Source: Candidatus Doudnabacteria bacterium (GTDB lineage Bacteria; Patescibacteriota; Doudnabacteria; UBA920). Taken from it: a stretch of DNA of 64,000 nt. The notes below the pieces were generated by a model. That model did not search any database. It saw only the letters and a program-made list of their open reading frames with translations, and was not told where the DNA came from. Positions 1 through 64,000 of this stretch are shown piece after piece; position 1 is the first letter of the stretch, and every line of letters starts with the position of its first letter. The position numbers and the translations under genes were made by a program. The stretch is from the NCBI GenBank assembly GCA_016218585.1, contig JACRDK010000031.1, positions 65,764-129,763 on the forward strand. The letters are read 5' to 3'.

Positions 1-692
1 CCGGCGTACTTAACCAAAAAATCCACGGGCACATACCCGTGTATCCAGGCGCCAAGCGCAATGCCCACCAGAATATATGGCCATACTTTTTTTAAAATAT
101 CTGCGGTATAAGTTTTAGCGTAAACAACCCTCTCTCTTGCCGTCATTTGCGGAAGCTCAACATTGCCGTTCGCTAAGTTTTTGTAAACAAACGGTTCTAC
201 CAAATTTTCTACTTTTAGCCGGCCAATTATAATGCCGGAGATAATGGCAATAGCAAGTCCGCTGGTAATGTAAATTAGCGCGACTTTCCAGCCAAACAAA
301 CCCAAAAGCAAAACCACGGCCACTTCGTTTATCATTGGGGAGGAAACTAAAAAAGAAAATGTTGCGCCGAGAGGAACTCCCGCCTGAACAAAACCTAAAA
401 ACAGCGGGACGGCGCTGCAGGAGCAAAACGGCGTAACAATGCCAAGCAGAGATGCCGCAACATTCCCGGTGTATTTATTTCTATGAGATAAAATGGCGCG
501 AATTTTTTCCGGTGGTAAATAGGAGCGAATAATGGACACGGCAAATATTATAACCGCCAGCAGGATAAATATTTTTAACGTGTCAAAAATAAAAAAATTA
601 ACCGCGCCGGCTAATACAGACTGCGGTTTAAACAAAAAAATATTGTAAGTTAGCCTGTCGGCCAGCCATTGGACAGGGGCAAAAATACTCAT
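1..692 (-). CDS. predicted permease (COG0701/DUF318-like, CxC motif TPFCSCSAVP); C-terminus cut by window edge
   Basis: Read manually from ATG at 692 to position 1 with no stop; hydrophobic multi-TM; translationally coupled to the thioredoxin-like gene upstream (4-nt gap). It is absent from the ORF track only because it has no in-window stop. Confidence 0.6.
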   Translation of the reverse strand, partial: MSIFAPVQWLADRLTYNIFLFKPQSVLAGAVNFFIFDTLKIFILLAVIIFAVSIIRSYLPPEKIRAILSHRNKYTGNVAASLLGIVTPFCSCSAVPLFLGFVQAGVPLGATFSFLVSSPMINEVAVVLLLGLFGWKVALIYITSGLAIAIISGIIIGRLKVENLVEPFVYKNLANGNVELPQMTARERVVYAKTYTADILKKVWPYILVGIALGAWIHGYVPVDFLVKYA

Positions 693-695
693 AAA

Positions 696-944
696 CTATT
701 TGCTCTCCAAAGCTTTAAGGATGGCTTTTTTTATTTCTTCCACTTTTGGCACAAAGCCAACCAGGGCCGGTTTTCCGTTAACGGCCAAAACCGGGCTGGA
801 CATAAGCCCCATATTTAATATTTGTTGGAAGTCGGTAATGTACTCCACTTCTCCGGGCAGGCCCAACTCTTTTACCGCAGTTTTGGTAATTTCAAAAAGT
901 TTTTTGCACGTGGCGCAGCCAGAACCTAAGACTTGAATCTTCAT
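696..944 (-). CDS. thioredoxin-family redox-active disulfide protein (MKIQVLGSGCATCKKL motif)
   Basis: CxxC motif; internal ATG at 944 fits the family better than the longer track ORF, which overlaps a terminator hairpin. Confidence 0.65.
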   Translation of the reverse strand: MKIQVLGSGCATCKKLFEITKTAVKELGLPGEVEYITDFQQILNMGLMSSPVLAVNGKPALVGFVPKVEEIKKAILKALESK

Positions 945-976
945 AATTGTATTATATACCCATGCATTTAAAAATA

Positions 977-1007
977 AAAACACCCCATCTTTTAAGATGG
1001 GGTGTTT
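977..1007. terminator. rho-independent terminator hairpin (AAACACCCCATCTT..AAGATGGGGTGTTT)
   Basis: Perfect 12-bp stem flanked by A/T runs, between two minus-strand genes. Confidence 0.6.
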
Positions 1008-1070
1008 ATTCGGATCATTCGTAACATTCGGATCATTCGGATTCAATCTGTGGATTAGGATCGGCTGGCT

Positions 1071-1487
1071 TTATCTCCATCCCCCTAAAATAGCGCCGGC
1101 AACCAAAAGAGTAATTAACATATTGCCAATGTTCAGCCAAAACAGTTTTACCTTGCCGCCCCAAATGGCATTACCCAAAGCCAATGGCACAACAAAACCT
1201 AACCACAAGCCAAAAGCATTAGCCACGCCGCCATACACGCCGGTATGAACGCTGGTTACAATGTACCAGGCCAAAACAAAAAACATTACAAAGCTGCCTA
1301 CAAACTGCAGGGCATAAGAGCGCATCATTGCGTTCTTCATTTTTGTTTGCTGTTCGGGAGTCCATTTGTCCATGCCCATTTCCTGCATAAACATTTTGCC
1401 GAACAACGGTCCGTACCAAATGGAACCAATAACCATACTCGCAATGGCAGCGACCAGCACCGCCCAATAATTTATTTCTGTATTCAT
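1071..1487 (-). CDS. DUF1761-like small membrane protein
   Basis: 138-aa hydrophobic ORF, low GC like the host. Confidence 0.5.
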   Translation of the reverse strand: MNTEINYWAVLVAAIASMVIGSIWYGPLFGKMFMQEMGMDKWTPEQQTKMKNAMMRSYALQFVGSFVMFFVLAWYIVTSVHTGVYGGVANAFGLWLGFVVPLALGNAIWGGKVKLFWLNIGNMLITLLVAGAILGGWR

Positions 1488-1581
1488 ATTTTAGACACTT
1501 AATATTTATTATGATTATTATAGCAAACCAAGATATTAAAAAATATTCCCCGTCAAGTAAAAGATTTTTATAAAAAACAGC

Positions 1582-1610
1582 GGCGATTCCACCCTCCAAA
1601 TGGAATCGCC
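1582..1610 (-). terminator. terminator hairpin downstream of xylose isomerase (GGCGATTCCA..TGGAATCGCC, then T-run on minus strand)
   Basis: 10-bp perfect stem; T6 follows on the minus strand. Confidence 0.55.
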
Positions 1611-1667
1611 GCACTGCTGCAGTTGTTGATGTTGTCCGCCGGCGCGAGGTTGTGCCGGAGAAAAAGA

Positions 1668-2981
1668 CTACTTTCCGTCGCGTCCGACCAAGAGACCCGG
1701 AGTAGTTGCAAGCAACTCCAAGTCGGCGGCGTCCACCCCATAAAGAGCGAGCTTGAGAGCAAATTCGACCATGAGGTGATCCTGGCGCCAACGCTGGATG
1801 CCACCCACCGAAACTTTTGTTGCCAAAAGCACGGCGATGTTTTCCGGATCGGGATCCGCCAGCAAGGCCGCATACTTCTCAAGCCTTTCAGGCGGTGAAT
1901 GCTGGGGCCTGTCGAGATCGTCCAGAGCCATCGCCAGCATAGCGTTGTTCATGAGGCGTGGAACCAGAACCTGCTCGATGAGAGTGTACATCAGGGAATT
2001 GAAGGCGAGGAATTGTTTAAAGATTTCCTCCACTTCCTCCTCAGAGAGGCCGTAGCCCAAGTCGGAACGAAGCGCGTGGCAGTCGAACTCAATGACGCCG
2101 TTCCAGCCTATCTCGTCCAGGTACTTAAAAATAAGCACCATGGTCTCCTGGCCTTCCCCAACGAGAGTCGGGAAGTCATCGTCGAACTGGCCGGGAATCT
2201 GGCCGCCGATGTGCAGGAAGAACAGTTTTTTCTGGTCAGTGGCGTGCATGACTTCCAGGAATGGGTGCTGGTTGCCCATGGCGCTGTGTTGCGGAATTTC
2301 GGGATTTACACCCCAAAAATCGGGGTCGTCGAGGGTGGCAATGAGAGCCAAGGCGGCGCCGACGAGAGCGATGTACATTGCCCCGCGGGGTTCATTGCAC
2401 TTAGGCTCAATCGTGCCGTGCTTGATGGTGTATCGGTTGGCTTTGCAGGACGCCGAGATGATGTTCAGTGCCTGACGAAGCCATTCGAGAGGGCTGTTGT
2501 CACGGCGCGAGGGTACGCAGACGACGGATTCAAAACCGTCGCGCGCGACCCAGTACGTGATGAACTCGGCACCGAGAAAGTTGCCAATCCAGGCGCAACG
2601 AAGGGCCTTCTTGATGGCGAGCACGCGGATTGCCGCGTCGCGGTTAGTGAAACCGCCGGCCGTGAACATGGGGTGTCCGTGAAGACTGCACGTAATCATA
2701 TGCATCTTCAGGCCCGCCTTGTCCATGACTGCCTTGATGGCGCGAAGCTCTTCATGGATTGGATGCTTGGGATTCTTGTAATCCTCGGGGTCGTCTGGAT
2801 CCCAACCCAGCAGATCGTCGTCGTGGGCTGAGAAGAGATCAATGTACCCACTGGTCTTGGCCCATGCCAAGATAGACATGGCCTTGAGAACGCTCATGGG
2901 TTTGAGCACCGGGCCACCGAACGGGTCGGCGCCCTGATATTTTACAGTCCAGAGAGCGCCGGAGCGCAATCTTCTTATCAT
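1668..2981 (-). CDS. xylA: xylose isomerase (class II); high-GC foreign-looking gene
   Basis: 437 aa; motifs FSAHDDDLLGWDPDD (cf FHDxD..LGWDTDQFP), IEPKCNEPRG (cf IEPKPxEP), YWVARDGFE (cf WGGREGYE); strong AGGAGG Shine-Dalgarno; about 60% GC against a roughly 40% background. Confidence 0.65.
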   Translation of the reverse strand: MIRRLRSGALWTVKYQGADPFGGPVLKPMSVLKAMSILAWAKTSGYIDLFSAHDDDLLGWDPDDPEDYKNPKHPIHEELRAIKAVMDKAGLKMHMITCSLHGHPMFTAGGFTNRDAAIRVLAIKKALRCAWIGNFLGAEFITYWVARDGFESVVCVPSRRDNSPLEWLRQALNIISASCKANRYTIKHGTIEPKCNEPRGAMYIALVGAALALIATLDDPDFWGVNPEIPQHSAMGNQHPFLEVMHATDQKKLFFLHIGGQIPGQFDDDFPTLVGEGQETMVLIFKYLDEIGWNGVIEFDCHALRSDLGYGLSEEEVEEIFKQFLAFNSLMYTLIEQVLVPRLMNNAMLAMALDDLDRPQHSPPERLEKYAALLADPDPENIAVLLATKVSVGGIQRWRQDHLMVEFALKLALYGVDAADLELLATTPGLLVGRDGK

Positions 2982-3312
2982 ACTAATAATCCTCCTGAAC
3001 GTTTCGGACTATTACCAAAAAATCCCTGAAAAAGACTATTTTGGCAATCAAAATATCTTACACCTAAGCGGAGTAATCGTCAATAGACAAAAAAACAACC
3101 TTCTCTTTATGGAAGGCCGTCTTATTATTAATACAATTAATATTAACCCTACATATTTCCAACTGCACGATTCCTGCGGCGCGCCTGACCGCCCCCGACT
3201 GGACAATTCGCAGTTTACCCCGTAGCGGAGCCGATGAACGTCGCAGCGACTGGTACTGGGGCGAATTGTCCAGTTGAACGATAATTGTATAAGTATAAAT
3301 TTTACTTCCCTT

Positions 3313-3672
3313 CTAAACAGATAATTTTTCTATTGCCGCTTGGATAGTTGGAACAAAATAGGTCTGGCGGCCGCGGTTGCTCTCTATTATTAAGGCTTTA
3401 AAGGCTTCACTGGTAATATTGGAAAAATCGCCAACAATGGCGCAAGCAATGCCGTATTGGGAAAACTTTTGCAAAATTTCTCCGGCCAGGCCGGTGCGCA
3501 GCTCAAAAAAGTCCGGATGAATATTTTCCCGGTGCAAAATAATTTTCTTTGGCGCGGGGGTTTGCACATTGGCCACTAAATCCAAAGCGTCTTGCATGCT
3601 GTTTATGCCAATTCCCTCAAACTCAACTTCCGCTATTTTTACTCCCCCATTTTCGTGAATTGTAGTTTTCAT
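3313..3672 (-). CDS. DUF4180-like hypothetical protein
   Basis: 119-aa ORF in host-like GC. Confidence 0.4.
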   Translation of the reverse strand: MKTTIHENGGVKIAEVEFEGIGINSMQDALDLVANVQTPAPKKIILHRENIHPDFFELRTGLAGEILQKFSQYGIACAIVGDFSNITSEAFKALIIESNRGRQTYFVPTIQAAIEKLSV

Positions 3673-3676
3673 AAAG

Positions 3677-4345
3677 CTAGAGTAATTTTAGGATAACTTG
3701 TTTTAAATCGGAAACCGTATTTACAATATTTTTTAAATTAAAATGTTTTTCTCTGTTTAAAATATCTTCTCTGTGGACGCCCCAAGTTACAGCCACGGCG
3801 GGAACGCCTGCCTTATCGGCATCTATAATATCGCCCAAAGCGTCGGTTATAAACAACATTTCTTTATTGCTAACCTTGTATTTGTCCGCAATAATTTTAA
3901 ACTTTTCAACTTTATCTTTAGAAGTTTCAGCCGATGCTATAAAGCCAAATAAATTTTCAATTTGGGAATTCTTTAGCAAAGGCAACGCATTGCGCTCATA
4001 GGCATTGGTATTTAAAACAAGAATGTAACCCAAATTACGCAACTCAGTTAAAAGATCTTTAATCCCTTCAAATAACTTGCTCTGGCTTTTCTTTTCGGCA
4101 TATTCTGCGTGCCGCTTATTTTTTTCTTCTTCAGATTCCGAAATATGCAAGCTTAAATATTTAGCCGCTTCCTGATGAAAATTCCCGCTATGGATTTCAT
4201 TGTACATTTCCTCGGTTACTCCCGGATGCGTTTCCAAAAACACCTTCCTGGCAAAAGGTATGGTATCAAATAGCACTCCGTCCATATCAAAAATTATAAT
4301 TTTGTTGTTATCCACCATACCTAAAGAATAACAAAAAAATGCCAT
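3677..4345 (-). CDS. HAD-superfamily hydrolase (subfamily IA-like)
   Basis: Motif I IIIFDMDGVLFDT; true start may be the internal Met (MVDNNKIII). Confidence 0.65.
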   Translation of the reverse strand: MAFFCYSLGMVDNNKIIIFDMDGVLFDTIPFARKVFLETHPGVTEEMYNEIHSGNFHQEAAKYLSLHISESEEEKNKRHAEYAEKKSQSKLFEGIKDLLTELRNLGYILVLNTNAYERNALPLLKNSQIENLFGFIASAETSKDKVEKFKIIADKYKVSNKEMLFITDALGDIIDADKAGVPAVAVTWGVHREDILNREKHFNLKNIVNTVSDLKQVILKLL

Positions 4346-4390
4346 TTATGCGATTCTAGCGCTTTGGCTTTAAAATTTTCCTAATATATA

Positions 4391-4435
4391 GAGAAAGCGC
4401 GCGTTTCGCCGATGGGCAAAACGCGCGCTTGATGA
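4391..4435. repeat. 45-bp direct repeat copy 1 (contains 12-bp-stem hairpin AAGCGCGCGTTT..AAACGCGCGCTT)
   Basis: Identical to 5280..5324. Confidence 0.9.
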
Positions 4436-4482
4436 TGAGCAGCTATCTCGATTGTTTCGAAGCCGTCCGCAACTACTGCTTA

Positions 4483-5226
4483 TTAGTTGCGATTGGCGGA
4501 GCTGGCTACATACGGCTTGGCGATGAAAGTGGTGTGGCAGCGATAATGGATGCAGGTAATTACCTTCTCCTCATTGCCGAGAACCATGTCCATCATAACC
4601 TGACTGCATTTGGGACATTGGATGTCACCGTAGCCGTTGAAGGCTGTGGCCGTAGGTGACTCAGCCGGCGCAGTGGGCGGCTTGGAAACCTCCGTTTTCT
4701 TGGCGATGGCTTGAAACTTTTGATAACAGACCCGGCAGGAGTATACGTCGGGTTTGTTATTGACGTTCATCCAGATGCCGCATTCGGTTCGCGTACAGCG
4801 TGCCCACCCATCAAAGTCGATTTCGGACTCGGGCAATTTCGGGGCGACCGGAGCAGGTTTGCTGGGCGGCACTGAAACGCAGGACGACGGTAGTGGCGCG
4901 GACGCCAAGGAGCCGTCCAAAAGTTTCCGGAGCTCGTCCGGCGTACACCGGGCACCGGTAACTTTGCCGTGCGGCCCATCCATTATGAGCCGTCCTCGGA
5001 ACTGATGTGTAACACGAAGGCTGTAGAACACACTCATTCCGCGTATTGTGCCAAGGTTAGAGGCAATCACGACGAAATCGGGTTGCAGTTCTTTTAAAAG
5101 CTTCGCCGTTTGTGTCGTTGCCGTAAACGGCGTAAACGGAAGCGCGGTAAAGAGTCCGCTATGGCCTGACTGTTGCCATTGCTCTGCTGTACCGGGATCC
5201 TTATCAACAAAAAAGACCGTAGACAT
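4483..5226 (-). CDS. hypothetical protein: N-terminal flavodoxin/receiver-like fold followed by two CxxC zinc-ribbon pairs; high-GC foreign gene
   Basis: 247 aa; strong AAGGAGG SD; GC about 60%; CxxC..CxxC twice; no confident family assignment. Confidence 0.5.
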   Translation of the reverse strand: MSTVFFVDKDPGTAEQWQQSGHSGLFTALPFTPFTATTQTAKLLKELQPDFVVIASNLGTIRGMSVFYSLRVTHQFRGRLIMDGPHGKVTGARCTPDELRKLLDGSLASAPLPSSCVSVPPSKPAPVAPKLPESEIDFDGWARCTRTECGIWMNVNNKPDVYSCRVCYQKFQAIAKKTEVSKPPTAPAESPTATAFNGYGDIQCPKCSQVMMDMVLGNEEKVITCIHYRCHTTFIAKPYVASSANRN

Positions 5227-5279
5227 ACGATCCTCCTTATGTGGTATATATTAGTGAAAATTGAACCCTGTGTCAAAAT

Positions 5280-5324
5280 GAGAAAGCGCGCGTTTCGCCG
5301 ATGGGCAAAACGCGCGCTTGATGA
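5280..5324. repeat. 45-bp direct repeat copy 2
   Basis: Perfect copy of 4391..4435 on the other side of the high-GC gene. Confidence 0.9.
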
Positions 5325-5378
5325 CTAAATTGAGTTTAATTTAACTATTCTCCAAAAGCTTTTTGTTATCTAATTAGA

Positions 5379-6236
5379 TTATTTCCATTCAGCCAATAAT
5401 GGTTTGCCGGGGCTCTGCCATGGGCCGACGTATAAGCCATTAGCCTTTCTTTGTTCCTCGTTGCTTTTGCCGCCATCGGACAATATTTCCTGAAAAGCCT
5501 CATTGAAACCGCTCTCAAATTTTTTTCGTCCATCCTGCAAGGCAGTCTGCCATTCCGCGTCCGAAATCCCGTCAATTTTGCCGCTATAAAACGGAAACTT
5601 TTTTTCATAAGAAATTGATTTAGCGGCAAGATCATGCCAGGCATTTACATCGCTGCCAGCCCACTCATTAATTGGCCCGCCTATAACTTGGTTTAAGGAA
5701 GCCTTTAACGCCGGGTAATTTGACTGGTCGGGGTCATTGGCAACCCAAGCGCCGGAACGCGACTGAAAAATATAAAACCAAAATGCCGCCTGTTCAATAT
5801 TTCCCTGCTTAGCTAGCACTCCGGCCAACTCGGCATACATAAAAGGGTTGACCTGTTCGGGATGCTTAAAAATTTGTTCAATGGCGGCTTGCTGATCCGC
5901 AAGTTCCTGTTGGGAACTGCCTTTTGGCATAAGCATTTGTTCTAACTGACTTTCCTTGAATTCATTTGATTTGTTGTTCATATTATTCTGGCTGCTGTTA
6001 GATGTTTGCGAGTTGGAATTTGGCTGCTGCTTTTCCAAATAATAGCCGTACCAGGCCAGGAGGATAAAAATAATAACAACTGCCCCAATAACTGCGCCGA
6101 CAATTTTCCAAACTTTTTTGGCGGCAGAAGGCGCGGGAGTCGGACTGCTTGCATTAGGGGTCGGCGTTGGAACAGCCATTTCCGGGCTGTTGTCTAACTG
6201 GCTATTTGTATTTGTGTTTAAATTTTGCTCTGGCAT
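5379..6236 (-). CDS. hypothetical membrane-anchored protein (Pro/Thr-rich N-terminus, single TM, Asn/Ser-rich linker)
   Basis: 285-aa ORF; TM segment IVGAVIGAVVIIFILLAWY. Confidence 0.5.
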   Translation of the reverse strand: MPEQNLNTNTNSQLDNSPEMAVPTPTPNASSPTPAPSAAKKVWKIVGAVIGAVVIIFILLAWYGYYLEKQQPNSNSQTSNSSQNNMNNKSNEFKESQLEQMLMPKGSSQQELADQQAAIEQIFKHPEQVNPFMYAELAGVLAKQGNIEQAAFWFYIFQSRSGAWVANDPDQSNYPALKASLNQVIGGPINEWAGSDVNAWHDLAAKSISYEKKFPFYSGKIDGISDAEWQTALQDGRKKFESGFNEAFQEILSDGGKSNEEQRKANGLYVGPWQSPGKPLLAEWK

Positions 6237-6272
6237 AATTTGTTATTAATTATTTTTTTAGTTAAGGCGGGC

Positions 6273-7022
6273 TTAATCTTTATAGCTGTCTGGGGCTATG
6301 GTTTGAATTTTCCAAGTTCCTTCTTTCACCAAATTAAAAATTAAGTGTTTGGAAGTTTTGTCGTTCCCTATGACTTGAAGATTAACCGTGGCGGTTGTGA
6401 AGACAACTTTGTTCTCGTAAACGGAATAACCGCTATTGTCCAATAAAATAGGATACTGCGCAACCAGGGCGGGTAAATTTACCGGGCTTTGTTTAGAAAT
6501 TAAAGCTTTTGCCGCATCCATATTTGATGCCTTTAAATCGCGGTAAAAATCTAATACCGCTGATTTGGAAAAATATTTATCTTCAAGCATTGCGACTTTG
6601 TCTTTTATCCCCTGCTGCGCTTCTTGGCTATCGGGTCCGGCCTCGGGGAAAATAAAATTGCTGGAGTCTTGGCCAAACTGGCGCCAACCCCCTTTTTCAA
6701 GATCATAATTTAGCAAAACAAAATTAATTGAATCTGCATCCTCTTGTTGGCTCTTAACATATGCGGCGTGGTTGCCTACCTGCATCGCATCCAAGAATTT
6801 AACCGGGAATTGTTTAGGGTCTACTTCGTCAAATATTGGAGAAGTGGCCTCTTCGCTGGCATCTTCCAATGCGGATTTTATATCGTTGTTCATATTATTA
6901 TTTTGTTTGTTATCTTTGGCTGATTGTTGGACTTGTTGGTTTGTAGCTGGTGGCGGTGTTTTTGCGCCGCAGGCGGCCGCTAAAAGCACAATAGAAACTA
7001 AGCTAACGATTGTTTTTTTCAT
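6273..7022 (-). CDS. hypothetical lipoprotein
   Basis: Signal peptide plus lipobox LLAAAC. Confidence 0.55.
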   Translation of the reverse strand: MKKTIVSLVSIVLLAAACGAKTPPPATNQQVQQSAKDNKQNNNMNNDIKSALEDASEEATSPIFDEVDPKQFPVKFLDAMQVGNHAAYVKSQQEDADSINFVLLNYDLEKGGWRQFGQDSSNFIFPEAGPDSQEAQQGIKDKVAMLEDKYFSKSAVLDFYRDLKASNMDAAKALISKQSPVNLPALVAQYPILLDNSGYSVYENKVVFTTATVNLQVIGNDKTSKHLIFNLVKEGTWKIQTIAPDSYKD

Positions 7023-7225
7023 TTTTAAAATTTTAATTATTTGTTTCTAAAAAACTATATAATATAGAGTATAAATATAAATAACTAAGCCGCAAAAATT
7101 CATACTCCGCATATTTATAAGTTAATTATACACTCTTTTAATACAGTTAGCCATTGCGGCATAAAAGCCTTAAAAACTCCTAACAAAAAACGCGCCGGCT
7201 TTAGGCCGGCGTTTTTAAATTTAGT

Positions 7226-8599
7226 TTATATCTCCGAATGAATGTTTGCGTTGTTGTGGAAGAAGTTGGTTGGGTCGTATTTCTTTTTTATTTCCAGCAA
7301 ACGATCCCAGGTTTTTCCGGGGTAAGCTTCCTTTATGCGTTCCTTGTCGTCATATTGCCCCAAGAAATTTGCGTAAACCGCTTTGTCGCCCTGGTCTAAC
7401 AATTTTAAAAATTCATCCGCCCAAACTTTGCGTTCTTGTTTTTCCTGTTCGGTTTCGTAAAAGCTGGCAACGTTTGCCATAATTGCGCTGCTCCTGTGGG
7501 CGTAAGCGGTATTAAAACTCCCTACCCTGGCCATTGCTCCGCCTAACACTCTAAGCTGCAAAACTTTCATTTGGGCGTTTAGGGAATTTAAATGCGCAAC
7601 TATTTTTTCCGCCAATTCTTCGTCTATATTATCCAAATGCAAATTTTTAGACACTGCTTTAGGGTGATAGTCCGGATTTTCCGGAAAATAAATATCTTTA
7701 TAGCGCATTGGCTTTAGCATATCCGCAAGCGGCGCAGCTAAAGCGCGCAGCGGAGAGAGCGCTTTTTCCCCTTCTGTTGGGCTGCCCGCATACACAGCCA
7801 AAGCCATAACGCATAGCTTGCCGTGATGCTGGGCCGGAATAAACGGCATTGGGGGCATAGGCATAATATTATAAATCACCGAAAGCTCTTCCGGAGCTTT
7901 TTTGGCAATGTCCACGGCTTTCCAAATTACTTCCGGGGTTGCGGGCAAAAATAGCATGCCGCCATAGCAATTTTCCAGCTTGTGCAATTGAAATTTAAAC
8001 TTTGTGGCAATGCCAAAATTTCCGCCGCCGCCGCGAATGGCCCAGAATAAATCGGGGTTTGTTTTGCTGTCTGCCAGCAGCGTTTGGCCGTCTGCCGTAA
8101 TTATTTCCGCGGCCAAAAGATTGTCTATGGTAAGGCCAAATTTTCTAACTAAAAATCCCACGCCGCCGCCTAAAGTAATTCCGCCCACGCCAACCGAGCC
8201 TGCATCGCCAAAGCCTAAAACAAAATTATGCTTATCTAGCTCCGTGGTTACTTCCCCTGCGGTCATGCCGCTTTCTATCCACGCGGTTTGCTCTGTTGTG
8301 TTTACTTCCATTCTTTTCATATCGCGCAAATCTATAACTACGGCGCCGTTTACAACGCAAGCTCCGGTGGCGCTGTGTCCCCCGCTGCGCACGCAAACTT
8401 CCAAATTATTTTCCTTGGCAAAAATAATTATTTTTTTAATATCTTCCGCATCTGTCACGCGCACAATGCACGCGGGTTTTCTGTCTAATTCGCCCGGAAA
8501 AACCTGCCGGGCTTTATTGTATTCAACATCATCAGGGAAAATAATTTTTCCCTTAAGGGTATGCGAAAACGCTTTTAAATTGTCGGAAATATTTTGCAT
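7226..8599 (-). CDS. FAD-linked oxidoreductase (PCMH-type FAD-binding, berberine-bridge-enzyme-like C-terminus)
   Basis: RSGGHSATG FAD motif; C-terminal NFFHNNANI BBE-like motif. Confidence 0.7.
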   Translation of the reverse strand: MQNISDNLKAFSHTLKGKIIFPDDVEYNKARQVFPGELDRKPACIVRVTDAEDIKKIIIFAKENNLEVCVRSGGHSATGACVVNGAVVIDLRDMKRMEVNTTEQTAWIESGMTAGEVTTELDKHNFVLGFGDAGSVGVGGITLGGGVGFLVRKFGLTIDNLLAAEIITADGQTLLADSKTNPDLFWAIRGGGGNFGIATKFKFQLHKLENCYGGMLFLPATPEVIWKAVDIAKKAPEELSVIYNIMPMPPMPFIPAQHHGKLCVMALAVYAGSPTEGEKALSPLRALAAPLADMLKPMRYKDIYFPENPDYHPKAVSKNLHLDNIDEELAEKIVAHLNSLNAQMKVLQLRVLGGAMARVGSFNTAYAHRSSAIMANVASFYETEQEKQERKVWADEFLKLLDQGDKAVYANFLGQYDDKERIKEAYPGKTWDRLLEIKKKYDPTNFFHNNANIHSEI

Positions 8600-8663
8600 A
8601 TAGGAAATAATAACAAAAAATATTAGCTTTGGCCATAGAATAAAAACTATTATTTACAAAATG

Positions 8664-8706
8664 AAGAAGCGCACGACACCACCTGCTAGGGTGGGCGCGC
8701 GCTTCG
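8664..8706. repeat. GC-rich palindromic element / terminator behind foreign gene B (GAAGCGCACG..TAGGGTGGGCGCGCGCTTCG)
   Basis: Imperfect inverted repeat; shares its ends with the element at 10526..10572. Confidence 0.5.
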
Positions 8707-8717
8707 TTCAGCTGTGT

Positions 8718-9257
8718 TCATGAGACGAGAGCCTCGGCCAGGTGCTGGACGATGCAGCCGAGCGCCCCGTCCGGATTTCCCGGCATGTCGAGGCAACCGC
8801 TGAATTGGACCAATATTACCAGCGGGTCGCCTTCGCCCGGCAACAGGCAGTAGTGGATTGTGAGCCGTTCGCCGCGCCACTCGCGGAGAAGTTTCTCAAG
8901 CCGTTCGATGAGCGGTTTCGGAATTGAAAGATCGGTTACGACTGCTTGCTGGTTCCAGTCGCGAGTGTACGTTCTCTCGGTCGTTTCCATCAAGTAATCG
9001 ATGAAGATGTCGGCGTTTTCAAAGCCTTCACCAATTCGAAGCGGTGCCGGCAACTTGATTTCTACGGCCAGGCTGCCGCCTTTCGGTATGGCGTAGTGCA
9101 TTGTCCAAGGCTGGTTGAGGAACGCCTGGAAATCAGCGTAATCATCAATGCTGCCTTTTCCCGTGGTGTAGCTCCGGCTCCAAAACAGCGAGCCAAGGAC
9201 TCCTACCGGAACAGGTTCCCTAATCCGCAGAGATTCAATCGTGTCACAAATTGGCAT
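8718..9257 (-). CDS. hypothetical protein; high-GC foreign gene
   Basis: 179 aa; AAGGAGG SD; GC about 60%. Confidence 0.45.
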   Translation of the reverse strand: MPICDTIESLRIREPVPVGVLGSLFWSRSYTTGKGSIDDYADFQAFLNQPWTMHYAIPKGGSLAVEIKLPAPLRIGEGFENADIFIDYLMETTERTYTRDWNQQAVVTDLSIPKPLIERLEKLLREWRGERLTIHYCLLPGEGDPLVILVQFSGCLDMPGNPDGALGCIVQHLAEALVS

Positions 9258-9365
9258 TCTGCCTCCTTATTGATACCGTAATGTACCAAAAAAGCCTAAG
9301 GAAGTCCAGACCAAAAAATGCGCGTGCCCAAGGCACGCGCATTTTTTAACTCATTACAGATTGTG

Positions 9366-9959
9366 TTAAATAATCTTTTTCAGTCGCATTGATTTTCTTC
9401 GAACTATTAGCATAATTGCAAACAGCGCATTAGCTATTACCCACGTGCCGGGGAATAACCAGGTTATTATGCTGTAGTGCGCTAATCCCAGTATGCTGAG
9501 GGCGTGCCGAAAAGTGGTAATTGTATACAACGACAATGTTTCAGAATATGGGTCAACCCAGGACTTCCTAACTGTGGGAGCAAATCCCAACATATCTATG
9601 GTTGAAAGTAAAACTATTGATAAAACCGGTTGCTTAACTACCAACCAAATTGGTATGGATATAATAGCCAAAAAAAGAAAAATAACATCAATCGCTGTTA
9701 TTTGTTTTCTTCCGCTTGGCAAAGCTTTAAAGAAAATAAAAAAAGAAATCAAAGAGACACTTAAAGTAACATAAGAACCAATTCCCCCACCTGCATTTAT
9801 TTGTAACGCAAAAATTATAGAAGTTATTATCCCCCAGATAAGCCAAGAAAAGACATGGGGCTTAGTTTTGCCTTTAAAGATATCTATAATATAAGGCGCA
9901 TAGCCTATGAATGTTAGAGCGATTGCGATTACGCTAACGATTGTTTTTATTTCCAACAT
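9366..9959 (-). CDS. hypothetical integral membrane protein (about 6 TM)
   Basis: 197-aa hydrophobic ORF, host-like GC, hairpin terminator downstream. Confidence 0.5.
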   Translation of the reverse strand: MLEIKTIVSVIAIALTFIGYAPYIIDIFKGKTKPHVFSWLIWGIITSIIFALQINAGGGIGSYVTLSVSLISFFIFFKALPSGRKQITAIDVIFLFLAIISIPIWLVVKQPVLSIVLLSTIDMLGFAPTVRKSWVDPYSETLSLYTITTFRHALSILGLAHYSIITWLFPGTWVIANALFAIMLIVRRKSMRLKKII

Positions 9960-9992
9960 ATTTTGATTATATCATTTTTTAACTCAACATTA

Positions 9993-10451
9993 TTACTCTT
10001 TTTCCGCAAGCTCTTTTAGTTTTTGCAAAGCTTCCGGCCACATTTTGTTAAATTCTTCGGCCATGCTGTCTTCCGAATCCATATCCACTGTCAGTGTTGT
10101 AATTCCGTTTTGTTCCTCAAAAGAATAATTTTCAAATGCCGGAGTCCACTTCCTGGCTGCTTCGCTGGTTGTGTCCTCCACCCCATTATTAACAATTCCC
10201 AAATGTTCTATGGACAAAAATTCATAGGGTTTATTTTCCGCTATTGTGCTTACCATACCGCCTTCTTCCCCGGTATTTGGATCTTTGCCTAAAAATAAAA
10301 TTTTAGAACCCTTGCTCCAATCCCCTTTAAAATAACCCCCGGCGGCGTTAAAAGGCAAAGTCCATTCTCTATAAGTTTTGTCTGCCAACATTACATCCCA
10401 AACTTTTTCTTTAGGCGCGTTAATTTCAATTGAAAAATGTATTTTTTTCAT
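9993..10451 (-). CDS. SRPBCC/AHSA1-like domain protein
   Basis: 152 aa; acidic C-terminus; typical size and composition. Confidence 0.5.
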   Translation of the reverse strand: MKKIHFSIEINAPKEKVWDVMLADKTYREWTLPFNAAGGYFKGDWSKGSKILFLGKDPNTGEEGGMVSTIAENKPYEFLSIEHLGIVNNGVEDTTSEAARKWTPAFENYSFEEQNGITTLTVDMDSEDSMAEEFNKMWPEALQKLKELAEKE

Positions 10452-10525
10452 ATATTTATTTTTAATTATTTTAGTTAGCTAATTATAGCATTAGTTTAAT
10501 TTGTTCCAAAAAATCCAAACAAAAG

Positions 10526-10572
10526 AAAGAAGCGCACGTCGTTGCCGGTTAGGGCGAGCGGGTGCGCTTCGG
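10526..10572. repeat. GC-rich palindromic element / terminator behind the PNP-family gene (GAAGCGCACG..TAGGGCGAGCGGGTGCGCTTCG)
   Basis: Same end motifs as 8664..8706. Confidence 0.5.
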
Positions 10573-10595
10573 GTTGTTCTGTACCACGGTTTTAC

Positions 10596-11423
10596 CTACG
10601 AATAGGCGGGAAGCGGATGTCGGGAGATGTCTGCCAAAATCGAAGGGTCCGAAGACAGTATTACCAAGGCATCCAGGGCAATCTTTGCCGCCCTCTCTTC
10701 GCCTTCCACGCCCCACTCGTTGCTGTGGCGGTTGGCGAACACGGCGTTGATGGCACCGCACGGCAGACCACGACCCTTGGCCATGCACCAGACGAACAGA
10801 CTGGCCGCTTCCATGGAGTAGCAGGCGGCACCGAGATCCATCACTTCCTGATGGCGCTTCAGCATCCGCTCGGAAAGTGTGCCCCAGATGTCGGGACGGC
10901 CCTGCCCGTCATAGAAGCAGTCGGTGGTGCACTCCGGGCCGAGATGAAAGTCGGACGGGCACTCCTTCTCCGCGGCGGCAGTCAGCGCTGAGACCACCCG
11001 CCAGTCGGCCACAGCCGGGAATTCCGGCGGAGCCCAGTTGTTGGAGGCGCCGTCGTAACGAATGGCGCAGGTGGGGATGATTACATCGCCGATGTGCGAC
11101 TCCTCGATGAGTGAGCCACAGGAACCGACGCGGATAAACAGCCGGGCGCCGCTGCGGACGGCTTCGGGAAGAACGATGCCAGTTGAGGCTCCGCCCATGC
11201 CGGAAGTCGTGACCGAAACTCGGGTGTTGCCATAGTAACCGGTATGCGAAACGAGGCCGCGATGATCGTTGGAAAAGCGTTTGGACTTCGTCAAAAACTT
11301 TTCCGCAATCATGTCAGCCCGTCCAGACGCACCGACGATCAGGCAGAAGTAGGACAGATCGCCGTCGGAAGTGTGGGTATGGTACTGCTCATAGTGAGCA
11401 GTCCGTGGTTGATCTGCTTTCAT
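10596..11423 (-). CDS. purine/uridine nucleoside phosphorylase family protein (DeoD-like); high-GC foreign gene
   Basis: Motifs SGMGGAST (phosphate loop), FIRVGSCGS (cf DeoD IIRVGSCGA), MEAAS; start moved to the internal ATG at 11423 with AAGAGGAG SD, because the longer track ORF runs into low-GC host DNA. Confidence 0.65.
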   Translation of the reverse strand: MKADQPRTAHYEQYHTHTSDGDLSYFCLIVGASGRADMIAEKFLTKSKRFSNDHRGLVSHTGYYGNTRVSVTTSGMGGASTGIVLPEAVRSGARLFIRVGSCGSLIEESHIGDVIIPTCAIRYDGASNNWAPPEFPAVADWRVVSALTAAAEKECPSDFHLGPECTTDCFYDGQGRPDIWGTLSERMLKRHQEVMDLGAACYSMEAASLFVWCMAKGRGLPCGAINAVFANRHSNEWGVEGEERAAKIALDALVILSSDPSILADISRHPLPAYS

Positions 11424-11496
11424 AACCGTAGCAAACTCCTCTTTTTGATTTGGTCCCAAGGGTAAGATTCCCAAAAGACCCTTTAGTCTAGCAAAA

Positions 11497-11650
11497 AAAC
11501 CTAAGGAAGTCCAGACCGGGAGCTGTCCCGATATAAAATAGGGTTGCGATAAATTCAATTGTAATTTCAACAAACCCAAACAATAACAAAAAGCCCCATC
11601 ATAAAGATAAGGCTTTTTGTATGGCTCCAGTTAGTGAACGTACTGAGAAC
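11497..11650. repeat. intergenic repeat family copy (A-run plus hairpin terminator module)
   Basis: About 80% identical to 13895..14045; 3' half matches 16178..16255 in inverted orientation. Confidence 0.75.
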
Positions 11651-11702
11651 TGTTGATTGGAAGGAATTGGAGCAATATTAAGATTATTGCTGGTATTTGC
11701 TG

Positions 11703-13013
11703 TTAGTAGTCATTTACTTTAATTTCTTCTTCGCCATAAACCCTATGACCAATTATTTTTCCGCCGCGTCGTTCAATCAGTTTATACATTGAGCTACTAA
11801 GTTCTCGTCCTGTTCTTTTATCAATCAAATGTTCGTAACCGGCAATATCTTGGCCAATAAGAAGGTCGTCGCGCAAAATTAACGATTTATAGGAAGATGA
11901 CAATTCTTGGCCAGTATTACGGTCTAATAAACGCTGGTAGCCGGCCATTTCGTTGGCAACAGGGAGATTACCCATAATGTTGATTTGCTTATAAGACCTT
12001 GAAAGGTCACGGCCGGTATTTGTGTCTAGAAGTCTTTGATAACCGCTAATGTCGGTTGCAATTACAAAATCGCCAATAATATCAATTTTTTTATAAGAAC
12101 TAGAAAGCTCTCTGCCAGTATTTCCATCAATTAGTCTTTGATAACCGACAATTCCTGTGCCTACATAATAACGGCCGTACTGCTGAATATCCTTGTAAGA
12201 AGAACCTACCGAAGAGCCGCGTTCGTCTACCAAACTGACGAACGAGCCGGTTCGTCTTATTGTAAAATGGCCTTGTTGTGGACTCTGTTCTTCGCGCCGT
12301 GCAGAATAGCTTTCCGAACTTTGTGGCTCTTGATGCGTGGTACTTTCTCTAAAAGAAGAACTAAACGCGCGGGAACTGGAACTTGTGCCGCCGGTAGCCT
12401 CGTCCATTCTTCGCTTGGCGTATTCTGAAAAGTTATCAATCTTTGCCTTATTGCGTATTGGGTCTTTGAATAAGTCTTCCAACTCTTGTTTGAGCTGTCG
12501 AGATACTTCGTCCAAAGCGTCCTTTTTGCGTTTAAATTCTTCGCTGCCTGTGTGTCGCTGTTGGTAGCCCGTCCTTGCTCTCGCTTTCTTTAGCTCTTCG
12601 TAAAAATCAAAACCTTTACCAAACCCAGTATCTTTAAAAAAGTCCTCATCAAAACCAAAATCTGAACCGAAGTCCGATTTCGGCCTTTTATGGGACTGTT
12701 CTTGTCTAGGCGGTTGTTGCGTTCGGTGTGTGTCTTGTCTGGGTGGTGTTTCAGCCCCTGAAGCACTAAAACCCAAATCGTAAGTTCTACGCTTTTTTGG
12801 GTCACTTAAAACCTGATAAGCCTCATTAACATCCTTAAATAGTTCTTCTTTCCCTTTGTTAGCAGGTATGTCTGGATGGGTTTCCCGCGCTAGTTTTCTA
12901 AATGCTAATCTTATTTCATCGTTAGTTGCAGCAGGACTAACCCTCAAAACTTCATAGTAGCTTCTTTTGCGATTATATTCTTCTCCGCCTCCAAAACCTT
13001 TTTCTCTTGGCAT
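11703..13013 (-). CDS. J-domain (DnaJ-like) protein with C-terminal tandem 34-aa KWG-like repeats
   Basis: HPD motif (ETHPDIP), YQVLSD..KKRR J-domain; four repeats of [18 protein letters not shown].. Confidence 0.6.
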
Positions 13014-13139
13014 AGGTATGTAGTCAACAATTATTTATTTTATTATAACATTTTTTTCCAAGCCTTACTTCATATACAAAGGCCATCTTTGTATGGGGGT
13101 CTTTGTACTTTTTGTTATGACTCACCTTTGTGGAAAGGA

Positions 13140-13865
13140 TTAAGGGTTATTAAATTTTGGTTCATATACCTTTTTAAACTCTTCGAGAGCTTCTGCCAAA
13201 TCTGATTTTAAGAGATTTATTGCTTCCTGCTGGGTTCCATCTTTAATACCAACACCAACCACCCATTTAAAGTCACCACCGGCTTTAAGCCGCAAGTGCT
13301 TATCGGGATTTAACAAAACAGCTCCAAATCCATGACTTGTTAACTCTTGAATGATTACTGAGTTTAATTGTTCGTCTTGTTCATCGTTATTTCTATTTGT
13401 AAATTTAACCACTCCTTTTTTTACTAATATTCTGTTTAGTTCTGACACAATTAGCTCAGGTGCCAGTGAGTGGGTCATCGCTCCAAAGACACTTATGGCC
13501 CCTTGGACTGAATTTGACTCAATTTTCATTTTTTCTGCCGATGATTTTATAAAATGTCCCGGCGCAAAATTTGTTTGATGTTCTGGAAAATTTGTTAAAC
13601 CAAGACCATAAAAATCTATACCCGAGTAATTGCCGTTATTTCTAAACCCTCTGATTGCCTCACCTTTGCCTGTTCCTAAGTCTAAAATTTTTGGCTTTGG
13701 CGAAAGAGAAGACGCGTATTTAAAAAATTGGTTTAAACCAAAAATTAAACACTCATACTCTGCGGCATCTCTAGATAATTCATAGTCAGGCGTTGGGTTG
13801 CGGTCTTGCTTTATTGCTCCCCTTAGACTATTAAAAGCGAATTTTGATAATTCAGATTCGTTCAT
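13140..13865 (-). CDS. class I SAM-dependent methyltransferase
   Basis: Motif I ILDLGTGKGEA. Confidence 0.6.
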   Translation of the reverse strand: MNESELSKFAFNSLRGAIKQDRNPTPDYELSRDAAEYECLIFGLNQFFKYASSLSPKPKILDLGTGKGEAIRGFRNNGNYSGIDFYGLGLTNFPEHQTNFAPGHFIKSSAEKMKIESNSVQGAISVFGAMTHSLAPELIVSELNRILVKKGVVKFTNRNNDEQDEQLNSVIIQELTSHGFGAVLLNPDKHLRLKAGGDFKWVVGVGIKDGTQQEAINLLKSDLAEALEEFKKVYEPKFNNP

Positions 13866-13894
13866 AGTTTAATTATACCATTTTAGTTTCGATC

Positions 13895-14045
13895 GCCCCA
13901 GACAGGCCGGGAGCTGAGCCCAATATTAAATCGGGATGTACCAGATTCAATCGTAATCTCAACAAACCCAAAAAATAACAAAAACCCCCATCATAAAGAT
14001 GAGACTTTTTGTATGGCTCCAGGTAGCAAATGATGTCAGAACTAA
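13895..14045. repeat. intergenic repeat family copy
   Basis: See 11497..11650. Confidence 0.75.
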
Positions 14046-14092
14046 GATTATGGAGAATAAAGAGCATCATTATATACCTGATTTGAAACTTG

Positions 14093-14836
14093 CTATGTAA
14101 ATATCTTTTCCATGACCTGTGCTACCCCTTCATTATTTTCATTTTCAGCTATTAAGTCAGCTTTGGCTTTCAAGTCATCTGTCGCATTACTCATGGCCAC
14201 TTTATAGCCTACACTTTCAAAAATAGGAAGATCATTGTTTCCATCACCAAAACCAACAACTTCTTCTCTTTTTAGATTAAGTAACTCCAGCCATAATTCT
14301 AAGGCGTGTTTTTTTGTAGCTTCTTTATGTACAATATGAATGTCAAAATGCTTTGGTGTCCAGGATGGAACAGGATGGGCTGCAATACCTGTAATCTTAT
14401 TTAGTGCACTCAAAAGGTTTTGGGCGCCGTCCTTACTTACAGTCATTATATAAATAATAGTTTCTGGGCTTTTCACAAGCCTTGCCTTTGCGAGTGAAGA
14501 TTCAGTTTCATTGCTAAAGTATAGCTGGTACTCAAAGGGCGTTGCAATATCAATTATTCCTCTCACCTGTTCAATTGAAAGCTGTTTCTCCCAAATAATT
14601 TTTTCGGTTAAGGGATCTATGATTTGTGTTCCGCCTGATATTATACAAGGACTTGTCAATTTGAGGGTTTTTAGTATATGCCTACAATTTGAAATTGGCC
14701 TACCTGTAGCTGCGGCAACTATTATTCGGTCTTTAATTTTATTAACTGCAGATATAAGCCGTGCCGAAGGCATGCCATCCTCTCTATTAAGAATGGCGGT
14801 TCCGTCTAAATCAAAAATTGCAGCTTTATATTCCAT
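14093..14836 (-). CDS. Cof-type HAD-IIB hydrolase (sugar phosphatase family)
   Basis: AIFDLDGT motif I, GDGNND motif. Confidence 0.7.
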   Translation of the reverse strand: MEYKAAIFDLDGTAILNREDGMPSARLISAVNKIKDRIIVAAATGRPISNCRHILKTLKLTSPCIISGGTQIIDPLTEKIIWEKQLSIEQVRGIIDIATPFEYQLYFSNETESSLAKARLVKSPETIIYIMTVSKDGAQNLLSALNKITGIAAHPVPSWTPKHFDIHIVHKEATKKHALELWLELLNLKREEVVGFGDGNNDLPIFESVGYKVAMSNATDDLKAKADLIAENENNEGVAQVMEKIFT

Positions 14837-14837
14837 A

Positions 14838-15182
14838 TTATTGTTTTTCTATGTACCTTACATGGACTTCGTTTTCTGGTTTCCATGCAGGAGCGGTTAC
14901 AAGCACCATTTTCATTCTGCCCAGATAATAAATTTTTGTCATTGGGGGTGCAACAATAACGTCAGTGGCTTTTACTGGGGTTGACTCTCCATTCAAATAG
15001 AATGTACCCTCACCCTCAATAATGTAGTAAATAAAAGTACTTTCTTTATCGTAAAATTCTTGAAAATGGCCTTCTTCTACCTCAACGTAGACCATTCCTG
15101 CTTCTTCACGATTAACTTGGTAAACCCATAAGTTAATGCCGTGCTTGGATTTGGGGACTGCTTCTGCTCTTGTTAATTTCAT
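14838..15182 (-). CDS. cupin-domain protein
   Basis: 114-aa beta-rich ORF coupled to the HAD gene. Confidence 0.45.
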   Translation of the reverse strand: MKLTRAEAVPKSKHGINLWVYQVNREEAGMVYVEVEEGHFQEFYDKESTFIYYIIEGEGTFYLNGESTPVKATDVIVAPPMTKIYYLGRMKMVLVTAPAWKPENEVHVRYIEKQ

Positions 15183-15367
15183 ATAATTTCATTAGTTTAT
15201 CTTAATTTCTTCATTTTGACCAACAAATTTATACTCATTGTCTAAAGGAACAAAAAAGGTGTCAGGAGCCTTTTTAATTTTTGAGTTATTTCACTTTTAG
15301 TCTATACCTAACCTAAAGGGTTGTAAATATGAGAAGCTTTATAAGTTTTGCCCAAATTATCCAAGTC

Positions 15368-15396
15368 TTGCCAGTTTGAGGAAATTTTGTTAAAAT
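15368..15396 (+). promoter_or_regulatory. sigma70-like promoter (TTGCCA-17-TAAAAT)
   Basis: Consensus-like -35/-10 with 17-nt spacer, upstream of the structured leader and the GIY-YIG gene. Confidence 0.3.
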
Positions 15397-15538
15397 ATGC
15401 AAAGGTGATTAAAAGTCATCTATATATAGACAACGTTCGGGAGTAGCTCTCCGCCAAAGGCGGACTAAAGAGCGGTTAAGCAATCCCAACAGTAAAGTGG
15501 TCCGCCTCTGGCGGAGGCTGTAACTTATTACAAAATGT

Positions 15539-15784
15539 ATGTTTTACATCTATGTTTTAAGAAGCAGTAAAAACAATAAACGATACGTTGGTTCGACATC
15601 AAAGTCGCCCGAAAAGCGAACCAGCGAACACAATAATGGTATTAATAGTTTTACCAGGCACAACAAGCCATGGAACCTAATATACCAAGAATCATTTACG
15701 ACAAAAAGCGAGGCTTTAAAAAGGGAAAACTTTTTGAAGTCTGGTCAAGGCCGTAAATGGCTTGATGAAAATATTCGGGAGTAG
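15539..15784 (+). CDS. small GIY-YIG nuclease-domain protein
   Basis: FYIYVLRS..RYVGST motif; stop codon overlaps the first 10 nt of the tRNA. Confidence 0.6.
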   Translation: MFYIYVLRSSKNNKRYVGSTSKSPEKRTSEHNNGINSFTRHNKPWNLIYQESFTTKSEALKRENFLKSGQGRKWLDENIRE

Positions 15785-16177
15785 CTCAGCGGTAGAGCAA
15801 TCGGCTGTAGACACAGGTCTCAAAAGACCAAATTAGCAGCCTTCTCAAGTAATTGAGAAGTGAATAACGAGGTGAATTGTCCCGATGACAAGTCGGGATT
15901 CCGAAATCGCTTGAAATATTAGCGGAGTCGGAACTGGAAACCTAAATTCGTAAATTACGAATATGGCAATCAGCAGCCAAGCCCAGTTCTTTTAAAAAAA
16001 GATCTGGGAAGGTTCAGAGACTATCTCGAAAGAGAGTAGGCCTTAATAAGTTAAGGTCGAAGCCCCTCGTCCCGTACTCTTTTTATAGAGCGGGAATGAT
16101 ATAGTCCACTCCTAATAGAAATATTGGGGTTACGTGTAACCGATGGGTCCTGGGTTCGAATCCCAGCTCCCGAGCCA
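15775..16177 (+). tRNA. tRNA-Asn(GUU) interrupted by a group I intron in the anticodon loop (exons 15775..15808 and 16137..16177, CCA encoded)
   Basis: Acceptor stem TCGGGAG/CTCCCGA, D-arm GCTC-AGCGGTA-GAGC, anticodon stem ATCGG/CCGAT, T-arm CTGGG-TTCGAAT-CCCAG, G73, CCA. The spliced anticodon loop is CUGUUAA, and U1-A72/G73 match bacterial tRNA-Asn. Confidence 0.7.
15809..16136 (+). other. group I self-splicing intron (tRNA-type, IC3-like)
   Basis: Conserved Q-like AATCAGCAGCC (15969), R-like GGTTCAGAGACTATC (16011), S-like AATGATATAGTCC (16095); P7 GACTA/TAGTC. Internal guide GCAGCC (15836) pairs with exon end GGCUGU including a U-G wobble; UUA just 5' of it can pair with 3' exon UAA (P10); terminal G at 16136. 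Confidence 0.75.
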
Positions 16178-16255
16178 TAACAAAAAGTCTCATCTTTATG
16201 ATGGGGCTTTTTGTTATTCTTTGGGTTTGCTGAAATTACGATTGAGTCTGACACA
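16178..16255. repeat. intergenic repeat family copy (3' half, inverted); serves as terminator right after the tRNA
   Basis: Reverse complement matches ATTCAATCGTAAT.TCAACAAACCCAAA.AATAACAAAAAGCCCCATCATAAAGATGAGACTTTTTGT. Confidence 0.7.
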
Positions 16256-16335
16256 TCACAATCTTTTTTAAGTAGAACCTAGGACCTGTTTGGTGCTATA
16301 ATTAAAATCAGAATCATTATTTAGAAAAAAATTTA

Positions 16336-16764
16336 ATGTTACCCGACGAAAATTCGCAGCGGTTTATTGCTGTATTAAACAAAAAGATTGAAATAGGAAA
16401 GTTAATGAACGCCCTTGGCCATATGACAGCTGGCCTGGCTGGCGGTTTTGGCAAAGGCCAGGAAATGCGCTTTTTGGAATATAAAGACAAAGACGGCGGT
16501 GTCCACCCGCATATTTCCCATTTTCCTTTTATAATCTTAAAGGCGGATAATTCGAATCAAATTAGAAAAGTCAGAAACGAAGCAATAACCAGAAATATAA
16601 TGTTTACGGATTTTACCAGTACAATGACCGTTGGAACTTCGGCAGACCAAGTGGAACGAACAAAAAACACCCCCGAAGCAGAGTTGGAGTATTACGGAAT
16701 TTGTTTATTTGGTTCAACCCAAGAGCTGCGTGAGTTTACTGGTAAATTTTCTTTATTTCAATAA
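16336..16764 (+). CDS. DUF2000-like hypothetical protein
   Basis: 142-aa ORF. Confidence 0.4.
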   Translation: MLPDENSQRFIAVLNKKIEIGKLMNALGHMTAGLAGGFGKGQEMRFLEYKDKDGGVHPHISHFPFIILKADNSNQIRKVRNEAITRNIMFTDFTSTMTVGTSADQVERTKNTPEAELEYYGICLFGSTQELREFTGKFSLFQ

Positions 16765-16774
16765 TTTTAAACTT

Positions 16775-16990
16775 ATGGAAATAGAGCCGGGAATCTATTT
16801 ACATTTCAAAGGTAATAAATACAAGGTTATTGGAATGGTTAAACATTCCGAAACAAATGAAGACTTGGTTTTGTATGAAGCATTATATGAAAATCCTACC
16901 TCAAAATTTTGGGTAAGACCGGCTAATATGTTTTTAGAAGAAGTCCTGGTAAATGGCGAGAAGACTCTCAGGTTTAAAAAACTGCTATAA
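16775..16990 (+). CDS. DUF1653-like small protein
   Basis: Internal ATG MEIEPGIYLHFKGNKYKV; typical 70-aa family size. Confidence 0.45.
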   Translation: MEIEPGIYLHFKGNKYKVIGMVKHSETNEDLVLYEALYENPTSKFWVRPANMFLEEVLVNGEKTLRFKKLL

Positions 16991-17019
16991 TTAAGCTATT
17001 AAAAATATAAACAAAATTT

Positions 17020-17295
17020 ATGACTAAAATAATACTTGGCATTACTCAACCAATTGCAACTGCGCTGATATTAGAACTGCTAATTCTATACACTCCCCTA
17101 AAAAACGTCATCCCACCCAAAAGTTTCCTGTTTTTCTTTATAATAAATTTTGCCGTTTTGTTTGCGATTCAATATTTTCTGCATATTAACTATGAATGGT
17201 ATTGGTGGGCAATTATTAACCCATTTATATACTTTGTATCTATATTTATAATTCCTTTGTTCCTTTTTATGGTTCTGGGAATGACTCAAGGATAA
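17020..17295 (+). CDS. small hydrophobic membrane protein
   Basis: 91 aa, three hydrophobic segments. Confidence 0.35.
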   Translation: MTKIILGITQPIATALILELLILYTPLKNVIPPKSFLFFFIINFAVLFAIQYFLHINYEWYWWAIINPFIYFVSIFIIPLFLFMVLGMTQG

Positions 17296-17407
17296 ACAAA
17301 TTAAGCAGCGGGACCCTTATTGGCCATATAAAACACCAACTTTTGTTGGTGTTTTATATTTATTTAGATGCTATAATATTAAAACTAATTAATAAAATTT
17401 AAATACT

Positions 17408-17830
17408 ATGACAATAAATCCTTGGGTTAATTTTAACGGCAATGCCGAAGAAGCTTTTACTTTTTACAAGTCTGTCTTTGGCGGAGACTTTGCCAAAGTC
17501 GTGCGTTTTAAAGACCTTGCAAGCCCCGAATATCCCGTGGCGGAAAAAGATCAAAATAAAATAATGTTAATTACTTTGCCAATTGGCAAAAGTAATACGC
17601 TAATGGCCAATGACGTTCCGGAAATTATGGGACAAGTAAATGAAAATGAAAACAGAAGCAAAATTGCCATAGCCGCGGACAGCAAAGAAGAAGCGGAAAA
17701 ATTATTTAACGGCCTTTCCGCCGGCGGACAAATAGAAGTACCAATGAGCGACGGTCCCTGGGGCTCGTATTTTGGCATGCTTCGGGACAAATACGGCATT
17801 GAATGGATAATTGAATTTTACTCCAAATAA
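17408..17830 (+). CDS. VOC/glyoxalase-fold protein (PhnB-like)
   Basis: N-terminal MTINPWVNFNGNAEEAFTFYKSVFGG signature. Confidence 0.6.
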   Translation: MTINPWVNFNGNAEEAFTFYKSVFGGDFAKVVRFKDLASPEYPVAEKDQNKIMLITLPIGKSNTLMANDVPEIMGQVNENENRSKIAIAADSKEEAEKLFNGLSAGGQIEVPMSDGPWGSYFGMLRDKYGIEWIIEFYSK

Positions 17831-17845
17831 TATCTTTATTGTACA

Positions 17846-17880
17846 AAGCCCCGGAACTCGTTTGAGTCCCGGGGCCTTTG
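17846..17880. terminator. bidirectional terminator hairpin (GCCCCGGAACTC..GAGTCCCGGGGC)
   Basis: 12-bp stem between convergent genes. Confidence 0.55.
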
Positions 17881-17901
17881 CGATTTTTGAGGAGCCGTTA
17901 T

Positions 17902-18156
17902 TTAGGGCTTCCTCAGGAAATAGAGATTCAGCGGTACCATGCGGCCGAAAAGAAACCCGGCCTGCTGGTAATGATGGACTTCACCGTGGCTCTTTAGCAC
18001 GTGGTGGAGTTCCAGCACGGTCCGATCTTCGCCGGATCGCGTGGCCACCAGGTACCAACCGCTGTTTTCGTGCTGCTCGATGTAGTCGAGCGTATCATCG
18101 ACCGGGACGACCCGGCCGAAGACTTCATCAGTGCTGTTGCGTCTGATTGCTGTCAT
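17902..18156 (-). CDS. hypothetical small protein; high-GC foreign operon gene 3
   Basis: 84 aa; AGGAGAA SD; GC about 60%. Confidence 0.45.
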   Translation of the reverse strand: MTAIRRNSTDEVFGRVVPVDDTLDYIEQHENSGWYLVATRSGEDRTVLELHHVLKSHGEVHHYQQAGFLFGRMVPLNLYFLRKP

Positions 18157-18165
18157 CGTTTTCTC

Positions 18166-18555
18166 CTATAACACATCCATGGGCGGTGGCGAACTTACCA
18201 CATTCAGACCATACCGCCGTGCAACCATCTTGGCTACCAGAGGGTTTACAGCGAAAACCAAAGCGGTTCCGACAATAAACCCGACTGCTTCCAAGGCGGC
18301 AAAAATGAACCCACCGTCCGGGCCGTCTGAAGCAAAGCCGACAAGGCCTGACAGGCCCAGCAAGGCAAAGCTGCCCAGACTGCCGAAAAAGTACAGGCAT
18401 ACAAACCACACCCAGCTCCTGGTGGACGATTGCCTCCTGTCCATGACTGAACAGGTTGCTTTGGCATGCCGGGCTTCGCCGATATTGCTAATAATGACCG
18501 CGATGGCCACCGAAAGCAGTACGAAACCTAAAACTATCAATACTTCCTTAAGCAT
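18166..18555 (-). CDS. hypothetical 3-TM membrane protein; high-GC foreign operon gene 2
   Basis: 129 aa; GGAGGA SD. Confidence 0.45.
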   Translation of the reverse strand: MLKEVLIVLGFVLLSVAIAVIISNIGEARHAKATCSVMDRRQSSTRSWVWFVCLYFFGSLGSFALLGLSGLVGFASDGPDGGFIFAALEAVGFIVGTALVFAVNPLVAKMVARRYGLNVVSSPPPMDVL

Positions 18556-18711
18556 ACATCCTCCAATTTTGAAATATCTACCCTTCCAAATTCACCTTTC
18601 GACAGGCTCAAGACCTGTGGCAAAATTAGATGAACTTAGAAGGATGAAGCAAGTGGCGCGAATACTTGCTTCAAGTTTAGTGTATGGCCTTCGCGCGGCC
18701 AAGTTGCGGTT

Positions 18712-20559
18712 TTACTTCTTCGGCTGGCGGATCTTCTTGCCGAGTTCCCGAAGCTGCTCGGGGCTCATCTGCTTAATCTCTTCCGTCACCGTTCTTGCTT
18801 CGTTTTGCGCTTCTTCCTTGTCCCGGCGCTGGGTCGAGCGTTCGGTCACCTCGGTCTGGGCCTTAGTGACTTCCAGCGGAAGCGATAGATTGTCGAAGTT
18901 ATGCATCGGGACGATATCTTCGCCGGAGGCGAAGTATTCGATCTTGACCTTGTCGCCCGGCTCCGTTACCGGGAGTTTGTGGAAGTCGGCGCTGCCGCCA
19001 GTGAACAGATGCGGAACGCCTTTCAAATGCACGTAGTACACGGCGCCCGTAGTCAGCAGATCCGGCTTTACCCGGTCCACTGTTCCCTCGATGGTTTGCA
19101 AATCGCGCGTCTTGTCGAGCGCCACTTGTTGGCCGAACTGGGAGAGTAGTTTTTGATAAGCGCGGAGTGCTTCGAACTGGTTGCGGCCAGTCGCGACGGT
19201 CTGGATATTGGTGATATCCACAATCGCGACGCCCTGGTAAGCGTGATTCTCTGAGAGCAACGGAACGACCGATGACATAATGCCGTAGACGTTGTAGAGT
19301 TGCGGGTCGACGCCATGGAGCTTCTTGTACTGGACATCCTGGTTCTTGCTAATCGCGTCTAGCACCGCCTGGTCCGTCCCGCCGCCTTTGGTCTTATACA
19401 ACACCGTCTTCCCAGTCCGGGAGTTAGTGTAGACGAGAGATACGAGCGAGTCGTCCTTGTCATTGCGCGAGGTCAGGCCGGTCACCCAGTCGGGTTGCTG
19501 GTCGGAAGCATAAATCAGGTTGGGGTCTTCGGGTTTGGTAAGGTCTTTCGTACCCCACCAGCTGTTGAGCCAACCGTGCGTGTATTCGCCCCACCAGTCG
19601 AGGTAATTCTTGACGTAATTGGACGGAATAGCGCGGTCGATCCAGTCGGGAATTTCTCCCATCCTTTTGAAATTGATGTCGCCGGAAACTGGATCCACGA
19701 TGGCCACGCCCGTGACCTTTTTACCGCTCCACATGATGGTCGGTTCAAAAGTCGAAACTACCCACCACGGCCGCTGGTTATCGTCGATCTCAAACTGGTA
19801 TTCGGCCAGACCCTTGCCCAGGTACCCGTTATTGCGCAGATGCCGTTCCAAGTTGTTCCCGAAGCAGGCTTCGGGCATGTAACGGAACTGTTGGTCGGAG
19901 AGCAGGATCTTGAGAATAGGTTGCCGATGCGGATCTTCGCCGTGGACCATGATGTAACCGGGTGTCGCCTTGGTGTTGAGCCAGACCGAGAAGCCGGAAA
20001 AATCCAGCGGCGCCACATACCACAGTTCTCCGTTGATCATCTGCAAAGTCATGTGATCCTCGGAAATGACGAACTGGCTGCCGATCGCGCCCGCTTCGCC
20101 GAGGGCTTTCTTAGCCAGGTAGATGGCGTTCTCCCGGGTGGACATGCGCATGTGCTTGGGGTCCTTGGGTTGGACGTCTTGGGTCCACACCCTGGTTTCC
20201 AGAGATCCGATCATATGCTGGTATTCGTCGGCGCGGAACAGGCCGCTTCCCAGAATGAAGCTACCGATATACAACACGGCAGCCCCGATCGGGAAAATCG
20301 CGGCTTTGGTGATATGGGTATCGTAGTCGTCTTCGATGAACGCGTCGATGACGGCGGCGATGATCCAGCAGATGAATATAAACACGCCAGGCACGCCGAA
20401 CAGCGGCCAGACAGTCGAAGGGGTAGCGAGGTAGAAGACAAGCCAAAGAACAATGGCCGAAATCGACCCCTGCCAAACGGCAGCCGTAATCTTCCTTCCC
20501 ATTAGGAGCGGGACGGTTCCGATTGCGGCGCAAATCAACGCTGCAAGAAAGTAAAACAC
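18712..20559 (-). CDS. hypothetical large membrane protein (4 N-terminal TM helices plus about 450-aa extracytoplasmic domain, charged C-terminal tail); high-GC foreign operon gene 1
   Basis: 615 aa; GTG start 7 nt after AAGGAGG. Confidence 0.5.
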   Translation of the reverse strand: MFYFLAALICAAIGTVPLLMGRKITAAVWQGSISAIVLWLVFYLATPSTVWPLFGVPGVFIFICWIIAAVIDAFIEDDYDTHITKAAIFPIGAAVLYIGSFILGSGLFRADEYQHMIGSLETRVWTQDVQPKDPKHMRMSTRENAIYLAKKALGEAGAIGSQFVISEDHMTLQMINGELWYVAPLDFSGFSVWLNTKATPGYIMVHGEDPHRQPILKILLSDQQFRYMPEACFGNNLERHLRNNGYLGKGLAEYQFEIDDNQRPWWVVSTFEPTIMWSGKKVTGVAIVDPVSGDINFKRMGEIPDWIDRAIPSNYVKNYLDWWGEYTHGWLNSWWGTKDLTKPEDPNLIYASDQQPDWVTGLTSRNDKDDSLVSLVYTNSRTGKTVLYKTKGGGTDQAVLDAISKNQDVQYKKLHGVDPQLYNVYGIMSSVVPLLSENHAYQGVAIVDITNIQTVATGRNQFEALRAYQKLLSQFGQQVALDKTRDLQTIEGTVDRVKPDLLTTGAVYYVHLKGVPHLFTGGSADFHKLPVTEPGDKVKIEYFASGEDIVPMHNFDNLSLPLEVTKAQTEVTERSTQRRDKEEAQNEARTVTEEIKQMSPEQLRELGKKIRQPKK

Positions 20560-20936
20560 TTGAGGCCTCCTTTGCCTTGTGTGAGAGCGAGATTAGTTTC
20601 GGAGCAGCCGAAACCGCCGTACCTTGGGAGATACGAACATATTATAATGGCATAAATTGGCTTGTTTGTCAAGATTTTTAGCCATCACAAAAACCCTTTA
20701 TTTTAGGGGGTAAAATTCAAAAAAAAGACACGAAGACAGACTATTAAGGACTGTTTCATTTCTCATTTTAGTACCAGTAACCCGTACCATGTAATACCCG
20801 TCACAGAGCCACGCAAGATTGCCCGAAAAGGGGTGACCGGAACCATACCACGGAGCCTTTAAAAACCACCACTATTTATTGGTGGTTTTTAAAGGAAAAT
20901 AGGAGCTTGAATCTGTTTGATGGTATAATTATATTT

Positions 20937-22001
20937 ATGAAAAAATTTCTTATTACATTTTCAATTGTAGTAGCGGCTGTATTTTTTAGTTACAGCGGTT
21001 TAGCGCAGGCCAAAGACCTTTGCGGCGGGACCGGCGGCAATGGAGAAATTATTAGCTTGGAGAATAACGGCTTCACACTTAAACTTAATGGGGGTGGAAA
21101 TAAAAAACAAAATGAAGGCGATGACCTGATTGTTAGTCTTGCCAATGGAGCAACAATAGAAACTCAAGCCGGTGTTATGCCTTTATCCGCTTTAAAAATT
21201 GGAGACAGAGTAACACTCGTTGGGGATTCACATCGCAATGGCACATTTACCGCGCAAGCTGTCGTGCTCTGCGACAAAACCGGAGAAACAGGAACAAAAG
21301 TAAATGAAGCGGGCGGCGTATTGCCCGTTACCGTGCGAAATCAAGAAGGGAATTATAATATAGTAAGCCGCATAATAAACATAACAACAATAATTATTGT
21401 TGGTTTAATTTGGCTTGCTGCGGTTGCGTTTATTTTACTAAAGAAAAGAAAAGGTCTGGTCTACGCGCTCTTCTTCACCATTTTCTACATTTATTTATAT
21501 AAAGTTATAGACTATACCCTGTTGCAATTTCAATCCCTGCTTTTATTGCAACATTTTGTGCCGGGCTTAATGCTTCGAGGGGTGGAAGCGGGAAGAAATT
21601 TAAATTTGCTGCCGCTGGTCACGCTCACTCCGGAAGACATAAAAACCTCAGCCTTAAATATTTTAATGATGGTGCCATTTGGCTTTGGGCTGCCGTTTAT
21701 TACAAATTACCGTATGAAAAAAGTGGTTATGGCCGGATTATTTTTAAGTATTGTAATTGAATTTTTACAGTTCGTAACAGGATTTATGGCCAACGCAACT
21801 TTCCGAGTAGCCGATATTAATGATTTAATATTTAATACGCTTGGCGTTGCAATTGGCTATTTGCTATTTAAAATATTTATTCGCATATACTGCCGCATAT
21901 ACAACAATTGGAAAACAAAATCCAGCTCCCCTCCCGGCAACTCAAACCGGACAACTGGCATTGCGTCTATCTTGCAATATATTGCCGACCGGTCTAAGTA
22001 A
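20937..22001 (+). CDS. VanZ-family membrane protein with N-terminal secreted domain
   Basis: Signal peptide, C-terminal multi-TM with VanZ-like FGFGLPF..NDLIFNTLGVAIGYLLF; TATAAT just upstream of ATG 20937. Confidence 0.5.
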   Translation: MKKFLITFSIVVAAVFFSYSGLAQAKDLCGGTGGNGEIISLENNGFTLKLNGGGNKKQNEGDDLIVSLANGATIETQAGVMPLSALKIGDRVTLVGDSHRNGTFTAQAVVLCDKTGETGTKVNEAGGVLPVTVRNQEGNYNIVSRIINITTIIIVGLIWLAAVAFILLKKRKGLVYALFFTIFYIYLYKVIDYTLLQFQSLLLLQHFVPGLMLRGVEAGRNLNLLPLVTLTPEDIKTSALNILMMVPFGFGLPFITNYRMKKVVMAGLFLSIVIEFLQFVTGFMANATFRVADINDLIFNTLGVAIGYLLFKIFIRIYCRIYNNWKTKSSSPPGNSNRTTGIASILQYIADRSK

Positions 22002-22062
22002 AGACGGGCAAGCGCAGCCTCAGCCAAATATAAATTTAAGGCCGCCAAATTTAAAACCGGCC

Positions 22063-22266
22063 TTATTTTTTATACTCCAAAATATCCCCGGGCTGGCAGT
22101 CTAGGGCTTTGCAAATTGCCGCCAGGGTTGAAAGCCGAATTGCTTTTGCCTTGCCGTTTTTTAATATGGAAATGTTGGCCATTGTAATCCCGACCTTATC
22201 CGTAAGCTCGGTTACGCTCATTTTTCTTTTTGCCAGCATTACGTCTATGTTTATTATTATTGCCAT
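22063..22266 (-). CDS. XRE-family HTH transcriptional regulator (YozG-like)
   Basis: 67 aa; MSVTELTDKVGITMANISILKNG helix-turn-helix. Confidence 0.65.
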   Translation of the reverse strand: MAIIINIDVMLAKRKMSVTELTDKVGITMANISILKNGKAKAIRLSTLAAICKALDCQPGDILEYKK

Positions 22267-22270
22267 AAAA

Positions 22271-22753
22271 TTAAATAGTTAAATCGTTTTCCGACTTCAT
22301 TTCCACGGCTGTCTGCAAAAGCTTTTCAAAAACGCCGGCGGCAGTGGCGATTACAATAAAAATAAAAGTGGCTACAACACATATGGCAACAAAACCCGCA
22401 GGATCGTCATCTTTAGCATGAAATATCCTTATATATGCCGCTGCCGTAACAATCAAAACGCCCTGTATAATCGCGCAGTACTTTATAGTCCGCAATGCCT
22501 TTACCGAATTTTGTGAAAATATTTTATTTTCTCCGGCAAGGCCAAGCAGTTTGAACGTTTTATACAAAACGGCAAAAAATGGCAATGAGGCAATATATAC
22601 ATACGCCAAAAACGGGTCTTTAAAATAAATTTCAAATAAGGTAGCGTGCGCGTTTCTGCCCTCTAAATGGGGCTCCCAAAGCAAAAAAGCTAAAACTCCC
22701 ATCCCTATTAACACTATTATTACCCGTAAAAATATAGTCGAGGTTTTATTCAT
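22271..22753 (-). CDS. DUF2975-family membrane protein
   Basis: 4-TM 160-aa protein immediately upstream of the XRE HTH gene, which is the usual pairing. Confidence 0.55.
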   Translation of the reverse strand: MNKTSTIFLRVIIVLIGMGVLAFLLWEPHLEGRNAHATLFEIYFKDPFLAYVYIASLPFFAVLYKTFKLLGLAGENKIFSQNSVKALRTIKYCAIIQGVLIVTAAAYIRIFHAKDDDPAGFVAICVVATFIFIVIATAAGVFEKLLQTAVEMKSENDLTI

Positions 22754-22966
22754 ATAATTATTGTTACTAATTCAATACTATTAGCTTAATATATCATTTA
22801 TTGTTTGTCAATATATTTTTATTGTTATATTTTATACTGCTTTCCCCCATTTTATCTACTTTATAAAAATGTTTTCCATAGTTAACCGGAAACTTGCCCA
22901 ATGAAAATTAGCAATGCCAAATATTTTTTGATATAGTTAGCATACAAATTATTAATACAAAAATTT

Positions 22967-23566
22967 ATGAGAAAAATAATTGTTTTGTCTTTTATAACGT
23001 TAGACGGGATAATGCAGGCTCCGGGCGGGCCCGAGGAAGATACTTCCGGCGGTTTTAAATATGGCGGCTGGACTGCTCCATACTTTGACGAGTTCTCCGG
23101 CAAAATTATGGGAGAACAAATGAAGCAGCCGTTTAATTTATTATTAGGCAGAAAAACTTTTGAAATCTTTGCCTCTTACTGGCCGCAGCACGCGGATGTC
23201 TGGCCGGGCATAAACGAATCTGTAAAATATGTTGTTTCCAATACCCTTTCCGAACATGCCTGGGAAAATTCCATTTTTATAAAGGGCGATGTGGTTGAGG
23301 AATTAAAAAAACTTAAAAACCAAGACGGGCCGCACCTATACGTGCACGGCAGCGGCAATCTTATTCAAACGCTTTTAAAAAATGACTTGGTAGATGAATT
23401 ATGGCTAAAAACTTTTCCCATTACACTGGGAAGCGGCAAGCGCCTGTTTGCCGAAGGAACAATTCCGGCGGCCTTTAAGCTAACCGACCATAAAGTTTCC
23501 CCGAGCGGAGTAATTTTTGCCAATTACCAACGCAGCGGTGAAGTTAAAACCGGCACGGTTGGATAA
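22967..23566 (+). CDS. dihydrofolate reductase family protein (RibD C-terminal domain-like)
   Basis: IVLSFITLDGIMQAPGGPEED..GGW signature. Confidence 0.65.
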   Translation: MRKIIVLSFITLDGIMQAPGGPEEDTSGGFKYGGWTAPYFDEFSGKIMGEQMKQPFNLLLGRKTFEIFASYWPQHADVWPGINESVKYVVSNTLSEHAWENSIFIKGDVVEELKKLKNQDGPHLYVHGSGNLIQTLLKNDLVDELWLKTFPITLGSGKRLFAEGTIPAAFKLTDHKVSPSGVIFANYQRSGEVKTGTVG

Positions 23567-23730
23567 TTGCCGATTTCAAGCCTTTAATGCTAAAATAAAC
23601 TAAATTGGATATCGCTTCCTGTCTTGCCCTTGAGACGCCAAAAGGAAGCCCGATTGCAAAACAAGGGCCCCAAATTATCCAAATTAAAAGGTCGAATGGA
23701 TAATCTTATTCACTATTTTAATTCTATTTT

Positions 23731-23919
23731 ATGGATCAAAACAAAGAAGACAAGCTTACTCTTACAGCGGATGAAAGATACTGGCTGGAGAGAAAAGCTC
23801 CAAGACAAAGATGGGATGAATGGGGCTCCCCTGTCGGATTATCCTTAGGTTGGGCTATCTTTATAGTCTCAACCGGACTCTTTCTCTATCTCTTGCGCTT
23901 AGCAGGCTTTCTCCACTAA
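23731..23919 (+). CDS. small membrane protein (hypothetical)
   Basis: 62 aa with C-terminal TM; followed by a good terminator at 23933..23965. Confidence 0.35.
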   Translation: MDQNKEDKLTLTADERYWLERKAPRQRWDEWGSPVGLSLGWAIFIVSTGLFLYLLRLAGFLH

Positions 23920-24075
23920 AGCCGAATGCAAGAAAAAACCGTTCCAATTATATTGGGACGGTTTTTGTTTATACAATAAACTCTCGCCTAGTCCCTATTG
24001 ACTAAACTGTTATAATAATATATTATTCAACTATATGGTTGAATGTAGTATATTAAATTAAAAACCATACTTAAT

Positions 24076-24414
24076 ATGCAATTAACAATTTCACGCAACT
24101 CCAGCTTAGACGCAATATTTAGTTCCCTGGCCGACGAAACCAGGCGGGACATTTTAAACAGAGTTTCCAAAAAACAGCTAAGCGTGGGCGAAATTGCCAA
24201 ACATTATAAACTTACCTTTGCGGCTATTTCCAAACATTTAAAAGTTCTGGAAAAAGCCAGCCTAATAATTAAGCAGCGGCGCGGCAAAGAACAAATTATT
24301 AGAATCTCCCCCGACGCATTGGCAATGGCGAATAAATACTTAGAAACTTATGAGCAGCATTGGGAAAACAGGCTTAATAACTTGGACAAACTTTTAACCG
24401 GCAAAAAATCTTAA
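24076..24414 (+). CDS. ArsR/SmtB-family transcriptional regulator
   Basis: LSVGEIAKHYKLTFAAISKHLKVLEKASLI HTH. Confidence 0.7.
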   Translation: MQLTISRNSSLDAIFSSLADETRRDILNRVSKKQLSVGEIAKHYKLTFAAISKHLKVLEKASLIIKQRRGKEQIIRISPDALAMANKYLETYEQHWENRLNNLDKLLTGKKS

Positions 24415-24425
24415 CAAAAAAATTT

Positions 24426-24683
24426 ATGACAAACAAAGTTTCCTCCGGCACGGTCCACAAACTGCCCGAAGATTTAAAAAAAACCTTACTTTCCAACCCA
24501 AAAGTTTTAGCTCTGTGGGAAGACATTACCCCGCTCGCGCGCAATGAATGGATCTGCTGGGTAACATCCGGCAAAAAGGAAGAAACCCGGGGGATAAGAA
24601 TAGAAAAAGCCCTTTCTAAACTGAAAAGCGGCATGCGCCGCCCCTGCTGCTGGGCAGGCTGCCTTCATAGGCAAAAATCCTAA
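24426..24683 (+). CDS. YdeI/OmpD-associated family protein (DUF1801-like)
   Basis: 85 aa, co-transcribed with ArsR. Confidence 0.45.
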   Translation: MTNKVSSGTVHKLPEDLKKTLLSNPKVLALWEDITPLARNEWICWVTSGKKEETRGIRIEKALSKLKSGMRRPCCWAGCLHRQKS

Positions 24684-24738
24684 GCTCGAATATCTAAATC
24701 CTAAACAAATTTTTAAATATTAAATTCAAATAATTAAA

Positions 24739-24900
24739 ATGGGTAAGGTCAAAATTTTATTTTCAATTTTAGCAATACTATTTGGGATATTTATATTTGT
24801 CTATGGTGGGTATGACGACAGCCCCGGCGCGCAATTGCTGGGAGTAATCGCGGTTATTAGCGGAATTGTGGGCATCATAAGAACAAGAAAAAATAATTAA
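24739..24900 (+). CDS. small two-TM membrane protein (53 aa)
   Basis: Not in the ORF track (<60 aa); ATG at 24739. Confidence 0.3.
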   Translation: MGKVKILFSILAILFGIFIFVYGGYDDSPGAQLLGVIAVISGIVGIIRTRKNN

Positions 24901-24951
24901 CATCCGTAAAAAACGGATTTATTAGCCTAGGCCGGCTAAAAAGGAAAAAAT

Positions 24952-25434
24952 ATGGAACCAATTAAACAAGTAACTTTAGAAAAAACATATGACGCTTCGC
25001 CGGAAACAGTTTGGCAAGCCTGGACCAAACCTGAAATGTTAAAACAATGGTGGGGTCCGGACAATGTTACTATCCCCCAGTGCGAAGTTGACCTTAAGGT
25101 TGGCGGAAAATTTTATATTGTTATGGAGGCCGGGGAAGGAATGGGTCCGTACAAAGGAACCCTCTGGCCAATGGAAGCCCAGTTTACTGTTGTTGAGCCT
25201 AATGCCAAACTCAGCTATACCGCGCAGGCCTGGACCGAAGGCCACAAAGAAGAAACTACCATAGAACAAACCACGGAAATTACTTTTACCGAGGAAGCAA
25301 ACAAAACCAAAGTCAAAGTTATTGCCGCTATTTATAAAGCAGGCCCGGGCGCAAAAATGGCCGCGGAAGGAATGCAGTACGGCTTTACCCAGCAGTTGGA
25401 AAAACTTATCGCTTTCTTGGCCGGGAAAAAATAG
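24952..25434 (+). CDS. SRPBCC (AHSA1/polyketide-cyclase-like) domain protein
   Basis: 160 aa; common partner of ArsR regulators. Confidence 0.55.
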   Translation: MEPIKQVTLEKTYDASPETVWQAWTKPEMLKQWWGPDNVTIPQCEVDLKVGGKFYIVMEAGEGMGPYKGTLWPMEAQFTVVEPNAKLSYTAQAWTEGHKEETTIEQTTEITFTEEANKTKVKVIAAIYKAGPGAKMAAEGMQYGFTQQLEKLIAFLAGKK

Positions 25435-25513
25435 AAAATTTTTTGTTGGCAGACTCGCATAAATTTGTTAAGATAAATCTCCAAGAATAATAACTAATAT
25501 AGGAGACCAATTT

Positions 25514-25990
25514 ATGACTAACAAAGAATTCTTCCTTAAACTAATAAAAGAAGAGGCTCCAAAATTCCGAGTCGCCATAGACGCCTTGCCGGAAGACAAG
25601 CATACGCACAAAGTCCACGATAAATCCCGCGAAGCCGGAAACATTGCCGCCCAGCTTGCTTTGCAATGGAAAGCCATTTCCGGTATTTTAAAAAACGGCG
25701 CGCCGGATTTTAACCCCCACGAAATGGGTCCGCAAAGCAAAGCCGATATGCTCGCCAAGTTCGACGCAGGCATGGCGGAATTGCAAAAAGATGTTGCCGC
25801 GGTTTCCGAAGAAGATTGGGACAATGGCGATGCCAGCATGGGTGAAATGTGGAAAGACAAAAAGTATAATATGGCCTGGGGTTTTTTGTTTGACGCCATT
25901 CACCACCGCGGACAATTAGCTACTTACCTTCGAGCAATGGGAGCTAAAGTGCCTTCTATTTACGGCCCGACCGCCGACACCGAAAGCTAA
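25514..25990 (+). CDS. DinB/YfiT-like family protein
   Basis: 158 aa with His-rich four-helix motif (HHRGQ). Confidence 0.5.
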   Translation: MTNKEFFLKLIKEEAPKFRVAIDALPEDKHTHKVHDKSREAGNIAAQLALQWKAISGILKNGAPDFNPHEMGPQSKADMLAKFDAGMAELQKDVAAVSEEDWDNGDASMGEMWKDKKYNMAWGFLFDAIHHRGQLATYLRAMGAKVPSIYGPTADTES

Positions 25991-26007
25991 TAGTAATATT
26001 ATAGAGT

Positions 26008-26036
26008 AAAACCGCCAGCGAAAGTTGGCGGTTTTT
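26008..26036 (+). terminator. rho-independent terminator (CCGCCAGC-GAAAG-TTGGCGG then T5)
   Basis: Stem-loop then TTTTT. Confidence 0.55.
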
Positions 26037-26100
26037 GATATAATACTATATAGGCATATGTTTTAGCGCTTAGCTAATTGCATTCAACAAATAAGAACAA

Positions 26101-27201
26101 ATGGAAAAACAGATTACTTTAGAAGAATTAGGTTACAATGAATTTTTTGAATCCAACCGAAAAAAACTTGGTTGGGAAGTTTTTTCCGTTGCCCGCGTTA
26201 CTTCCGAACATCGCGGCGCTTATAAAGTTAAAGACACCGAGGGAGAATATTTAGCAAAAATTACGGGAAAACAAATGTTTAATGCCGCTTCGCGGCAAGA
26301 CTTCCCTGCCGTCGGCGACTGGGTGGCCATAACAAAACAGGATGAAAAACAGGCTGTTATTCAGGGCATTCTGCCCCGGGCTACCATAATCCAAAGAAAG
26401 CACGGCGACAAAAATAAAACCGGCGGCAAAGATGAAACCCAAATTATCGCCACTAATGTTGACGTGGCTTTTATAGTGGAATCGGTTAACCGGGACTTTA
26501 GCTTAAACCGGTTTGACCGGTACTTTGCCATTGCCCAGGCTGGCAAAGTAAAACCTGCAATTATTTTAAACAAAATAGATTTAATTCCCCAACCGGAGCT
26601 GGAGGAAAAACTAAACCAGCTAAGGCTGCGCTTTCCTGAATCAACAATTATTTCAACCAGTACCACCAGCCAGCAGGGCTTAGCTGAACTTAGAAACCAC
26701 ATTGAAAAAAACAAAACTTATTGTTTTTTGGGTTCTTCGGGAGTTGGCAAATCTTCTTTAATTAATTTGCTGCTCGGGCGGGAGGTTACGGAGACTAAGG
26801 ACATTAGTTCTTATTCAGACCGCGGCAAACACACCACTACGGTAAGGCAAATGTATTTTTTGCCGACTGGTATTGTTATAGACAACCCAGGCATGCGCGA
26901 AGTTGGCTCGGCAGACGCGGACGAAGGCCTGGATGACTTATTCGAAGAAATAAACATTCTCGCCGCGCAGTGCAAATACGCGGACTGCACGCATACTCAC
27001 GAACCCGATTGCGCTATTTTAAATGCCATACAATCCGGCGAACTTGATAAAGAAAAATACGATAATTATTTAAGCTTGAAAAAAGAAGCTCAGTTTTATA
27101 AAAAAACCAGCTACGAAAAAAAGCAAAAAGACCGAAACTTCGGCAAATACTTAAAAAAAGCAAAAAAAGACCTAAAAAAATTTGGGCATAAAGATTATTA
27201 A
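26101..27201 (+). CDS. rsgA: ribosome small-subunit-dependent GTPase A
   Basis: Circularly permuted GTPase: NKIDL (G4) before GSSGVGKSSLIN (G1); C-terminal zinc finger CKYADCTHTHEPDC. Confidence 0.85.
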   Translation: MEKQITLEELGYNEFFESNRKKLGWEVFSVARVTSEHRGAYKVKDTEGEYLAKITGKQMFNAASRQDFPAVGDWVAITKQDEKQAVIQGILPRATIIQRKHGDKNKTGGKDETQIIATNVDVAFIVESVNRDFSLNRFDRYFAIAQAGKVKPAIILNKIDLIPQPELEEKLNQLRLRFPESTIISTSTTSQQGLAELRNHIEKNKTYCFLGSSGVGKSSLINLLLGREVTETKDISSYSDRGKHTTTVRQMYFLPTGIVIDNPGMREVGSADADEGLDDLFEEINILAAQCKYADCTHTHEPDCAILNAIQSGELDKEKYDNYLSLKKEAQFYKKTSYEKKQKDRNFGKYLKKAKKDLKKFGHKDY

Positions 27202-27210
27202 ATAAAAAAA

Positions 27211-27957
27211 ATGAAAAGTAAATTTTTTGTTTTGTGGTTTATGGGTTTAATAGGAGCGGCCGCGGTTCTCCCTTACGCTTTTACTTTGCAACGCGACATT
27301 ATTTCTAAAACCGGCCAGCCTCTCGCCGTAATAGTTCTGGCGTCCATTGCCCAAACTGCCGTGCTTTTGGCTGTGGCCGCCTTTTTCGGCTTAAAACTGG
27401 CAACCAGCTTAAACCTCCCCGTACTCGCGATTTTTAACCAGACGGAACAAACAAAAGAAAAACTTCCGGGATTTTTTCGCCTAACAATTTCCGCCGGAAT
27501 TATAACCGCCATTTTAATAACTCTTGGCGATAAAATATTTGGCCGCTATCTTCCCCAGCTGGCTGTGGCTAACAGCCAGGTGGCAATTTGGAAAACCTTG
27601 ATTGCCGCTCTTTACGGAGGAATAGTTGAAGAAATTTTAATGCGGCTTTTGGTAATGTCCTTGTTTGCCTGGATAATTGCCAAAATTTTTAAATCCGCCG
27701 AGCCGGTAAAAAATAATTTGCTTATGTGGTCCGCAATAATTATTTCCTCTGTTCTGTTTGGGCTTGGGCACTTACCCATAACCGCATCGCTTACCGCTAT
27801 AACACCGCTAGTTGTTGCCAGAGCAATTGTGTTAAATGGAATAGGCGGGCTTGTTTTTGGCTGGCTCTACTGGAAAAAAGGTTTGGAGTATGGAATGTTG
27901 ACGCATTTTACCGCAGATATTTTTCTGCTTGCCATTCTGCCGGCATTGTTAAAATAA
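27211..27957 (+). CDS. CPBP-family intramembrane metalloprotease (CAAX protease-like)
   Basis: EEILMRLL (EExxxR) and FGLGH motifs in a multi-TM protein. Confidence 0.7.
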   Translation: MKSKFFVLWFMGLIGAAAVLPYAFTLQRDIISKTGQPLAVIVLASIAQTAVLLAVAAFFGLKLATSLNLPVLAIFNQTEQTKEKLPGFFRLTISAGIITAILITLGDKIFGRYLPQLAVANSQVAIWKTLIAALYGGIVEEILMRLLVMSLFAWIIAKIFKSAEPVKNNLLMWSAIIISSVLFGLGHLPITASLTAITPLVVARAIVLNGIGGLVFGWLYWKKGLEYGMLTHFTADIFLLAILPALLK

Positions 27958-28112
27958 TATTATTGAGTAAAATAAAAAAACGCTCTTGCCTAATTATTCA
28001 GGCGGGCGTTTTTGCTTTTTTTGGGCATCCTAAATATTCAAAAAAACTCTTTTCCCTTGCGGTCTTTCATATGTTATACTAGGAGCAAGCTTTAGTAATT
28101 AACCCTATATAT

Positions 28113-30950
28113 ATGCGCAAAATCACAAGAAAAATGGCTAATATAATAAAAGGCCTGTCGCCTTTTATTACTCTCGTAGTCGTATTATCTCAGTTTGCCC
28201 CATTGCCTAAAATAACGCCTACGGCGCAAGCGGCATCGCCGGTTTCTGTAAACATATACACGATGTCAGGAGACGGCAGCGTTCGCTACTGGAATAACAC
28301 CAAATTTCTTGTGGCCAGAAAAGCAGCAATAGGCAGAAATGTTTCTGCCAGCGGGGTAAATTTAGCCGCCGCTTCAGAAGGCGCTACAGGCTGGAATGAT
28401 GGCACAAATTGGGTAATTACCAGAACATTCCTTCCGTTTGACACTACTTCAATTCCAGCTAACGCAATAATTGATTCTGCCGTACTTAATGTTAAAGGCA
28501 GGTCTTTTGTTAAAGGCGGGCTTGTTTCCTTAGTTGCTTCGTATCAAGTAAACACCAAGACGTTAACGGACAACGATTATGGTTCTGTTATTTTTACCAG
28601 GCAAGCAGCGGACATTGACGCCGGTGTTTTTGGAACAACCGCTTCTATGCAAGCATGGCCGTTGAACACAACGGGAATTGCCAACATTAAAAAAGGTTCT
28701 ATTACTAAATTTGCCATTGTTACGGGGAATGATTTTAGCAACGTGGAGCCGCCAACAGGTGGGGCTAACAATTTCGGTTTAGCTGATATTTCAACTTCTA
28801 GAGCAAATCAGGCGGATAAGCCGTATTTAAAAATTACTTATCACATTAACCCCTACAACACAACAACTCCAACAACAACTCCAACAACAACTCCAACAAC
28901 AACTCCAACAACAACTCCAACAACAACTCCAACAACAACTCCAACAACAACTCCAACAACAACTCCAACAACAACTCCAACAACAACTCCGCCTGTCGCT
29001 CCCCCAGTGTATCCAAAACTTGTTGTTCAATTCCAAAACCCACAGGGCTCTGCTTTTTTCACTCAACCATACCAAAACCTCTCCTTCCCCATTCCTGTTA
29101 ATGGGCAATATTTTTATTCGGTTGGCGATAACAGAACCTCGGCTATACTTTTGCGAAAAGGAATGACTATTTATGTCTGCGACTTTCAAACTTTGGGCCA
29201 AGCTAAAATGCTGCAAATGATTCAGGATATAGGCCTAAGCCCAACAGCAACATACCCTTGGTATATTGACGGCCAATTATCTGACGTTGCAAAAAAAGTT
29301 CAAGCCGCCGGATTAGAACTCAATATAAACGCATCGCAAGGAACATTTATAATTGCCCCTAATGAAGGAATGTTTTTAGTAACTTTAGGGCGCGGAGTAT
29401 TTCAAGAAAAAACCGGAATAAGTTGGGATTCAATAACAAACAGATACAACATGGGCGATGTTTTAAGCGCAGGCTTTACTAGTTCTGCCGCGGATATTTC
29501 CATGTTTATACCGGAATTAGCTTCTAAAGCATCTCTTAATATTATTAAAGATTATCCAAACGGCTCGTACTTTTTCATTAACAATGAAAAAGGAACAGCG
29601 CAACAAATAACACCGGAAGCCGCGGCTGCCCTTAGTGCCGGCAAAATACAAGTAAACTCAATTATTGGAAACTTTGACAGCAGTGTGGCCCAGAGCCTTG
29701 GCCTTACGCTGCTTTCCGGGTTTGACACAAACGCACAAAATTTTGCCACTTACGGCGATGCAAGTGAGGTAATTACCAGAACAATTTCTCCTGTAAACCC
29801 TTATGCAGCCGACCTAACATCTAGCTTAACCGGGAGTATATTTAAAGCACGTTCCTTGGCAGAGAATTTAGCTGCTGCTGGAGCAACCCCAGCACAAATT
29901 GCCGCGCTAGTTGCCGCTGCTCCTACGGCTGCACAAGCTGCCCAAGCTATTTTAGACGCCTCCGCTGGCGGCGGACAAGCCGCTTTGGCAAACGCTAACT
30001 ATATTATTACTCCGAGGCAACTAGCCATTGTAACAGGTGCTCAGTATGTTGATCCTGCGTCACTCCCCCCGGCAACTGTTGTGGCAACCAGCAGTTCAGG
30101 CTCAATCTTAAATGCACCGGAAGCAGGGTCACTGTTTTATTTACCAGACGATAATGGATTCGTATGTTATATTACGACTTGTCATATAGCAAGCACTGAT
30201 TGGACTGGCATTGGCGGAATCCCTCTGCCAATAGTTCCTAACTATTTTTTGACCTGGAATAAGCCGTTTGTTAACTTAGGGACCAACATATTTTCTACAA
30301 CGGCAATAGCCAACAGCACTGCCATAGTATCCGAAGCTGTAAGACTAAATATCCTTAAACAAGTTGAAGCCCAACCAAAATTAATTTATAACAATACTCA
30401 AGTTATTTCTCCAGACAAATGGTACTATCAGAAAGACCCTTACATTTTGAGCAACTACCCAAATACAACTTTGGGGCCTGATGAATACTGCCTAATAACA
30501 AGCGGAGTAATTGCTGGATATTCGATGGTTAAATCTACAACCAGCTCAGTTGTTTCGAGCGGCTCAATTTTGATGGCAAATCTAGAAAATGGCTCGTGGA
30601 CCACCAGTTCATCTGCTTTGCGTGGTATTCAAGAAATCAATAGCAGTCTGGCGGCAGGCATACCAATTATTGTCGGTGTTAACAGATTTAACCAGCCTGT
30701 AGCAAATGGAAAAGTAAGCAATGCAACAGAACACTGGGTTGTAATTGTCGGCTCCTCAGTTGCCCCTGATGGATCTCAATACTACAGATTCTATGATGCC
30801 GGCACAAGTCAAAAAGATAAAGGCACGTCTGACCAAGCGAAATTATTTATAAACAACCTTACTCTAAGACTTACTGGAAAGCGCCAATATATTACAAACG
30901 ACCACCCAGAAGAAGTCACATACACAGTTACGGAAGTTTTACTCCGCTAG
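28113..30950 (+). CDS. large secreted/anchored hypothetical protein (945 aa) with (TTTP)n linker
   Basis: N-terminal signal anchor; Thr/Pro linker; no recognised catalytic motifs. Confidence 0.6.
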   Translation: MRKITRKMANIIKGLSPFITLVVVLSQFAPLPKITPTAQAASPVSVNIYTMSGDGSVRYWNNTKFLVARKAAIGRNVSASGVNLAAASEGATGWNDGTNWVITRTFLPFDTTSIPANAIIDSAVLNVKGRSFVKGGLVSLVASYQVNTKTLTDNDYGSVIFTRQAADIDAGVFGTTASMQAWPLNTTGIANIKKGSITKFAIVTGNDFSNVEPPTGGANNFGLADISTSRANQADKPYLKITYHINPYNTTTPTTTPTTTPTTTPTTTPTTTPTTTPTTTPTTTPTTTPTTTPPVAPPVYPKLVVQFQNPQGSAFFTQPYQNLSFPIPVNGQYFYSVGDNRTSAILLRKGMTIYVCDFQTLGQAKMLQMIQDIGLSPTATYPWYIDGQLSDVAKKVQAAGLELNINASQGTFIIAPNEGMFLVTLGRGVFQEKTGISWDSITNRYNMGDVLSAGFTSSAADISMFIPELASKASLNIIKDYPNGSYFFINNEKGTAQQITPEAAAALSAGKIQVNSIIGNFDSSVAQSLGLTLLSGFDTNAQNFATYGDASEVITRTISPVNPYAADLTSSLTGSIFKARSLAENLAAAGATPAQIAALVAAAPTAAQAAQAILDASAGGGQAALANANYIITPRQLAIVTGAQYVDPASLPPATVVATSSSGSILNAPEAGSLFYLPDDNGFVCYITTCHIASTDWTGIGGIPLPIVPNYFLTWNKPFVNLGTNIFSTTAIANSTAIVSEAVRLNILKQVEAQPKLIYNNTQVISPDKWYYQKDPYILSNYPNTTLGPDEYCLITSGVIAGYSMVKSTTSSVVSSGSILMANLENGSWTTSSSALRGIQEINSSLAAGIPIIVGVNRFNQPVANGKVSNATEHWVVIVGSSVAPDGSQYYRFYDAGTSQKDKGTSDQAKLFINNLTLRLTGKRQYITNDHPEEVTYTVTEVLLR
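28857..28990 (+). repeat. perfect 12-bp tandem repeat (ACAACAACTCCA)x11, encoding (TTTP)n
   Basis: Directly visible in sequence. Confidence 0.9.
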
Positions 30951-30962
30951 CCGTAAAAATTT

Positions 30963-31002
30963 AAAAAACGCTCCTTAAAATAATTTAAAGGGAGCGTTTT
31001 TT
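30963..31002. terminator. bidirectional terminator (AAAAAACGCTCCTT..AAGGGAGCGTTTTTT)
   Basis: Perfect stem, between convergent genes. Confidence 0.65.
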
Positions 31003-31005
31003 ATT

Positions 31006-31704
31006 TTACTTTTGTTGGTGTTCTAATAGCTCATTAACAGTTAACAGGTTATAGCCTTGTTCTTTTAGTCCGGCTATTACTTTAGGGATAGCTTCCAAAT
31101 CTGACCGGTTATACATTGGATGCAAAATAATTATGGAACCAGGACTTACGTTGTCTAAAACATATTTGGCAATTTGGTCGGAACTTTTGTTACTGTCTAC
31201 TTCTATATTCCACATTATAGTTTTCATCCCCAACTTATTTGCGTACCAGGGAAGAAATAGCAGCTTCTTGCCGTAAGGCGGGCGAAAATTTATTACTCCG
31301 GCAAAACCGGTTTTCCTAATTTCTTCATTTGTTTTTCCCAGCTCGCTGCTAATAAATGATGGGCTTTTAAACACCATCCGCTGGTGCGTATAAGAATGAT
31401 TGCCAAGTTCGCTCCCTTGTTCAAAAATTGCTTTGCCGAGCTCGGGATTTTTTTCCAATGATTCGCCGACCACAAAAAAAGTTGCTTTAACATTTTGCTC
31501 TGACAAATATTTTAAAATCTCCGGCGTATTAGCGGTTGGTCCGTCGTCAAAAGTTAGGGCCACAATTTTTTCGGTGGTGTTAACTTTGGCGGTTAAGTTG
31601 CCAAAGACCTGAGAGGTTCTGGCATTCATCCAAAAATATAAAACCGCAGCAGTAAAAGTTAAACAAAGCAGAATTATAAATACAATCTTAAGAAATTTCT
31701 TCAT
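31006..31704 (-). CDS. polysaccharide deacetylase (NodB homology) family protein, membrane-anchored
   Basis: VALTFDDGP motif, N-terminal TM. Confidence 0.7.
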   Translation of the reverse strand: MKKFLKIVFIILLCLTFTAAVLYFWMNARTSQVFGNLTAKVNTTEKIVALTFDDGPTANTPEILKYLSEQNVKATFFVVGESLEKNPELGKAIFEQGSELGNHSYTHQRMVFKSPSFISSELGKTNEEIRKTGFAGVINFRPPYGKKLLFLPWYANKLGMKTIMWNIEVDSNKSSDQIAKYVLDNVSPGSIIILHPMYNRSDLEAIPKVIAGLKEQGYNLLTVNELLEHQQK

Positions 31705-32078
31705 AAACCAATTATATACTCATATAAAAATTATTACTACCAGCGCGGCGGCGGCCGGAAGTAAGCTTTAAATCTCTATATTTTTGTGTATAAATATGCC
31801 AAAAACATTGATTTTTTAACAAAAAATGAGGTTACAATAATAAAAAAAGTAGTGTATGATAAAATTAAATATTGGCATTCCGGAAACAAAGCCACAAAAT
31901 TAAATAATCTATATGAACCACCTTCACCATTGGCTAGAGCAGCATTTGGATTGGTATAAAAAATGGCACCAGTCCCCATACTCTAATAGCCTCCATATGA
32001 TAATTTTTCTGCTAATGGCCGCGATTGATATTTGGTTAGTCAACCGGCTCATTAACGCAGTTTCATTAGTAACCCATT

Positions 32079-33308
32079 ATGCCTATGCCATACGTTAAAG
32101 AGCGTCTTTCTTCCCGAGCTGCGGGCTTGGAAAGAAAAAAGAACGCCTCAGGTTTCACGCTTATTGAACTTCTGGTGGTAATCGCGATTTTAGGATTGCT
32201 TGCCTCCGTGGTTTTAGTTTCCACCAACAGCGCAAGAATAAAAGCCCGCGACGCAAAACGCGCCGCCGACTTTAGCCAACTGTCTAAAGCTTTGGAACTC
32301 TATTATAGCAATCATAACCAGTACCCCACTCTCACGGTCTCCATAGACAACTGCTGGGTAGACAATAGCTGCGACAGTAAAATGGACATTAACTGGACCG
32401 GAATGATAAACGCGCTGCGTTCCGATAAAGTTTTAGCGGAAGAAAAATTTGAAAGCTTCCCAGACGATGGTTTTATGTTCACTGAAAAAGTTAAGGCAGC
32501 AGGCGCGGCAATACAAGACCCGCGCTATCCCGCCCAACGGTACGGCTATATGGTGTCGGCAACCCCGCTTAACCAAAATTATCGTATGCGAGCCATGCTG
32601 GAAGAATTAAAAAACCCAATCCTTAATAGCGGGGTAAAAGGCTCGTTTATGTTTTATGATGAAAACGAAACTACCGACCCTTCTGTTTCGTGTTCTCCGG
32701 CAATTGGTTATTATTGCGTTGGGCCTTCCAGCAGCAGCTTTACCACCTTCTATCCCGGCAAGCCTGTAATTTACCTTTACCCGACTTATGCCCAAAATGT
32801 TACTGTGAAAGTTTTTCCAAAAACAATTACAGATTCCGTACCGGCTTACGGCGATGGCTGGAAAGTTTTTGCCCATCCGAACGGGCGCCTGACAAACTTA
32901 AGCGACGGACAAACCTACCCCTACTTGTTCTGGGATGGAATCTCAGGCAAGCCAACTGTTAACACAAATAAAGGTTTTGTGGTAAAAGAAGCGGACATAA
33001 AATCATTTTTAGCTGACAGCTTAAAAAAACAGGGATTAATTGAAAATGAAGCTAATGAGTTTATTGAATACTGGGCTCCATTAATGAGCGGTAAGCCATA
33101 CGTTTATGTTTACTTCATGCCGCAACCGGATTATGACAAACTCGTTCCTATGGAGATTGAACCAAAACCCGAAACTCTAATTCGCGTATATATGTTGTTC
33201 AAAAAACTAGAAACTTACGTTGAAGTTCAACCTCAAGAATTCAACCCGCCAAAACGCCGCGGTTTTACGGCTGTAGAATGGGGCGGCGACAGAAGCCAGC
33301 TCCGCTAA
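32079..33308 (+). CDS. type IV pilin-like protein with large C-terminal domain
   Basis: Prepilin leader then GFTLIELLVVIAILGLLASVV (N-methylation motif). Confidence 0.7.
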   Translation: MPMPYVKERLSSRAAGLERKKNASGFTLIELLVVIAILGLLASVVLVSTNSARIKARDAKRAADFSQLSKALELYYSNHNQYPTLTVSIDNCWVDNSCDSKMDINWTGMINALRSDKVLAEEKFESFPDDGFMFTEKVKAAGAAIQDPRYPAQRYGYMVSATPLNQNYRMRAMLEELKNPILNSGVKGSFMFYDENETTDPSVSCSPAIGYYCVGPSSSSFTTFYPGKPVIYLYPTYAQNVTVKVFPKTITDSVPAYGDGWKVFAHPNGRLTNLSDGQTYPYLFWDGISGKPTVNTNKGFVVKEADIKSFLADSLKKQGLIENEANEFIEYWAPLMSGKPYVYVYFMPQPDYDKLVPMEIEPKPETLIRVYMLFKKLETYVEVQPQEFNPPKRRGFTAVEWGGDRSQLR

Positions 33309-33316
33309 ATATAAAC

Positions 33317-33346
33317 AAAACCCCAGACAGTTTGTTTGGGGTTTTT
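33317..33346 (+). terminator. rho-independent terminator (AAAACCCCAGAC..GTTTGGGGTTTTT)
   Basis: Stem plus T-run. Confidence 0.6.
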
Positions 33347-33434
33347 AATTATGTTTTTTATTTTAATGCCGAAACAAACATATTATTTTATCGTTATAAA
33401 TATATAATTAACCTGGTAAGGAGGTGCTTTATTT

Positions 33435-33617
33435 ATGCCAAAATATGGAAAACTTGCCCAGACTAAGGTTAAACGAGCTCTTCATGAAATGAAGAGAGGG
33501 AAACTAAAAAGCGGCCGCAGCGGTAAAGCCGTACGAAACCCAAAACAGGCCATTGCCATTGGGCTTTCGGAAGCAAAAAAAGCCGGCGGCAAAGTCCCAA
33601 AAAAATCACGGGGATGA
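33435..33617 (+). CDS. small basic hypothetical protein (60 aa, Lys-rich)
   Basis: SD-like GGAGG upstream. Confidence 0.4.
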   Translation: MPKYGKLAQTKVKRALHEMKRGKLKSGRSGKAVRNPKQAIAIGLSEAKKAGGKVPKKSRG

Positions 33618-33649
33618 AAAAAATATTTAATAATTAAAAATAAAAATAT

Positions 33650-33889
33650 ATGGGTATTATACTTTGGATAATTTTTGGAGGGTTAGTTGGTTGGATAGCC
33701 TCCTCTATGACAGGCGCAGGCGGCGGAGCAATTATGAATATTGTTTTAGGGATAGTGGGGGCAATAATTGGCGGTTGGATAATGAGTTACTTTGGCAAAA
33801 CCGGAGTAACCGGTTTTAACCTCTACAGCTTTCTGGTTGCGCTGCTCGGGGCTGTGGTACTTATTAGCATTGTCAGGCTTTTTAGCTAA
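33650..33889 (+). CDS. GlsB/YeaQ/YmgE-family stress membrane protein
   Basis: Gly-zipper TM helices GGLVGWIASSMTGAGGGAIMNIVLGIVGAIIGGWI. Confidence 0.7.
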   Translation: MGIILWIIFGGLVGWIASSMTGAGGGAIMNIVLGIVGAIIGGWIMSYFGKTGVTGFNLYSFLVALLGAVVLISIVRLFS

Positions 33890-33980
33890 GTCGCTCAAAC
33901 TAAAAACAAACCATCGGCAAATGCCGGTGGTTTGTTAAGCTTATGATATAATTAAGCAAACAATTTATTATATTGAACCT

Positions 33981-34892
33981 ATGAAAAAAATAACCCCTCA
34001 CTTATGGTTTGACAAGGAAGCAAAGGAAGCGGCAAATTTTTATGCCAGCGTCTTCCCGGATTCAAAAATTACTTACAATTCAACCCTGCACGAAACGCCT
34101 ACCGACACGGGAGACACCGACGTTGTTTCTTTTGAAATCTCCGGCCAGCCGTTTATGGCAATTAGCGCCGGACCCGTATTCAAACTGAATCCTTCAATTT
34201 CTTTTTTTGTAAACTTCGACCCAGCCAAAGACAGCTCAGCCAAAGAACATTTAACCGAACTTTGGGAAAAACTTTCCCAGGGCGGCACGGCTTTAATGGG
34301 TTTAGACAAATATCCTTTTAGCGAACTCTACGGCTGGATCCAGGACAAATACGGAGTCTCCTGGCAATTAATGCTTACTAACCCATCCGGAGAAGAACGT
34401 CCTTTTATTATTCCTTCCTTGCTGTTTACCGGCGCGGTCGCAGGACGTGCGGAAGAGGCTATAAAATTTTACACCTCAATTTTTAAAGACGGCAAAATCG
34501 GCACTCTCGCCCGTTATGGAAAAGGAATGGAGCCGGACAAAGAAGGCAGTTTAATGTTTGCGGACTTTAATATTATGAGCACCTGGCTGGCGGCTATGGA
34601 CAGCGCGCACGACCATAAGTTTAATTTTAACGAAGCCATTTCACTGCTTGTCCCCTGCGAAAGCCAGGAAGAAATAGATTACTACTGGGAAAAACTTTCG
34701 GCCGACCCCGCGGCGGAGCAATGCGGCTGGCTAAAAGATAAGTTCGGCGTTTCCTGGCAAGTCTGGCCAACGGCTATGGGAGAAATGATGTCTAAAGGCA
34801 CGCCCGAACAAATCGCCCGGGTAACCAAAGCCTTTATGCCAATGAAAAAGTTTAACCTGGAAGAACTGCAAAAAGCCTTTGACGGGAAATAA
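33981..34892 (+). CDS. tandem VOC/PhnB-like (glyoxalase-fold) domain protein
   Basis: Two copies of the same signature as 17408..17830. Confidence 0.55.
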   Translation: MKKITPHLWFDKEAKEAANFYASVFPDSKITYNSTLHETPTDTGDTDVVSFEISGQPFMAISAGPVFKLNPSISFFVNFDPAKDSSAKEHLTELWEKLSQGGTALMGLDKYPFSELYGWIQDKYGVSWQLMLTNPSGEERPFIIPSLLFTGAVAGRAEEAIKFYTSIFKDGKIGTLARYGKGMEPDKEGSLMFADFNIMSTWLAAMDSAHDHKFNFNEAISLLVPCESQEEIDYYWEKLSADPAAEQCGWLKDKFGVSWQVWPTAMGEMMSKGTPEQIARVTKAFMPMKKFNLEELQKAFDGK

Positions 34893-34907
34893 AACACGGT
34901 TTTATAC

Positions 34908-34938
34908 AAAAAGCCTAAAATACTTAGGCTTTTTTGTT
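34908..34938 (+). terminator. rho-independent terminator
   Basis: AAAAAGCCTAAAATACTTAGGCTTTTTTG. Confidence 0.6.
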
Positions 34939-35008
34939 TTATCTGCGCGCTACCAAATAACAAGTCTGTTATATAAACAACAAATTGGCAAAGTGCTATA
35001 ATTTAGCT

Positions 35009-36061
35009 ATGAAAAATATAAATTGGCAAAAAGTAGTTACTCGGGAATTCTCATTTTTATGGGCCTCATATACAGCGGAGGCTTATCGAGTCATGCAAAA
35101 ACTGACAGGGACAACACTTAAATTCAACCTCTTTTATACGGAAGGCAGGACGCTTACCATATACCGCGACCCAAAAGATGTTGCCAAATCATATAGGCTT
35201 ATTGAGAAACTTACAAAATCCAATCCCCAAAAAGCTTTGGAAAATATGGATAATTTTGAAAATTATTTTGAGGAAGGAATAAATCTTTTTAAAAAAATTA
35301 CTAATTCAACCAACAACAAGAATCAAATAGCTAAAATGCTTTTAGAATTTGATAAAACTTTTGTAAAGATTATTAGCTATTATTTATTTGTTGTATTTTT
35401 AGGATATGCTGGGGATTCGCCGGCTAATAAAAGATTTATCAGCCTAAACAAAACTCAATTTGAGAGGATAAGGATGTCAACCATGGATGCTGATTTTCAT
35501 ATTTTTTTACCGAAAGCATTTTCAAAATTCAACAACAAATTAAAAAACAATGCTCTATTTATGACGCGCGATGAGTTAATTGGCGCATTAAATAAAAAAG
35601 TTGTCTCGTGGCCTAAAGTAAAGCATAGAAAAAAGAATGCTTTAATAATAGTAAAAGATAGCAAAGAAAAAGAGATTCAATCCAGCAAAATTATATTCAC
35701 GTTAAAAAAAGAACTGTCGCATCTTCGTTTTAATAAACACGCAAAAATCATTAAAGGGGCAGTTGCGTACAAAGGGTTAATTAAAGGACGGGTAATAAAA
35801 ATTTCAAAAAAAAGCGAGTACAACCTAATTTCCAAAGGGGATATTTTAGTTATCTCAATGACCAAGCCGGATATCATCCCCTATTTAAAAAAGGTAAAGG
35901 GTATAATTACCAATGACGGCGGAGCATTATCACATGCGTCAATACTTTCCAGGGAGCTTAAAATTCCTTGTATTGTTGGAACAATGTACGCCACAGATAT
36001 TTTAAACAGCGGCGATTTAGTTGTTCTGGACGCAAACACCGGGATTATCAAAAAACTTTAA
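35009..36061 (+). CDS. PEP-utilizing-enzyme mobile (swivel His) domain protein
   Basis: C-terminal ILVISMTKPDIIPYLKKVKGIITNDGGALSHASILSRELKIPCIVG; ATG 35009 preferred over TTG 34985; TATAAT at 34996. Confidence 0.6.
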   Translation: MKNINWQKVVTREFSFLWASYTAEAYRVMQKLTGTTLKFNLFYTEGRTLTIYRDPKDVAKSYRLIEKLTKSNPQKALENMDNFENYFEEGINLFKKITNSTNNKNQIAKMLLEFDKTFVKIISYYLFVVFLGYAGDSPANKRFISLNKTQFERIRMSTMDADFHIFLPKAFSKFNNKLKNNALFMTRDELIGALNKKVVSWPKVKHRKKNALIIVKDSKEKEIQSSKIIFTLKKELSHLRFNKHAKIIKGAVAYKGLIKGRVIKISKKSEYNLISKGDILVISMTKPDIIPYLKKVKGIITNDGGALSHASILSRELKIPCIVGTMYATDILNSGDLVVLDANTGIIKKL

Positions 36062-36063
36062 TT

Positions 36064-36933
36064 ATGCATTTTTCCGAATTCATAACAATCAAAAGGCGGA
36101 AATTTAAACTTGTTAAAGTTCGCCAATATCAGGACGTAGGAATTTACTGCTATAAAAACTCATTTTGTAGGATTGGTAATGCCGAAGAAATTAACAGGGA
36201 AATTATTAAGCATAACCAAATTTCTTCCCATAATTTTCCCATGGCAAAAATACTTGAGCAGGGCAAATTTAAAAACCAGGCGTACTATATAGAAAGCTCT
36301 TTAGGTAAAAAGCATTTTGGGGAAATTTTTGCCGAAGAGGCAAAGCATCATAAAAAAATCTCCGACAAAACTTTTGACGAATTTTTAAAGATTACTATTC
36401 GGTTCGCCATAGCACAGTTAAGCAGTAAAAAAACCGGCGGGAACTTCCCGGCTTTTGGCAAAGCTATCCATCTAAATGTATTAGCCAAAGAACTTCCGGC
36501 CTACAAAAACAAAATCCTTGGTAAATTTGTCGAAGCTAAAACAAAACTGCAAATTTATCCGTTTGTGTTAACCCACGGAGATTTTAACCCATACAATCTT
36601 TACAAAAAAGGCGTAATAGATTTTGAGCATTTGCATTACGGGCCAGCAGGTTATGACTTAGTAACCAATATTTTTACCGTGTCTTATTTTCCTAAAACCG
36701 GCCGCTATGAATTTATAGCTAAGTATAACTTTAGTAAACACCAAATAAAAAAATATCTTAACGCCTTGGATTCTTTATACCAAAGCCACGGTCTGCCAAA
36801 AATTTCCAGCAATTATAAATACTTTGGTTTTTGCCGCGCAATTTTGCAAACAGTCAGAATGCAAAAATTTCCTAAAATCCAAGAATACAGATACAAAAAA
36901 TTTATAAAAATGTATCTCAAACAAAATAGATAA
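36064..36933 (+). CDS. aminoglycoside-phosphotransferase/choline-kinase-fold kinase (APH family)
   Basis: THGDFNPYN (HGDxxxxN catalytic loop); start 2 nt after the previous stop. Confidence 0.55.
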   Translation: MHFSEFITIKRRKFKLVKVRQYQDVGIYCYKNSFCRIGNAEEINREIIKHNQISSHNFPMAKILEQGKFKNQAYYIESSLGKKHFGEIFAEEAKHHKKISDKTFDEFLKITIRFAIAQLSSKKTGGNFPAFGKAIHLNVLAKELPAYKNKILGKFVEAKTKLQIYPFVLTHGDFNPYNLYKKGVIDFEHLHYGPAGYDLVTNIFTVSYFPKTGRYEFIAKYNFSKHQIKKYLNALDSLYQSHGLPKISSNYKYFGFCRAILQTVRMQKFPKIQEYRYKKFIKMYLKQNR

Positions 36934-37009
36934 CTAAGTCATGGCCAAAGACCTCGCGTAAAGTTAAGAAAAATGCTACTATTATTAAACAATTAATAAC
37001 CATAAGAAA

Positions 37010-37639
37010 ATGATACACAAACACCATCTCAAACAAGCCTGCCAAATTTGGCTGCCTATGGCAGTTATTACGGTTATTTTGGCCGGATTAGTTTATGCTG
37101 CCGTGCAGCAAAATTACCGCCAGTCCGCTAATGACCCGCAAATTCAAATTGCCCGCGATGTGGCCGATGCCATTGTCCGCGGCGACGCCCAAGCCGACGG
37201 AATAGTTCCTCCCACCCCAACTTCGGAACTTGCAAACAGCCTCGCAACTTTTGTTGCTGTTTACTCCGCCACCGGCACGCCAATTGGCGCTTCGGTAAGT
37301 GTGGACGGAAAATTGCCAACTTTGCCGGTTGGGGTATTTTTAGCAGCAGCGCAAAAAGGAGAGAATCGTTTTACCTGGCAGCCAAAAACCGGCGTAAGAG
37401 TGGCGGCTGTTTTGGAAAGCTTTAAAGGCAAGGATTCCGGTTACATTTTAGTCGGACGCTCTATTAGAGAAGTAGAAGTGCGCATTGCCCAGCTCACAAT
37501 TATGACAGGCATTGCTACAGCTCTGGCTTTAATTTTAAGCTACCTCGCAGTTCTATGGTATGCCATGCAGGTTATAAAGCCTGAACACCATGAACACATA
37601 CACGAACACACCGAAGAGCATCACCATCACGCAGCGTAA
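37010..37639 (+). CDS. hypothetical membrane protein with His-rich C-terminus (HHEHIHEHTEEHHHH)
   Basis: Two TM segments plus a possible metal-binding tail. Confidence 0.45.
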   Translation: MIHKHHLKQACQIWLPMAVITVILAGLVYAAVQQNYRQSANDPQIQIARDVADAIVRGDAQADGIVPPTPTSELANSLATFVAVYSATGTPIGASVSVDGKLPTLPVGVFLAAAQKGENRFTWQPKTGVRVAAVLESFKGKDSGYILVGRSIREVEVRIAQLTIMTGIATALALILSYLAVLWYAMQVIKPEHHEHIHEHTEEHHHHAA

Positions 37640-37646
37640 ATAATTT

Positions 37647-37685
37647 AAAATCCCCATTCCTGAAAATAGGAATGGGGATTTTTTT
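37647..37685. terminator. bidirectional terminator (AAAATCCCCATTCC..GGAATGGGGATTTTTT)
   Basis: Perfect 12-bp stem. Confidence 0.65.
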
Positions 37686-38586
37686 AATTAATGTTAGCGA
37701 TGGCGTAATTGTCAAAAATTACATCCATAAAGTCGGTGCGAATTCCGCCGCTGCCGCCGCTAGTTATGGGATTATTGGCGTCGGTTGCTTCGGCAATAAG
37801 CTGCCAGCGCAAATTCCAATTTTTATCCATATACAATTTAATCTTTACCGATCCGTCCGACTGCGTAACAACTTCTGTCTTTAGCCCCACCCAGGTATTT
37901 AGGGGCAGCAGGTTTGGGCTGGTCTCATGGTTATAACTCCCGGGAAAAATCCCTTTAGCATAAGCCAGCGTGGTATAAATGCCATTTTGTTTTTTCTTAA
38001 TTACCGCGGCGCCATCTCGCCTGACTCCGGCATAATACAAATTTTGGGAGTCAACATAGCGGTTAAACAGCAATAAACCGTTGGATTCATTTCTGTTGGG
38101 GCTGGCGCTTAAATTATCCGCGGTTATTTTAAAGTATGCTTCTTGGGAAATATTCCGCCAGTCGTTTTTCCTGGTAACCAGGCGAAAAATATTCTGCGGG
38201 TGAAAGCCCAAGTCTGTATCAAGCGGATTATTTAAGGAATACAGCAGGCGAAAAGGATCTATATCCGCTAATTTCCCCTGCACAGTTGTTCCCCGCCCGG
38301 CGCTTACATACATATAACCGCCGGAGTTTACCCACCAATAGGGACTGCTGCTGGTTATATCAGATCCCGCTTCGGAAACATTACAGGAGCAGGAAAAGGT
38401 ATAATAAAACGGCGACAAAACCGGTAAGGCGTCGCCGGCGTATGCGGCATTAGGGTACAAACCTAAAGCGGGTAAAAATAAAAAGCATCCCATTATGAAC
38501 ATAAGTACCAGGTATTTTTTTTCTTTTTTTTGTTTGTGTAATTTTCCTGAATGCGGTTCAGGATCCGATTTTATTTCTGGCTGCAA
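37684..38586 (-). CDS. hypothetical secreted protein
   Basis: N-terminal TM/signal; 300 aa. Confidence 0.45.
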   Translation of the reverse strand: MQPEIKSDPEPHSGKLHKQKKEKKYLVLMFIMGCFLFLPALGLYPNAAYAGDALPVLSPFYYTFSCSCNVSEAGSDITSSSPYWWVNSGGYMYVSAGRGTTVQGKLADIDPFRLLYSLNNPLDTDLGFHPQNIFRLVTRKNDWRNISQEAYFKITADNLSASPNRNESNGLLLFNRYVDSQNLYYAGVRRDGAAVIKKKQNGIYTTLAYAKGIFPGSYNHETSPNLLPLNTWVGLKTEVVTQSDGSVKIKLYMDKNWNLRWQLIAEATDANNPITSGGSGGIRTDFMDVIFDNYAIANIN

Positions 38587-38773
38587 GATTTATTTAATTA
38601 ATAATTAATATGCTTGTATCGCGACAGGTGCATATTAAATTATTTTCTTCTTGCTGTCAAAAACTTTTTTTAAAATTCAACCAAATAAATCTTTAAATAA
38701 AACTCTTTTTTTATTTTGCGCTGTGTTTGCGGAAGATTTTCCCCGGCGCTAGAATAAGCGCCGGGGAAAATCT

Positions 38774-39811
38774 TTACTGCTCCTGCGACAATGCCTGCCA
38801 AATCCCCGGGTCTTCCCCGCCGAGCCGCCATAAGGCTACCTTTTTCAAACCTAAACTTTTGAGCATGGTTATCCTGGCGGCCAAGCTTTGCCGATCTTCA
38901 AACCAGACCTGTCCTTCGCCGCTGCGGACAATTGGAGCACTGCTGTCGGTATCCCTACTGAGCGCGCCGCTGTTAGCCTGAACCGGACGGACCAGCCGCT
39001 GCCAGGTGCCGGTACGGTAATTGCCTTTGGTCCAATACAAAGCCACAATTGAAACGCCAACGGTAAGCTTCTCCGGCGGAACGGCCTGCAATATATGCTG
39101 CAAACGAAGCCGGCTCCACCACAGGGATGCCGATGGTCCCGGAGCGGTTGAAGCGCGGTGTTCGCCGTAAAGCATTAGCCTCACCGAGTCTGCCGCCACG
39201 CCAATTCTTTTCCAGGACACAAGCGCGCTTTGCGCCATTGTCGGCTCCAAACTTACCGCCACAGTTTTTCCCTTGCTCCTCAGCGCCGCCGAAAGCTCTT
39301 CTACAAAATCGGCCAAAACCGGCAACTGTTTAGGCAGCAAGCCTTCTATGTCGATGTCCACACCGGCATAGTTTTTAGCTTCAACCAGAGCAACAATGTT
39401 GTCCGCCAATGCGGCGCGAAGAGTTGGGTTGGTTAAAACCGGCAGCGCCCACTCCGGATGAGAACCCGAAGCATCCACATTGCTGATTATAGGCCTAAGC
39501 AAAAATCCGTTTTTCTTGACGTCGTTTAGCAGCCGGGAGTCATCTACAAATGCGTTGGGGTTATTTTTCAAAGCCCCATTGCTCTGAACTTGATACCAAG
39601 CCGGGCTCACCTCGGCGATTTGGGCGGAATGGCTTTCCAAACTCGACAAGCCGGCGTCCCAATCGTTCTGATGCAGCCAGGCAATTACGGTGAATTTACC
39701 CCGCTCCTGCGCAATGCCGCTTGGCACCGCAACAAGCAGCGACAAAAAGAAAATTGTCGCATTCGTCATTCTTCCCTCCTTGGAAAAAAATCTCACCAAC
39801 CATTTTTTCAT
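38774..39811 (-). CDS. putative secreted glycoside hydrolase (GH18-like TIM barrel)
   Basis: GVDIDIEG resembles the GH18 DxDxE catalytic motif; signal peptide; in the EPS operon. Confidence 0.4.
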   Translation of the reverse strand: MKKWLVRFFSKEGRMTNATIFFLSLLVAVPSGIAQERGKFTVIAWLHQNDWDAGLSSLESHSAQIAEVSPAWYQVQSNGALKNNPNAFVDDSRLLNDVKKNGFLLRPIISNVDASGSHPEWALPVLTNPTLRAALADNIVALVEAKNYAGVDIDIEGLLPKQLPVLADFVEELSAALRSKGKTVAVSLEPTMAQSALVSWKRIGVAADSVRLMLYGEHRASTAPGPSASLWWSRLRLQHILQAVPPEKLTVGVSIVALYWTKGNYRTGTWQRLVRPVQANSGALSRDTDSSAPIVRSGEGQVWFEDRQSLAARITMLKSLGLKKVALWRLGGEDPGIWQALSQEQ

Positions 39812-41385
39812 TCAGATATTGGTTCAATAACCGCTTTTTTTATTATCAGCGACGCTTTATCAGGCTGCGGATCCCAAACTTTAAAACCTACCGATCCCTC
39901 AATTAGTTTTTCCGACACCCTGTCGGTGGTTAATACCACCTTGCCATTTAGCAAACATCTCGCTCTTCCATCCATAAGCTCAATGCCGGCGGAAATTTCT
40001 TCGGAATTAATTTGCGGGAATTTAAACCACCAGGAAGACACTTCTTTTTTACGGCCATCCGTCACTTCATTAATCGTTATTCCTGCGGAAGAATAATTGC
40101 AGCTCAAATAATTATTATCATCAATATATGCAGCCAGTAGGCTAAAAGATTGCCCTGCTTTCAATTGCACCAGTGAACTAAATTTATATTTTGACAGTTT
40201 ATTTCCACCGTCTAAGTATACAGAAGCTCCGGTCGAAGATGCGGTTGGCGATAAAACCTGTACCCCGTTTTGGCCGACGGAATTTCCCCAGGTAGGGACC
40301 CAATCTTTTGAATTAGAAAAATCTTCACTCCAGGGAAGCTCTTTGGCTATTCCGGCGGTTACGGCATTTAGCAAATCTTTTCCTTGCCAGTTTCCCTCGA
40401 CGGTAATTCGCTTGGCTAAATAAAAGGCTGAATTCTCCGGATAATTTTGGGTAAAATAAGTATCGCTGCGTGTTTGCGTAAAAGCCGTGCTGTAATTTTT
40501 GGCAACTTCCGCCAGTAAAAAATTCTGGTCATTGGGAACATTCTTCGAATCTACGCCATAGTCGCCGTAAGGAAAAGCATAAGCTGCGGGCACCACGCCA
40601 AGCTGATTTTTTAAGTCTGTTTTTATGCCTGAAAGTTCTGTTGCTACCCGATTATGATATTCCTCCTCTGTTTCCAGGCGATTTTTCTGCTCAAGCCAAA
40701 TTCTATTGCTAAGAAAATTTCCGCTGTTGCCGCTGCCGTCTATTGGCCTTGGGTCATGGCCAACTTGGGCGTGAGCCCCCAAATCCCAGCGGCCGCTGTC
40801 TCTCATAAAAGCTAATTCATTGCGATTTAAATAATACGTGGTTTTGTCGTTAAACGAACTGCCGGTAATTACAAACATTGTCGCCCTAAATCCGAGCAAC
40901 TTAAGTACCGGATCAGCGCCGTAAAAACTGTCCTTGCGCCCGTCGTCAAAAGTCAGTAAAAAAGATTTTGTCGGCAGCTTTTTGTCTCCGCGCGCAAAGG
41001 CGCCAAAGTCATCCAGACTCACGGTTTGCCAGCCGGCAGCGGCAAGCTCTTTCATCTGTTCTAAAAATTGTTGTTTGGTGACATTTACGCCGTCTGCTTT
41101 ATCGACAATTCCATGATAAACCAAAACCGGCATTGAACTGGCTTCCCCTGAGGGCGTTTGCGCGCTAAAAGCTCCGGCAACCCGCCCCTGCCCGCTTATC
41201 TCGGCAAAGCCGCTGTCTAAAATATCCATCCTTACCGGCTCGGCTCCAAAAATTTTATTTCCTGCCGTACCGGCAAAATAAAAACTCAAACCGCCGACAA
41301 AGGCTACCAGCCCCGCCGCAAAAATTAAAAAACCTTTTTTTGAGTTGTCTAAATGAGCGTCTAAATTCATTATCGTGTTCCCCAT
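39808..41385 (-). CDS. polysaccharide deacetylase (NodB) domain protein with C-terminal beta-rich domain
   Basis: FLLTFDDGRKD motif; N-terminal TM; overlaps neighbouring genes (coupled). Confidence 0.65.
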   Translation of the reverse strand: MGNTIMNLDAHLDNSKKGFLIFAAGLVAFVGGLSFYFAGTAGNKIFGAEPVRMDILDSGFAEISGQGRVAGAFSAQTPSGEASSMPVLVYHGIVDKADGVNVTKQQFLEQMKELAAAGWQTVSLDDFGAFARGDKKLPTKSFLLTFDDGRKDSFYGADPVLKLLGFRATMFVITGSSFNDKTTYYLNRNELAFMRDSGRWDLGAHAQVGHDPRPIDGSGNSGNFLSNRIWLEQKNRLETEEEYHNRVATELSGIKTDLKNQLGVVPAAYAFPYGDYGVDSKNVPNDQNFLLAEVAKNYSTAFTQTRSDTYFTQNYPENSAFYLAKRITVEGNWQGKDLLNAVTAGIAKELPWSEDFSNSKDWVPTWGNSVGQNGVQVLSPTASSTGASVYLDGGNKLSKYKFSSLVQLKAGQSFSLLAAYIDDNNYLSCNYSSAGITINEVTDGRKKEVSSWWFKFPQINSEEISAGIELMDGRARCLLNGKVVLTTDRVSEKLIEGSVGFKVWDPQPDKASLIIKKAVIEPISE

Positions 41386-42713
41386 TTTCGATTTTGAATG
41401 CTAATCATGGCATAATAGAAAATAAATGACAGAACAAACATATTAAGGGTGGACCAAATAAAAACATAAGGCCAATATTTATTTTCCCTGGACACAAAAC
41501 GATAATAAAGGACAATAGCCACCGAAACCAGGTAAACCCCCAAAATATAATAATAAGGCACAATTCCTTTTACAATCGGGTTGTAAATTAACGCCTTAGT
41601 CGCCATTACCGGCGTGGCAATGGTAATAAATATTAGTGGAAAAAAATAAGTAAGAGCTACAAAGGGATATTGCTTTAAAACAAAGCCGGATGCAAAAATT
41701 GAATTTACAAACCAACCTTTCTTCCAACGAACCTGCTGTTTTAAAAGTTGTCGTAAATTGTCAGGCACAATAGTTTTTGCCAAAACCGTGTCGGTATAAA
41801 TAGTCTTATAGCCTTTGCGCAAAACCCAGTTGGTAAGCGCCCGGTCGTCCCCCCAGCTTACCGGTTTACCTAAAAATCTTTCGCCCAGCCATTGGTCTAA
41901 AATTGGCAGGACAATATTTTTTCTATAAGCTGAGCTGCAGCCGCTGCAGCAAAACACTGTCATAAAGGTCGACTCCGCGGCTTTTAAAATACGGAATGAC
42001 AAAAAATAATAAGCGGCCTGAATTTTAGTTAAAAAATTCTGGTCGGCATTGTCAGGGTCGGCGTGGGCGCAAACCGCGCCAATCTCCGGGTGTCGGAACG
42101 GCGAAATGAACTGATAAAATGTTTCCGGTTCAATATAGCTATCGCTGTCTAGTTGCACGATAATTTCTCCGCGTGCGCGGCGGAATCCTTCGGCCATAGC
42201 CATTCTTTTCCCCTGATTAACTTTCCAATCCACCACTACAAGATTCGGATAAGCTTTTTGCGACTCTCTTAATACCTCAATGGTATTGTCAGTACTGCCG
42301 TCATTTATAATAATTACTTCGAGCAATGATTTTGGATAATCTGCGGCAAAACATTTTTCTACTGTTTTGGCTATGCTTTTTTCCTCGTTTTTGCAGGGAA
42401 CCACAAAAGTTACGCTGGGAAAATATTCGTCATTGGCCTGATTACTGGTTAAACTGTTTTCAATATACTTCCCGCTTTTGCTAAAAATATGAGCCGCTAC
42501 AATTCGCGACAACTGAAAGACTGTAACAAAAACCGTATAAACAAATAGCAAGGGGTCACGGCCAAACTCAGATGCAGTTTTAGTCTTTACCCAAACCACG
42601 GCAAACACCGTAGCGCTAGCCAAAATAAATAAAATCAAGTTAAACCAGGAGGGATTTTTAACCTCTTTGGCAATTAAAATGCTATTCATTGCTGCGGTTG
42701 CTACTCTTGGCAC
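41370..42713 (-). CDS. family-2 glycosyltransferase, synthase type (PgaC/IcaA/cellulose-synthase-like)
   Basis: DGSTD, DSDS (DxD) and QVRWKKG (QxxRW) motifs; flanking TM helices. Confidence 0.7.
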   Translation of the reverse strand: MPRVATAAMNSILIAKEVKNPSWFNLILFILASATVFAVVWVKTKTASEFGRDPLLFVYTVFVTVFQLSRIVAAHIFSKSGKYIENSLTSNQANDEYFPSVTFVVPCKNEEKSIAKTVEKCFAADYPKSLLEVIIINDGSTDNTIEVLRESQKAYPNLVVVDWKVNQGKRMAMAEGFRRARGEIIVQLDSDSYIEPETFYQFISPFRHPEIGAVCAHADPDNADQNFLTKIQAAYYFLSFRILKAAESTFMTVFCCSGCSSAYRKNIVLPILDQWLGERFLGKPVSWGDDRALTNWVLRKGYKTIYTDTVLAKTIVPDNLRQLLKQQVRWKKGWFVNSIFASGFVLKQYPFVALTYFFPLIFITIATPVMATKALIYNPIVKGIVPYYYILGVYLVSVAIVLYYRFVSRENKYWPYVFIWSTLNMFVLSFIFYYAMISIQNRKWGTR

Positions 42714-42732
42714 GGCTGCCCCCTTTCGCTAA

Positions 42733-43425
42733 TTAAACTAAACGTTTATTAAACTTTAAAATCTGTTTGGCAATTGGCGACCGGAGCAAATGCGCATTAG
42801 GAATAACACAATGCCCGCCAATCGGGCCGTCTTTATGATTCAAATAAGGACGCACCACTTCCAAACGGCCCAGTTCCGAATAGCCGGCGTTATAGTCTTT
42901 ATTGGCGGTTTTGTAAATGGCTTCAAAGTCTAAATTATTTCTTTCGCACCAGGCGTAAATTTCTTTCTCTAATATTATCTGCCAGCCATACTGAGTTGTG
43001 TCCCACAGCTTAATGGCCTCGGTAGTTTCTTGTTCGTTATAACACTTAACCTTTATTCCCAGGGCTTCAAACCAAGCCGCAGCCTGAGTTGCTTTTGGCC
43101 CGCCAAAATATTTTACAAAAATTTTAATTCCCAAAGCTAAGTTTGGATGAACGCCGCGAATCGGCGAATGCACCGCCTGGCACTTTCTGCTGGTGCCAAT
43201 TGGCACGGTTGAATGAATAATGGTAATTTTTGGCTTAAATTCTTTTTGATACTCTTTAACTAATTTAATAAAAGATTTGTCTTTATATGGGAAAGCAATA
43301 TGGAGGACTTCATATTGTTCGGACTTTACATCCCGAAAGGCTAAATCCAAAACATCGCATTTTAATACTTCGCGCAGAGCGCTGCCTACTTCTCCGTAAC
43401 CAACTATCAATTGATTTTTTTCCAT
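42733..43425 (-). CDS. hypothetical Rossmann-like protein (GYGEVGSAL)
   Basis: 230 aa, first gene of the EPS operon. Confidence 0.4.
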   Translation of the reverse strand: MEKNQLIVGYGEVGSALREVLKCDVLDLAFRDVKSEQYEVLHIAFPYKDKSFIKLVKEYQKEFKPKITIIHSTVPIGTSRKCQAVHSPIRGVHPNLALGIKIFVKYFGGPKATQAAAWFEALGIKVKCYNEQETTEAIKLWDTTQYGWQIILEKEIYAWCERNNLDFEAIYKTANKDYNAGYSELGRLEVVRPYLNHKDGPIGGHCVIPNAHLLRSPIAKQILKFNKRLV

Positions 43426-43658
43426 ATTTTTTTATTTAATTTTAATTTATCAGCCAAACTTATTTTAAATTTTATCGGCAAGAGTGAGAACCTGTTTCAC
43501 TTTTTCTAAAATTAAAAACTTAAGTTTGCCTTATAGTTTAAACAGAAAAAAATATTTTGTATTTTATAATAAGCAAAAATATTTTTCTCCGTTTAACAAT
43601 GAACCAAAATAAAAAATCCCTTAAAGACAAAGCTTTAAAGGATTAAAAATTATTGATT

Positions 43659-45125
43659 TTACAGCGCGCTCAAATCTATATTTTGATCTATGCGAATTTG
43701 CGAAACGAACTCAGGAATATGGGAAACCATAATGCTGGCGCCCTCATACTCAGAGAGAGCTTTGGCAATTATGGGCAAGTGGCGGAAATTAATATGGTTA
43801 GTCGGCTCGTCTAATATAAGCAAACCCGGCTTCATTAGCATAAGGCGGCAAAAAGCCAACAAACCCTTTTGCCCTTCTGACAGCGCGGCAATTGGCTGGT
43901 CAAGCAGCTTGCCGTCTAGCAAAAAGCCGGCGGCGGCGGCGCGCAAATTATGTTCATCAAACTTTTGCATTACTTCCTTTAGAGCATCGTAAGCTTTTTG
44001 CTCAAAGTCGAAATTTGAGAAATCTTGTTTGTAATAGCCAATTCGGATATCTTTGGCTACAGCAAAACCTTCTCCGGCCCCGGAAGCAATTTTCTCCAAC
44101 ATGGTAGATTTACCAATACCATTAGGACTGGAAATAAGCAGATGTGTGTTTTTTCGCAAAACCATTTCCACCTCTTTACTTACCACACCGTGGGGGCGGA
44201 TGGCGGATATGGAATTAAATTCCATTATCTTGCCGTCAAAAAATTGGTCAAACTCTTGCGCCGGAATATTGAACTCGCGGATAGTTTTGTCTTCCTGGCG
44301 TACCGAGACAATGGACTCCTCCGCCTCTTCCGCGGACTCGCGCATCCGTTTTGCTACCGCGCGCAGTTTTCCGCCCTTGTGGGCAAAGACTTCGGCCTGC
44401 GCTAATTTTTCTTTAATTTGGGATTGCATGCGGGCATTCTGCAAATTTTCTCTTTCAATCCGATTTTTTATTTCTTCCACCACGTCAAAATAGTTGCCGT
44501 TATATTGCTCAACTTTTTTTGTAAAAACATCCAAGTACAAAACGCCGTCGGAAAAAGCATTTAAAAAATCCGCGTCGTGGGAAATAACCAAAACAGTTTT
44601 TTCATACATCATCAAAAAACCGGTAAGGTGCTCTATGCCAGCCTGGTCAAGATTGTTTGTCGGCTCGTCCAATAACAAAATATCCGGACTTTGAATAAGG
44701 GCGTGCGCGAGCAACAATCTGGCCTGCTGTCCTCCGGACAATTTTCCGACCAAACGGTCGAGCGGTAAATCAACATTCACAACTTCAAAAACATCTTTTA
44801 TAAGCTTGTCTAAATTATATTTAATTTCCGTAAACGCAGTTGCAAAATAATCTCTCACGGTAAGCTCCTGCATTTCTTTTGGCATTACTTGCCTGGCAAT
44901 GGCAATACTGGCGTCTTTCGGCGTGCGGTTAATCTGCCCTTCTTGAGGAACTATTTCTCCGGTAATCATTTTAAACAGCGAAGATTTGCCCGCGCCATTT
45001 TGTCCCATTAAGGTAATTCTGCTTCCGGTGCGCACGCTAAAATTAACCTCATCTAAAATGGGTTTGTTGTGGCTGTATTCAAATGTTACGTCTGAGAAAC
45101 GCAAAATCACGCTGTCATTGGCCAT
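43659..45125 (-). CDS. ABC-F family ATPase (tandem ABC domains, no TM)
   Basis: Two Walker A motifs (GQNGAGKSS, SPNGIGKST) and two signature motifs (LSGGQQ, LSEGQK). Confidence 0.8.
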   Translation of the reverse strand: MANDSVILRFSDVTFEYSHNKPILDEVNFSVRTGSRITLMGQNGAGKSSLFKMITGEIVPQEGQINRTPKDASIAIARQVMPKEMQELTVRDYFATAFTEIKYNLDKLIKDVFEVVNVDLPLDRLVGKLSGGQQARLLLAHALIQSPDILLLDEPTNNLDQAGIEHLTGFLMMYEKTVLVISHDADFLNAFSDGVLYLDVFTKKVEQYNGNYFDVVEEIKNRIERENLQNARMQSQIKEKLAQAEVFAHKGGKLRAVAKRMRESAEEAEESIVSVRQEDKTIREFNIPAQEFDQFFDGKIMEFNSISAIRPHGVVSKEVEMVLRKNTHLLISSPNGIGKSTMLEKIASGAGEGFAVAKDIRIGYYKQDFSNFDFEQKAYDALKEVMQKFDEHNLRAAAAGFLLDGKLLDQPIAALSEGQKGLLAFCRLMLMKPGLLILDEPTNHINFRHLPIIAKALSEYEGASIMVSHIPEFVSQIRIDQNIDLSAL

Positions 45126-45614
45126 ACTCTATAAATCTATTTTAAAGTCGTATTAAAAATTTTGCCCCTTGCTGGGGCAAAATGCTAATAAATTATACTA
45201 CTATATTTGCTCTTAGTCAATCCGGGCCTTAGTTTAGGAAATATGTTATAATTTTTTCTATTTCTGTGGATAATTTGAAAATAAAAATAAAATCAAAAAA
45301 GCATTTTTATTTGGATTGTAAGACATCAGAAAAAATAAAAAAATAACCTTTTGTAAAACAAATTCTCTTCATTTTAGATATACCATAACCGCAAAAAAAC
45401 TTGTCTTAATTAAGTTGCAGATACTTTTTAAATCCAGGCGTAGTAATTTATAAAAAGTTTTTTAAATTATTTTACTGAATTATTGTAAGCTGTTTCACAT
45501 TCCCTACAAAATTCTTAGACATTTAAAACCAACTTTATTTCTTCCAATCTCCTCTATATTAGCAATTAGAAATCTTTTTTTAAAAATGAGATAATTAATA
45601 TATAGGAAAAAGTC

Positions 45615-48600
45615 TTGAAAATAGAAAAGTCAAAATTAAAAAATAGCTTTTTGGGCGGAATGCCGAAAGCAGAAACACTCAAAAAAAATTTGGGGGGTTT
45701 TTTAATTATTTGCATTTCCTTCTCTCAAACCATTGCTCCCTGGGCCATTGCTGCCACCCCGACCGATAATGCAAGCGCAAACTACACCACAGAACAATTT
45801 TATCCGGAACAAATTTTACAAAACTCCGATGACTCTCTCCCCTATGCCTGGGCGGCTTCTGAAAACGCCTTGACTCGCGAGCTTGCAGACAGCGCACCCT
45901 TAGAGCAATTCTCAACAAGCAATTCCGCAGTACTGGCCAATTCAAAAACTGAGGCCACTTCCACCCCGTCAGACTTGCTGGCGGAACAACCTCCTCTTGA
46001 AAATAATAATTCAACTACCACAGCCAGTTCAACCAATATTGAAGTTCCTCCGGCGGTCTCTGAGGCCAGCTCAACGGAAATTAAAATTTACGAGGCGGAT
46101 GTCTCGCCTGCAAACCTCTCGGAGCAAAACCAAATAGAAAATTCCGAGAGCTCCACTTCTCCGGATGTTTTGGATTCTAACCAGAACTCTCCAACCAATC
46201 AAACAAATTCAACTGAAACAGAAATCACGCCAACAACAACTCAAAGCAGCGACACAGAAATTACACCGAGCACAACGCCAAGCAGCGTCACCCCGCCAGC
46301 CGCAACTATTAACAATGAAGACAACTCGTCAACAACGCCGCCGGACATAGCGAGCGCGACGCCGGTGGAAATTTTGCCGACACCGGAACTTAGCGCCCCA
46401 GTTTTGGAATACGGACATTTTACCAGTAGCCAAAATTCCTCGGATAAAAATAATTTTAACAACCCGGCCCAGGCAAGAATAAAACTGTCGTTTGCTTCTC
46501 TGCCGCTTATTGCCGGAAAACTTATTTTAGAATATTCAGTTGCCAGCTCTTCCTGGCAAACTCTCTCGACTGTTGCGCTAGACGGCCAAAGTTCAAATGC
46601 GGAGCGAAACGGCTTCTTTTCTGCCGAACTACCGCAAACAGCTATAAATGATTTATCAACTCTACATGTAAGGCTAAAAATATCCGCCCCGCAAACCAGC
46701 TGGCAAAATATTTTGCCTAGCGAATTATTTTATTTGGATTCTATCTGGCTGGAAGCAGATTACAAAAACACGCTTCCGGAAATTGACGAAGACCAGCTTG
46801 CCGCGACTGACCTTGGCAATTTAACTCCCGAGGAGTTCGCCCATTTAGATTTTTTCAGCCCGCTTATGGAATTATTTATGCCGGCGGACTTATCTGCTAA
46901 TCCAATTACGGTTGGCAGCAAAAAATTAGGCTTTAACTCTCTCCCTTTGCAGATGCTTCCAATAAACGTCTCGACCGACTCGCCAGCTACCAGATTAGGG
47001 CAAAAAGTAACCTATGCCGATGCCTACAAATCCACGGATTTGGAATATATAATGTCTGACTCAGGATTGAAAGAAAACATAATCCTAAAAGATAAAAATC
47101 ATCCGTCTAAATTCCGCTACCTTACCAACTTAGACAAATACGACTCTGTTCAGACCTCTTCTTCGACCATTGCTCTTTTTGCCAAAGGACATAAAGGACA
47201 GCCGCTGTATCAACGCTATGTTCTGTCCGCGCCAATAATGACAGACAGCCAGGGACAGGTTAGTTCGCGGCTTGAATTTAAAGTTAACAAAAATTTAATA
47301 ACTTTAATTCCGGACCCGGCCTGGCTAAAAACCGCCAGCTATCCGGTTACTGTTGACCCGAACGTCAGCTTAAGCGTTTTAAATGTTTCCTCTTTTCCGG
47401 TAGCCGGAGAATTTTGGACTATTGATTTTACGACAGTCGGGCAAGATAACTTAACAATAACCCCGGCTGACCAGGCAACCGTAGATGATATGGAATTTTC
47501 TTCACTAACCTGCGACGGAAATCCAATAAGCGCAAATGTTTCCGCCGGCGGACAGGTGGCGGTTAACAACTGGTCGTGCGACGGCATTGGTGAGGTAAAA
47601 TTCTTGGACAAAAAAACCGGACACCACCAAATGATATTTAATTTTGGCGATGCCAGCCAGGATGCTTATAACGGCTCCAACACTTGGAATGGCTTAGCCG
47701 GAGACAGCAACTGGGCTACCGGCGGCAACTGGTCATTGGGAACAGCCCCGGCGCTGGCTGACGATGTAGTAATTAGCACGGCGGCGACCATAAACATTAG
47801 CAGCTCCACCGCAATAAATTCGTTAACTCTTGGCAACTCCGGCGGCGGAGTAGCGACTGTTTTAAATTTTAATTATGACGCAATTGGCGGACAGCCTCTT
47901 AGCATTACCGGCAACCTTACTGTGTATAGCGGCGCCAGCATTACCCACACGGTAAGTTCTGCCGGATCTGTTGTAGGAACTGTAAATATTTCAACCGGCG
48001 GAAATTCCACCATTACGGGAAGCATTAGCTTAAATGCCAAAGGGTATACCGGCGGTTACGGACCCGGCAAAGGAACCGACGACTTAAGGGCGGGCGGAGG
48101 CGGTTATGGCGGCAACGGCGGAACCGGAAATTTGGGGGCTTTGGGCGGAACAAGCAATGGCTCAACTACAGTGCCAACCTCTTTGGGTTCCGGCGGCGGC
48201 AACTCGGGATGCGGAAGCACCGGCGGGACAGGAGGAGGAGCCTTAAAATTAAGCACAACCGGAACAACAACAATTGCCGGAACTATTACCGCCAACGGCG
48301 GAACCGGCGCAACCCCCTGCTGGAACTCGGGCGGCGGCAGCGGTGGTTCAATTTATATTATTACAAATGTCTTAACCGGAGCCGGAAGCATTACCGCCAA
48401 CGGCGGCGTTGGCGTTACCGGCGGCAACGCCTCAGGCGATGGCGGCGGCGGAAGAATTGCCATAAATTATACCACTGACAATTCCACCATAACTTATTCC
48501 GCTTACAGCGGCGCCGGACAGCTTTATGGAGGAAGCGGGACGGTTTACAAAAAAAGCCAGGCGCAAAGCACGGGCGATTTAACATTTGATAATAATAACT

Positions 48601-51600
48601 TAGGCGGCAGCACCGACACATCTTTTGGCAAAAGCATTTTAGGTTCCGCCTCTTATAATTCCATTACAATAAAAAATTCTGCCTCATTATATTTAACCGC
48701 GTCTTCGGCGACTGCCACAACTTTAACTCTTTCTAACAATGGCTTATACGATGCCAAAGCCAGCACGACTTTAAGCTACTCAACTTTGAACTGGGGCGGC
48801 ATTATTGTTGACAGCGGAGGAACTTTGCCGGTTTTAAATCAAAATCAAGACATAACTATTCCAACCAGCTCCATATTGTCATTTAATGTTTTAAGCGGAA
48901 CCCGCACTTATAACAATGTAACCGTAAATGGAACGCTTACCAACACCGCAAATTCATCCGCAACAACAGGCACGGTTTCTTTGTATAAAATAAATTGGTC
49001 AGCAACTAATAATTTAACTGTTGGTCCTTCGGGCAGCATAAATGTTGACTCAAAAGGTTATCCTGGCGGCGCAGGCCCCGGAGCAGGCGGCACCGGAACT
49101 CAGGCGGGCGGCGGCGGCTACGGCGGCAAAGGCGGGGCGAGCCCAACCCCGGTAGCCGGAGGCGTTACTTACGGCTCAACATCCAGCCCTGTTAGCCTTG
49201 GATCGGGCGGCGGCAACACCGGGTGCGGCACTGTCGGAGGAATTGGTGGCGGCGCTGTTCAATTAACAGTTAGCGGAACCACGACAATTTTAGGAACTAT
49301 TTCCGCCAACGGCGCCAACGGCGGAACTTACCCTTGTTGGAACTCCGGCGCGGGAAGCGGCGGCTCAATTTTTATTACTACTAGCGGTCTTGCCGGAACC
49401 GGCACGGTTTCCGCTAACGGCGGAAGCGGAGTAGCCGGAGGCAGCGCTTCCGGTGACGGCGGCGGCGGCAGAATTTCTATTATTGCCACAACTAATTCCG
49501 CCAGCCTTACCAGAACTGTAAACCCCGGAACATCATACACCGCCGGAGCGCCCGGCTTGGGAACAACTTACCCGACTGACTTTCCCAGTATGTCCACCCA
49601 GGCGGTATCCAATAACATTACAGGAACGTCCGTTACCGGCAATGGGACAATTAACTCCATAAATTATTATCCCATAACTCAGTACGGCCATGTCTGGTCA
49701 ACCTGGGTCAATCCAACCGTACCAAACACAGATATTACTGACGGCGGATTCGGCACAGCGACATCTTCAAAATACAACCAAGGCGTGGTAGCTAATGCCT
49801 TTGACAACAGCACCAGCACTTTTTGGGGATCGGACCAAGGAACTCCTTACGATGTAGAGTATGACTTTGCTACAACTACGGTAGTAAATAAATACATTAT
49901 TATTTCTTCGCCTTCCGGTGCGCCTACCGACTCGCCAAAGGATTGGCAATTCCAGGCTTGGGATGGAGCTTCATGGGTAAATTTGCAATCCGTTTCTTCA
50001 CAAACAGCCTGGGGTAATACCGAATCAAGAGCTTTTACTTTAGTGAACACCACGCCATATACTAAATACCGCCTATACATTACCGCCAACAACGGCGGCG
50101 GCTGGACCAGGTTTGCCGAATTTCAAATGTTAAATACTTCCAGCAGCGTAGCGGCCAATGGCGCCACTACCACTCCCGGAGCATTTACGTCTAATATTTC
50201 CGGGCTGAGCCCGAACACAACTTACTACACCCGTTCTTATGCCACCACCCAAGCGGGCATTGCTTACGGCGACAACATTTCCTTTAGTACCGGTAATGCC
50301 AACAACGCCCCAAACTCCCCCTCTTCTTTAGGTCCCAATAATTTTACCAGTAATACTTGGACAACTTCTACCGCGCCGACTTTGACTTTTAATTTAACCG
50401 ATCCGGACGGCAGCGATACCGTAAAGTACAGAATAATTTTAGACAACGACAGCAATTTTTCTTCACCGTTAATAGATTATACTTCCTCGCTGCAATCACA
50501 AGGAGCCGCCAGCTTTACGGTTGGCCAAAGCGCCGGCAGCGGCAGCTACTCCATTGGCACTGCCGGGCAAACCCTGTCTGACAATAGTTCATACTACTGG
50601 GAAGTCCAAGCCATAGACAGCAATACCCTTACCTCATCATTTACCGTAGCAAATTCCGGAAGCATAGCTTTTAAAGTTGACACCACGGCCCCGGTCGCGG
50701 GAACGGCAAACTTTGGCGCGATTACAGAAACATTATTAATTGTAACTTCCAGCGGATCTTCAGATGCCGGCTCGGGAATTGCCAGCTACTACTATAGAAA
50801 CTTTACCAACTCTACCACTTACGGGCCAAATCTTTCCGCTTCTTGGAATGACAGCGGACTAACCCCAAACACGCAATATTCATTCAACATAACCTTAACT
50901 GACGGCGTAGGTTTAACTTCCACCACCGCCACATCCAGCGCTTACACTCTTGCCAACATTCCATCCAGCCCGACAACCACGGTAATTTCCAATTCCTCAA
51001 TTTTGCTTTCTTGGAATAATAATTCAAACCCGGCCAATACCGAATACTACGCGGAAAATTCAACCAGCGCATTTAACTCCGGCTGGATTACCGGCACCAG
51101 TACGCTCTTTACCGGCTTGTCCTGCGGCACCTCGTACACTTTTCACGTTCGGGCACGCAATGCTGTTGGAACCGTTACTTCTTATAGCGCCTCTGTTAGC
51201 CCTTCCGCTTCACCTTGCAATAACAATCCCAACACGCCTAGCTCTCTAGGCTACAGCCAATACACTAATGGCGGATGGACAAATCAATCAACGCCGATTT
51301 TGGCATTTAGCTTAACTGATTCAGATGCCTCGGACACTATTAAATACCGGGTGCAAGTTGCAACCAGCAGCGACTTTTCCGCATTGGTGGCAGACTATAC
51401 TTCTCCCCTGCAAGCACAAGGAGCGCAAGCTTTTACCGTTGGACAAGCAACCAGCACCGGCAGCTACGCGGTTGGTTTTGCCGGACAAACTTTGGCGGAT
51501 AATTCAAACGGTTATTATTGGCGGGTAATGGCCATAGACAACAGTTTAGCAACTTCATCCTGGGCCAGCGCAGCCGGCGGAGCGGTTGCTTTTAAATTAG

Positions 51601-54596
51601 AAACCGTGGCTCCGACAGTTGGAAGTTTGAGCGTTACCAGCACAACTACCAATGCCGTATCTCTTTCATTTAGCGGCGCAAGCGATTCAGGCTCCGGCTT
51701 AACAGCCACGCCATATATTTATTTCAACACCAGCAATTGGAATTCATCCGGCAATACCGCAGCCACTACCTGGACTAATTCCGGGCTTGCTGCGGGAACT
51801 TACTCCTATAAAGTTAGGGTAACTGACAATGCCGGAAACTATACCGAAGCTTTATTGCCTCAAACAGTAACTGTCTCAGGCGACGGTGGGGGCGGCGGAG
51901 GCGGCGGCAGCGACCCATGGACCGGCGGAGTCACCAACGGCTTTAGCGTATTTATAAACCAAAATGATTCCATAACAAATACTAACAATGTAACGCTGCA
52001 GTTAACCGGCCAACCCGGCACAACGCAGATGTTAATTTCCAATCTGTCTAATTTTTCCGGCGCCAGCCTAGAGCCGTATGATACCACAAAATTCTGGGAT
52101 CTTTGTTCCGGTTTGGGCAGCTGCCTAAATGGCACTTACACCGTTTACGCAAAATTCTATAATTCTTTAAGCCAAAGCTCGGGCACTGTTTCAGACAGCA
52201 TAACTTATCAAATTCTTAACAGCTTAAATCCGGGCACTTTATCCTTAACCGGCGTCAGCACAAGTACAGCAAGCATTTTAATTAGCGGCTCGAGCGACGC
52301 AGTTTACGGCTTAGCCGCAAGCCCTTACACTTTTATTAACCGTACCAACGGAAATCAGTCTGCTACCAGTTCTGTCTCATCTTGGATAAATACCGGGCTT
52401 ACTCCAAATACCCAATACTACTATTATGCGATTGTAGGAAACGCCAATTCCACTTACGGGTACACTTCAGATATTAGTGCTTATACTTTAGCCAACCCGC
52501 CAACCTTACTCGCAACAACTTCTATTACCAGCTCTTCAATAGGACTTGCCTGGAGCGCAAACAACAACCCCGTTGGAACCGAGTACCAAATTCTCAACCA
52601 AACTGCCGGCACCTCCTCCGGCTGGATAACATCTACCAGCACTACAATAAGCGACTTAACCTGCGCCAACTCTTATTCTTTTAAAGTTAAAGCGCGTAAT
52701 GCTAACGGCGTAGAAACAACATACTCAAATCTAATTACGGAAAGCACTTCCGCCTGCCCTGTCACGCCGCCGCCATCAGGTGGAGGCGGTGGCGGTGGAG
52801 GCGGCGGGCAGCCGGTAGTCCCGCCAACGGACACAACCCCCACGCCGGCCCTTGTTTGTCCCGCTCCGGGCGAGGATGAATTTAACGCCTGTTTCTATAA
52901 TAGTATGGATTTAAGCTCTCCTGCGGCGACCGGAACCACAAAAGAAATTAATTTTGATTGGGGTTTCGGCTCCCCCGCAACCGGAGTTAGGGTTGATAAC
53001 TTTAGCGCCCGTTGGCAAGGTTATTTTAATTTTGAAAACGGATTATACCGTTTTTCCGCCACTAGCGATGACGGAGCAAGAGTTTATGTTGACGACCAAT
53101 TAGTTATTAGCCAATGGAATGACCATCCGGCTACCAGATATACAAATGATATTAGGCTCTCCGCCGGCAGGCATTATGTCTTAATGGATTACTATGACAA
53201 TATGGCCAGCGCCATAGCCAAACTTTCCTGGCAAAAAATAATAGCTTCTCCGGCAACTTCAACTCCGCCGCAAACGCCTCCGCAGACTCCGCCAAGCACC
53301 ACTCCGACAAATCCGCAAACCAGCACCAACCCGAGCACTCCGACAAATCCGCCGGTTGTTGTAGTAACTCCTCCGGTAAGCACTACAATAATTCCGCCAA
53401 CTGCGCCAATTACAAACCCTTCCCCCGCCACATCTGTCACCCCCACAGTTCCAAACACCGACACCAAACTCTCTCTTCCGACTATTGAGCTGCCTGACCT
53501 AAGCGGCATTGGCAATGAAGTAAAAATTCTTTCCAGTTCCGTTCTTTCTACTTCTCTGCTCCAGGCAAAGAAATTCTTTTCTTATGCTTTAGTCGAGCCG
53601 GTAAGCTCACTAGTGGGAACAATGTTTAAAATTCGCAACTCCTCGCACACAGCCGTGGGCGTAACTGCTTTAACGCTCGCGCCGGCAAGTTTTTACCTGG
53701 AATACTCCTTAGCCAGCTACGGCTTAAACATAAATGCCGCGGGAACTTTTGCGGACATTTGGCTTAGATTATTGCAATGGTTCTACGGCCTCCTTGCCAT
53801 AACAGGACTCAAGAGAAAACGCCGCTACTGGGGAACGGTTTATGACAGCGAAAGCAAACAACCGCTGGACCCGGCGATTGTAGAGTTAATTGACCCCGCC
53901 ACAGGAAAAGTTATTGAACAAAACATTACCGACATGCACGGAAGATTTGGCTTTTTAGACCGACCGGGAAAGTTTATTATTCGTTCTACCAAAACCAATT
54001 ACCGCTTTCCTTCGGAAATAGTCTTAGGAAAAACCGATCTGGTTTTCGACAACCTCTACCACGGAGAAAAATTGGAAATTGCTTCCGATAACGATATTAT
54101 CACCCCAAATATCCCAATGGATCCAATGGCGTTTGATTGGAACCAAATGGATAAACAACGGGTGGTAAAAATCAACCCCCGCATGGAATATATTTTCCAT
54201 ATAATTTTGCAAACTCTATTTTGGTCCGGCGCGCTGTTTGTGCTGATTAATTTTATTCTTCTGCCAAACTTGTTCAATTCAATTTCCGCTTTGTTCTATG
54301 TTGTTATGGTAATTATGCGCAAACTTATTCCCCATGCCCACCTATGGGGCCGAGTTGTTTTCCATAACGGCGAAAGAGCTAACCATCTTCTGCTTGAACT
54401 CCACCCGGTAAAAATCCCGACCGTGGTAACCGGCAGAGCTGTAAGCGCCGAAAGCGGCAAATTCTTCTTAAAAGCCATGCCCGGAAACTACATACTAACC
54501 GTAAAAAAAGTAGACGGACTTAACAACACCATACTTTATAAACAGGAAGTCACAGTCGGCAAAGAAGGCGTTGTAAACGAAATTATCAGCTTATAA
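45615..54596 (+). CDS. giant multidomain surface protein (2993 aa)
   Basis: N-terminal TM anchor, Ser/Thr-rich stalk, duplicated Gly-rich beta-helix-like modules, F5/8 discoidin-like domain (about 49780..50130), FN3-like modules, PA14-like domain (about 52985..53230, FSARWQGYF..GARVYVDDQLV), PT-rich linker, C-terminal TM helices with two carboxypeptidase-regulatory-like beta-sandwiches; TTG start 8 nt after AGGAAAA. Confidence 0.7.
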   Translation: MKIEKSKLKNSFLGGMPKAETLKKNLGGFLIICISFSQTIAPWAIAATPTDNASANYTTEQFYPEQILQNSDDSLPYAWAASENALTRELADSAPLEQFSTSNSAVLANSKTEATSTPSDLLAEQPPLENNNSTTTASSTNIEVPPAVSEASSTEIKIYEADVSPANLSEQNQIENSESSTSPDVLDSNQNSPTNQTNSTETEITPTTTQSSDTEITPSTTPSSVTPPAATINNEDNSSTTPPDIASATPVEILPTPELSAPVLEYGHFTSSQNSSDKNNFNNPAQARIKLSFASLPLIAGKLILEYSVASSSWQTLSTVALDGQSSNAERNGFFSAELPQTAINDLSTLHVRLKISAPQTSWQNILPSELFYLDSIWLEADYKNTLPEIDEDQLAATDLGNLTPEEFAHLDFFSPLMELFMPADLSANPITVGSKKLGFNSLPLQMLPINVSTDSPATRLGQKVTYADAYKSTDLEYIMSDSGLKENIILKDKNHPSKFRYLTNLDKYDSVQTSSSTIALFAKGHKGQPLYQRYVLSAPIMTDSQGQVSSRLEFKVNKNLITLIPDPAWLKTASYPVTVDPNVSLSVLNVSSFPVAGEFWTIDFTTVGQDNLTITPADQATVDDMEFSSLTCDGNPISANVSAGGQVAVNNWSCDGIGEVKFLDKKTGHHQMIFNFGDASQDAYNGSNTWNGLAGDSNWATGGNWSLGTAPALADDVVISTAATINISSSTAINSLTLGNSGGGVATVLNFNYDAIGGQPLSITGNLTVYSGASITHTVSSAGSVVGTVNISTGGNSTITGSISLNAKGYTGGYGPGKGTDDLRAGGGGYGGNGGTGNLGALGGTSNGSTTVPTSLGSGGGNSGCGSTGGTGGGALKLSTTGTTTIAGTITANGGTGATPCWNSGGGSGGSIYIITNVLTGAGSITANGGVGVTGGNASGDGGGGRIAINYTTDNSTITYSAYSGAGQLYGGSGTVYKKSQAQSTGDLTFDNNNLGGSTDTSFGKSILGSASYNSITIKNSASLYLTASSATATTLTLSNNGLYDAKASTTLSYSTLNWGGIIVDSGGTLPVLNQNQDITIPTSSILSFNVLSGTRTYNNVTVNGTLTNTANSSATTGTVSLYKINWSATNNLTVGPSGSINVDSKGYPGGAGPGAGGTGTQAGGGGYGGKGGASPTPVAGGVTYGSTSSPVSLGSGGGNTGCGTVGGIGGGAVQLTVSGTTTILGTISANGANGGTYPCWNSGAGSGGSIFITTSGLAGTGTVSANGGSGVAGGSASGDGGGGRISIIATTNSASLTRTVNPGTSYTAGAPGLGTTYPTDFPSMSTQAVSNNITGTSVTGNGTINSINYYPITQYGHVWSTWVNPTVPNTDITDGGFGTATSSKYNQGVVANAFDNSTSTFWGSDQGTPYDVEYDFATTTVVNKYIIISSPSGAPTDSPKDWQFQAWDGASWVNLQSVSSQTAWGNTESRAFTLVNTTPYTKYRLYITANNGGGWTRFAEFQMLNTSSSVAANGATTTPGAFTSNISGLSPNTTYYTRSYATTQAGIAYGDNISFSTGNANNAPNSPSSLGPNNFTSNTWTTSTAPTLTFNLTDPDGSDTVKYRIILDNDSNFSSPLIDYTSSLQSQGAASFTVGQSAGSGSYSIGTAGQTLSDNSSYYWEVQAIDSNTLTSSFTVANSGSIAFKVDTTAPVAGTANFGAITETLLIVTSSGSSDAGSGIASYYYRNFTNSTTYGPNLSASWNDSGLTPNTQYSFNITLTDGVGLTSTTATSSAYTLANIPSSPTTTVISNSSILLSWNNNSNPANTEYYAENSTSAFNSGWITGTSTLFTGLSCGTSYTFHVRARNAVGTVTSYSASVSPSASPCNNNPNTPSSLGYSQYTNGGWTNQSTPILAFSLTDSDASDTIKYRVQVATSSDFSALVADYTSPLQAQGAQAFTVGQATSTGSYAVGFAGQTLADNSNGYYWRVMAIDNSLATSSWASAAGGAVAFKLETVAPTVGSLSVTSTTTNAVSLSFSGASDSGSGLTATPYIYFNTSNWNSSGNTAATTWTNSGLAAGTYSYKVRVTDNAGNYTEALLPQTVTVSGDGGGGGGGGSDPWTGGVTNGFSVFINQNDSITNTNNVTLQLTGQPGTTQMLISNLSNFSGASLEPYDTTKFWDLCSGLGSCLNGTYTVYAKFYNSLSQSSGTVSDSITYQILNSLNPGTLSLTGVSTSTASILISGSSDAVYGLAASPYTFINRTNGNQSATSSVSSWINTGLTPNTQYYYYAIVGNANSTYGYTSDISAYTLANPPTLLATTSITSSSIGLAWSANNNPVGTEYQILNQTAGTSSGWITSTSTTISDLTCANSYSFKVKARNANGVETTYSNLITESTSACPVTPPPSGGGGGGGGGGQPVVPPTDTTPTPALVCPAPGEDEFNACFYNSMDLSSPAATGTTKEINFDWGFGSPATGVRVDNFSARWQGYFNFENGLYRFSATSDDGARVYVDDQLVISQWNDHPATRYTNDIRLSAGRHYVLMDYYDNMASAIAKLSWQKIIASPATSTPPQTPPQTPPSTTPTNPQTSTNPSTPTNPPVVVVTPPVSTTIIPPTAPITNPSPATSVTPTVPNTDTKLSLPTIELPDLSGIGNEVKILSSSVLSTSLLQAKKFFSYALVEPVSSLVGTMFKIRNSSHTAVGVTALTLAPASFYLEYSLASYGLNINAAGTFADIWLRLLQWFYGLLAITGLKRKRRYWGTVYDSESKQPLDPAIVELIDPATGKVIEQNITDMHGRFGFLDRPGKFIIRSTKTNYRFPSEIVLGKTDLVFDNLYHGEKLEIASDNDIITPNIPMDPMAFDWNQMDKQRVVKINPRMEYIFHIILQTLFWSGALFVLINFILLPNLFNSISALFYVVMVIMRKLIPHAHLWGRVVFHNGERANHLLLELHPVKIPTVVTGRAVSAESGKFFLKAMPGNYILTVKKVDGLNNTILYKQEVTVGKEGVVNEIISL

Positions 54597-54630
54597 AAAA
54601 ATCTGCTCCCAATTCGGGAGCAGATTTTTT
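54597..54630. terminator. bidirectional terminator (AAAAAAATCTGCTCCC..GGGAGCAGATTTTTT)
   Basis: Perfect stem between convergent genes. Confidence 0.65.
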
Positions 54631-54638
54631 ATGTTTAT

Positions 54639-56027
54639 TTAAAATTGATTGGCAAACTTATTGGTTCTGGGGCCCTTAAAGGAACGTTGTCCGCCAAAAC
54701 TCGGTCCGCGGGATTTTTTCCTAAAATTTGGCTTTGGCTTAGATAAAAAGTAGCCGCGTCCGCTTTCGCCTCGGGCGGTATTTTCTTGGGCTTGAGGCAT
54801 TCTGGCCGGAGCCGGCCTGGCTCCGCGGAAACGGGAAAATTTAGAAGTTCCCTGTTGGCGTCCGCCATAGCGTTCCCTTTCGGCAAAAGGCTCTTTTGCG
54901 CGGGGTTCTAATTTCGGCAGCTCGGAAACCGGAAGTTGTTTTTTAATTAAACGCTCAATAGCTCTGACATCGTGCTTTTGATCCGGGGTGGCAAATGACA
55001 CGGCATGCCCTGTCATTTGAGCGCGTCCGGTGCGGCCAATGCGATGGACGTAATCGGCAGCCTGTTCGGGCAAATCAAAATTAATTACCAGCTCAATACC
55101 GGTAACGTCAATGCCGCGGGCGGCAATATCGGTAGCAACAAGCACGCGATACTTTCCGGACTTAAAGCCATTTAAAGCTTCCAGCCTTTGGTTTAAAGAA
55201 CGGTTAGAGTGAATTTCCGCGGAAGTATAACCCATGCCGCTAACCACGCGAGCAACTTTTTTGGCGCCAAATTTTGTGCGGCAAAAAACCAAAGCGGTGC
55301 CGGAATATTCTTTTAACAAGCTTTCCAGCAAAGGAAGTTTAAAATCTTTTTGTACAAAAAATAATTCCTGGCTAACATTGGTGGCGGCAGTCCCCTGCGG
55401 AACCACTTCCACTCTTACCGGCAGCTTCATATAAGAATTGGCAATGTTGATAATTTCCGCCGGCATAGTCGCGCTAAACAACATAGTCTGGCGAACAGCG
55501 GGAACTGTTTGGAGAATTTTTTTAATTTGCGGGGCAAATCCCATATCTAGCATTCTATCGGCTTCATCCAATACCAGAATGTTTACCGCATCCAGGCGGA
55601 CAGTGTGCTGCTGCAAGTGGTCAATTAATCTGCCCGGGGTGGCAATAATAATATGCGGACTCTTTCTTAATTGCTGCACCTGGCGGTTAATATTTTCTCC
55701 GCCAATCAGCACCGCGGTTTTAAGCCCCAACGGCGAGCCAAGCTTGTGCAAAGACTCTTCTACCTGAACTGCCAGCTCTCTGGTTGGCAAAATAATCAAG
55801 CCGCGGCCTTTTTGCGTTACCAAGCGCTGCAGCATAGGAATGCCAAAAGCCAGGGTTTTCCCTGTGCCGGTCTGGGCAATACCCATAATATCTTTGCCTT
55901 CCAAGGCATGAGGAATTGACTGGAACTGAATTGGGGTTGGTGTTTGAAACTGTAATTTTTCCAAAATGCTTAAAATTTTCGGCGCAATGCCTAATTCGGA
56001 AAAAGTCTTTGTTATTTGTTGTGTCAT
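54639..56027 (-). CDS. DEAD-box ATP-dependent RNA helicase with basic RG-rich C-terminal tail
   Basis: Q motif, AQTGTGKT, DEAD, SAT, HRIGRTGR; start taken at MTQQITKTF (ATG 56027). Confidence 0.9.
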   Translation of the reverse strand: MTQQITKTFSELGIAPKILSILEKLQFQTPTPIQFQSIPHALEGKDIMGIAQTGTGKTLAFGIPMLQRLVTQKGRGLIILPTRELAVQVEESLHKLGSPLGLKTAVLIGGENINRQVQQLRKSPHIIIATPGRLIDHLQQHTVRLDAVNILVLDEADRMLDMGFAPQIKKILQTVPAVRQTMLFSATMPAEIINIANSYMKLPVRVEVVPQGTAATNVSQELFFVQKDFKLPLLESLLKEYSGTALVFCRTKFGAKKVARVVSGMGYTSAEIHSNRSLNQRLEALNGFKSGKYRVLVATDIAARGIDVTGIELVINFDLPEQAADYVHRIGRTGRAQMTGHAVSFATPDQKHDVRAIERLIKKQLPVSELPKLEPRAKEPFAERERYGGRQQGTSKFSRFRGARPAPARMPQAQENTARGESGRGYFLSKPKPNFRKKSRGPSFGGQRSFKGPRTNKFANQF

Positions 56028-56459
56028 AAATAAAAGAAAAACTCCCATTTGCCTTAAGCCTGTGAGGGAAGAGACTTTGGGATTATGAAATAGATTATGT
56101 AATTAGGGTGACTATCTTAAAAACTAAAGAGGGTATGGCTCCCAGCTTAACCGAAAATACTTGAAAGCCGGAAACATTGTTTCCGGTCTGCAAAATTCAA
56201 GAAACCGATATAAATGCTAGGTACGTCAATAATTTATATTATTATATCATATCTAAATTATTTTGTCAAGAATATAGCCTGATTTGTTACTTTTTCCCCT
56301 ATTTCCGGTATTAATATATGCCGCAAGCAAAGCCTTTAACTTATATATAGAGGCCGGTATGTTATGATTAATATACCAATTAAAGAAAAGGCGGCGCCAA
56401 AATAGAAAATTTTTATAGAGCGCCAAATTTCTAATAATAAAATTAACCAGTGCTCACTT

Positions 56460-57023
56460 ATGGAAACAAACCTGGCGCAAATTATCGCCGAGTGCCAAGC
56501 CGGACAATTAGAACAATTCGCGGTTTTATACGATGCCTATGTGCGAAAGATTTATGACTTTATCTTCTACCGCACTATGCATAAGGAAACCGCTGAGGAT
56601 TTAACCAGCCTGACTTTTACCAAAGCGCTGGAAAGAATAAATACCTATCAAGCCAACAAAGGCAGCTTTAGCGCCTGGCTTTACCAAATTGCCCGCAACA
56701 CATTAATCGATAACTATAAAAACCACAAGCCCACCGCGGCAGTTGAGGAACTGGAAAATTTTGCCAGCGGGGAAAACCTGGAACAACAAACCGAAGCCAG
56801 GCTGAATTTGGAAAAAGTTAAAAACTTTTTACAAACCCTGGACGAAGAAAAAAGAGAAATTGTCACAATGCGCGTATGGGACGGCCTGTCTTACAAAGAG
56901 ATTGGCGACATTCTGGGAAAATCGGAAAGTTCCTGCAAAATGAGCTTTCTGAGAATTATGGAAAAACTAAATAAAGAAGCGGCTTTTGCCTTAATTTATT
57001 TATTGATGTTAAAAATCGGCTAG
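56460..57023 (+). CDS. ECF-type RNA polymerase sigma-70 factor
   Basis: Region 2 (YQIARNTLIDNYK) and region 4 HTH (LSYKEIGDILGKSESSCKMSFLR). Confidence 0.75.
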   Translation: METNLAQIIAECQAGQLEQFAVLYDAYVRKIYDFIFYRTMHKETAEDLTSLTFTKALERINTYQANKGSFSAWLYQIARNTLIDNYKNHKPTAAVEELENFASGENLEQQTEARLNLEKVKNFLQTLDEEKREIVTMRVWDGLSYKEIGDILGKSESSCKMSFLRIMEKLNKEAAFALIYLLMLKIG

Positions 57024-57045
57024 TTAAGCCAAATGAAAGGATTTT

Positions 57046-58644
57046 ATGGAAAATATAGAAGTAAAAATTGAAGAGCTTACCAAAGAATTATTAGCTTACG
57101 ACAAAAACTTTATGGCACACGAAGCGGAACTTAAAAAAATTATCCGCCAATTGCTGATGTCCAAACCGGACACTAAATTTGATCCGCAATTCGCGGAGAA
57201 CTTGCGCCGCCAACTACTGCTTAAAGCGGAAGACTTAAAAACCGCGTCCTCGCCGAGGCTGTGGAAAAGCTGGAGAACCTTGCTGGTTCCGGCAATGGCC
57301 GTTGCGGTTTTGATTTTTGGCGGCATATATATTAATAATAAAAACAATAAAACCGTTATCGAAACCCCGCTGCTCTCGGATAAAATAGAAATTGATTCCA
57401 TCGGCAAAAATGCTTTTGGAAAAATCGCTTTAAATGACATCGGCTCAGGAGGTACAGGCCGCGGGGGCGGAGGCGGCGGCAGTGAAGCCTTAAGCGCCAC
57501 TCCGATAGCCGCGCCAAAAAACGCGGACTCATCTAATACCCAAACCCAAACAGCCGCGGAACCCGATTCCGGAACCGCTTCCAATTTAGCCAACACCAAC
57601 AGTTTGGCTATGCCAACAACAGTAGCCAGCCCGGTGGCCAGCGGCATGGGTGGTGGTGGCGGCGATGCTAAAATGATAGCCCCCTATCCAAACTATCGCT
57701 ATGTTTATAAAGGCGAACCGCTAAAACTCACCGACACGGAAGTAAGCGTCTATAAAAGGCAAAAAGGCATGACCAGCTCGGCCGCCGCGCAATTTATTAA
57801 GCAGCTGCGTTTTGGCTTAATTGATATGACCAAATTCAACAATGTTGATGTTGATTTAATAAGCCTAATGGAGAAAAAAGAATACGGCTATAACTTAACC
57901 ATAAACTTCCGCGAAGGAATAATTGCCATTAACGAAAATTGGGAGCTGTGGCCAACCCCGGATAAACAATGCCAAACTCCGGAATGCTATGACTCTTTGC
58001 GCCTAAAGCCGAGCGATGTTCCGGCAGACGAAGAAATTCTGTCTATTGCTTCCAAATTTTTATCCAATTACAATATTTCCACCGCCAATTACGGCCAGCC
58101 ACAAATAATGAAATTCTGGCAGCGGGATTTGGAAATGGCAACGGATAAAAATCAAGTTTATATTCCCGATGTAGTGTCGGTAATTTATCCGCTAATTATA
58201 GAGGGCCAGCAGGTTTATGACGAAAGCGGTTCCCCTGCCGGACTTGCGGTTAACGTTAATATCCGCGTAAAAAAAGCTTCGGGCGTGCAAGAACTTGCCG
58301 TGCAAAAATACCAGTCTTCTTCTTACCCGGCTGAAACAGACGCAAATAGAATTATTAAGCTTGCGGAAAATGGCGGCTTTAGAACAATTTACTATGCGCA
58401 GGAAGGCGTAAAAACTGAAGACATTGAATTAGGAACGCCGACCAAGTCTCTGGTAAAAATCTGGCAGTATAAAAACGGCACTTCTGATGAATTATATATC
58501 CCGGCTTTAGTTTTCCCGGTAACTTCCGCCCCTAAAGATTCCCGCTACGGATATTTTTACAAAACCAATGTCATTGTTCCTTTAGCAAAAGAAATTTTAG
58601 ATGATGCTAACAATGGCGGCGGACCAGTACCGCTAATGAAGTAA
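57046..58644 (+). CDS. putative anti-sigma factor / membrane protein (cytoplasmic N-domain, one TM, Gly-rich and globular extracytoplasmic domain)
   Basis: Gene order and topology are typical of ECF anti-sigma factors. Confidence 0.5.
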   Translation: MENIEVKIEELTKELLAYDKNFMAHEAELKKIIRQLLMSKPDTKFDPQFAENLRRQLLLKAEDLKTASSPRLWKSWRTLLVPAMAVAVLIFGGIYINNKNNKTVIETPLLSDKIEIDSIGKNAFGKIALNDIGSGGTGRGGGGGGSEALSATPIAAPKNADSSNTQTQTAAEPDSGTASNLANTNSLAMPTTVASPVASGMGGGGGDAKMIAPYPNYRYVYKGEPLKLTDTEVSVYKRQKGMTSSAAAQFIKQLRFGLIDMTKFNNVDVDLISLMEKKEYGYNLTINFREGIIAINENWELWPTPDKQCQTPECYDSLRLKPSDVPADEEILSIASKFLSNYNISTANYGQPQIMKFWQRDLEMATDKNQVYIPDVVSVIYPLIIEGQQVYDESGSPAGLAVNVNIRVKKASGVQELAVQKYQSSSYPAETDANRIIKLAENGGFRTIYYAQEGVKTEDIELGTPTKSLVKIWQYKNGTSDELYIPALVFPVTSAPKDSRYGYFYKTNVIVPLAKEILDDANNGGGPVPLMK

Positions 58645-58669
58645 CGGCTGAAAGAGAATTAACTAATTT

Positions 58670-58700
58670 AAAAACACCCTTTCTAGAGAAGGATGTTTTT
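58670..58700 (+). terminator. rho-independent terminator (AAAAACACCCTT..AAGGATGTTTTT)
   Basis: Stem plus T-run after the anti-sigma gene. Confidence 0.55.
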
Positions 58701-58714
58701 AAATTTAAAGCGTA

Positions 58715-59156
58715 TATAAATGGTAAACCCGGGGACGAATACGCGAATATGCTGCAGGCGCAGCGTATTGTTTTTCGCGTATTGTTCCCGGGAAGATGTG
58801 GGTCCATGCTCGTAATGGAAATCTTTTTTTGCCGTCGAGACGGATTAGGATCCGTTACCTGCCTGATAATGAAACTCTTGTGGTGATTCCGCCCTGCTGA
58901 GAACATTAGCTCCTAAAAATCTTGGATGTTATCCAAGACTAACTAATGTGATCCGGCAGAGGTTACAAAAACGACATGAAAACGGATTGTTCTTATACTC
59001 CTCCTTTCTCCTCTTTGGCAAACTTCTGTTAGCGATATGCAACCTTTTAAGGGAGCGGGGGTGTTTACCTTCCAAGTCTAAGGTCTTTACCCGTGGATTC
59101 GCTAAACAGGTGTTCACACAAATAATACATTACTCCCGGAACTTTTGTTTGTCAAG
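58715..59156 (+). ncRNA. rnpB: structured intergenic RNA candidate, possibly RNase P RNA (type B-like)
   Basis: No plausible ORF in about 440 nt; nested stems (CCCGGG..CCCGGG enclosing AATACGCG..CGCGTATT); 11-nt GTCCATGCTCG identical to the conserved CR-I/P4 segment of Bacillus-type RNase P RNA; possible P4 partner CCCGGAAC near the 3' end. Confidence 0.35.
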
Positions 59157-59159
59157 AAA

Positions 59160-59193
59160 AACCCCGTCCTTTGGCAGCCGAAGGACGAGGTTT
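59160..59193 (-). terminator. terminator of mscL (CCTCGTCCTTCGGCTGCCAAAGGACGGGG then T5 on minus strand)
   Basis: Stem-loop plus U-tract on the minus strand. Confidence 0.6.
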
Positions 59194-59212
59194 AAAAAAT
59201 TTAATTCAAATG

Positions 59213-59611
59213 TTATAACTGGCTGGTGCAAAACGCGCAACGCTTGGCATCTTTGGGAATTTCGCTTAAACATTCCGGGCATTTTTTTGTGGTAGGGTCT
59301 GCCGGGGCTTCTTTGCGGGCTTTGGCAATCAGAGTATTAATGGGAATAACAACAAAAAAGTAAACGGTAGCGGTGACAATTAAAAATGATACGGCGGCAT
59401 TTATAAAATTGCCGTACATGAAACGGCTGTGATTGATGGTAAAATTAAGTCCTGAAAAATCAGGTTGTTTAACTATTGCCGCCACCAGCGGGGTGAGCAA
59501 ATCTTTTACTAAAGAGTTAACTATAGAAGTAAACGCGGCGCCAACCACAACACCAACCGCCAAGTCCACCACATTACCTCTTAAAATAAACTGTTTGAAT
59601 CCTTTTAGCAT
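59213..59611 (-). CDS. mscL: large-conductance mechanosensitive channel with C-terminal zinc-ribbon extension
   Basis: MLKGFKQFILRGNVVDLAVGVVVGAAF signature; extra CPEC..CAFC tail. Confidence 0.85.
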   Translation of the reverse strand: MLKGFKQFILRGNVVDLAVGVVVGAAFTSIVNSLVKDLLTPLVAAIVKQPDFSGLNFTINHSRFMYGNFINAAVSFLIVTATVYFFVVIPINTLIAKARKEAPADPTTKKCPECLSEIPKDAKRCAFCTSQL

Positions 59612-59635
59612 ATTTGTCGCTTTAAATTAATTATA

Positions 59636-60739
59636 CTATTTAATGCCTTGCCCTATTGCTTCGCTAATATTTTTATAACCATCGGCTTGCAATAATTTTA
59701 CCAAACCCTGGTTTATTTCGCTAATTAGTTGCGGGCCTTGGAATATCATCCCGGTAATTAATTGCACCAGGCTGGCGCCCAGCTTAATTTTTTTATAGGC
59801 ATCCTCCGCGCTAAACACTCCGCCGCAGCCAATAATAATTTTCTTGCCGCCATAATATTTATAGACCTTTGCGATCATTTGGTTGGATAATTCTTCCACG
59901 GCTTTGCCGGAAAAACCACCCTTGCCTTCGTGATTAAACCTGTTAACTTTGGTCAGGTTGGTGCAAATAAAACCGTCCACGGGGTATTTATTTCCTAAAG
60001 CCAAAATTCCATTCAGCTGGTCTTCTGCTAAATCCGGCGACAATTTAACAAACACCGGCTTTGTTTTGGGAATGCTAAAAAGTTTAGCCAGTAAAACATC
60101 CAAATTTTCTGCCTGGGCAAATATTGGCGAAGGTTCACAGGTGTTGGGGCAGCTAATGTTAACCGTAAAATAATCGCCAACGTCCTGAAAAATTTTATAA
60201 CTTTTAAAATAATCCTCCGCCCCGGCTTCAACATGAGATGTTTGTTCGGAATTGGTTTTAGCTATGCTCACGCCTAAAACAAAATCAAACTTCCTGCCCT
60301 TAAGGCGGTTATGGATATTTTCCGCTCCGGAATTTTTTAACCCATAATTTACCCGCAAAGCCTTTTCTTTGGGTAGGCGCCACAACCATTTGCCTGGATT
60401 GCCTGAAAAAGCCAGGGCGGTAATAGAGCCGGCTTCTTCAAAACCAAAACCCACCTTGGGCAAAATACCCGGCAAAAAGGCCTCTTTATCAAAACCGGCG
60501 GCCAAGCCAATTGGATTTTTAAAGTTAATTCCTGCTAAATTTTGGGTAAGCATTTGGTTTTGATAATTGAACATTAAGCCGGTAAGCCAACGGCCAACGG
60601 GGTTGCTCCCTAAAAGCCGGCCAGCCAAAACCATCCGGTCATGCAACTTTTCCGGATTTAACAAAAAGAAAAACCTTTTTAAAAGATTTCTGTATATAAA
60701 AGAAATGGTTTTATTCCTAACCGCGACTAAAGTCTCCAT
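59636..60739 (-). CDS. pyrD: dihydroorotate dehydrogenase (quinone), class 2
   Basis: NISCPNT (cf NxSSPNT), GLAAGFDK, FMN-binding GGVFSAEDAYKKIKLGASLVQ. Confidence 0.8.
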   Translation of the reverse strand: METLVAVRNKTISFIYRNLLKRFFFLLNPEKLHDRMVLAGRLLGSNPVGRWLTGLMFNYQNQMLTQNLAGINFKNPIGLAAGFDKEAFLPGILPKVGFGFEEAGSITALAFSGNPGKWLWRLPKEKALRVNYGLKNSGAENIHNRLKGRKFDFVLGVSIAKTNSEQTSHVEAGAEDYFKSYKIFQDVGDYFTVNISCPNTCEPSPIFAQAENLDVLLAKLFSIPKTKPVFVKLSPDLAEDQLNGILALGNKYPVDGFICTNLTKVNRFNHEGKGGFSGKAVEELSNQMIAKVYKYYGGKKIIIGCGGVFSAEDAYKKIKLGASLVQLITGMIFQGPQLISEINQGLVKLLQADGYKNISEAIGQGIK

Positions 60740-60825
60740 AAATTAATTATAAGCCCAAATGGCAAACATTGCCAATATTGGCTTAAAACTGTAAAATATA
60801 GAGGATAATTCTTAAAACAATTCCA

Positions 60826-61755
60826 ATGAAGCAAAAATTTGTTACCATCGGACTTATCCAGAGCAAAGTTTCCTCCGATATTCCGGCTAACGTAAAAAAA
60901 ACGGAAAAGATGATTCGGGCTGCGGCAAAAAAAGGCGCGCAAATTATTTGCCTGCAGGAACTTTTTCAAACGCCTTACTTCCCCCAATGGGAAAATATGG
61001 ACAAAAAATCCTACGCCGAAACTATTCCCGGACCAACTTCCACTGCTATGCAAAAACTCAGCCGTGAGCTGGGCGTGACTTTAATTGTGCCAATGTACGA
61101 ACAACTCGGCAATAAATTTTTTAACACTGCGGTTGTGTTTGATTCCAAGGGCAAGAACATTGGCAAGTACCACAAAATTCACATTCCCCACGACCCGGGT
61201 TTTTACGAAAAAGAATACTTTGAGCATGGGCAAGCCGGATATAAAATCTTTACCGTTCAGGGCGTAAAATTCGCCGTGCTTATTTGCTACGACCAGTGGT
61301 TTCCGGAAGCAGCCAGAGAAGTGCGCCTTAGCGGCGCTGAAATAATTTTCTACCCTACCGCAGTCGGCGACATTGTCGGCTATAAGGCCGAGGGCGACTG
61401 GCACGATGCCTGGGAAACGGTTCAACGCGGGCATGCTATTGCCAACAGCTTGTATGTTGCCACGGTAAACCGAACAGGACGCGAAGGCCGAATGCAGTTA
61501 TTTGGGCAATCTTTTATTTCCGACCCATTTGGCAAAATTTTAAAACGAGCCTCCGTAGACAAGGAAGAAATCTTAGTGCAAAAATTGGACCTTACCAAAA
61601 ACGAATTCTTTTCCGAAGGCTGGGGCTTTATGCGCAACCGCAGGCCGGATACCTACAAAACTTTAGTTACCAATAAGCTCACCAAAAAATCAAAGAAGTT
61701 GCAAAACGTGGCTCACTATAAAGATGAAATTAAAGCCTTGGGGGCAAATAAATGA
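60826..61755 (+). CDS. aguB: carbon-nitrogen hydrolase (N-carbamoylputrescine amidase-like)
   Basis: E-K-C triad context: [16 protein letters not shown]; adjacent to agmatine deiminase. Confidence 0.7.
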
Positions 61756-62411
61756 TTGAGGCGATTATTTTTGACGCTGAAGGAGTAGTAATTGACACTC
61801 ACCCATTATGGGTAAAAGGTGATATGGAATTTATGCAAAAAAATTCTTCGCGGACAAATTTAGAACAGCTATATCAGTCGGAAATAGTAAGCAAAATAGT
61901 AGGAAACTCAATTCTTGATGGAACAAAAATCTTTAAAAAAATTCTGGACATCCCAGGAGAACTGGAAGAATTAGTAAAGGAACGGGTAGAAATAATGGAG
62001 AGATTGTTTAAAACCGAGATTAAATTTATTGATGGTTTCGAACAGTTCTTTAATAAAAATGTAAAAAATTCTTACAAAACTGCCATCGGAACATCCATTA
62101 AGAAGGAGTTCTTTGAGTTGGTTGAACAAAGGCTTTTGATGCGGCAATTTTTTGGAGACAATATTTACCATATTTATGACATAAGGGGCATTTCCAAACC
62201 TAACCCGGATATATTTCTTTACGCAGCCCATCAGATTGGCGCAAGCCCCAAAGAATGCCTGGTCATAGAAGATGCCCCTAACGGTATTGAAGCAGCCAAA
62301 CGTGCTGGAATGAAGTGCATTGCTTTAACAACAACTTTCAAGGGAGACAAACTCACAGGCGCCGATTTAATTGTAGATCACTACAGCAAAATTAACCTAT
62401 CAACGATTTAA
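61752..62411 (+). CDS. HAD-superfamily hydrolase
   Basis: [12 protein letters not shown] motif I; overlaps the aguB stop. Confidence 0.6.
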
Positions 62412-62414
62412 TCT

Positions 62415-63467
62415 ATGACAGACACTCCTTTAAAACTTGGATTTACCATGCCCGCCGAATGGGAAGAACATTCGGCTATTTGGCTTGCTTGGCCATATGA
62501 CGAAATTACTTTCCCCGAAGGCCGCGTTGAAAAAATAGAAAAAATTTACGTGGAAATAATTAAAAACATCCATACCAGTGAAGACATTGAACTTTTGGTG
62601 TTAAATGAACAAATGAAAACCAAAGCCACTCAAATGATCGCGGATGCCGGCATAAATTTATCAAAAATAACTTTTCATATTACGGATTATGCCGATGTCT
62701 GGATGCGCGACTATGGCCCAACATTTATAAAAAACCCGGAAACCAGGGAGTTGGCCTGGGTAAAATGGAACTACAACGCCTATAATAATAAATTTCCAGA
62801 TCTGTTAAAAGATAACGAAGTTTTTTTTGCTTTGCGCAAAACCGTAGACAAACGAATGTTTGAACCGGGAATACTTTTAGAAGGCGGCGCGCTGGAAGTA
62901 AACGGCAGCGGAGTATGCCTTACCACCGAACAATGCCTGCTGGCACGCAATCCCAATTTTTCTAAAGAACAATTAGAAAATTATTTGCGAGGGTTTCTGG
63001 GAGTTAAAAAAGTTATTTGGCTAAAACAAGGACTCCCCCACGACCACACTGACGGCCACATAGACGAACTGGCGCGGTTTGTCTCCTCCAATAAAATTGT
63101 TTGCGCTTACGAAGAAAACCGCGAAGATGAAAATTTTAAAGTTTTAGACGACAACTATCAGGCTTTATGCAAAGCTACAGATACAAACGGCAACCCATTT
63201 GAGGTTATTAAATTGCAAGTGCCTCATATAACTTACGACTCCAACAAGCCTTTTGAAGCCGGAGAGCCGGCCCCCGCTTCTTACACCAATTTTTACATTG
63301 GCAATGAAGTTGTTTTAGCTTCTGTATTTAAAGACGCCAACGATGCCGCGGCTTTAGAGGCCTTGCAAATGTGCTTCCCGGATAAAAAAGTTATCGGAGT
63401 TGATTGTTCAGATGTCATCTACGGCGGCGGCGGCGTGCATTGTATGACTCAACAACAGCCTTCTTAG
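62415..63467 (+). CDS. aguA: agmatine deiminase
   Basis: MPAEWEEHSAIWLAWPY N-terminus and GGGVHCMTQQQP C-terminal catalytic Cys motif. Confidence 0.8.
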   Translation: MTDTPLKLGFTMPAEWEEHSAIWLAWPYDEITFPEGRVEKIEKIYVEIIKNIHTSEDIELLVLNEQMKTKATQMIADAGINLSKITFHITDYADVWMRDYGPTFIKNPETRELAWVKWNYNAYNNKFPDLLKDNEVFFALRKTVDKRMFEPGILLEGGALEVNGSGVCLTTEQCLLARNPNFSKEQLENYLRGFLGVKKVIWLKQGLPHDHTDGHIDELARFVSSNKIVCAYEENREDENFKVLDDNYQALCKATDTNGNPFEVIKLQVPHITYDSNKPFEAGEPAPASYTNFYIGNEVVLASVFKDANDAAALEALQMCFPDKKVIGVDCSDVIYGGGGVHCMTQQQPS

Positions 63468-63690
63468 TTTGTAGAGCGTAGTTGGTAGCTTGTAGATTTG
63501 GCACAAAATCTCTTTACTTATTTTATATATTTGTTAGAATAATTTTGTAATTAATCCTTTTCGCTTGAACTATAACTAATAGGAATTCGCGGAAAAAAAT
63601 AATCTCCATTCCAAACAAAGAGAGAAATCCCTTAACCAATTAAGTTCAAGGGAACCCTCGCTCCGCTCGGGATGGCAAAGGAAAATTCCT

Positions 63691-64000
63691 ATGGAAAAAA
63701 AGAAAATAGACAAGTTGTCTTCGTCATTAAAAAAAATGATTGAGCCGGACTTGCGTAAAAGCATTGGGACTTTGAGCCAGAACACTAAAAAGGCCAAAAA
63801 CCCGGTAAGCGCTTTTGCCGACCAGACCTTAAAGCATTTAAATGGCGGTTCAACTTTGCAGGCGGCTTTGTGGCTTAAAAACCATATAGACAACGGCGGC
63901 AAATTGGTAGTTACCCTAGCCGGAGCCCTAAGCTCTTTTGAAGTCGGCGTAATGTTGGCGGAATTAATTAGGCAAAACAAGGTACATTTGGTTTCCGCCA
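63691..64000 (+). CDS. deoxyhypusine synthase-like protein (N-terminal part; continues beyond window)
   Basis: Open frame from ATG 63691 to the window end; TLAGALSSFEVGVMLAELIRQNKVHLVSA resembles the DHS NAD-binding core; not in the ORF track because no stop lies in-window. Confidence 0.45.
   Translation, partial: MEKKKIDKLSSSLKKMIEPDLRKSIGTLSQNTKKAKNPVSAFADQTLKHLNGGSTLQAALWLKNHIDNGGKLVVTLAGALSSFEVGVMLAELIRQNKVHLVSA

Follow-up and report, generated by a model that had tools for sequence, protein, structure and literature searches.

The question raised by this locus is where a protein with a swivel domain of the phosphohistidine type, and with no ATP- or PEP-binding domain of its own, obtains its phosphate, and whether the kinase encoded directly downstream supplies it. 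Both genes lie in a single stretch of DNA that was analyzed as a whole (64 kb, hereafter the window), and an earlier note had proposed that they form a split phosphotransfer system with the kinase as ATP-binding partner. The host is a bacterium with a small genome from the candidate phyla radiation (CPR). In our analysis, gene 1 is probably the substrate-binding and phospho-His swivel subunit (H/A type, like HpeH, CreH and PpsA) of a two-component small-molecule dikinase in the rifampin phosphotransferase (RPH) superfamily, with gene 2 being independent of it.

According to the open reading frame list and the sequence, gene 1 extends from an ATG at 35009 to a TAA at 36059-36061, and is followed on the same strand by gene 2, after a gap of 2 nt (36062-36063). 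For both genes, this ATG start was favored over an upstream TTG in the family alignments (A1 for gene 1, A2 for gene 2). Directly upstream in the window is a tandem two-domain VOC/PhnB-like gene. A promoter-like site ends at 35002, 6 nt ahead of the gene 1 ATG, and a transcript starting from it would therefore be nearly leaderless. The sole terminator-like hit from this site to gene 2 is a weak match inside the gene 1 coding sequence (35950-35970; 7 pairs, of which 3 are G-C, and a T-poor tail), which makes co-transcription of the two genes plausible as far as consensus matches go. The features are listed in Table 1.

Table 1. Positions of genes, domains, key residues and transcription signals, numbered along the window.
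Feature	Position	Strand	Remarks
Terminator-like hairpin	34908..34934	+	11-bp stem followed by a T-run; ends the upstream VOC/PhnB-like gene; 5' boundary of the two-gene unit
Promoter-like site, TAAACA-17-TG-n-TATAAT	34974..35002	+	Extended -10 TG; 10/12 matches; consensus match only
Gene 1	35009..36061	+	350 aa; probably a dikinase subunit of the RPH superfamily, compact H-type (substrate domain and swivel-His)
Gene 1 N-terminal domain, aa 1-245	35009..35743	+	Presumed acceptor-substrate domain
Gene 1 swivel (PEP-utilizer mobile) domain, aa 275-345	35831..36043	+	PF00391, E 9e-24; PEP synthase 8a8e, E 1e-39
His309 codon, CAT	35933..35935	+	Predicted phospho-carrier; motif T301-N-D-G-G-A-L-S-H309; invariant in A1
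Gene 2	36064..36933	+	289 aa; predicted APH/choline-kinase-fold small-molecule kinase
Gene 2 catalytic loop H171-G-D173-x4-N178 and metal-binding I-D186-F-E188	36574..36627	+	Invariant columns in A2

The only Pfam domain above threshold in gene 1 was the PEP-utilizer domain PF00391 (83 bits against a cut-off of 23), both PPDK_N and the PEP-binding TIM barrel being absent, which agrees with the earlier description of a swivel-His protein without ATP- or PEP-binding parts. The motif T/SxxGGxxxH, which defines the phospho-carrier His of the swivel domain (PMC12167813), is intact as T301-x2-GG-x3-H309. H309 lies within NDGGALSHASILSRELKIPCIVG and is invariant across the 46 homologues of A1, as are the nearby residues G304, G305, R315 and E316. 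The N-terminal domain consists mainly of helices with two small beta-sheets in the AlphaFold2 model of gene 1 (mean pLDDT 93.6), and here R12 and R207 are invariant in A1, while W6, K8, E13, R155 and D160 are nearly so. The gene 1 family comprises ~60 full-length homologues of ~350 aa (36-59% identity) with conserved ends and, in A1, 17 invariant residues spread over both domains. The conservation of this family and of that of gene 2 (see below) indicates that neither gene is a chance open reading frame or a pseudogene. Used as a lone query against 1.84 billion representatives, the N-terminal domain retrieved 20 clusters, almost all of ~350 aa, with neither an APH fusion nor an informative distant relative among them; a single match of 474 aa carries extra swivel domains and no kinase.

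The relationship of gene 1 to rifampin phosphotransferase, also raised in the earlier note, was upheld by structure comparison and by alignment with fused proteins of the RPH architecture. When the gene 1 model was searched with Foldseek, the RPH structures 5fbu, 5fbt and 5fbs came out on top (E 4e-11 to 9e-10), with TM-scores of only 0.36-0.41. In a CPR protein of 673 aa, residues 332-672 align with the whole of the A1 profile (hhalign E 8e-38, probability 99.95%), and residues 19-330 are a PPDK_N domain (E 7e-98); in the fused protein of locus L049, the gene 1 N-terminal domain aligns with residues 332 to ~590. Seven such fused three-domain CPR proteins align in turn with RPH-Lm in a single collinear stretch (6-707 to 4-866, E 6e-122), the middle part of the A3-RPH alignment being mostly gaps, whereas PEP synthases match the same seven proteins in the ATP-grasp and swivel parts only. 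Compared directly by sequence profile, gene 1 aligns to RPH over aa 181-350 (RPH 702-866) and no further; no resemblance to the rifampin-binding domain could be detected in the sequence of its first ~180 aa, and a comparison of A1 with the PDB gave nothing credible for aa 1-180.

Gene 1 thus needs to be charged in trans, as the earlier note had recognized, and a candidate for this task recurs around its relatives. Their most common non-swivel neighbor is a protein of ~320-340 aa with the PPDK_N domain PF01326 (E 5e-104), and PPDK_N occurs, standalone or fused, in 28 out of 78 loci of gene 1 relatives. In three genomes, a standalone 312-aa PPDK_N protein and a gene 1 ortholog are located on one contig: P0271 and P0022, ~135 kb apart on CP066698.1, P0202 and P0012 on a contig of 911,224 bp, and P0192 and L002 on one of 677,688 bp. 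A fourth genome has such a pair in the same genome bin (MAG), namely L037 and L007 in SO_2017_LW4_128. No PPDK_N gene was found in the window, or within ~6 kb of any close gene 1 ortholog, so the presence of the partner in this genome is assumed. Taken together, the end-to-end alignment with the post-ATP-grasp part of the fused proteins and the recurrent PPDK_N neighbor make gene 1 best read as an H-type subunit charged in trans; as its ATP-binding partner, a separate ATP-grasp protein from another part of the genome is more likely than gene 2. In the proposed mechanism, a standalone PPDK_N ATP-grasp protein of ~312 aa would charge His309, with conversion of ATP to AMP + Pi and transfer of the beta-phosphate to the His, on the model of RPH and PEP synthase. 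The swivel domain would then swing back to the helical N-terminal domain of gene 1 itself, where a small-molecule acceptor would be phosphorylated.

The downstream protein was also as the earlier note had described it. Gene 2 is an APH/choline-kinase-fold kinase (PF01636, 30.2 bits against a cut-off of 23.2), in which HGDFNPYN occupies aa 171-178 and the catalytic core HGDFNPYN...IDFE is intact, with H171, G172, D173, N178 and D186 invariant in the 37 homologues of A2. Its family numbers 42 homologues of ~290 aa, from Patescibacteria only among the hits found. The AlphaFold2 model (mean pLDDT 95.8) has the bilobal kinase fold of the APH family, as indicated by the Foldseek match to APH(3')-Ia (4fex, E 8e-8), and both the HxDxxxxN and the IDxE motif of the APH/choline-kinase family are in place. 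Unlike among members of a named aminoglycoside-resistance APH class, however, identity to solved APH structures is just 11-15%, and no NCBIfam resistance model was matched, the top one being AmgK (E 0.048); such a class assignment was consequently rejected. Gene 2 is best read as an independent ATP-dependent kinase, presumably with a hydroxyl-bearing substrate of its own. The finding of a KwaB gene before the gene 2 ortholog in locus L080 led to a check against the PADLOC defense models, which neither the gene 1 nor the gene 2 protein matched.

If gene 2 phosphorylated His309 and the phosphate then passed on to a substrate, the locus would hold a new kind of two-protein phosphotransfer system. 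The 2-nt gap, the common strand and the one promoter-like site ahead of both genes speak in favor of this, as do the missing ATP-binding domain of gene 1 and the presence of an APH-fold (PF01636) gene immediately upstream in L089, the locus of a close gene 1 ortholog. The evidence nevertheless points against such charging, which we regard as very improbable. No relative of gene 2 was found at 12 other distinct loci of gene 1 orthologs, and no swivel protein at four distinct loci of gene 2 orthologs; the gene 2 family had no match across the 78 loci of gene 1 relatives, and relaxing the threshold to E<=10 brought up none in 11 of the gene 1 ortholog loci. In L089, the APH-fold gene is no relative of gene 2 (BLAST E 0.06, hhalign probability 1%), a gene 2 ortholog is absent from L088, L089 and L090 alike, and L088 and L090 are without any PF01636 gene. 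The two families were also found on different large contigs: a complete Falkowbacteria chromosome of 977 kb and a contig of 911 kb each carry a gene 1 ortholog with no gene 2 family member listed, and a contig of 788 kb carries a gene 2 ortholog with no gene 1 ortholog listed. Fusions of gene 1 and gene 2 were seen neither among the homologues of either protein nor among the N-terminal-domain clusters. Furthermore, with its complete catalytic core, gene 2 has no need of a carrier, and enzymes of the APH-fold and protein-kinase-like type transfer the gamma-phosphate to hydroxyls, whereas the swivel His is charged by ATP-grasp or PEP-binding domains. The earlier note had itself named a lack of co-occurrence in other genomes as grounds for refutation, and by this standard its model is largely refuted; it is PPDK_N that recurs instead. 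The adjacency and probable co-transcription are best read as particular to this genome, with no sign of a phosphotransfer partnership, and gene 1 and gene 2 are most likely two unrelated enzymes that are neighbors by chance.

A looser association, in which the two enzymes, as parts of an accessory detoxification or salvage island, would modify small molecules that are identical or related (e.g. host-derived metabolites or antibiotics), with no direct phosphotransfer between them, also seems unlikely. Swivel genes do have APH-fold kinases beside them at L089, L014 and L076, each from a different subfamily unrelated to the others and to gene 2, the neighborhoods of both families are rich in genes for the modification or export of small molecules, namely VOC/glyoxalase, GNAT, methyltransferase, HAD, His_Phos_1, EamA and ABC exporter genes, and the VOC/PhnB-like gene of the window is in keeping with this. 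However, the four kinases are unrelated to one another, and four APH-like genes among ~900-1000 open reading frames (~1 Mb of loci) are not clearly above chance for a common family, the APH-fold neighbor count being a lower bound given by a gene 2 family HMM and a catalytic-motif regex over the 78 loci, of which the regex overlooked one or more divergent APHs, among them the second in L079. Some adjacency is moreover expected, because about one gene in four of the seeded loci is a swivel gene. Regulation is another conceivable link, as the genes adjoin in the window and S308 is placed just before H309, and gene 2 would then phosphorylate the swivel domain on Ser or Thr, for instance at S308, and turn gene 1 off. 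We find this scarcely plausible. The pair is not conserved, and the known regulators PDRP/PSRP (DUF299), which act on the Thr at position -2 relative to the catalytic His, have a different fold. Although regulatory phosphorylation beside the swivel His is known from PPDK, PEP synthase and PtsI, the canonical site at His minus two, a Thr in PEP synthase and PPDK, is Leu307 in gene 1, and is likewise not a Thr in HpeH-type proteins (PMC12167813). Lastly, the swivel sequence is nearest to that of PEP synthase, and fused three-domain relatives exist, which could make gene 1 look like a degenerate remnant of either a PEP synthase or a three-domain dikinase; the earlier note had itself considered a truncated PEP synthase pseudogene. 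This can practically be discounted: the ~60 homologues keep the 350-aa form with its conserved ends and invariant residues, which rules out a pseudogene, and gene 1 has a confidently modeled structure, an intact motif and its own promoter-like site.

With gene 1 read as an H-type subunit, its family, limited to ultra-small CPR genomes and a few labeled as DPANN, constitutes a compact and uncharacterized form of the subunit that binds the substrate in split RPH-like dikinases. The wider superfamily is much expanded in these genomes around a single conserved ATP-grasp protein, the 312-aa protein, with 72-89% identity over the best 120 clusters. In CPR bacteria and DPANN archaea, swivel-His subunits occur in tandem arrays of up to 9 genes, in in-frame fusions that exceed 4000 aa and as dispersed single genes, frequently in the company of His_Phos_1 and HAD phosphatases. 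Searches of the literature on swivel domains or dikinases in connection with CPR, DPANN or Patescibacteria brought up no account of the arrays, and the existence of these arrays, and of giant fusions of the subunits, may be a new observation. Another recurrent neighbor, found beside gene 1 orthologs in four Falkowbacteria-like loci and not in the window, is a protein of ~190 aa with no Pfam match. We tentatively suggest, as one possibility, that gene 1 belongs as a satellite to a phosphorylation system of the 'hub-and-spoke' kind in CPR and DPANN, of which we found no description, where one ATP-grasp hub would charge many rapidly diversifying swivel-His proteins, each with a small acceptor-binding domain, and the whole combinatorial battery would phosphorylate many small molecules in salvage, detoxification or host interaction, in organisms of minimal metabolism. 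If many small molecules are indeed phosphorylated at the cost of ATP to AMP, this would amount to a sizeable unannotated metabolism or defense in gene-poor organisms. By virtue of the relationship to RPH, members of the gene 1 family are also candidates for antibiotic-modifying enzymes in environmental resistomes.

Among known systems, RPH (PDB 5fbs, 5fbt, 5fbu and 5hv1) provides the top structural matches, and the fused CPR relatives are collinear with it over its full length. RPH, however, combines an ATP-grasp with a rifampin-binding domain (~430 aa) in one chain of ~865 aa, while gene 1 has 350 aa and no ATP-grasp, and nothing at gene 1 indicates rifamycins as the substrate. In line with this, gene 1 falls far below the cut-offs of the RPH models (44 bits against 999 for NF041857, 31 against 1700 for NF000283), and was rejected as an RPH proper. 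PEP synthase, PPDK and PTS enzyme I share the homologous swivel phospho-His domain, with the central domain of PEP synthase as the nearest (E 1e-39). PEP synthase and PPDK have an N-terminal ATP-grasp and a C-terminal PEP/pyruvate TIM barrel, in contrast to gene 1, which has neither; with PF00391 as the only domain found, and scores below the cut-offs of both PEP synthase models (104 bits against 598 for NF005057, 91 against 740 for TIGR01418), gene 1 was not accepted as a PEP synthase or PPDK either.

The closest parallel is offered by the split dikinases PpsAB (phenylphosphate synthase), CreHI and HpeHI, which are already described and contain an ATP-grasp subunit and no APH-fold kinase (PMC12167813), so that the split architecture is not as novel as the earlier note had supposed. 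As read for gene 1, one of their proteins has a substrate domain and, C-terminal to it, a swivel domain bearing T/SxxGGxxxH, and their PPDK_N is found on a separate protein of ~320-390 aa; relatives of gene 1 adjoin ATP-grasp genes of this type. The substrate domain of gene 1, at ~245 aa, is about half the size of that of HpeH (~500 aa) or RPH, with no detectable sequence similarity in the first ~180 aa. The hosts of gene 1 are CPR bacteria without an aromatic catabolism context, and the ATP-grasp gene is non-adjacent, as seen in the one complete genome examined, where it is ~135 kb away. Finally, whereas HpeHI, CreHI and PpsAB pair their subunits 1:1, the relatives of gene 1 have one ATP-grasp gene per several to many H-type paralogues.

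The two open reading frames described in the earlier note, a swivel-His gene (gene 1) followed by an APH-type kinase gene (gene 2), were confirmed by ORF, sequence and domain calls. Longer, TTG-initiated readings are possible for both, and homologue alignments favour the ATG starts. Since only a weak terminator-like match separates the promoter-like site from gene 2, the two genes are probably co-transcribed in this genome, as far as consensus matches alone can tell.

The sole Pfam domain identified in gene 1 was the PEP-utilizer mobile domain (PF00391, aa 275-345, E 9e-24); neither the ATP-grasp domain PPDK_N (PF01326) nor a PEP-binding barrel was found by the Pfam search, and all NCBIfam matches were partial and far under cut-off. 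The stretch T301-N-D-G-G-A-L-S-H309 corresponds to T/SxxGGxxxH, the signature of swivel domains (PMC12167813). Around 60 full-length homologues (~350 aa, 36-59% identity) were found, nearly all in bins of Patescibacteria (CPR), e.g. Magasanikbacteria, Falkowbacteria and Parcubacteria. In an alignment of 46 sequences 17 columns are invariant, among them R12 and R207 of the N-terminal domain and five swivel-domain residues (H309, G304, G305, R315, E316). Together with the AlphaFold2 model (pLDDT 93.6), the homologues and invariant columns rule out a pseudogene. One homologue, P0013 (474 aa), has three PF00391 stretches, i.e. additional swivel domains beyond the usual 350-aa body.

Gene 2 matches PF01636 (APH) over the gathering score and has 42 homologues of ~290 aa, also in Patescibacteria, among which H171, G172, D173, N178 and D186 are invariant. 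Both genes are thus genuine, belong to conserved families and come from a CPR bacterium. The gene 2 model (pLDDT 95.8) resembles aminoglycoside phosphotransferases (4fex, E 8e-8) at merely 11-15% identity, and the closest, weak sequence matches are the sugar and metabolite kinases AmgK, methylthioribose kinase and 3csv. Since its kinase core is complete, gene 2 most likely has a hydroxyl-bearing substrate of its own. Going by the alignment and the strand prediction only, aa 36 on the putative beta-3 strand is the position of the usual ATP-anchoring Lys; nearly all family members have Arg there, and at least one, P0156, has Lys.

The earlier note had proposed the gene 2 kinase as the ATP-binding partner of gene 1. 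The gene 2 family HMM gave no match across 78 genome loci encoding gene 1 relatives, nor in 11 close-ortholog loci at E<=10 with filters off. After deduplication, gene 2 relatives were found at 0 of 12 distinct gene 1 ortholog loci (window not counted), and a swivel protein near 0 of four distinct gene 2 orthologs (P0122, P0128, P0134, P0125), whose gene contexts are all dissimilar. As a crude phylogenetic profile, a complete chromosome of 977,025 bp and two contigs of 911,224 and 300,461 bp, all with gene 1 orthologs, are absent among the 42 gene 2 family matches, and the 787,846-bp contig of the closest gene 2 ortholog is absent among the gene 1 matches listed. No fusion of the two domain types occurs among the matches of either family. 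The pair is not conserved across the genomes compared: among the matches listed the families lie on different large contigs, no pair was seen outside the window, and the proposed partnership is not supported by these counts. Gene 2 is most likely an unrelated kinase beside gene 1.

Other APH-fold genes do occur near swivel genes. One lies immediately upstream of a close (54%-identical) gene 1 ortholog at locus L089, and it shares only the catalytic loop with gene 2 (BLAST E 0.06, hhalign probability 1%). There, a 136-aa protein scarcely larger than a swivel domain (2653-3063) and then the kinase directly precede the ortholog. Two further APH-like genes adjoining swivel genes (L014, L076) came to light when 1.01 Mb of loci were scanned by motif. 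The four kinases are mutually unrelated, and four per ~1000 ORFs is not clearly above chance for a common family; a loose association with swivel genes is possible.

The remaining window genes are consistent with a CPR genome, with a pilin-like protein, a large surface protein, glycosyltransferases and polysaccharide deacetylases. Both PhnB/VOC genes are typical small-molecule detoxification-type proteins. A group I intron sits 52 nt downstream of a GIY-YIG endonuclease ORF, and the whole window yielded neither a tRNA nor an rRNA gene that could host it.

Features of the window and of loci (L-numbers) encoding gene 1 relatives
Feature	Location	Strand	Remarks
GIY-YIG endonuclease ORF	window 15539-15784	+	81 aa
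Group I intron	window 15836-16128	+	Rfam RF00028, 59.1 bits, full-length model
PhnB/VOC-type gene	window 17408-17830	+	PF06983, glyoxalase superfamily
Secreted protein	window 28113-30950	+	945 aa, long (TTPT)n linker, no Pfam match
PhnB/VOC-type gene	window 33981-34892	+	PF06983, glyoxalase superfamily; tandem two-domain, directly upstream of gene 1
Terminator-like hairpin	window 34908-34934		ends gene upstream of gene 1
Promoter-like site	ends 6 nt 5' of gene 1 ATG		TAAACA-17-TG-n-TATAAT, consensus match only
Gene 1	window ATG 35009 to TAA 36061	+	350 aa
Weak terminator-like match	window 35950-35970		7 pairs, within gene 1 coding sequence, consensus match only; sole such match between promoter-like site and gene 2
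Gene 2	window ATG 36064 to 36933	+	289 aa, begins 2 nt past gene 1 stop
Membrane protein	window 37010-37639	+	209 aa, His-rich C-terminal tail HHEHIHEHTEEHHHHAA
Surface protein	window 45615-54596	+	2993 aa; PA14, fn3 and F5/8-type-C domains
Giant in-frame fusion	L063 1-12036		>4012 aa ORF in first 12,036 of 12,309 bases; 13 HMM stretches and PPDK_N
Giant in-frame fusions of swivel units	L046 2-6040; L069 4324-10410; L070 1642-6510; L022 3721-8991		1600-2030 aa
His_Phos_1/HAD genes beside swivel genes	L055 8340-9359; L058 9989-11098; L018 10335-11096; L088 877-1737; L092 1490-2443; L068 376-1017
APH-fold kinase	L089 3138-3944		268 aa, unrelated to gene 2
Standalone PPDK_N gene	L092 8001-8939		312 aa

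As to what gene 1 is, a 673-aa CPR protein combines a PPDK_N ATP-grasp domain (residues 19-330) with a stretch, residues 332-672, to which the gene 1 family profile aligns over its whole span (hhalign 99.95%, E 8e-38). Seven such fused CPR proteins match rifampin phosphotransferase (RPH; 5fbs, 5hv1) in a single collinear alignment of ATP-grasp, middle and swivel parts (E 6e-122), whereas PEP synthases match them in the ATP-grasp and swivel parts only. A Foldseek search with the gene 1 model also ranked RPH structures highest (E 4e-11 to 9e-10), and by sequence profile aa 181-350 align to RPH 702-866. Because the middle region of the fused-protein alignment to RPH is mostly gaps, and a profile search detected no similarity of the first ~180 aa to any solved structure, the case for the entire N-terminal domain being homologous to the rifampin-binding domain rests on collinearity and modest structural scores, with no residue-level match. 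Collinearity and Foldseek thus uphold the earlier reading of gene 1 as a split RPH-like phosphotransfer component, though not its partner or the novelty of the split.

The likely partner, by sequence and linkage, is a PPDK_N ATP-grasp protein. The largest non-swivel neighbour cluster of gene 1 relatives (~320-340 aa, 15 loci) matches PF01326 (E 5e-104), and with fused forms counted PPDK_N occurs at 28 of the 78 loci; none was found in the window or beside close gene 1 orthologs. A standalone ATP-grasp query retrieved an unusually conserved 312-aa family with 72-89% identity over the 120 best clusters (P0179-P0298); the presumed swivel partners share a mere 30-50% among themselves. ATP-grasp protein P0271 and gene 1 ortholog P0022 are both encoded on CP066698.1, ~135 kb apart, the former clustered with three swivel paralogues, one His_Phos_1 gene and one HAD gene. 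This cluster adjoins type IV secretion-like genes (PrgI, TraC-like, TraG). Likewise, P0202 and ortholog P0012 share a 911,224-bp contig, P0192 and the ortholog at L002 a 677,688-bp contig, and P0179 (L037) and the ortholog at L007 one genome bin.

A more interesting, collateral result than the gene pair is the expansion of swivel subunits in CPR and DPANN genomes. At least three swivel genes occur in 39 of 79 sources (the 78 loci and the window). In CPR bacteria and DPANN archaea, 5-9 paralogous genes (~340-540 aa each), every one encoding a helical domain and a C-terminal swivel-His domain, were seen to follow one another in tandem on the same strand (L012, L014, L018, L032, L033, L050, L058, L062, L065, L072, L073, L076). 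Giant fusions are found chiefly in DPANN-labelled bins. The recurrence of His_Phos_1 and HAD hydrolase genes beside swivel genes suggests that these dephosphorylate products or phospho-histidine. Literature searches found no account of this expansion, and such a large one around one conserved ATP-grasp protein is apparently undescribed.

By homology, the ATP-grasp protein would bind ATP and pass the beta-phosphate to His309 of gene 1, the swivel domain would then turn on its linkers toward the N-terminal domain of its own chain, and an acceptor bound there would be phosphorylated, with AMP and Pi as overall products. The scheme is grounded here in domains, motif, collinearity and genomic linkage in relatives; the partner in the window genome, the chemistry and the acceptor are extrapolated from homologous systems.

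The earlier note took the split architecture to be undescribed, and it is already known: HpeHI, CreHI and PpsAB carry substrate and swivel domains on one subunit and the ATP-grasp domain on another (PMC12167813). These two-component dikinases require their catalytic His, and an H subunit by itself can shift phosphate between small molecules (PMC12167813). The organisation of gene 1 relatives with an ATP-grasp gene matches that of HpeHI, CreHI and PpsAB, and gene 1 is best read as a new, compact form of this known kind of split dikinase.

Follow-up and report, generated by a model that had tools for sequence, protein, structure and literature searches.

A predicted giant surface protein of a Patescibacteria bacterium ending in a conserved C-terminal module found across the lineage

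The DNA analysed here, a 64-kb stretch (64,000 nucleotides, hereafter the window) from a member of the Patescibacteria (CPR) akin to Doudnabacteria-type MAGs, contains an open reading frame of 2993 codons, and it raises the question of what so large a protein would do and by what means it would be held on the cell. Patescibacteria account for much of bacterial diversity and seemingly live attached to other cells; an earlier note on this DNA had placed the protein in a reduced-genome episymbiont lineage, which fits the origin of nearly all of its relatives in Patescibacteria MAGs. We consider the most probable answer (about 0.65) to be a C-terminally anchored, lectin-bearing fibrillar adhesin that stands on a lineage-specific anchoring platform, the adhesive role being suggested by domain content.

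The frame is the only long ORF at its site and its uninterrupted length, which agrees with that given in the earlier note, is far beyond chance. Translation is counted from a TTG codon in the table below; the true start is probably the in-frame ATG at 45660, giving a protein of 2978 residues that opens with MPKAETLKKNLGGFLIICISFSQTIAPWAIAA, a Sec-type signal peptide. An exact-sequence look-up of the protein from this ATG returned no match. Three relatives from different samples (L002, L005 and L011) were collinear with the giant protein at 43–62% identity, with the domain order kept from end to end, and a fourth (L006) was collinear in part. The GC content of the gene was 0.480, as the earlier estimate of about 48% had it, against 0.434 for the window. 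The excess was located in codon position 2 (0.53 versus 0.32–0.41 in neighbouring genes) and the GC3 of 0.47 was the same as that of the neighbours; the difference therefore reflects amino-acid composition and not foreign origin, and horizontal transfer was ruled out as the source of the high GC. The gene is indeed preceded by a long AT-rich leader, within which a hairpin was found at 45159-45183 and promoter-like sites were not above shuffled expectation.

Features of the giant gene and its upstream region (positions in the window; residue numbers refer to the protein)
Feature	Position	Strand	Description or basis
AT-rich divergent intergenic region	45126..45659		534 bp, 24.5% GC; between ABC-ATPase gene (-) and giant gene (+)
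Giant ORF	45615..54596	+	2993 aa from TTG; relatives collinear (L002, L005, L011) or partly so (L006)
Sec-type signal peptide (MPKAETLKKNLGGFLIICISFSQTIAPWAIAA), no lipobox	45660..45755	+	Hydropathy peak at residues 29-47; AXA motif in sequence
S/T/N/P/E-rich low-complexity region	45756..46511	+	Composition; 36-nt tandem repeat at 46218-46291 (TRF)
Conserved N-terminal head, predicted membrane-distal	46512..47711	+	35-49% identical in L005, L011, L006, L012, L016, L017
Gly-rich solenoid block 1	47712..48644	+	Starts NWS..P..DDVVI, then KGY.GG.GPG ... GGGSGGSIYI ... GGGGRIAI
Gly-rich solenoid block 2	48732..49604	+	Diverged duplicate of block 1 (self-alignment)
F5/8 type C (discoidin) domain	49755..50123	+	PF00754, residues 1381-1503, E 1.5e-6
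Stalk array: two Rha78A-N-type Ig and three FN3/Ig-like units	50298..51854	+	PF25788, PF00041, PF19077; internally repeated
Poly-Gly linker G8, preceded by G-D	51885..51908	+	Read from sequence, TRF
Segment of about 105 aa, no Pfam match	51912..52229	+	Last 35 or so residues weakly resemble part of 1965-2073
FN3 pair	52266..52757	+	PF00041, best stretch 2295-2374; 45% identical to 1704-1868
Poly-Gly linker G10, imperfect GGN repeats	52779..52808	+	Sequence, TRF; same in Logan contig L001
PA14 domain	52887..53234	+	PF07691, E 2.2e-19
Pro/Thr-rich linker, candidate wall-spanning segment	53247..53489	+	P19/T18 per 100 residues
Helix Ha, hydrophobic; proposed true membrane-spanning anchor	53643..53720	+	<H> 0.55, muH 0.12
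Helix Hb, amphipathic with conserved Arg, then KRKRR cluster	53748..53825	+	muH 0.37-0.41 versus 0.12-0.28 in the other helices
Beta-sandwich 1, transthyretin-like/CarboxypepD_reg	53832..54125	+	Most conserved part of the family: WGTVYD..K.P.DP, ITD..GRFGF, NIPMDP
TM2-TM3 helical hairpin, 3-residue uncharged loop	54177..54326	+	Hydropathy; AF2 helices at module residues 215-242 and 246-264; charge
Beta-sandwich 2, transthyretin-like, to the C-terminus	54348..54593	+	CarboxypepD_reg stretches, AF2

All peptide strings quoted in the earlier note are present in the protein, and most of its domain assignments stood. The discoidin domain passed the PF00754 gathering score marginally (28.8 versus 28.2 bits, covering profile positions 3–127 of 127), with a weak additional match to the related model PF22633, and PA14 scored 70.1 bits against a cut-off of 24 (residues 2425-2540, profile positions 7–134 of 147). 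FN3 units are likewise present (PF00041, three stretches, 49.3 bits versus a cut-off of 25), but they number more than the two previously counted: at least five FN3/Ig-like units accompany two Rha78A-type Ig units (Ig_Rha78A_N, two stretches, 42.8 bits). Self-alignment showed that residues 1562-1766 resemble 1868-2074 and that residues 1704-1868 are matched again at 2218-2381, and it revealed further diverged FN3 copies. Of the two reported runs of ten glycines, the second is as described and the first is G-D followed by eight glycines; in relatives the linkers run from G6 to G11 and the solenoid blocks number two or three. The stretch between the first poly-Gly linker and the FN3 pair aligns with segments of L006, L014 and L017. 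Beta-helix, PA14, F5/8C and Rha78A-type Ig modules also accompany glycan-degrading enzymes.

The region N-terminal to this array is less familiar. The head matched no Pfam family (DUF7948 reached only 16 bits) and no PDB entry, and had only seven database relatives. The duplication of the Gly-rich blocks was confirmed by self-alignment, residues 844-975 and 1182-1314 being about 56–65% identical in amino-acid sequence, with 71% identity over 128 nt at the DNA level. An AF2 model of the block (pLDDT 92.3, pTM 0.91) predicted with high confidence a solenoid-like fold of short, regularly spaced, repetitive strands, in which DSSP assigned no regular secondary structure to about 65 residues per block (GY.GG.GPG...LGSGGG...) despite their pLDDT above 90. 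None of 84 homologs had a Pfam domain matching the block, the pectate-lyase-type right-handed beta-helix model (Beta_helix, PF13229) gave no match even at E<=10, and an ALK-type glycine-rich domain was dropped as a candidate for want of a Pfam match. Sequence searches of the PDB with the Gly blocks, the head and the C-terminal module gave no meaningful match. Foldseek comparison of the block with the PDB returned nothing significant (best E 0.8, TM 0.24–0.31); the weak neighbours were all beta-solenoids, including pectate and alginate lyases and pectinases, and the best predicted-structure neighbours were uncharacterised Gly-rich proteins of giant viruses (E 1e-5, TMq 0.45). The Gly-rich solenoid family also occurs in PVC bacteria, in DPANN archaea and in proteins of giant viruses; its fold is predicted with confidence, and it has neither a Pfam annotation nor a significant PDB match. 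A literature search found no description of the Gly block or of the C-terminal module within the literature covered.

The last 330 or so residues form the C-terminal module, in which a hydrophobic helix (Ha), an amphipathic helix (Hb) and a KRKRR cluster are followed by two transthyretin-like sandwiches separated by a TM hairpin. The AF2 model of the module (pLDDT 82, above 90 within both sandwiches) displayed the two sandwiches interleaved with helices, as the earlier note had proposed; confidence over Ha was low (about 50). CarboxypepD_reg (PF13620) scored 25.3 bits on the giant protein over two stretches (E 2e-5), below the cut-off of 32.3 bits, which two members of the module family exceeded (P0034, 50.6 bits; P0036, 65.2 bits in two stretches). 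Both sandwiches have the seven-stranded transthyretin-like fold in the model and matched the carboxypeptidase D TTL domains 3mn8 and 5aq0 in Foldseek (rmsd 2.1–3.1 A, target TM-score 0.74–0.75), with further resemblance to CnaB and NOMO; the module as a whole matched no solved structure (TM-score normalised to query <=0.24). PEP-CTERM, PGF-CTERM and GlyGly-CTERM signals were sought, and no PEP, PGF or terminal GG motif was present. No autotransporter or type V family was detected by Pfam, the C-terminus consisting of helical TM segments and sandwiches, and a polymorphic toxin reading was dropped, there being no C-terminal toxin domain.

The pair of CarboxypepD_reg-like sandwiches had been described as membrane-embedded, and while the pair is borne out, the charge pattern points to a different placement. 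Family-wide counts of Lys and Arg average 4.4 (in the ten residues following Hb), 3.3 and 2.1 on the sandwich side of the helices versus 0.6 and 0.1 on the opposite side, with few positive charges in the Ha-Hb loop. By the positive-inside rule this distribution suggests that both sandwiches are cytoplasmic. Sandwiches of the transthyretin-like/CarboxypepD_reg type are usually extracytoplasmic, and a cytoplasmic placement is unusual. Ha was found in all long, ectodomain-bearing family members examined and is absent from stand-alone forms.

By sequence similarity the module, which makes up the C-terminus that the earlier note called unusual, belongs to a large conserved family and is not peculiar to the giant protein. 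At E<=1e-30 it was found in 2513 representatives of 50%-identity clusters; 36 family members were 33–75% identical to the module of the giant protein, and its 528 loci in GTDB genomes are essentially all from Patescibacteria (best match among GTDB representatives 69%). Elsewhere in the window neither the module nor any other domain of the giant protein recurred. Among the 150 top proteins, which are 265–3490 aa long, about 140 have the module at their very C-terminus, as do all 80 loci examined, and the N-terminal parts before it differ and are unrelated between members. The family is unnamed, and we define it here by the motifs [KR]KRRxWGTVYD..K.P.DP, ITD..GRFGF and NIPMDP..DWNQ, two TM helices and a second sandwich that ends the protein, all of which the giant protein carries. 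There is also a stand-alone paralog of about 300 aa, whose sequences grouped as a single clade apart from the fused forms when a neighbour-joining tree was built. Judged by ORF sizes, 21 of 22 stand-alone loci have the order mreB-mreC-mreD-PBP2-folD-[module]-receiver domain, gene identities being confirmed by Pfam in one of them (L020). Such synteny may merely reflect low rearrangement among related genomes.

In the reading that we favour, the protein would be exported by the Sec pathway and anchored in the membrane at its C-terminus as a fibre-like structure on the cell surface. From the membrane outward, a Pro/Thr-rich segment probably crosses the wall and would be followed by the PA14 lectin-like domain, the FN3/Ig stalk units with their poly-Gly hinges, the discoidin domain and the two Gly-rich solenoid blocks, with the clade-specific head at the tip. 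Its most likely task, to judge from domain content, would be to bind surface ligands, whether carbohydrate or other, of a partner cell or polymer. Anchoring would be achieved by the conserved module, and not by sortase or another short sorting signal, the module acting as a lineage-wide cassette on the C-termini of many unrelated ectodomains. The topology we favour would place the ectodomain outside, Ha through the membrane, and Hb with both sandwiches at the cytoplasmic face, where sandwich 1, being strongly conserved, could serve as the docking site for a conserved partner inside the cell. More tentatively, the module may be an undescribed Patescibacteria-wide anchoring platform, analogous to LPXTG/sortase or PGF-CTERM, whose docking partner might be the elongasome or a CheY-like receiver, coupling surface fibrils to intracellular machinery; the idea of these partners comes from the hint given by the neighbourhood of the stand-alone paralog. 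If this platform reading were true the module would mark the CPR surfaceome. As a general anchor, it would allow a single profile HMM to list candidate surface proteins of any CPR genome, which could then be targeted by cryo-ET, by proteomics and with the new genetics of Saccharibacteria.

An unlikely alternative to the adhesin is a structural component of the envelope, S-layer-like or a sheath or fibril scaffold, which would space or protect the cell with the module as a general membrane foot. The long repetitive array of Ig/FN3 units and solenoid blocks would suit such a role, as would one anchor common to hundreds of different ectodomains, and Foldseek gave a weak likeness to SlaB, a membrane-anchored stalk protein of the S-layer (8qox_B, E 3.6e-3). 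However, no lattice-forming domain was recognised, the two lectin-type modules (PA14 and F5/8C) argue against it, and the tip diverges fast in a manner more typical of adhesins, identity to the closest relative (L002) being 49% in the N-terminal half versus 73% in the module.

Distinctly improbable is a cell-bound polysaccharide-processing enzyme whose catalytic parts, lyase- or hydrolase-like, would be the beta-helix-like blocks, with PA14, F5/8C and Ig units as accessory carbohydrate-binding modules. The Gly block's weak structural likeness to lyases and pectinases points this way, as does the typical occurrence of Ig_Rha78A_N and PA14 in glycosidases, and a cluster of GH18, deacetylase and GT2 genes lies 2–7 kb upstream. 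Those structural matches were nevertheless all insignificant (E>=0.8, TM<=0.26), no GH, PL or CE family was matched in Pfam or NCBIfam, the Gly-block family has no annotated member, and the GH18, deacetylase and GT2 genes are encoded on the opposite strand, beyond the ABC-ATPase gene.

We think it very unlikely that the protein is a giant transmembrane receptor, in which ligand binding outside the cell would be signalled, by way of cytoplasmic sandwiches, to the cell-shape machinery or a CheY-like receiver. The near invariance of sandwich 1 and of the juxtamembrane DWNQ motif within the family is consistent with signalling, as are the charge pattern that places the sandwiches in the cytoplasm and the position of the stand-alone paralog after mreBCD-PBP2-folD and before a single-domain response-regulator receiver gene. 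Against this, no kinase, cyclase or other signalling domain was found by Pfam, the receiver adjacency occurs only in the stand-alone clade, within related genomes, and the giant gene itself has neither a receiver nor an mreBCD-PBP2-folD neighbour, there being no mre cluster in the 64-kb window. The weakest alternative, that the ORF is an assembly artefact of collapsed or chimeric repeats (as the earlier note had itself considered) or a pseudogene, is effectively refuted: internal duplications and GGN tracts do lie within the gene, a 5.9 kb short-read Logan contig (L001, located through the neighbouring helicase) breaks at 52778 on the edge of the G10 tract and the reading frame of L002 changes near the anchor, but the ORF is real because collinear relatives exist in four independent Patescibacteria MAGs and no DNA repeats within the gene exceed 71% identity, and the independent contig reproduces the last 1.8 kb exactly, G10 included.

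The adhesin that we favour may be compared with several known systems. The predicted repetitive, strand-based fold of the Gly blocks resembles that of right-handed beta-helix domains (IcsA, pectate lyase, tapirin and the DUF3494 ice-binding proteins), and the blocks differ in their irregular residues and in the absence of a significant PDB match or Pfam family. Giant RTX adhesins of Gram-negative bacteria (LapA, SiiE and MpIBP, secreted by the type I pathway) are alike in size class and in their arrangement of tip, long Ig-like extender and anchor, and PA14/lectin-type ligand-binding modules also occur in them. The giant protein, in contrast, has a Sec signal peptide and zero RTX nonapeptides (GGxGxDxUx), its C-terminal anchor would lie in the cytoplasmic membrane whereas theirs, at the N-terminus, plugs a TolC-like pore of the outer membrane, and its lineage is monoderm-like. 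Gram-positive LPXTG fibrillar adhesins (MSCRAMMs, SdrD and the Cna type), which are anchored by sortase, match its proposed layout in having a tip that binds ligands, a Sec signal, repeated Ig/FN3/CnaB-like units that form a stalk and a Pro-rich wall-spanning segment leading to a hydrophobic helix and positive cluster at the C-terminal end, and the module sandwiches resemble CnaB and SdrD-B domains in structure. Unlike these adhesins, the giant protein has no LP.TG sequence anywhere, loose variants lying far from the C-terminus, and in place of a cleaved sorting signal of about 35 aa it carries a folded module that adds three helices and two sandwiches, 255 folded residues following the KRKRR cluster in the AF2 model; the module moreover exists as an independent conserved gene. 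NOMO of the BOS complex likewise has a transthyretin-like sandwich adjoining a membrane helix (Foldseek 9c7u_B, E 5e-5), and members of the module family gave weak NOMO_5th Pfam matches, but NOMO, a eukaryotic protein of the ER lumen, has a single TM helix, whereas the module combines two sandwiches with an interleaved TM hairpin.

The giant gene occupies a single uninterrupted ORF (45615..54596, +) encoding 2993 aa if translation begins at TTG. An in-frame ATG at 45660 opens MPKAETLKKNLGGFLIICISFSQTIAPWAIAA, in which an AXA site follows a positively charged n-region and a hydrophobic core; the protein is therefore probably exported by Sec, with a true length of 2978 aa. The earlier note put the GC content of the ORF at about 48%, and we measured 0.48 versus 0.434 for the window; this surplus sits in codon position 2 (0.53) and reflects Gly/Ser/Thr/Ala/Pro richness. 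Foreign origin was ruled out as its cause, since GC3 (0.47) equals that of the neighbouring genes. The AT-rich leader, recorded earlier as 490 bp, was found to span 534 bp at 24.5% GC (45126..45659) between the giant gene and a divergent ABC-ATPase gene, with no enrichment of promoter-like hexamers over shuffled sequence. This intergenic region also contains a GC-rich hairpin (45159-45183, ATTTTGCCCCAGCAAGGGGCAAAAT) with a 10-bp stem and T-runs on either side, 34 bp upstream of the ABC-ATPase start codon.

A convergent DEAD-box helicase gene lies 42 bp downstream of the giant gene, and past it come an ECF-type sigma factor gene and, immediately after this, a 532-aa ORF without a Pfam match (56460-58644, +), which could encode an anti-sigma factor. 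On the opposite strand, 2-7 kb upstream, ORFs for GH18 (chitinase-like), polysaccharide deacetylase and GT2/chitin-synthase-like glycosyltransferase cluster with a weak UDP-glucose-dehydrogenase-like ORF (38774-43425, -), suggesting that a chitin-like polymer is made and remodelled. Elsewhere in the window, a 945-aa ORF without a Pfam family precedes the gene of a 409-aa protein whose N-terminus bears a pilin methylation motif (N_methyl; 28113-33308, +), which may represent a large surface protein resembling type IV pilins, and consecutive carbon-nitrogen hydrolase, HAD hydrolase and agmatine-deiminase-type (PAD_porph) genes (60826-63467, +) are consistent with an agmatine-to-putrescine pathway. 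A tmRNA gene interrupted by an intron may lie at 15539-16166 (+), where an 81-aa ORF, GIY-YIG-like by eye, comes before a group I intron (RF00028, 59 bits; 15836-16128) and, immediately after the intron, there is a weak match to a tmRNA 3′ end (16149-16166, E 0.008); ARAGORN found neither tmRNA nor tRNA over the whole 64 kb. A GC-rich island (18001-20600; 0.546 versus 0.43 for the window) holds a 615-aa GTG-start ORF (-) without a Pfam match and long overlapping ORFs on the + strand.

The possibility that the giant ORF is an assembly artefact is effectively refuted by its weak internal repeats (at best 71% DNA identity over 128 nt), by collinear relatives and by an independent short-read contig (L001; Logan, SRR12113407) identical over the last 1.8 kb of the gene, including a G10 tract of the same length. 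The closest relative, L002 (uncultured Patescibacteria MAG CAZFQP010000021.1), aligned to residues 20-2993 at 49-73% identity (49% in the N-terminal half, 73% in the C-terminal module) and retained the convergent helicase gene. Two further relatives, L005 (2665 aa) and L011 (2947 aa), were collinear over the first ~1300 residues (43-45% identity) and again through the Ig/FN3 units and C-terminus, and L006 matched partially. L001 terminates at 52778, flush with the 5′ end of the GGN tract that encodes G10; an ambiguous k-mer or heterogeneity among strains immediately upstream could account for this break. The L002 reading frame shifts at 9862-9868, just before helix Hb, so that the annotated product is the 265-aa module alone (P0001); this is probably a frameshift or an assembly error masking a ~3,300-aa gene. 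Relatives carried G6-G11 linkers at differing positions, and L005 and L011 had three solenoid blocks versus two here, thus block number and hinge length differ between species.

Pfam searches and self-alignment resolved at least five FN3/Ig-like units, two Rha78A-type Ig units and three diverged internal duplications (see table). The discoidin and PA14 assignments made earlier both scored above the Pfam cut-off, the former only narrowly; of two reported G10 runs the second stood, and the first is GDG8. Neither a Pfam nor a PDB relative was found for the head.

Features of the giant protein and its C-terminal module (nucleotide positions in the window where marked nt, + strand)
Feature	Position	Evidence or value
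S/T/N/P/E-rich low complexity	residues 48-299	composition
Conserved head	residues ~300-700	only 7 database homologs
Gly-rich block duplication	844-975 vs 1182-1314	~56-65% identity, self-alignment
F5/8 type C	residues 1381-1503	Pfam, 28.8 bits vs cut-off 28.2
Internal duplication	1562-1766 vs 1868-2074	self-alignment
Internal duplication	1704-1868 vs 2218-2381	self-alignment
fn3	three stretches	Pfam, 49 bits
Ig_Rha78A_N	two stretches	Pfam, 43 bits
Poly-Gly linker GDG8	51885..51908 nt	
PA14	residues 2425-2540	Pfam, 70 bits
Pro/Thr-rich linker	residues 2545-2625	composition
Poly-Gly linker G10	52779..52808 nt	
Two low-confidence helices	module residues 4-35, 37-62	AF2
Helix	module residues 72-89	AF2
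Beta-sandwich 1	module residues 100-197	AF2
Helix	module residues 202-211	AF2
Two helices	module residues 215-242, 246-264	AF2
Beta-sandwich 2	module residues 272-352	AF2
Charge, Ha-Hb loop		mean K+R 0.6, family-wide
Charge, 10 residues after Hb		mean K+R 4.4, family-wide
Charge, before TM2		mean K+R 3.3, family-wide
Charge, TM2-TM3 loop		mean K+R 0.1, family-wide
Charge, after TM3		mean K+R 2.1, family-wide

An AF2 model of the Gly-rich block (50 aligned sequences; pLDDT 92.3, pTM 0.91) had short strands at regular spacing and ~65 residues (GY.GG.GPG ... LGSGGG) of high confidence without DSSP secondary structure. Foldseek against the PDB gave no match better than E 0.8, and the weak neighbours were all beta-solenoids (pectate lyase, IcsA, tapirin, ice-binding proteins), making the earlier label of beta-helix reasonable as a fold class. 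The best matches among predicted viral structures were uncharacterised Gly-rich prasinovirus, Pandoravirus and Orpheovirus proteins (E 1e-5, TMq 0.45). None of 84 sequence homologs, from Patescibacteria, Lentisphaerae, Kiritimatiellae, Phycisphaerales, Desulfobacterales and one Pacearchaeote, was named, and their few precomputed Pfam domains were unrelated to the block, which is an unannotated fold family.

Sequence comparison establishes the C-terminal module as a conserved and widely reused unit. A search with the last 353 residues returned 36 proteins (29-75% identity), the sole name among them being 'carboxypeptidase-like regulatory domain-containing protein [Patescibacteria group bacterium]'. 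A pattern scan of GTDB, with each species represented by one genome, identified 528 loci; the best 80 came from Doudnabacteria, Paceibacterota, Zambryskibacteria, Nomurabacteria, Kaiserbacteria and MAGs with a generic Patescibacteria label, a single genome often carrying two or three copies. Among 1.84 billion cluster representatives, a profile search gave 2513 proteins with E<=1e-30, rising to 4399 with E<=1e-10, some weaker matches being generic multi-repeat CarboxypepD_reg proteins. The match reached the last residue in ~140 of the 150 best (265-3490 aa, 50 exceeding 1000 aa), and in all 80 fetched loci the module closed the ORF with a tail of at most 31 aa, save one of 101 aa. These ORFs fell into ~40 stand-alone forms (285-340 aa) and ~40 longer forms (500-2947 aa) with mutually unrelated N-terminal parts (Cys-rich NPTDP repeats, GW-type repeats, PA14, giants); every long form examined started with a signal-like hydrophobic segment.

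The AF2 model of the module (34 sequences; pLDDT 82, core >90) bore out the proposed interleaving of TM helices with two sandwiches. Foldseek matched the sandwiches to the carboxypeptidase D transthyretin-like domain (rmsd 2.1-3.1 Å, target TM 0.74-0.75), CnaB2, pilins, transthyretin and NOMO (BOS complex); no match spanned the whole module (query-normalised TM-score <=0.24 throughout). CarboxypepD_reg scored 25.3 bits in the giant protein, below cut-off, and 50.6 and 65.2 bits in relatives, above it. The alignment contained 16 invariant and 27 nearly invariant columns, most of them in sandwich 1 and in the segment next to the membrane (WGTVYD..K.P.DP, ITD..GRFGF, NIPMDP..DWNQ..K), a conservation beyond what a passive spacer requires.

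Neighbour-joining placed the ~40 complete stand-alone proteins in one clade apart from the fused modules, which include that of the window; the only other short ORFs, L072_95 and L073, are apparent contig-end fragments placed among long forms. Giant and stand-alone copies coexist in several genomes, for example L005 and L021, which share one contig, and L006 and L061. The stand-alone gene order is kept across ~21 Patescibacteria genomes (L018-L061; e.g. L020 4126-14085): Pfam identified MreB, MreC, MreD, PBP2 transpeptidase, FolD, module, receiver (a single-domain response regulator), YdjM, NusG and L11 in L020, and comparison by ORF size showed the order 350-266-178-650-277-[module]-130-181-181-140 in 21 of 22 stand-alone loci. 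Within the 64-kb window itself, no stand-alone copy and no mre cluster were found.

By the positive-inside rule, the K+R excess on the sandwich-bearing face would place both sandwiches in the cytoplasm. An extra hydrophobic helix, Ha, precedes Hb in every long form (Kyte-Doolittle maxima 1.1-2.5); it is absent from the stand-alone forms, whose N-tails are often rich in K/R. Hb is amphipathic with a conserved Arg (<H> 0.46, muH 0.37-0.41), the corresponding values being 0.55/0.12 for Ha, 0.63/0.17 for TM2 and 0.58/0.28 for TM3. We infer, with a probability of about 0.55, that the ectodomain lies outside, Ha spans the membrane, Hb lies at the inner face as an interfacial or bundle helix, and the cytoplasmic sandwiches are held by the TM2-TM3 hairpin, which is the most economical topology. 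Both sandwiches might instead lie outside, as would fit the usual extracytoplasmic site of the transthyretin-like/CarboxypepD_reg fold and the PG-synthesis neighbourhood of the stand-alone paralog, but this runs against the charge pattern. Alternatively, Hb may span the membrane with Ha peripheral.

Overall, the observation in the earlier note was borne out with small corrections: the gene encodes a multi-domain protein with predicted export and lectin-type modules, for which adhesin function is plausible. It would form a long surface fibre tethered at its C-terminus, with the Pro/Thr segment passing through the wall, poly-Gly hinges providing flexibility, the predicted PA14 and F5/8C domains binding glycans, and the head, called rapidly diverging from the lower identity of the N-terminal half than of the module to L002, at the tip. 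In rival readings, the same architecture would be that of an envelope protein with a structural role, of a giant receptor or of a glycan-processing enzyme bound to the cell.

Patescibacteria are described as rich in surface proteins, and adhesins as essential for epibiotic growth, in two reports (PMC11665869, PMC10633639); the literature searched contained no mention of the module. Motif and Pfam searches found no LPXTG, RTX, PEP-CTERM, PGF-CTERM or autotransporter features in the giant protein, and the module would therefore take the place of these known anchoring devices. Taken as a giant adhesin, the protein is a new member of a type already known; the module that would anchor it is lineage-wide and uncharacterised, and the solenoid blocks belong to an unannotated fold family.
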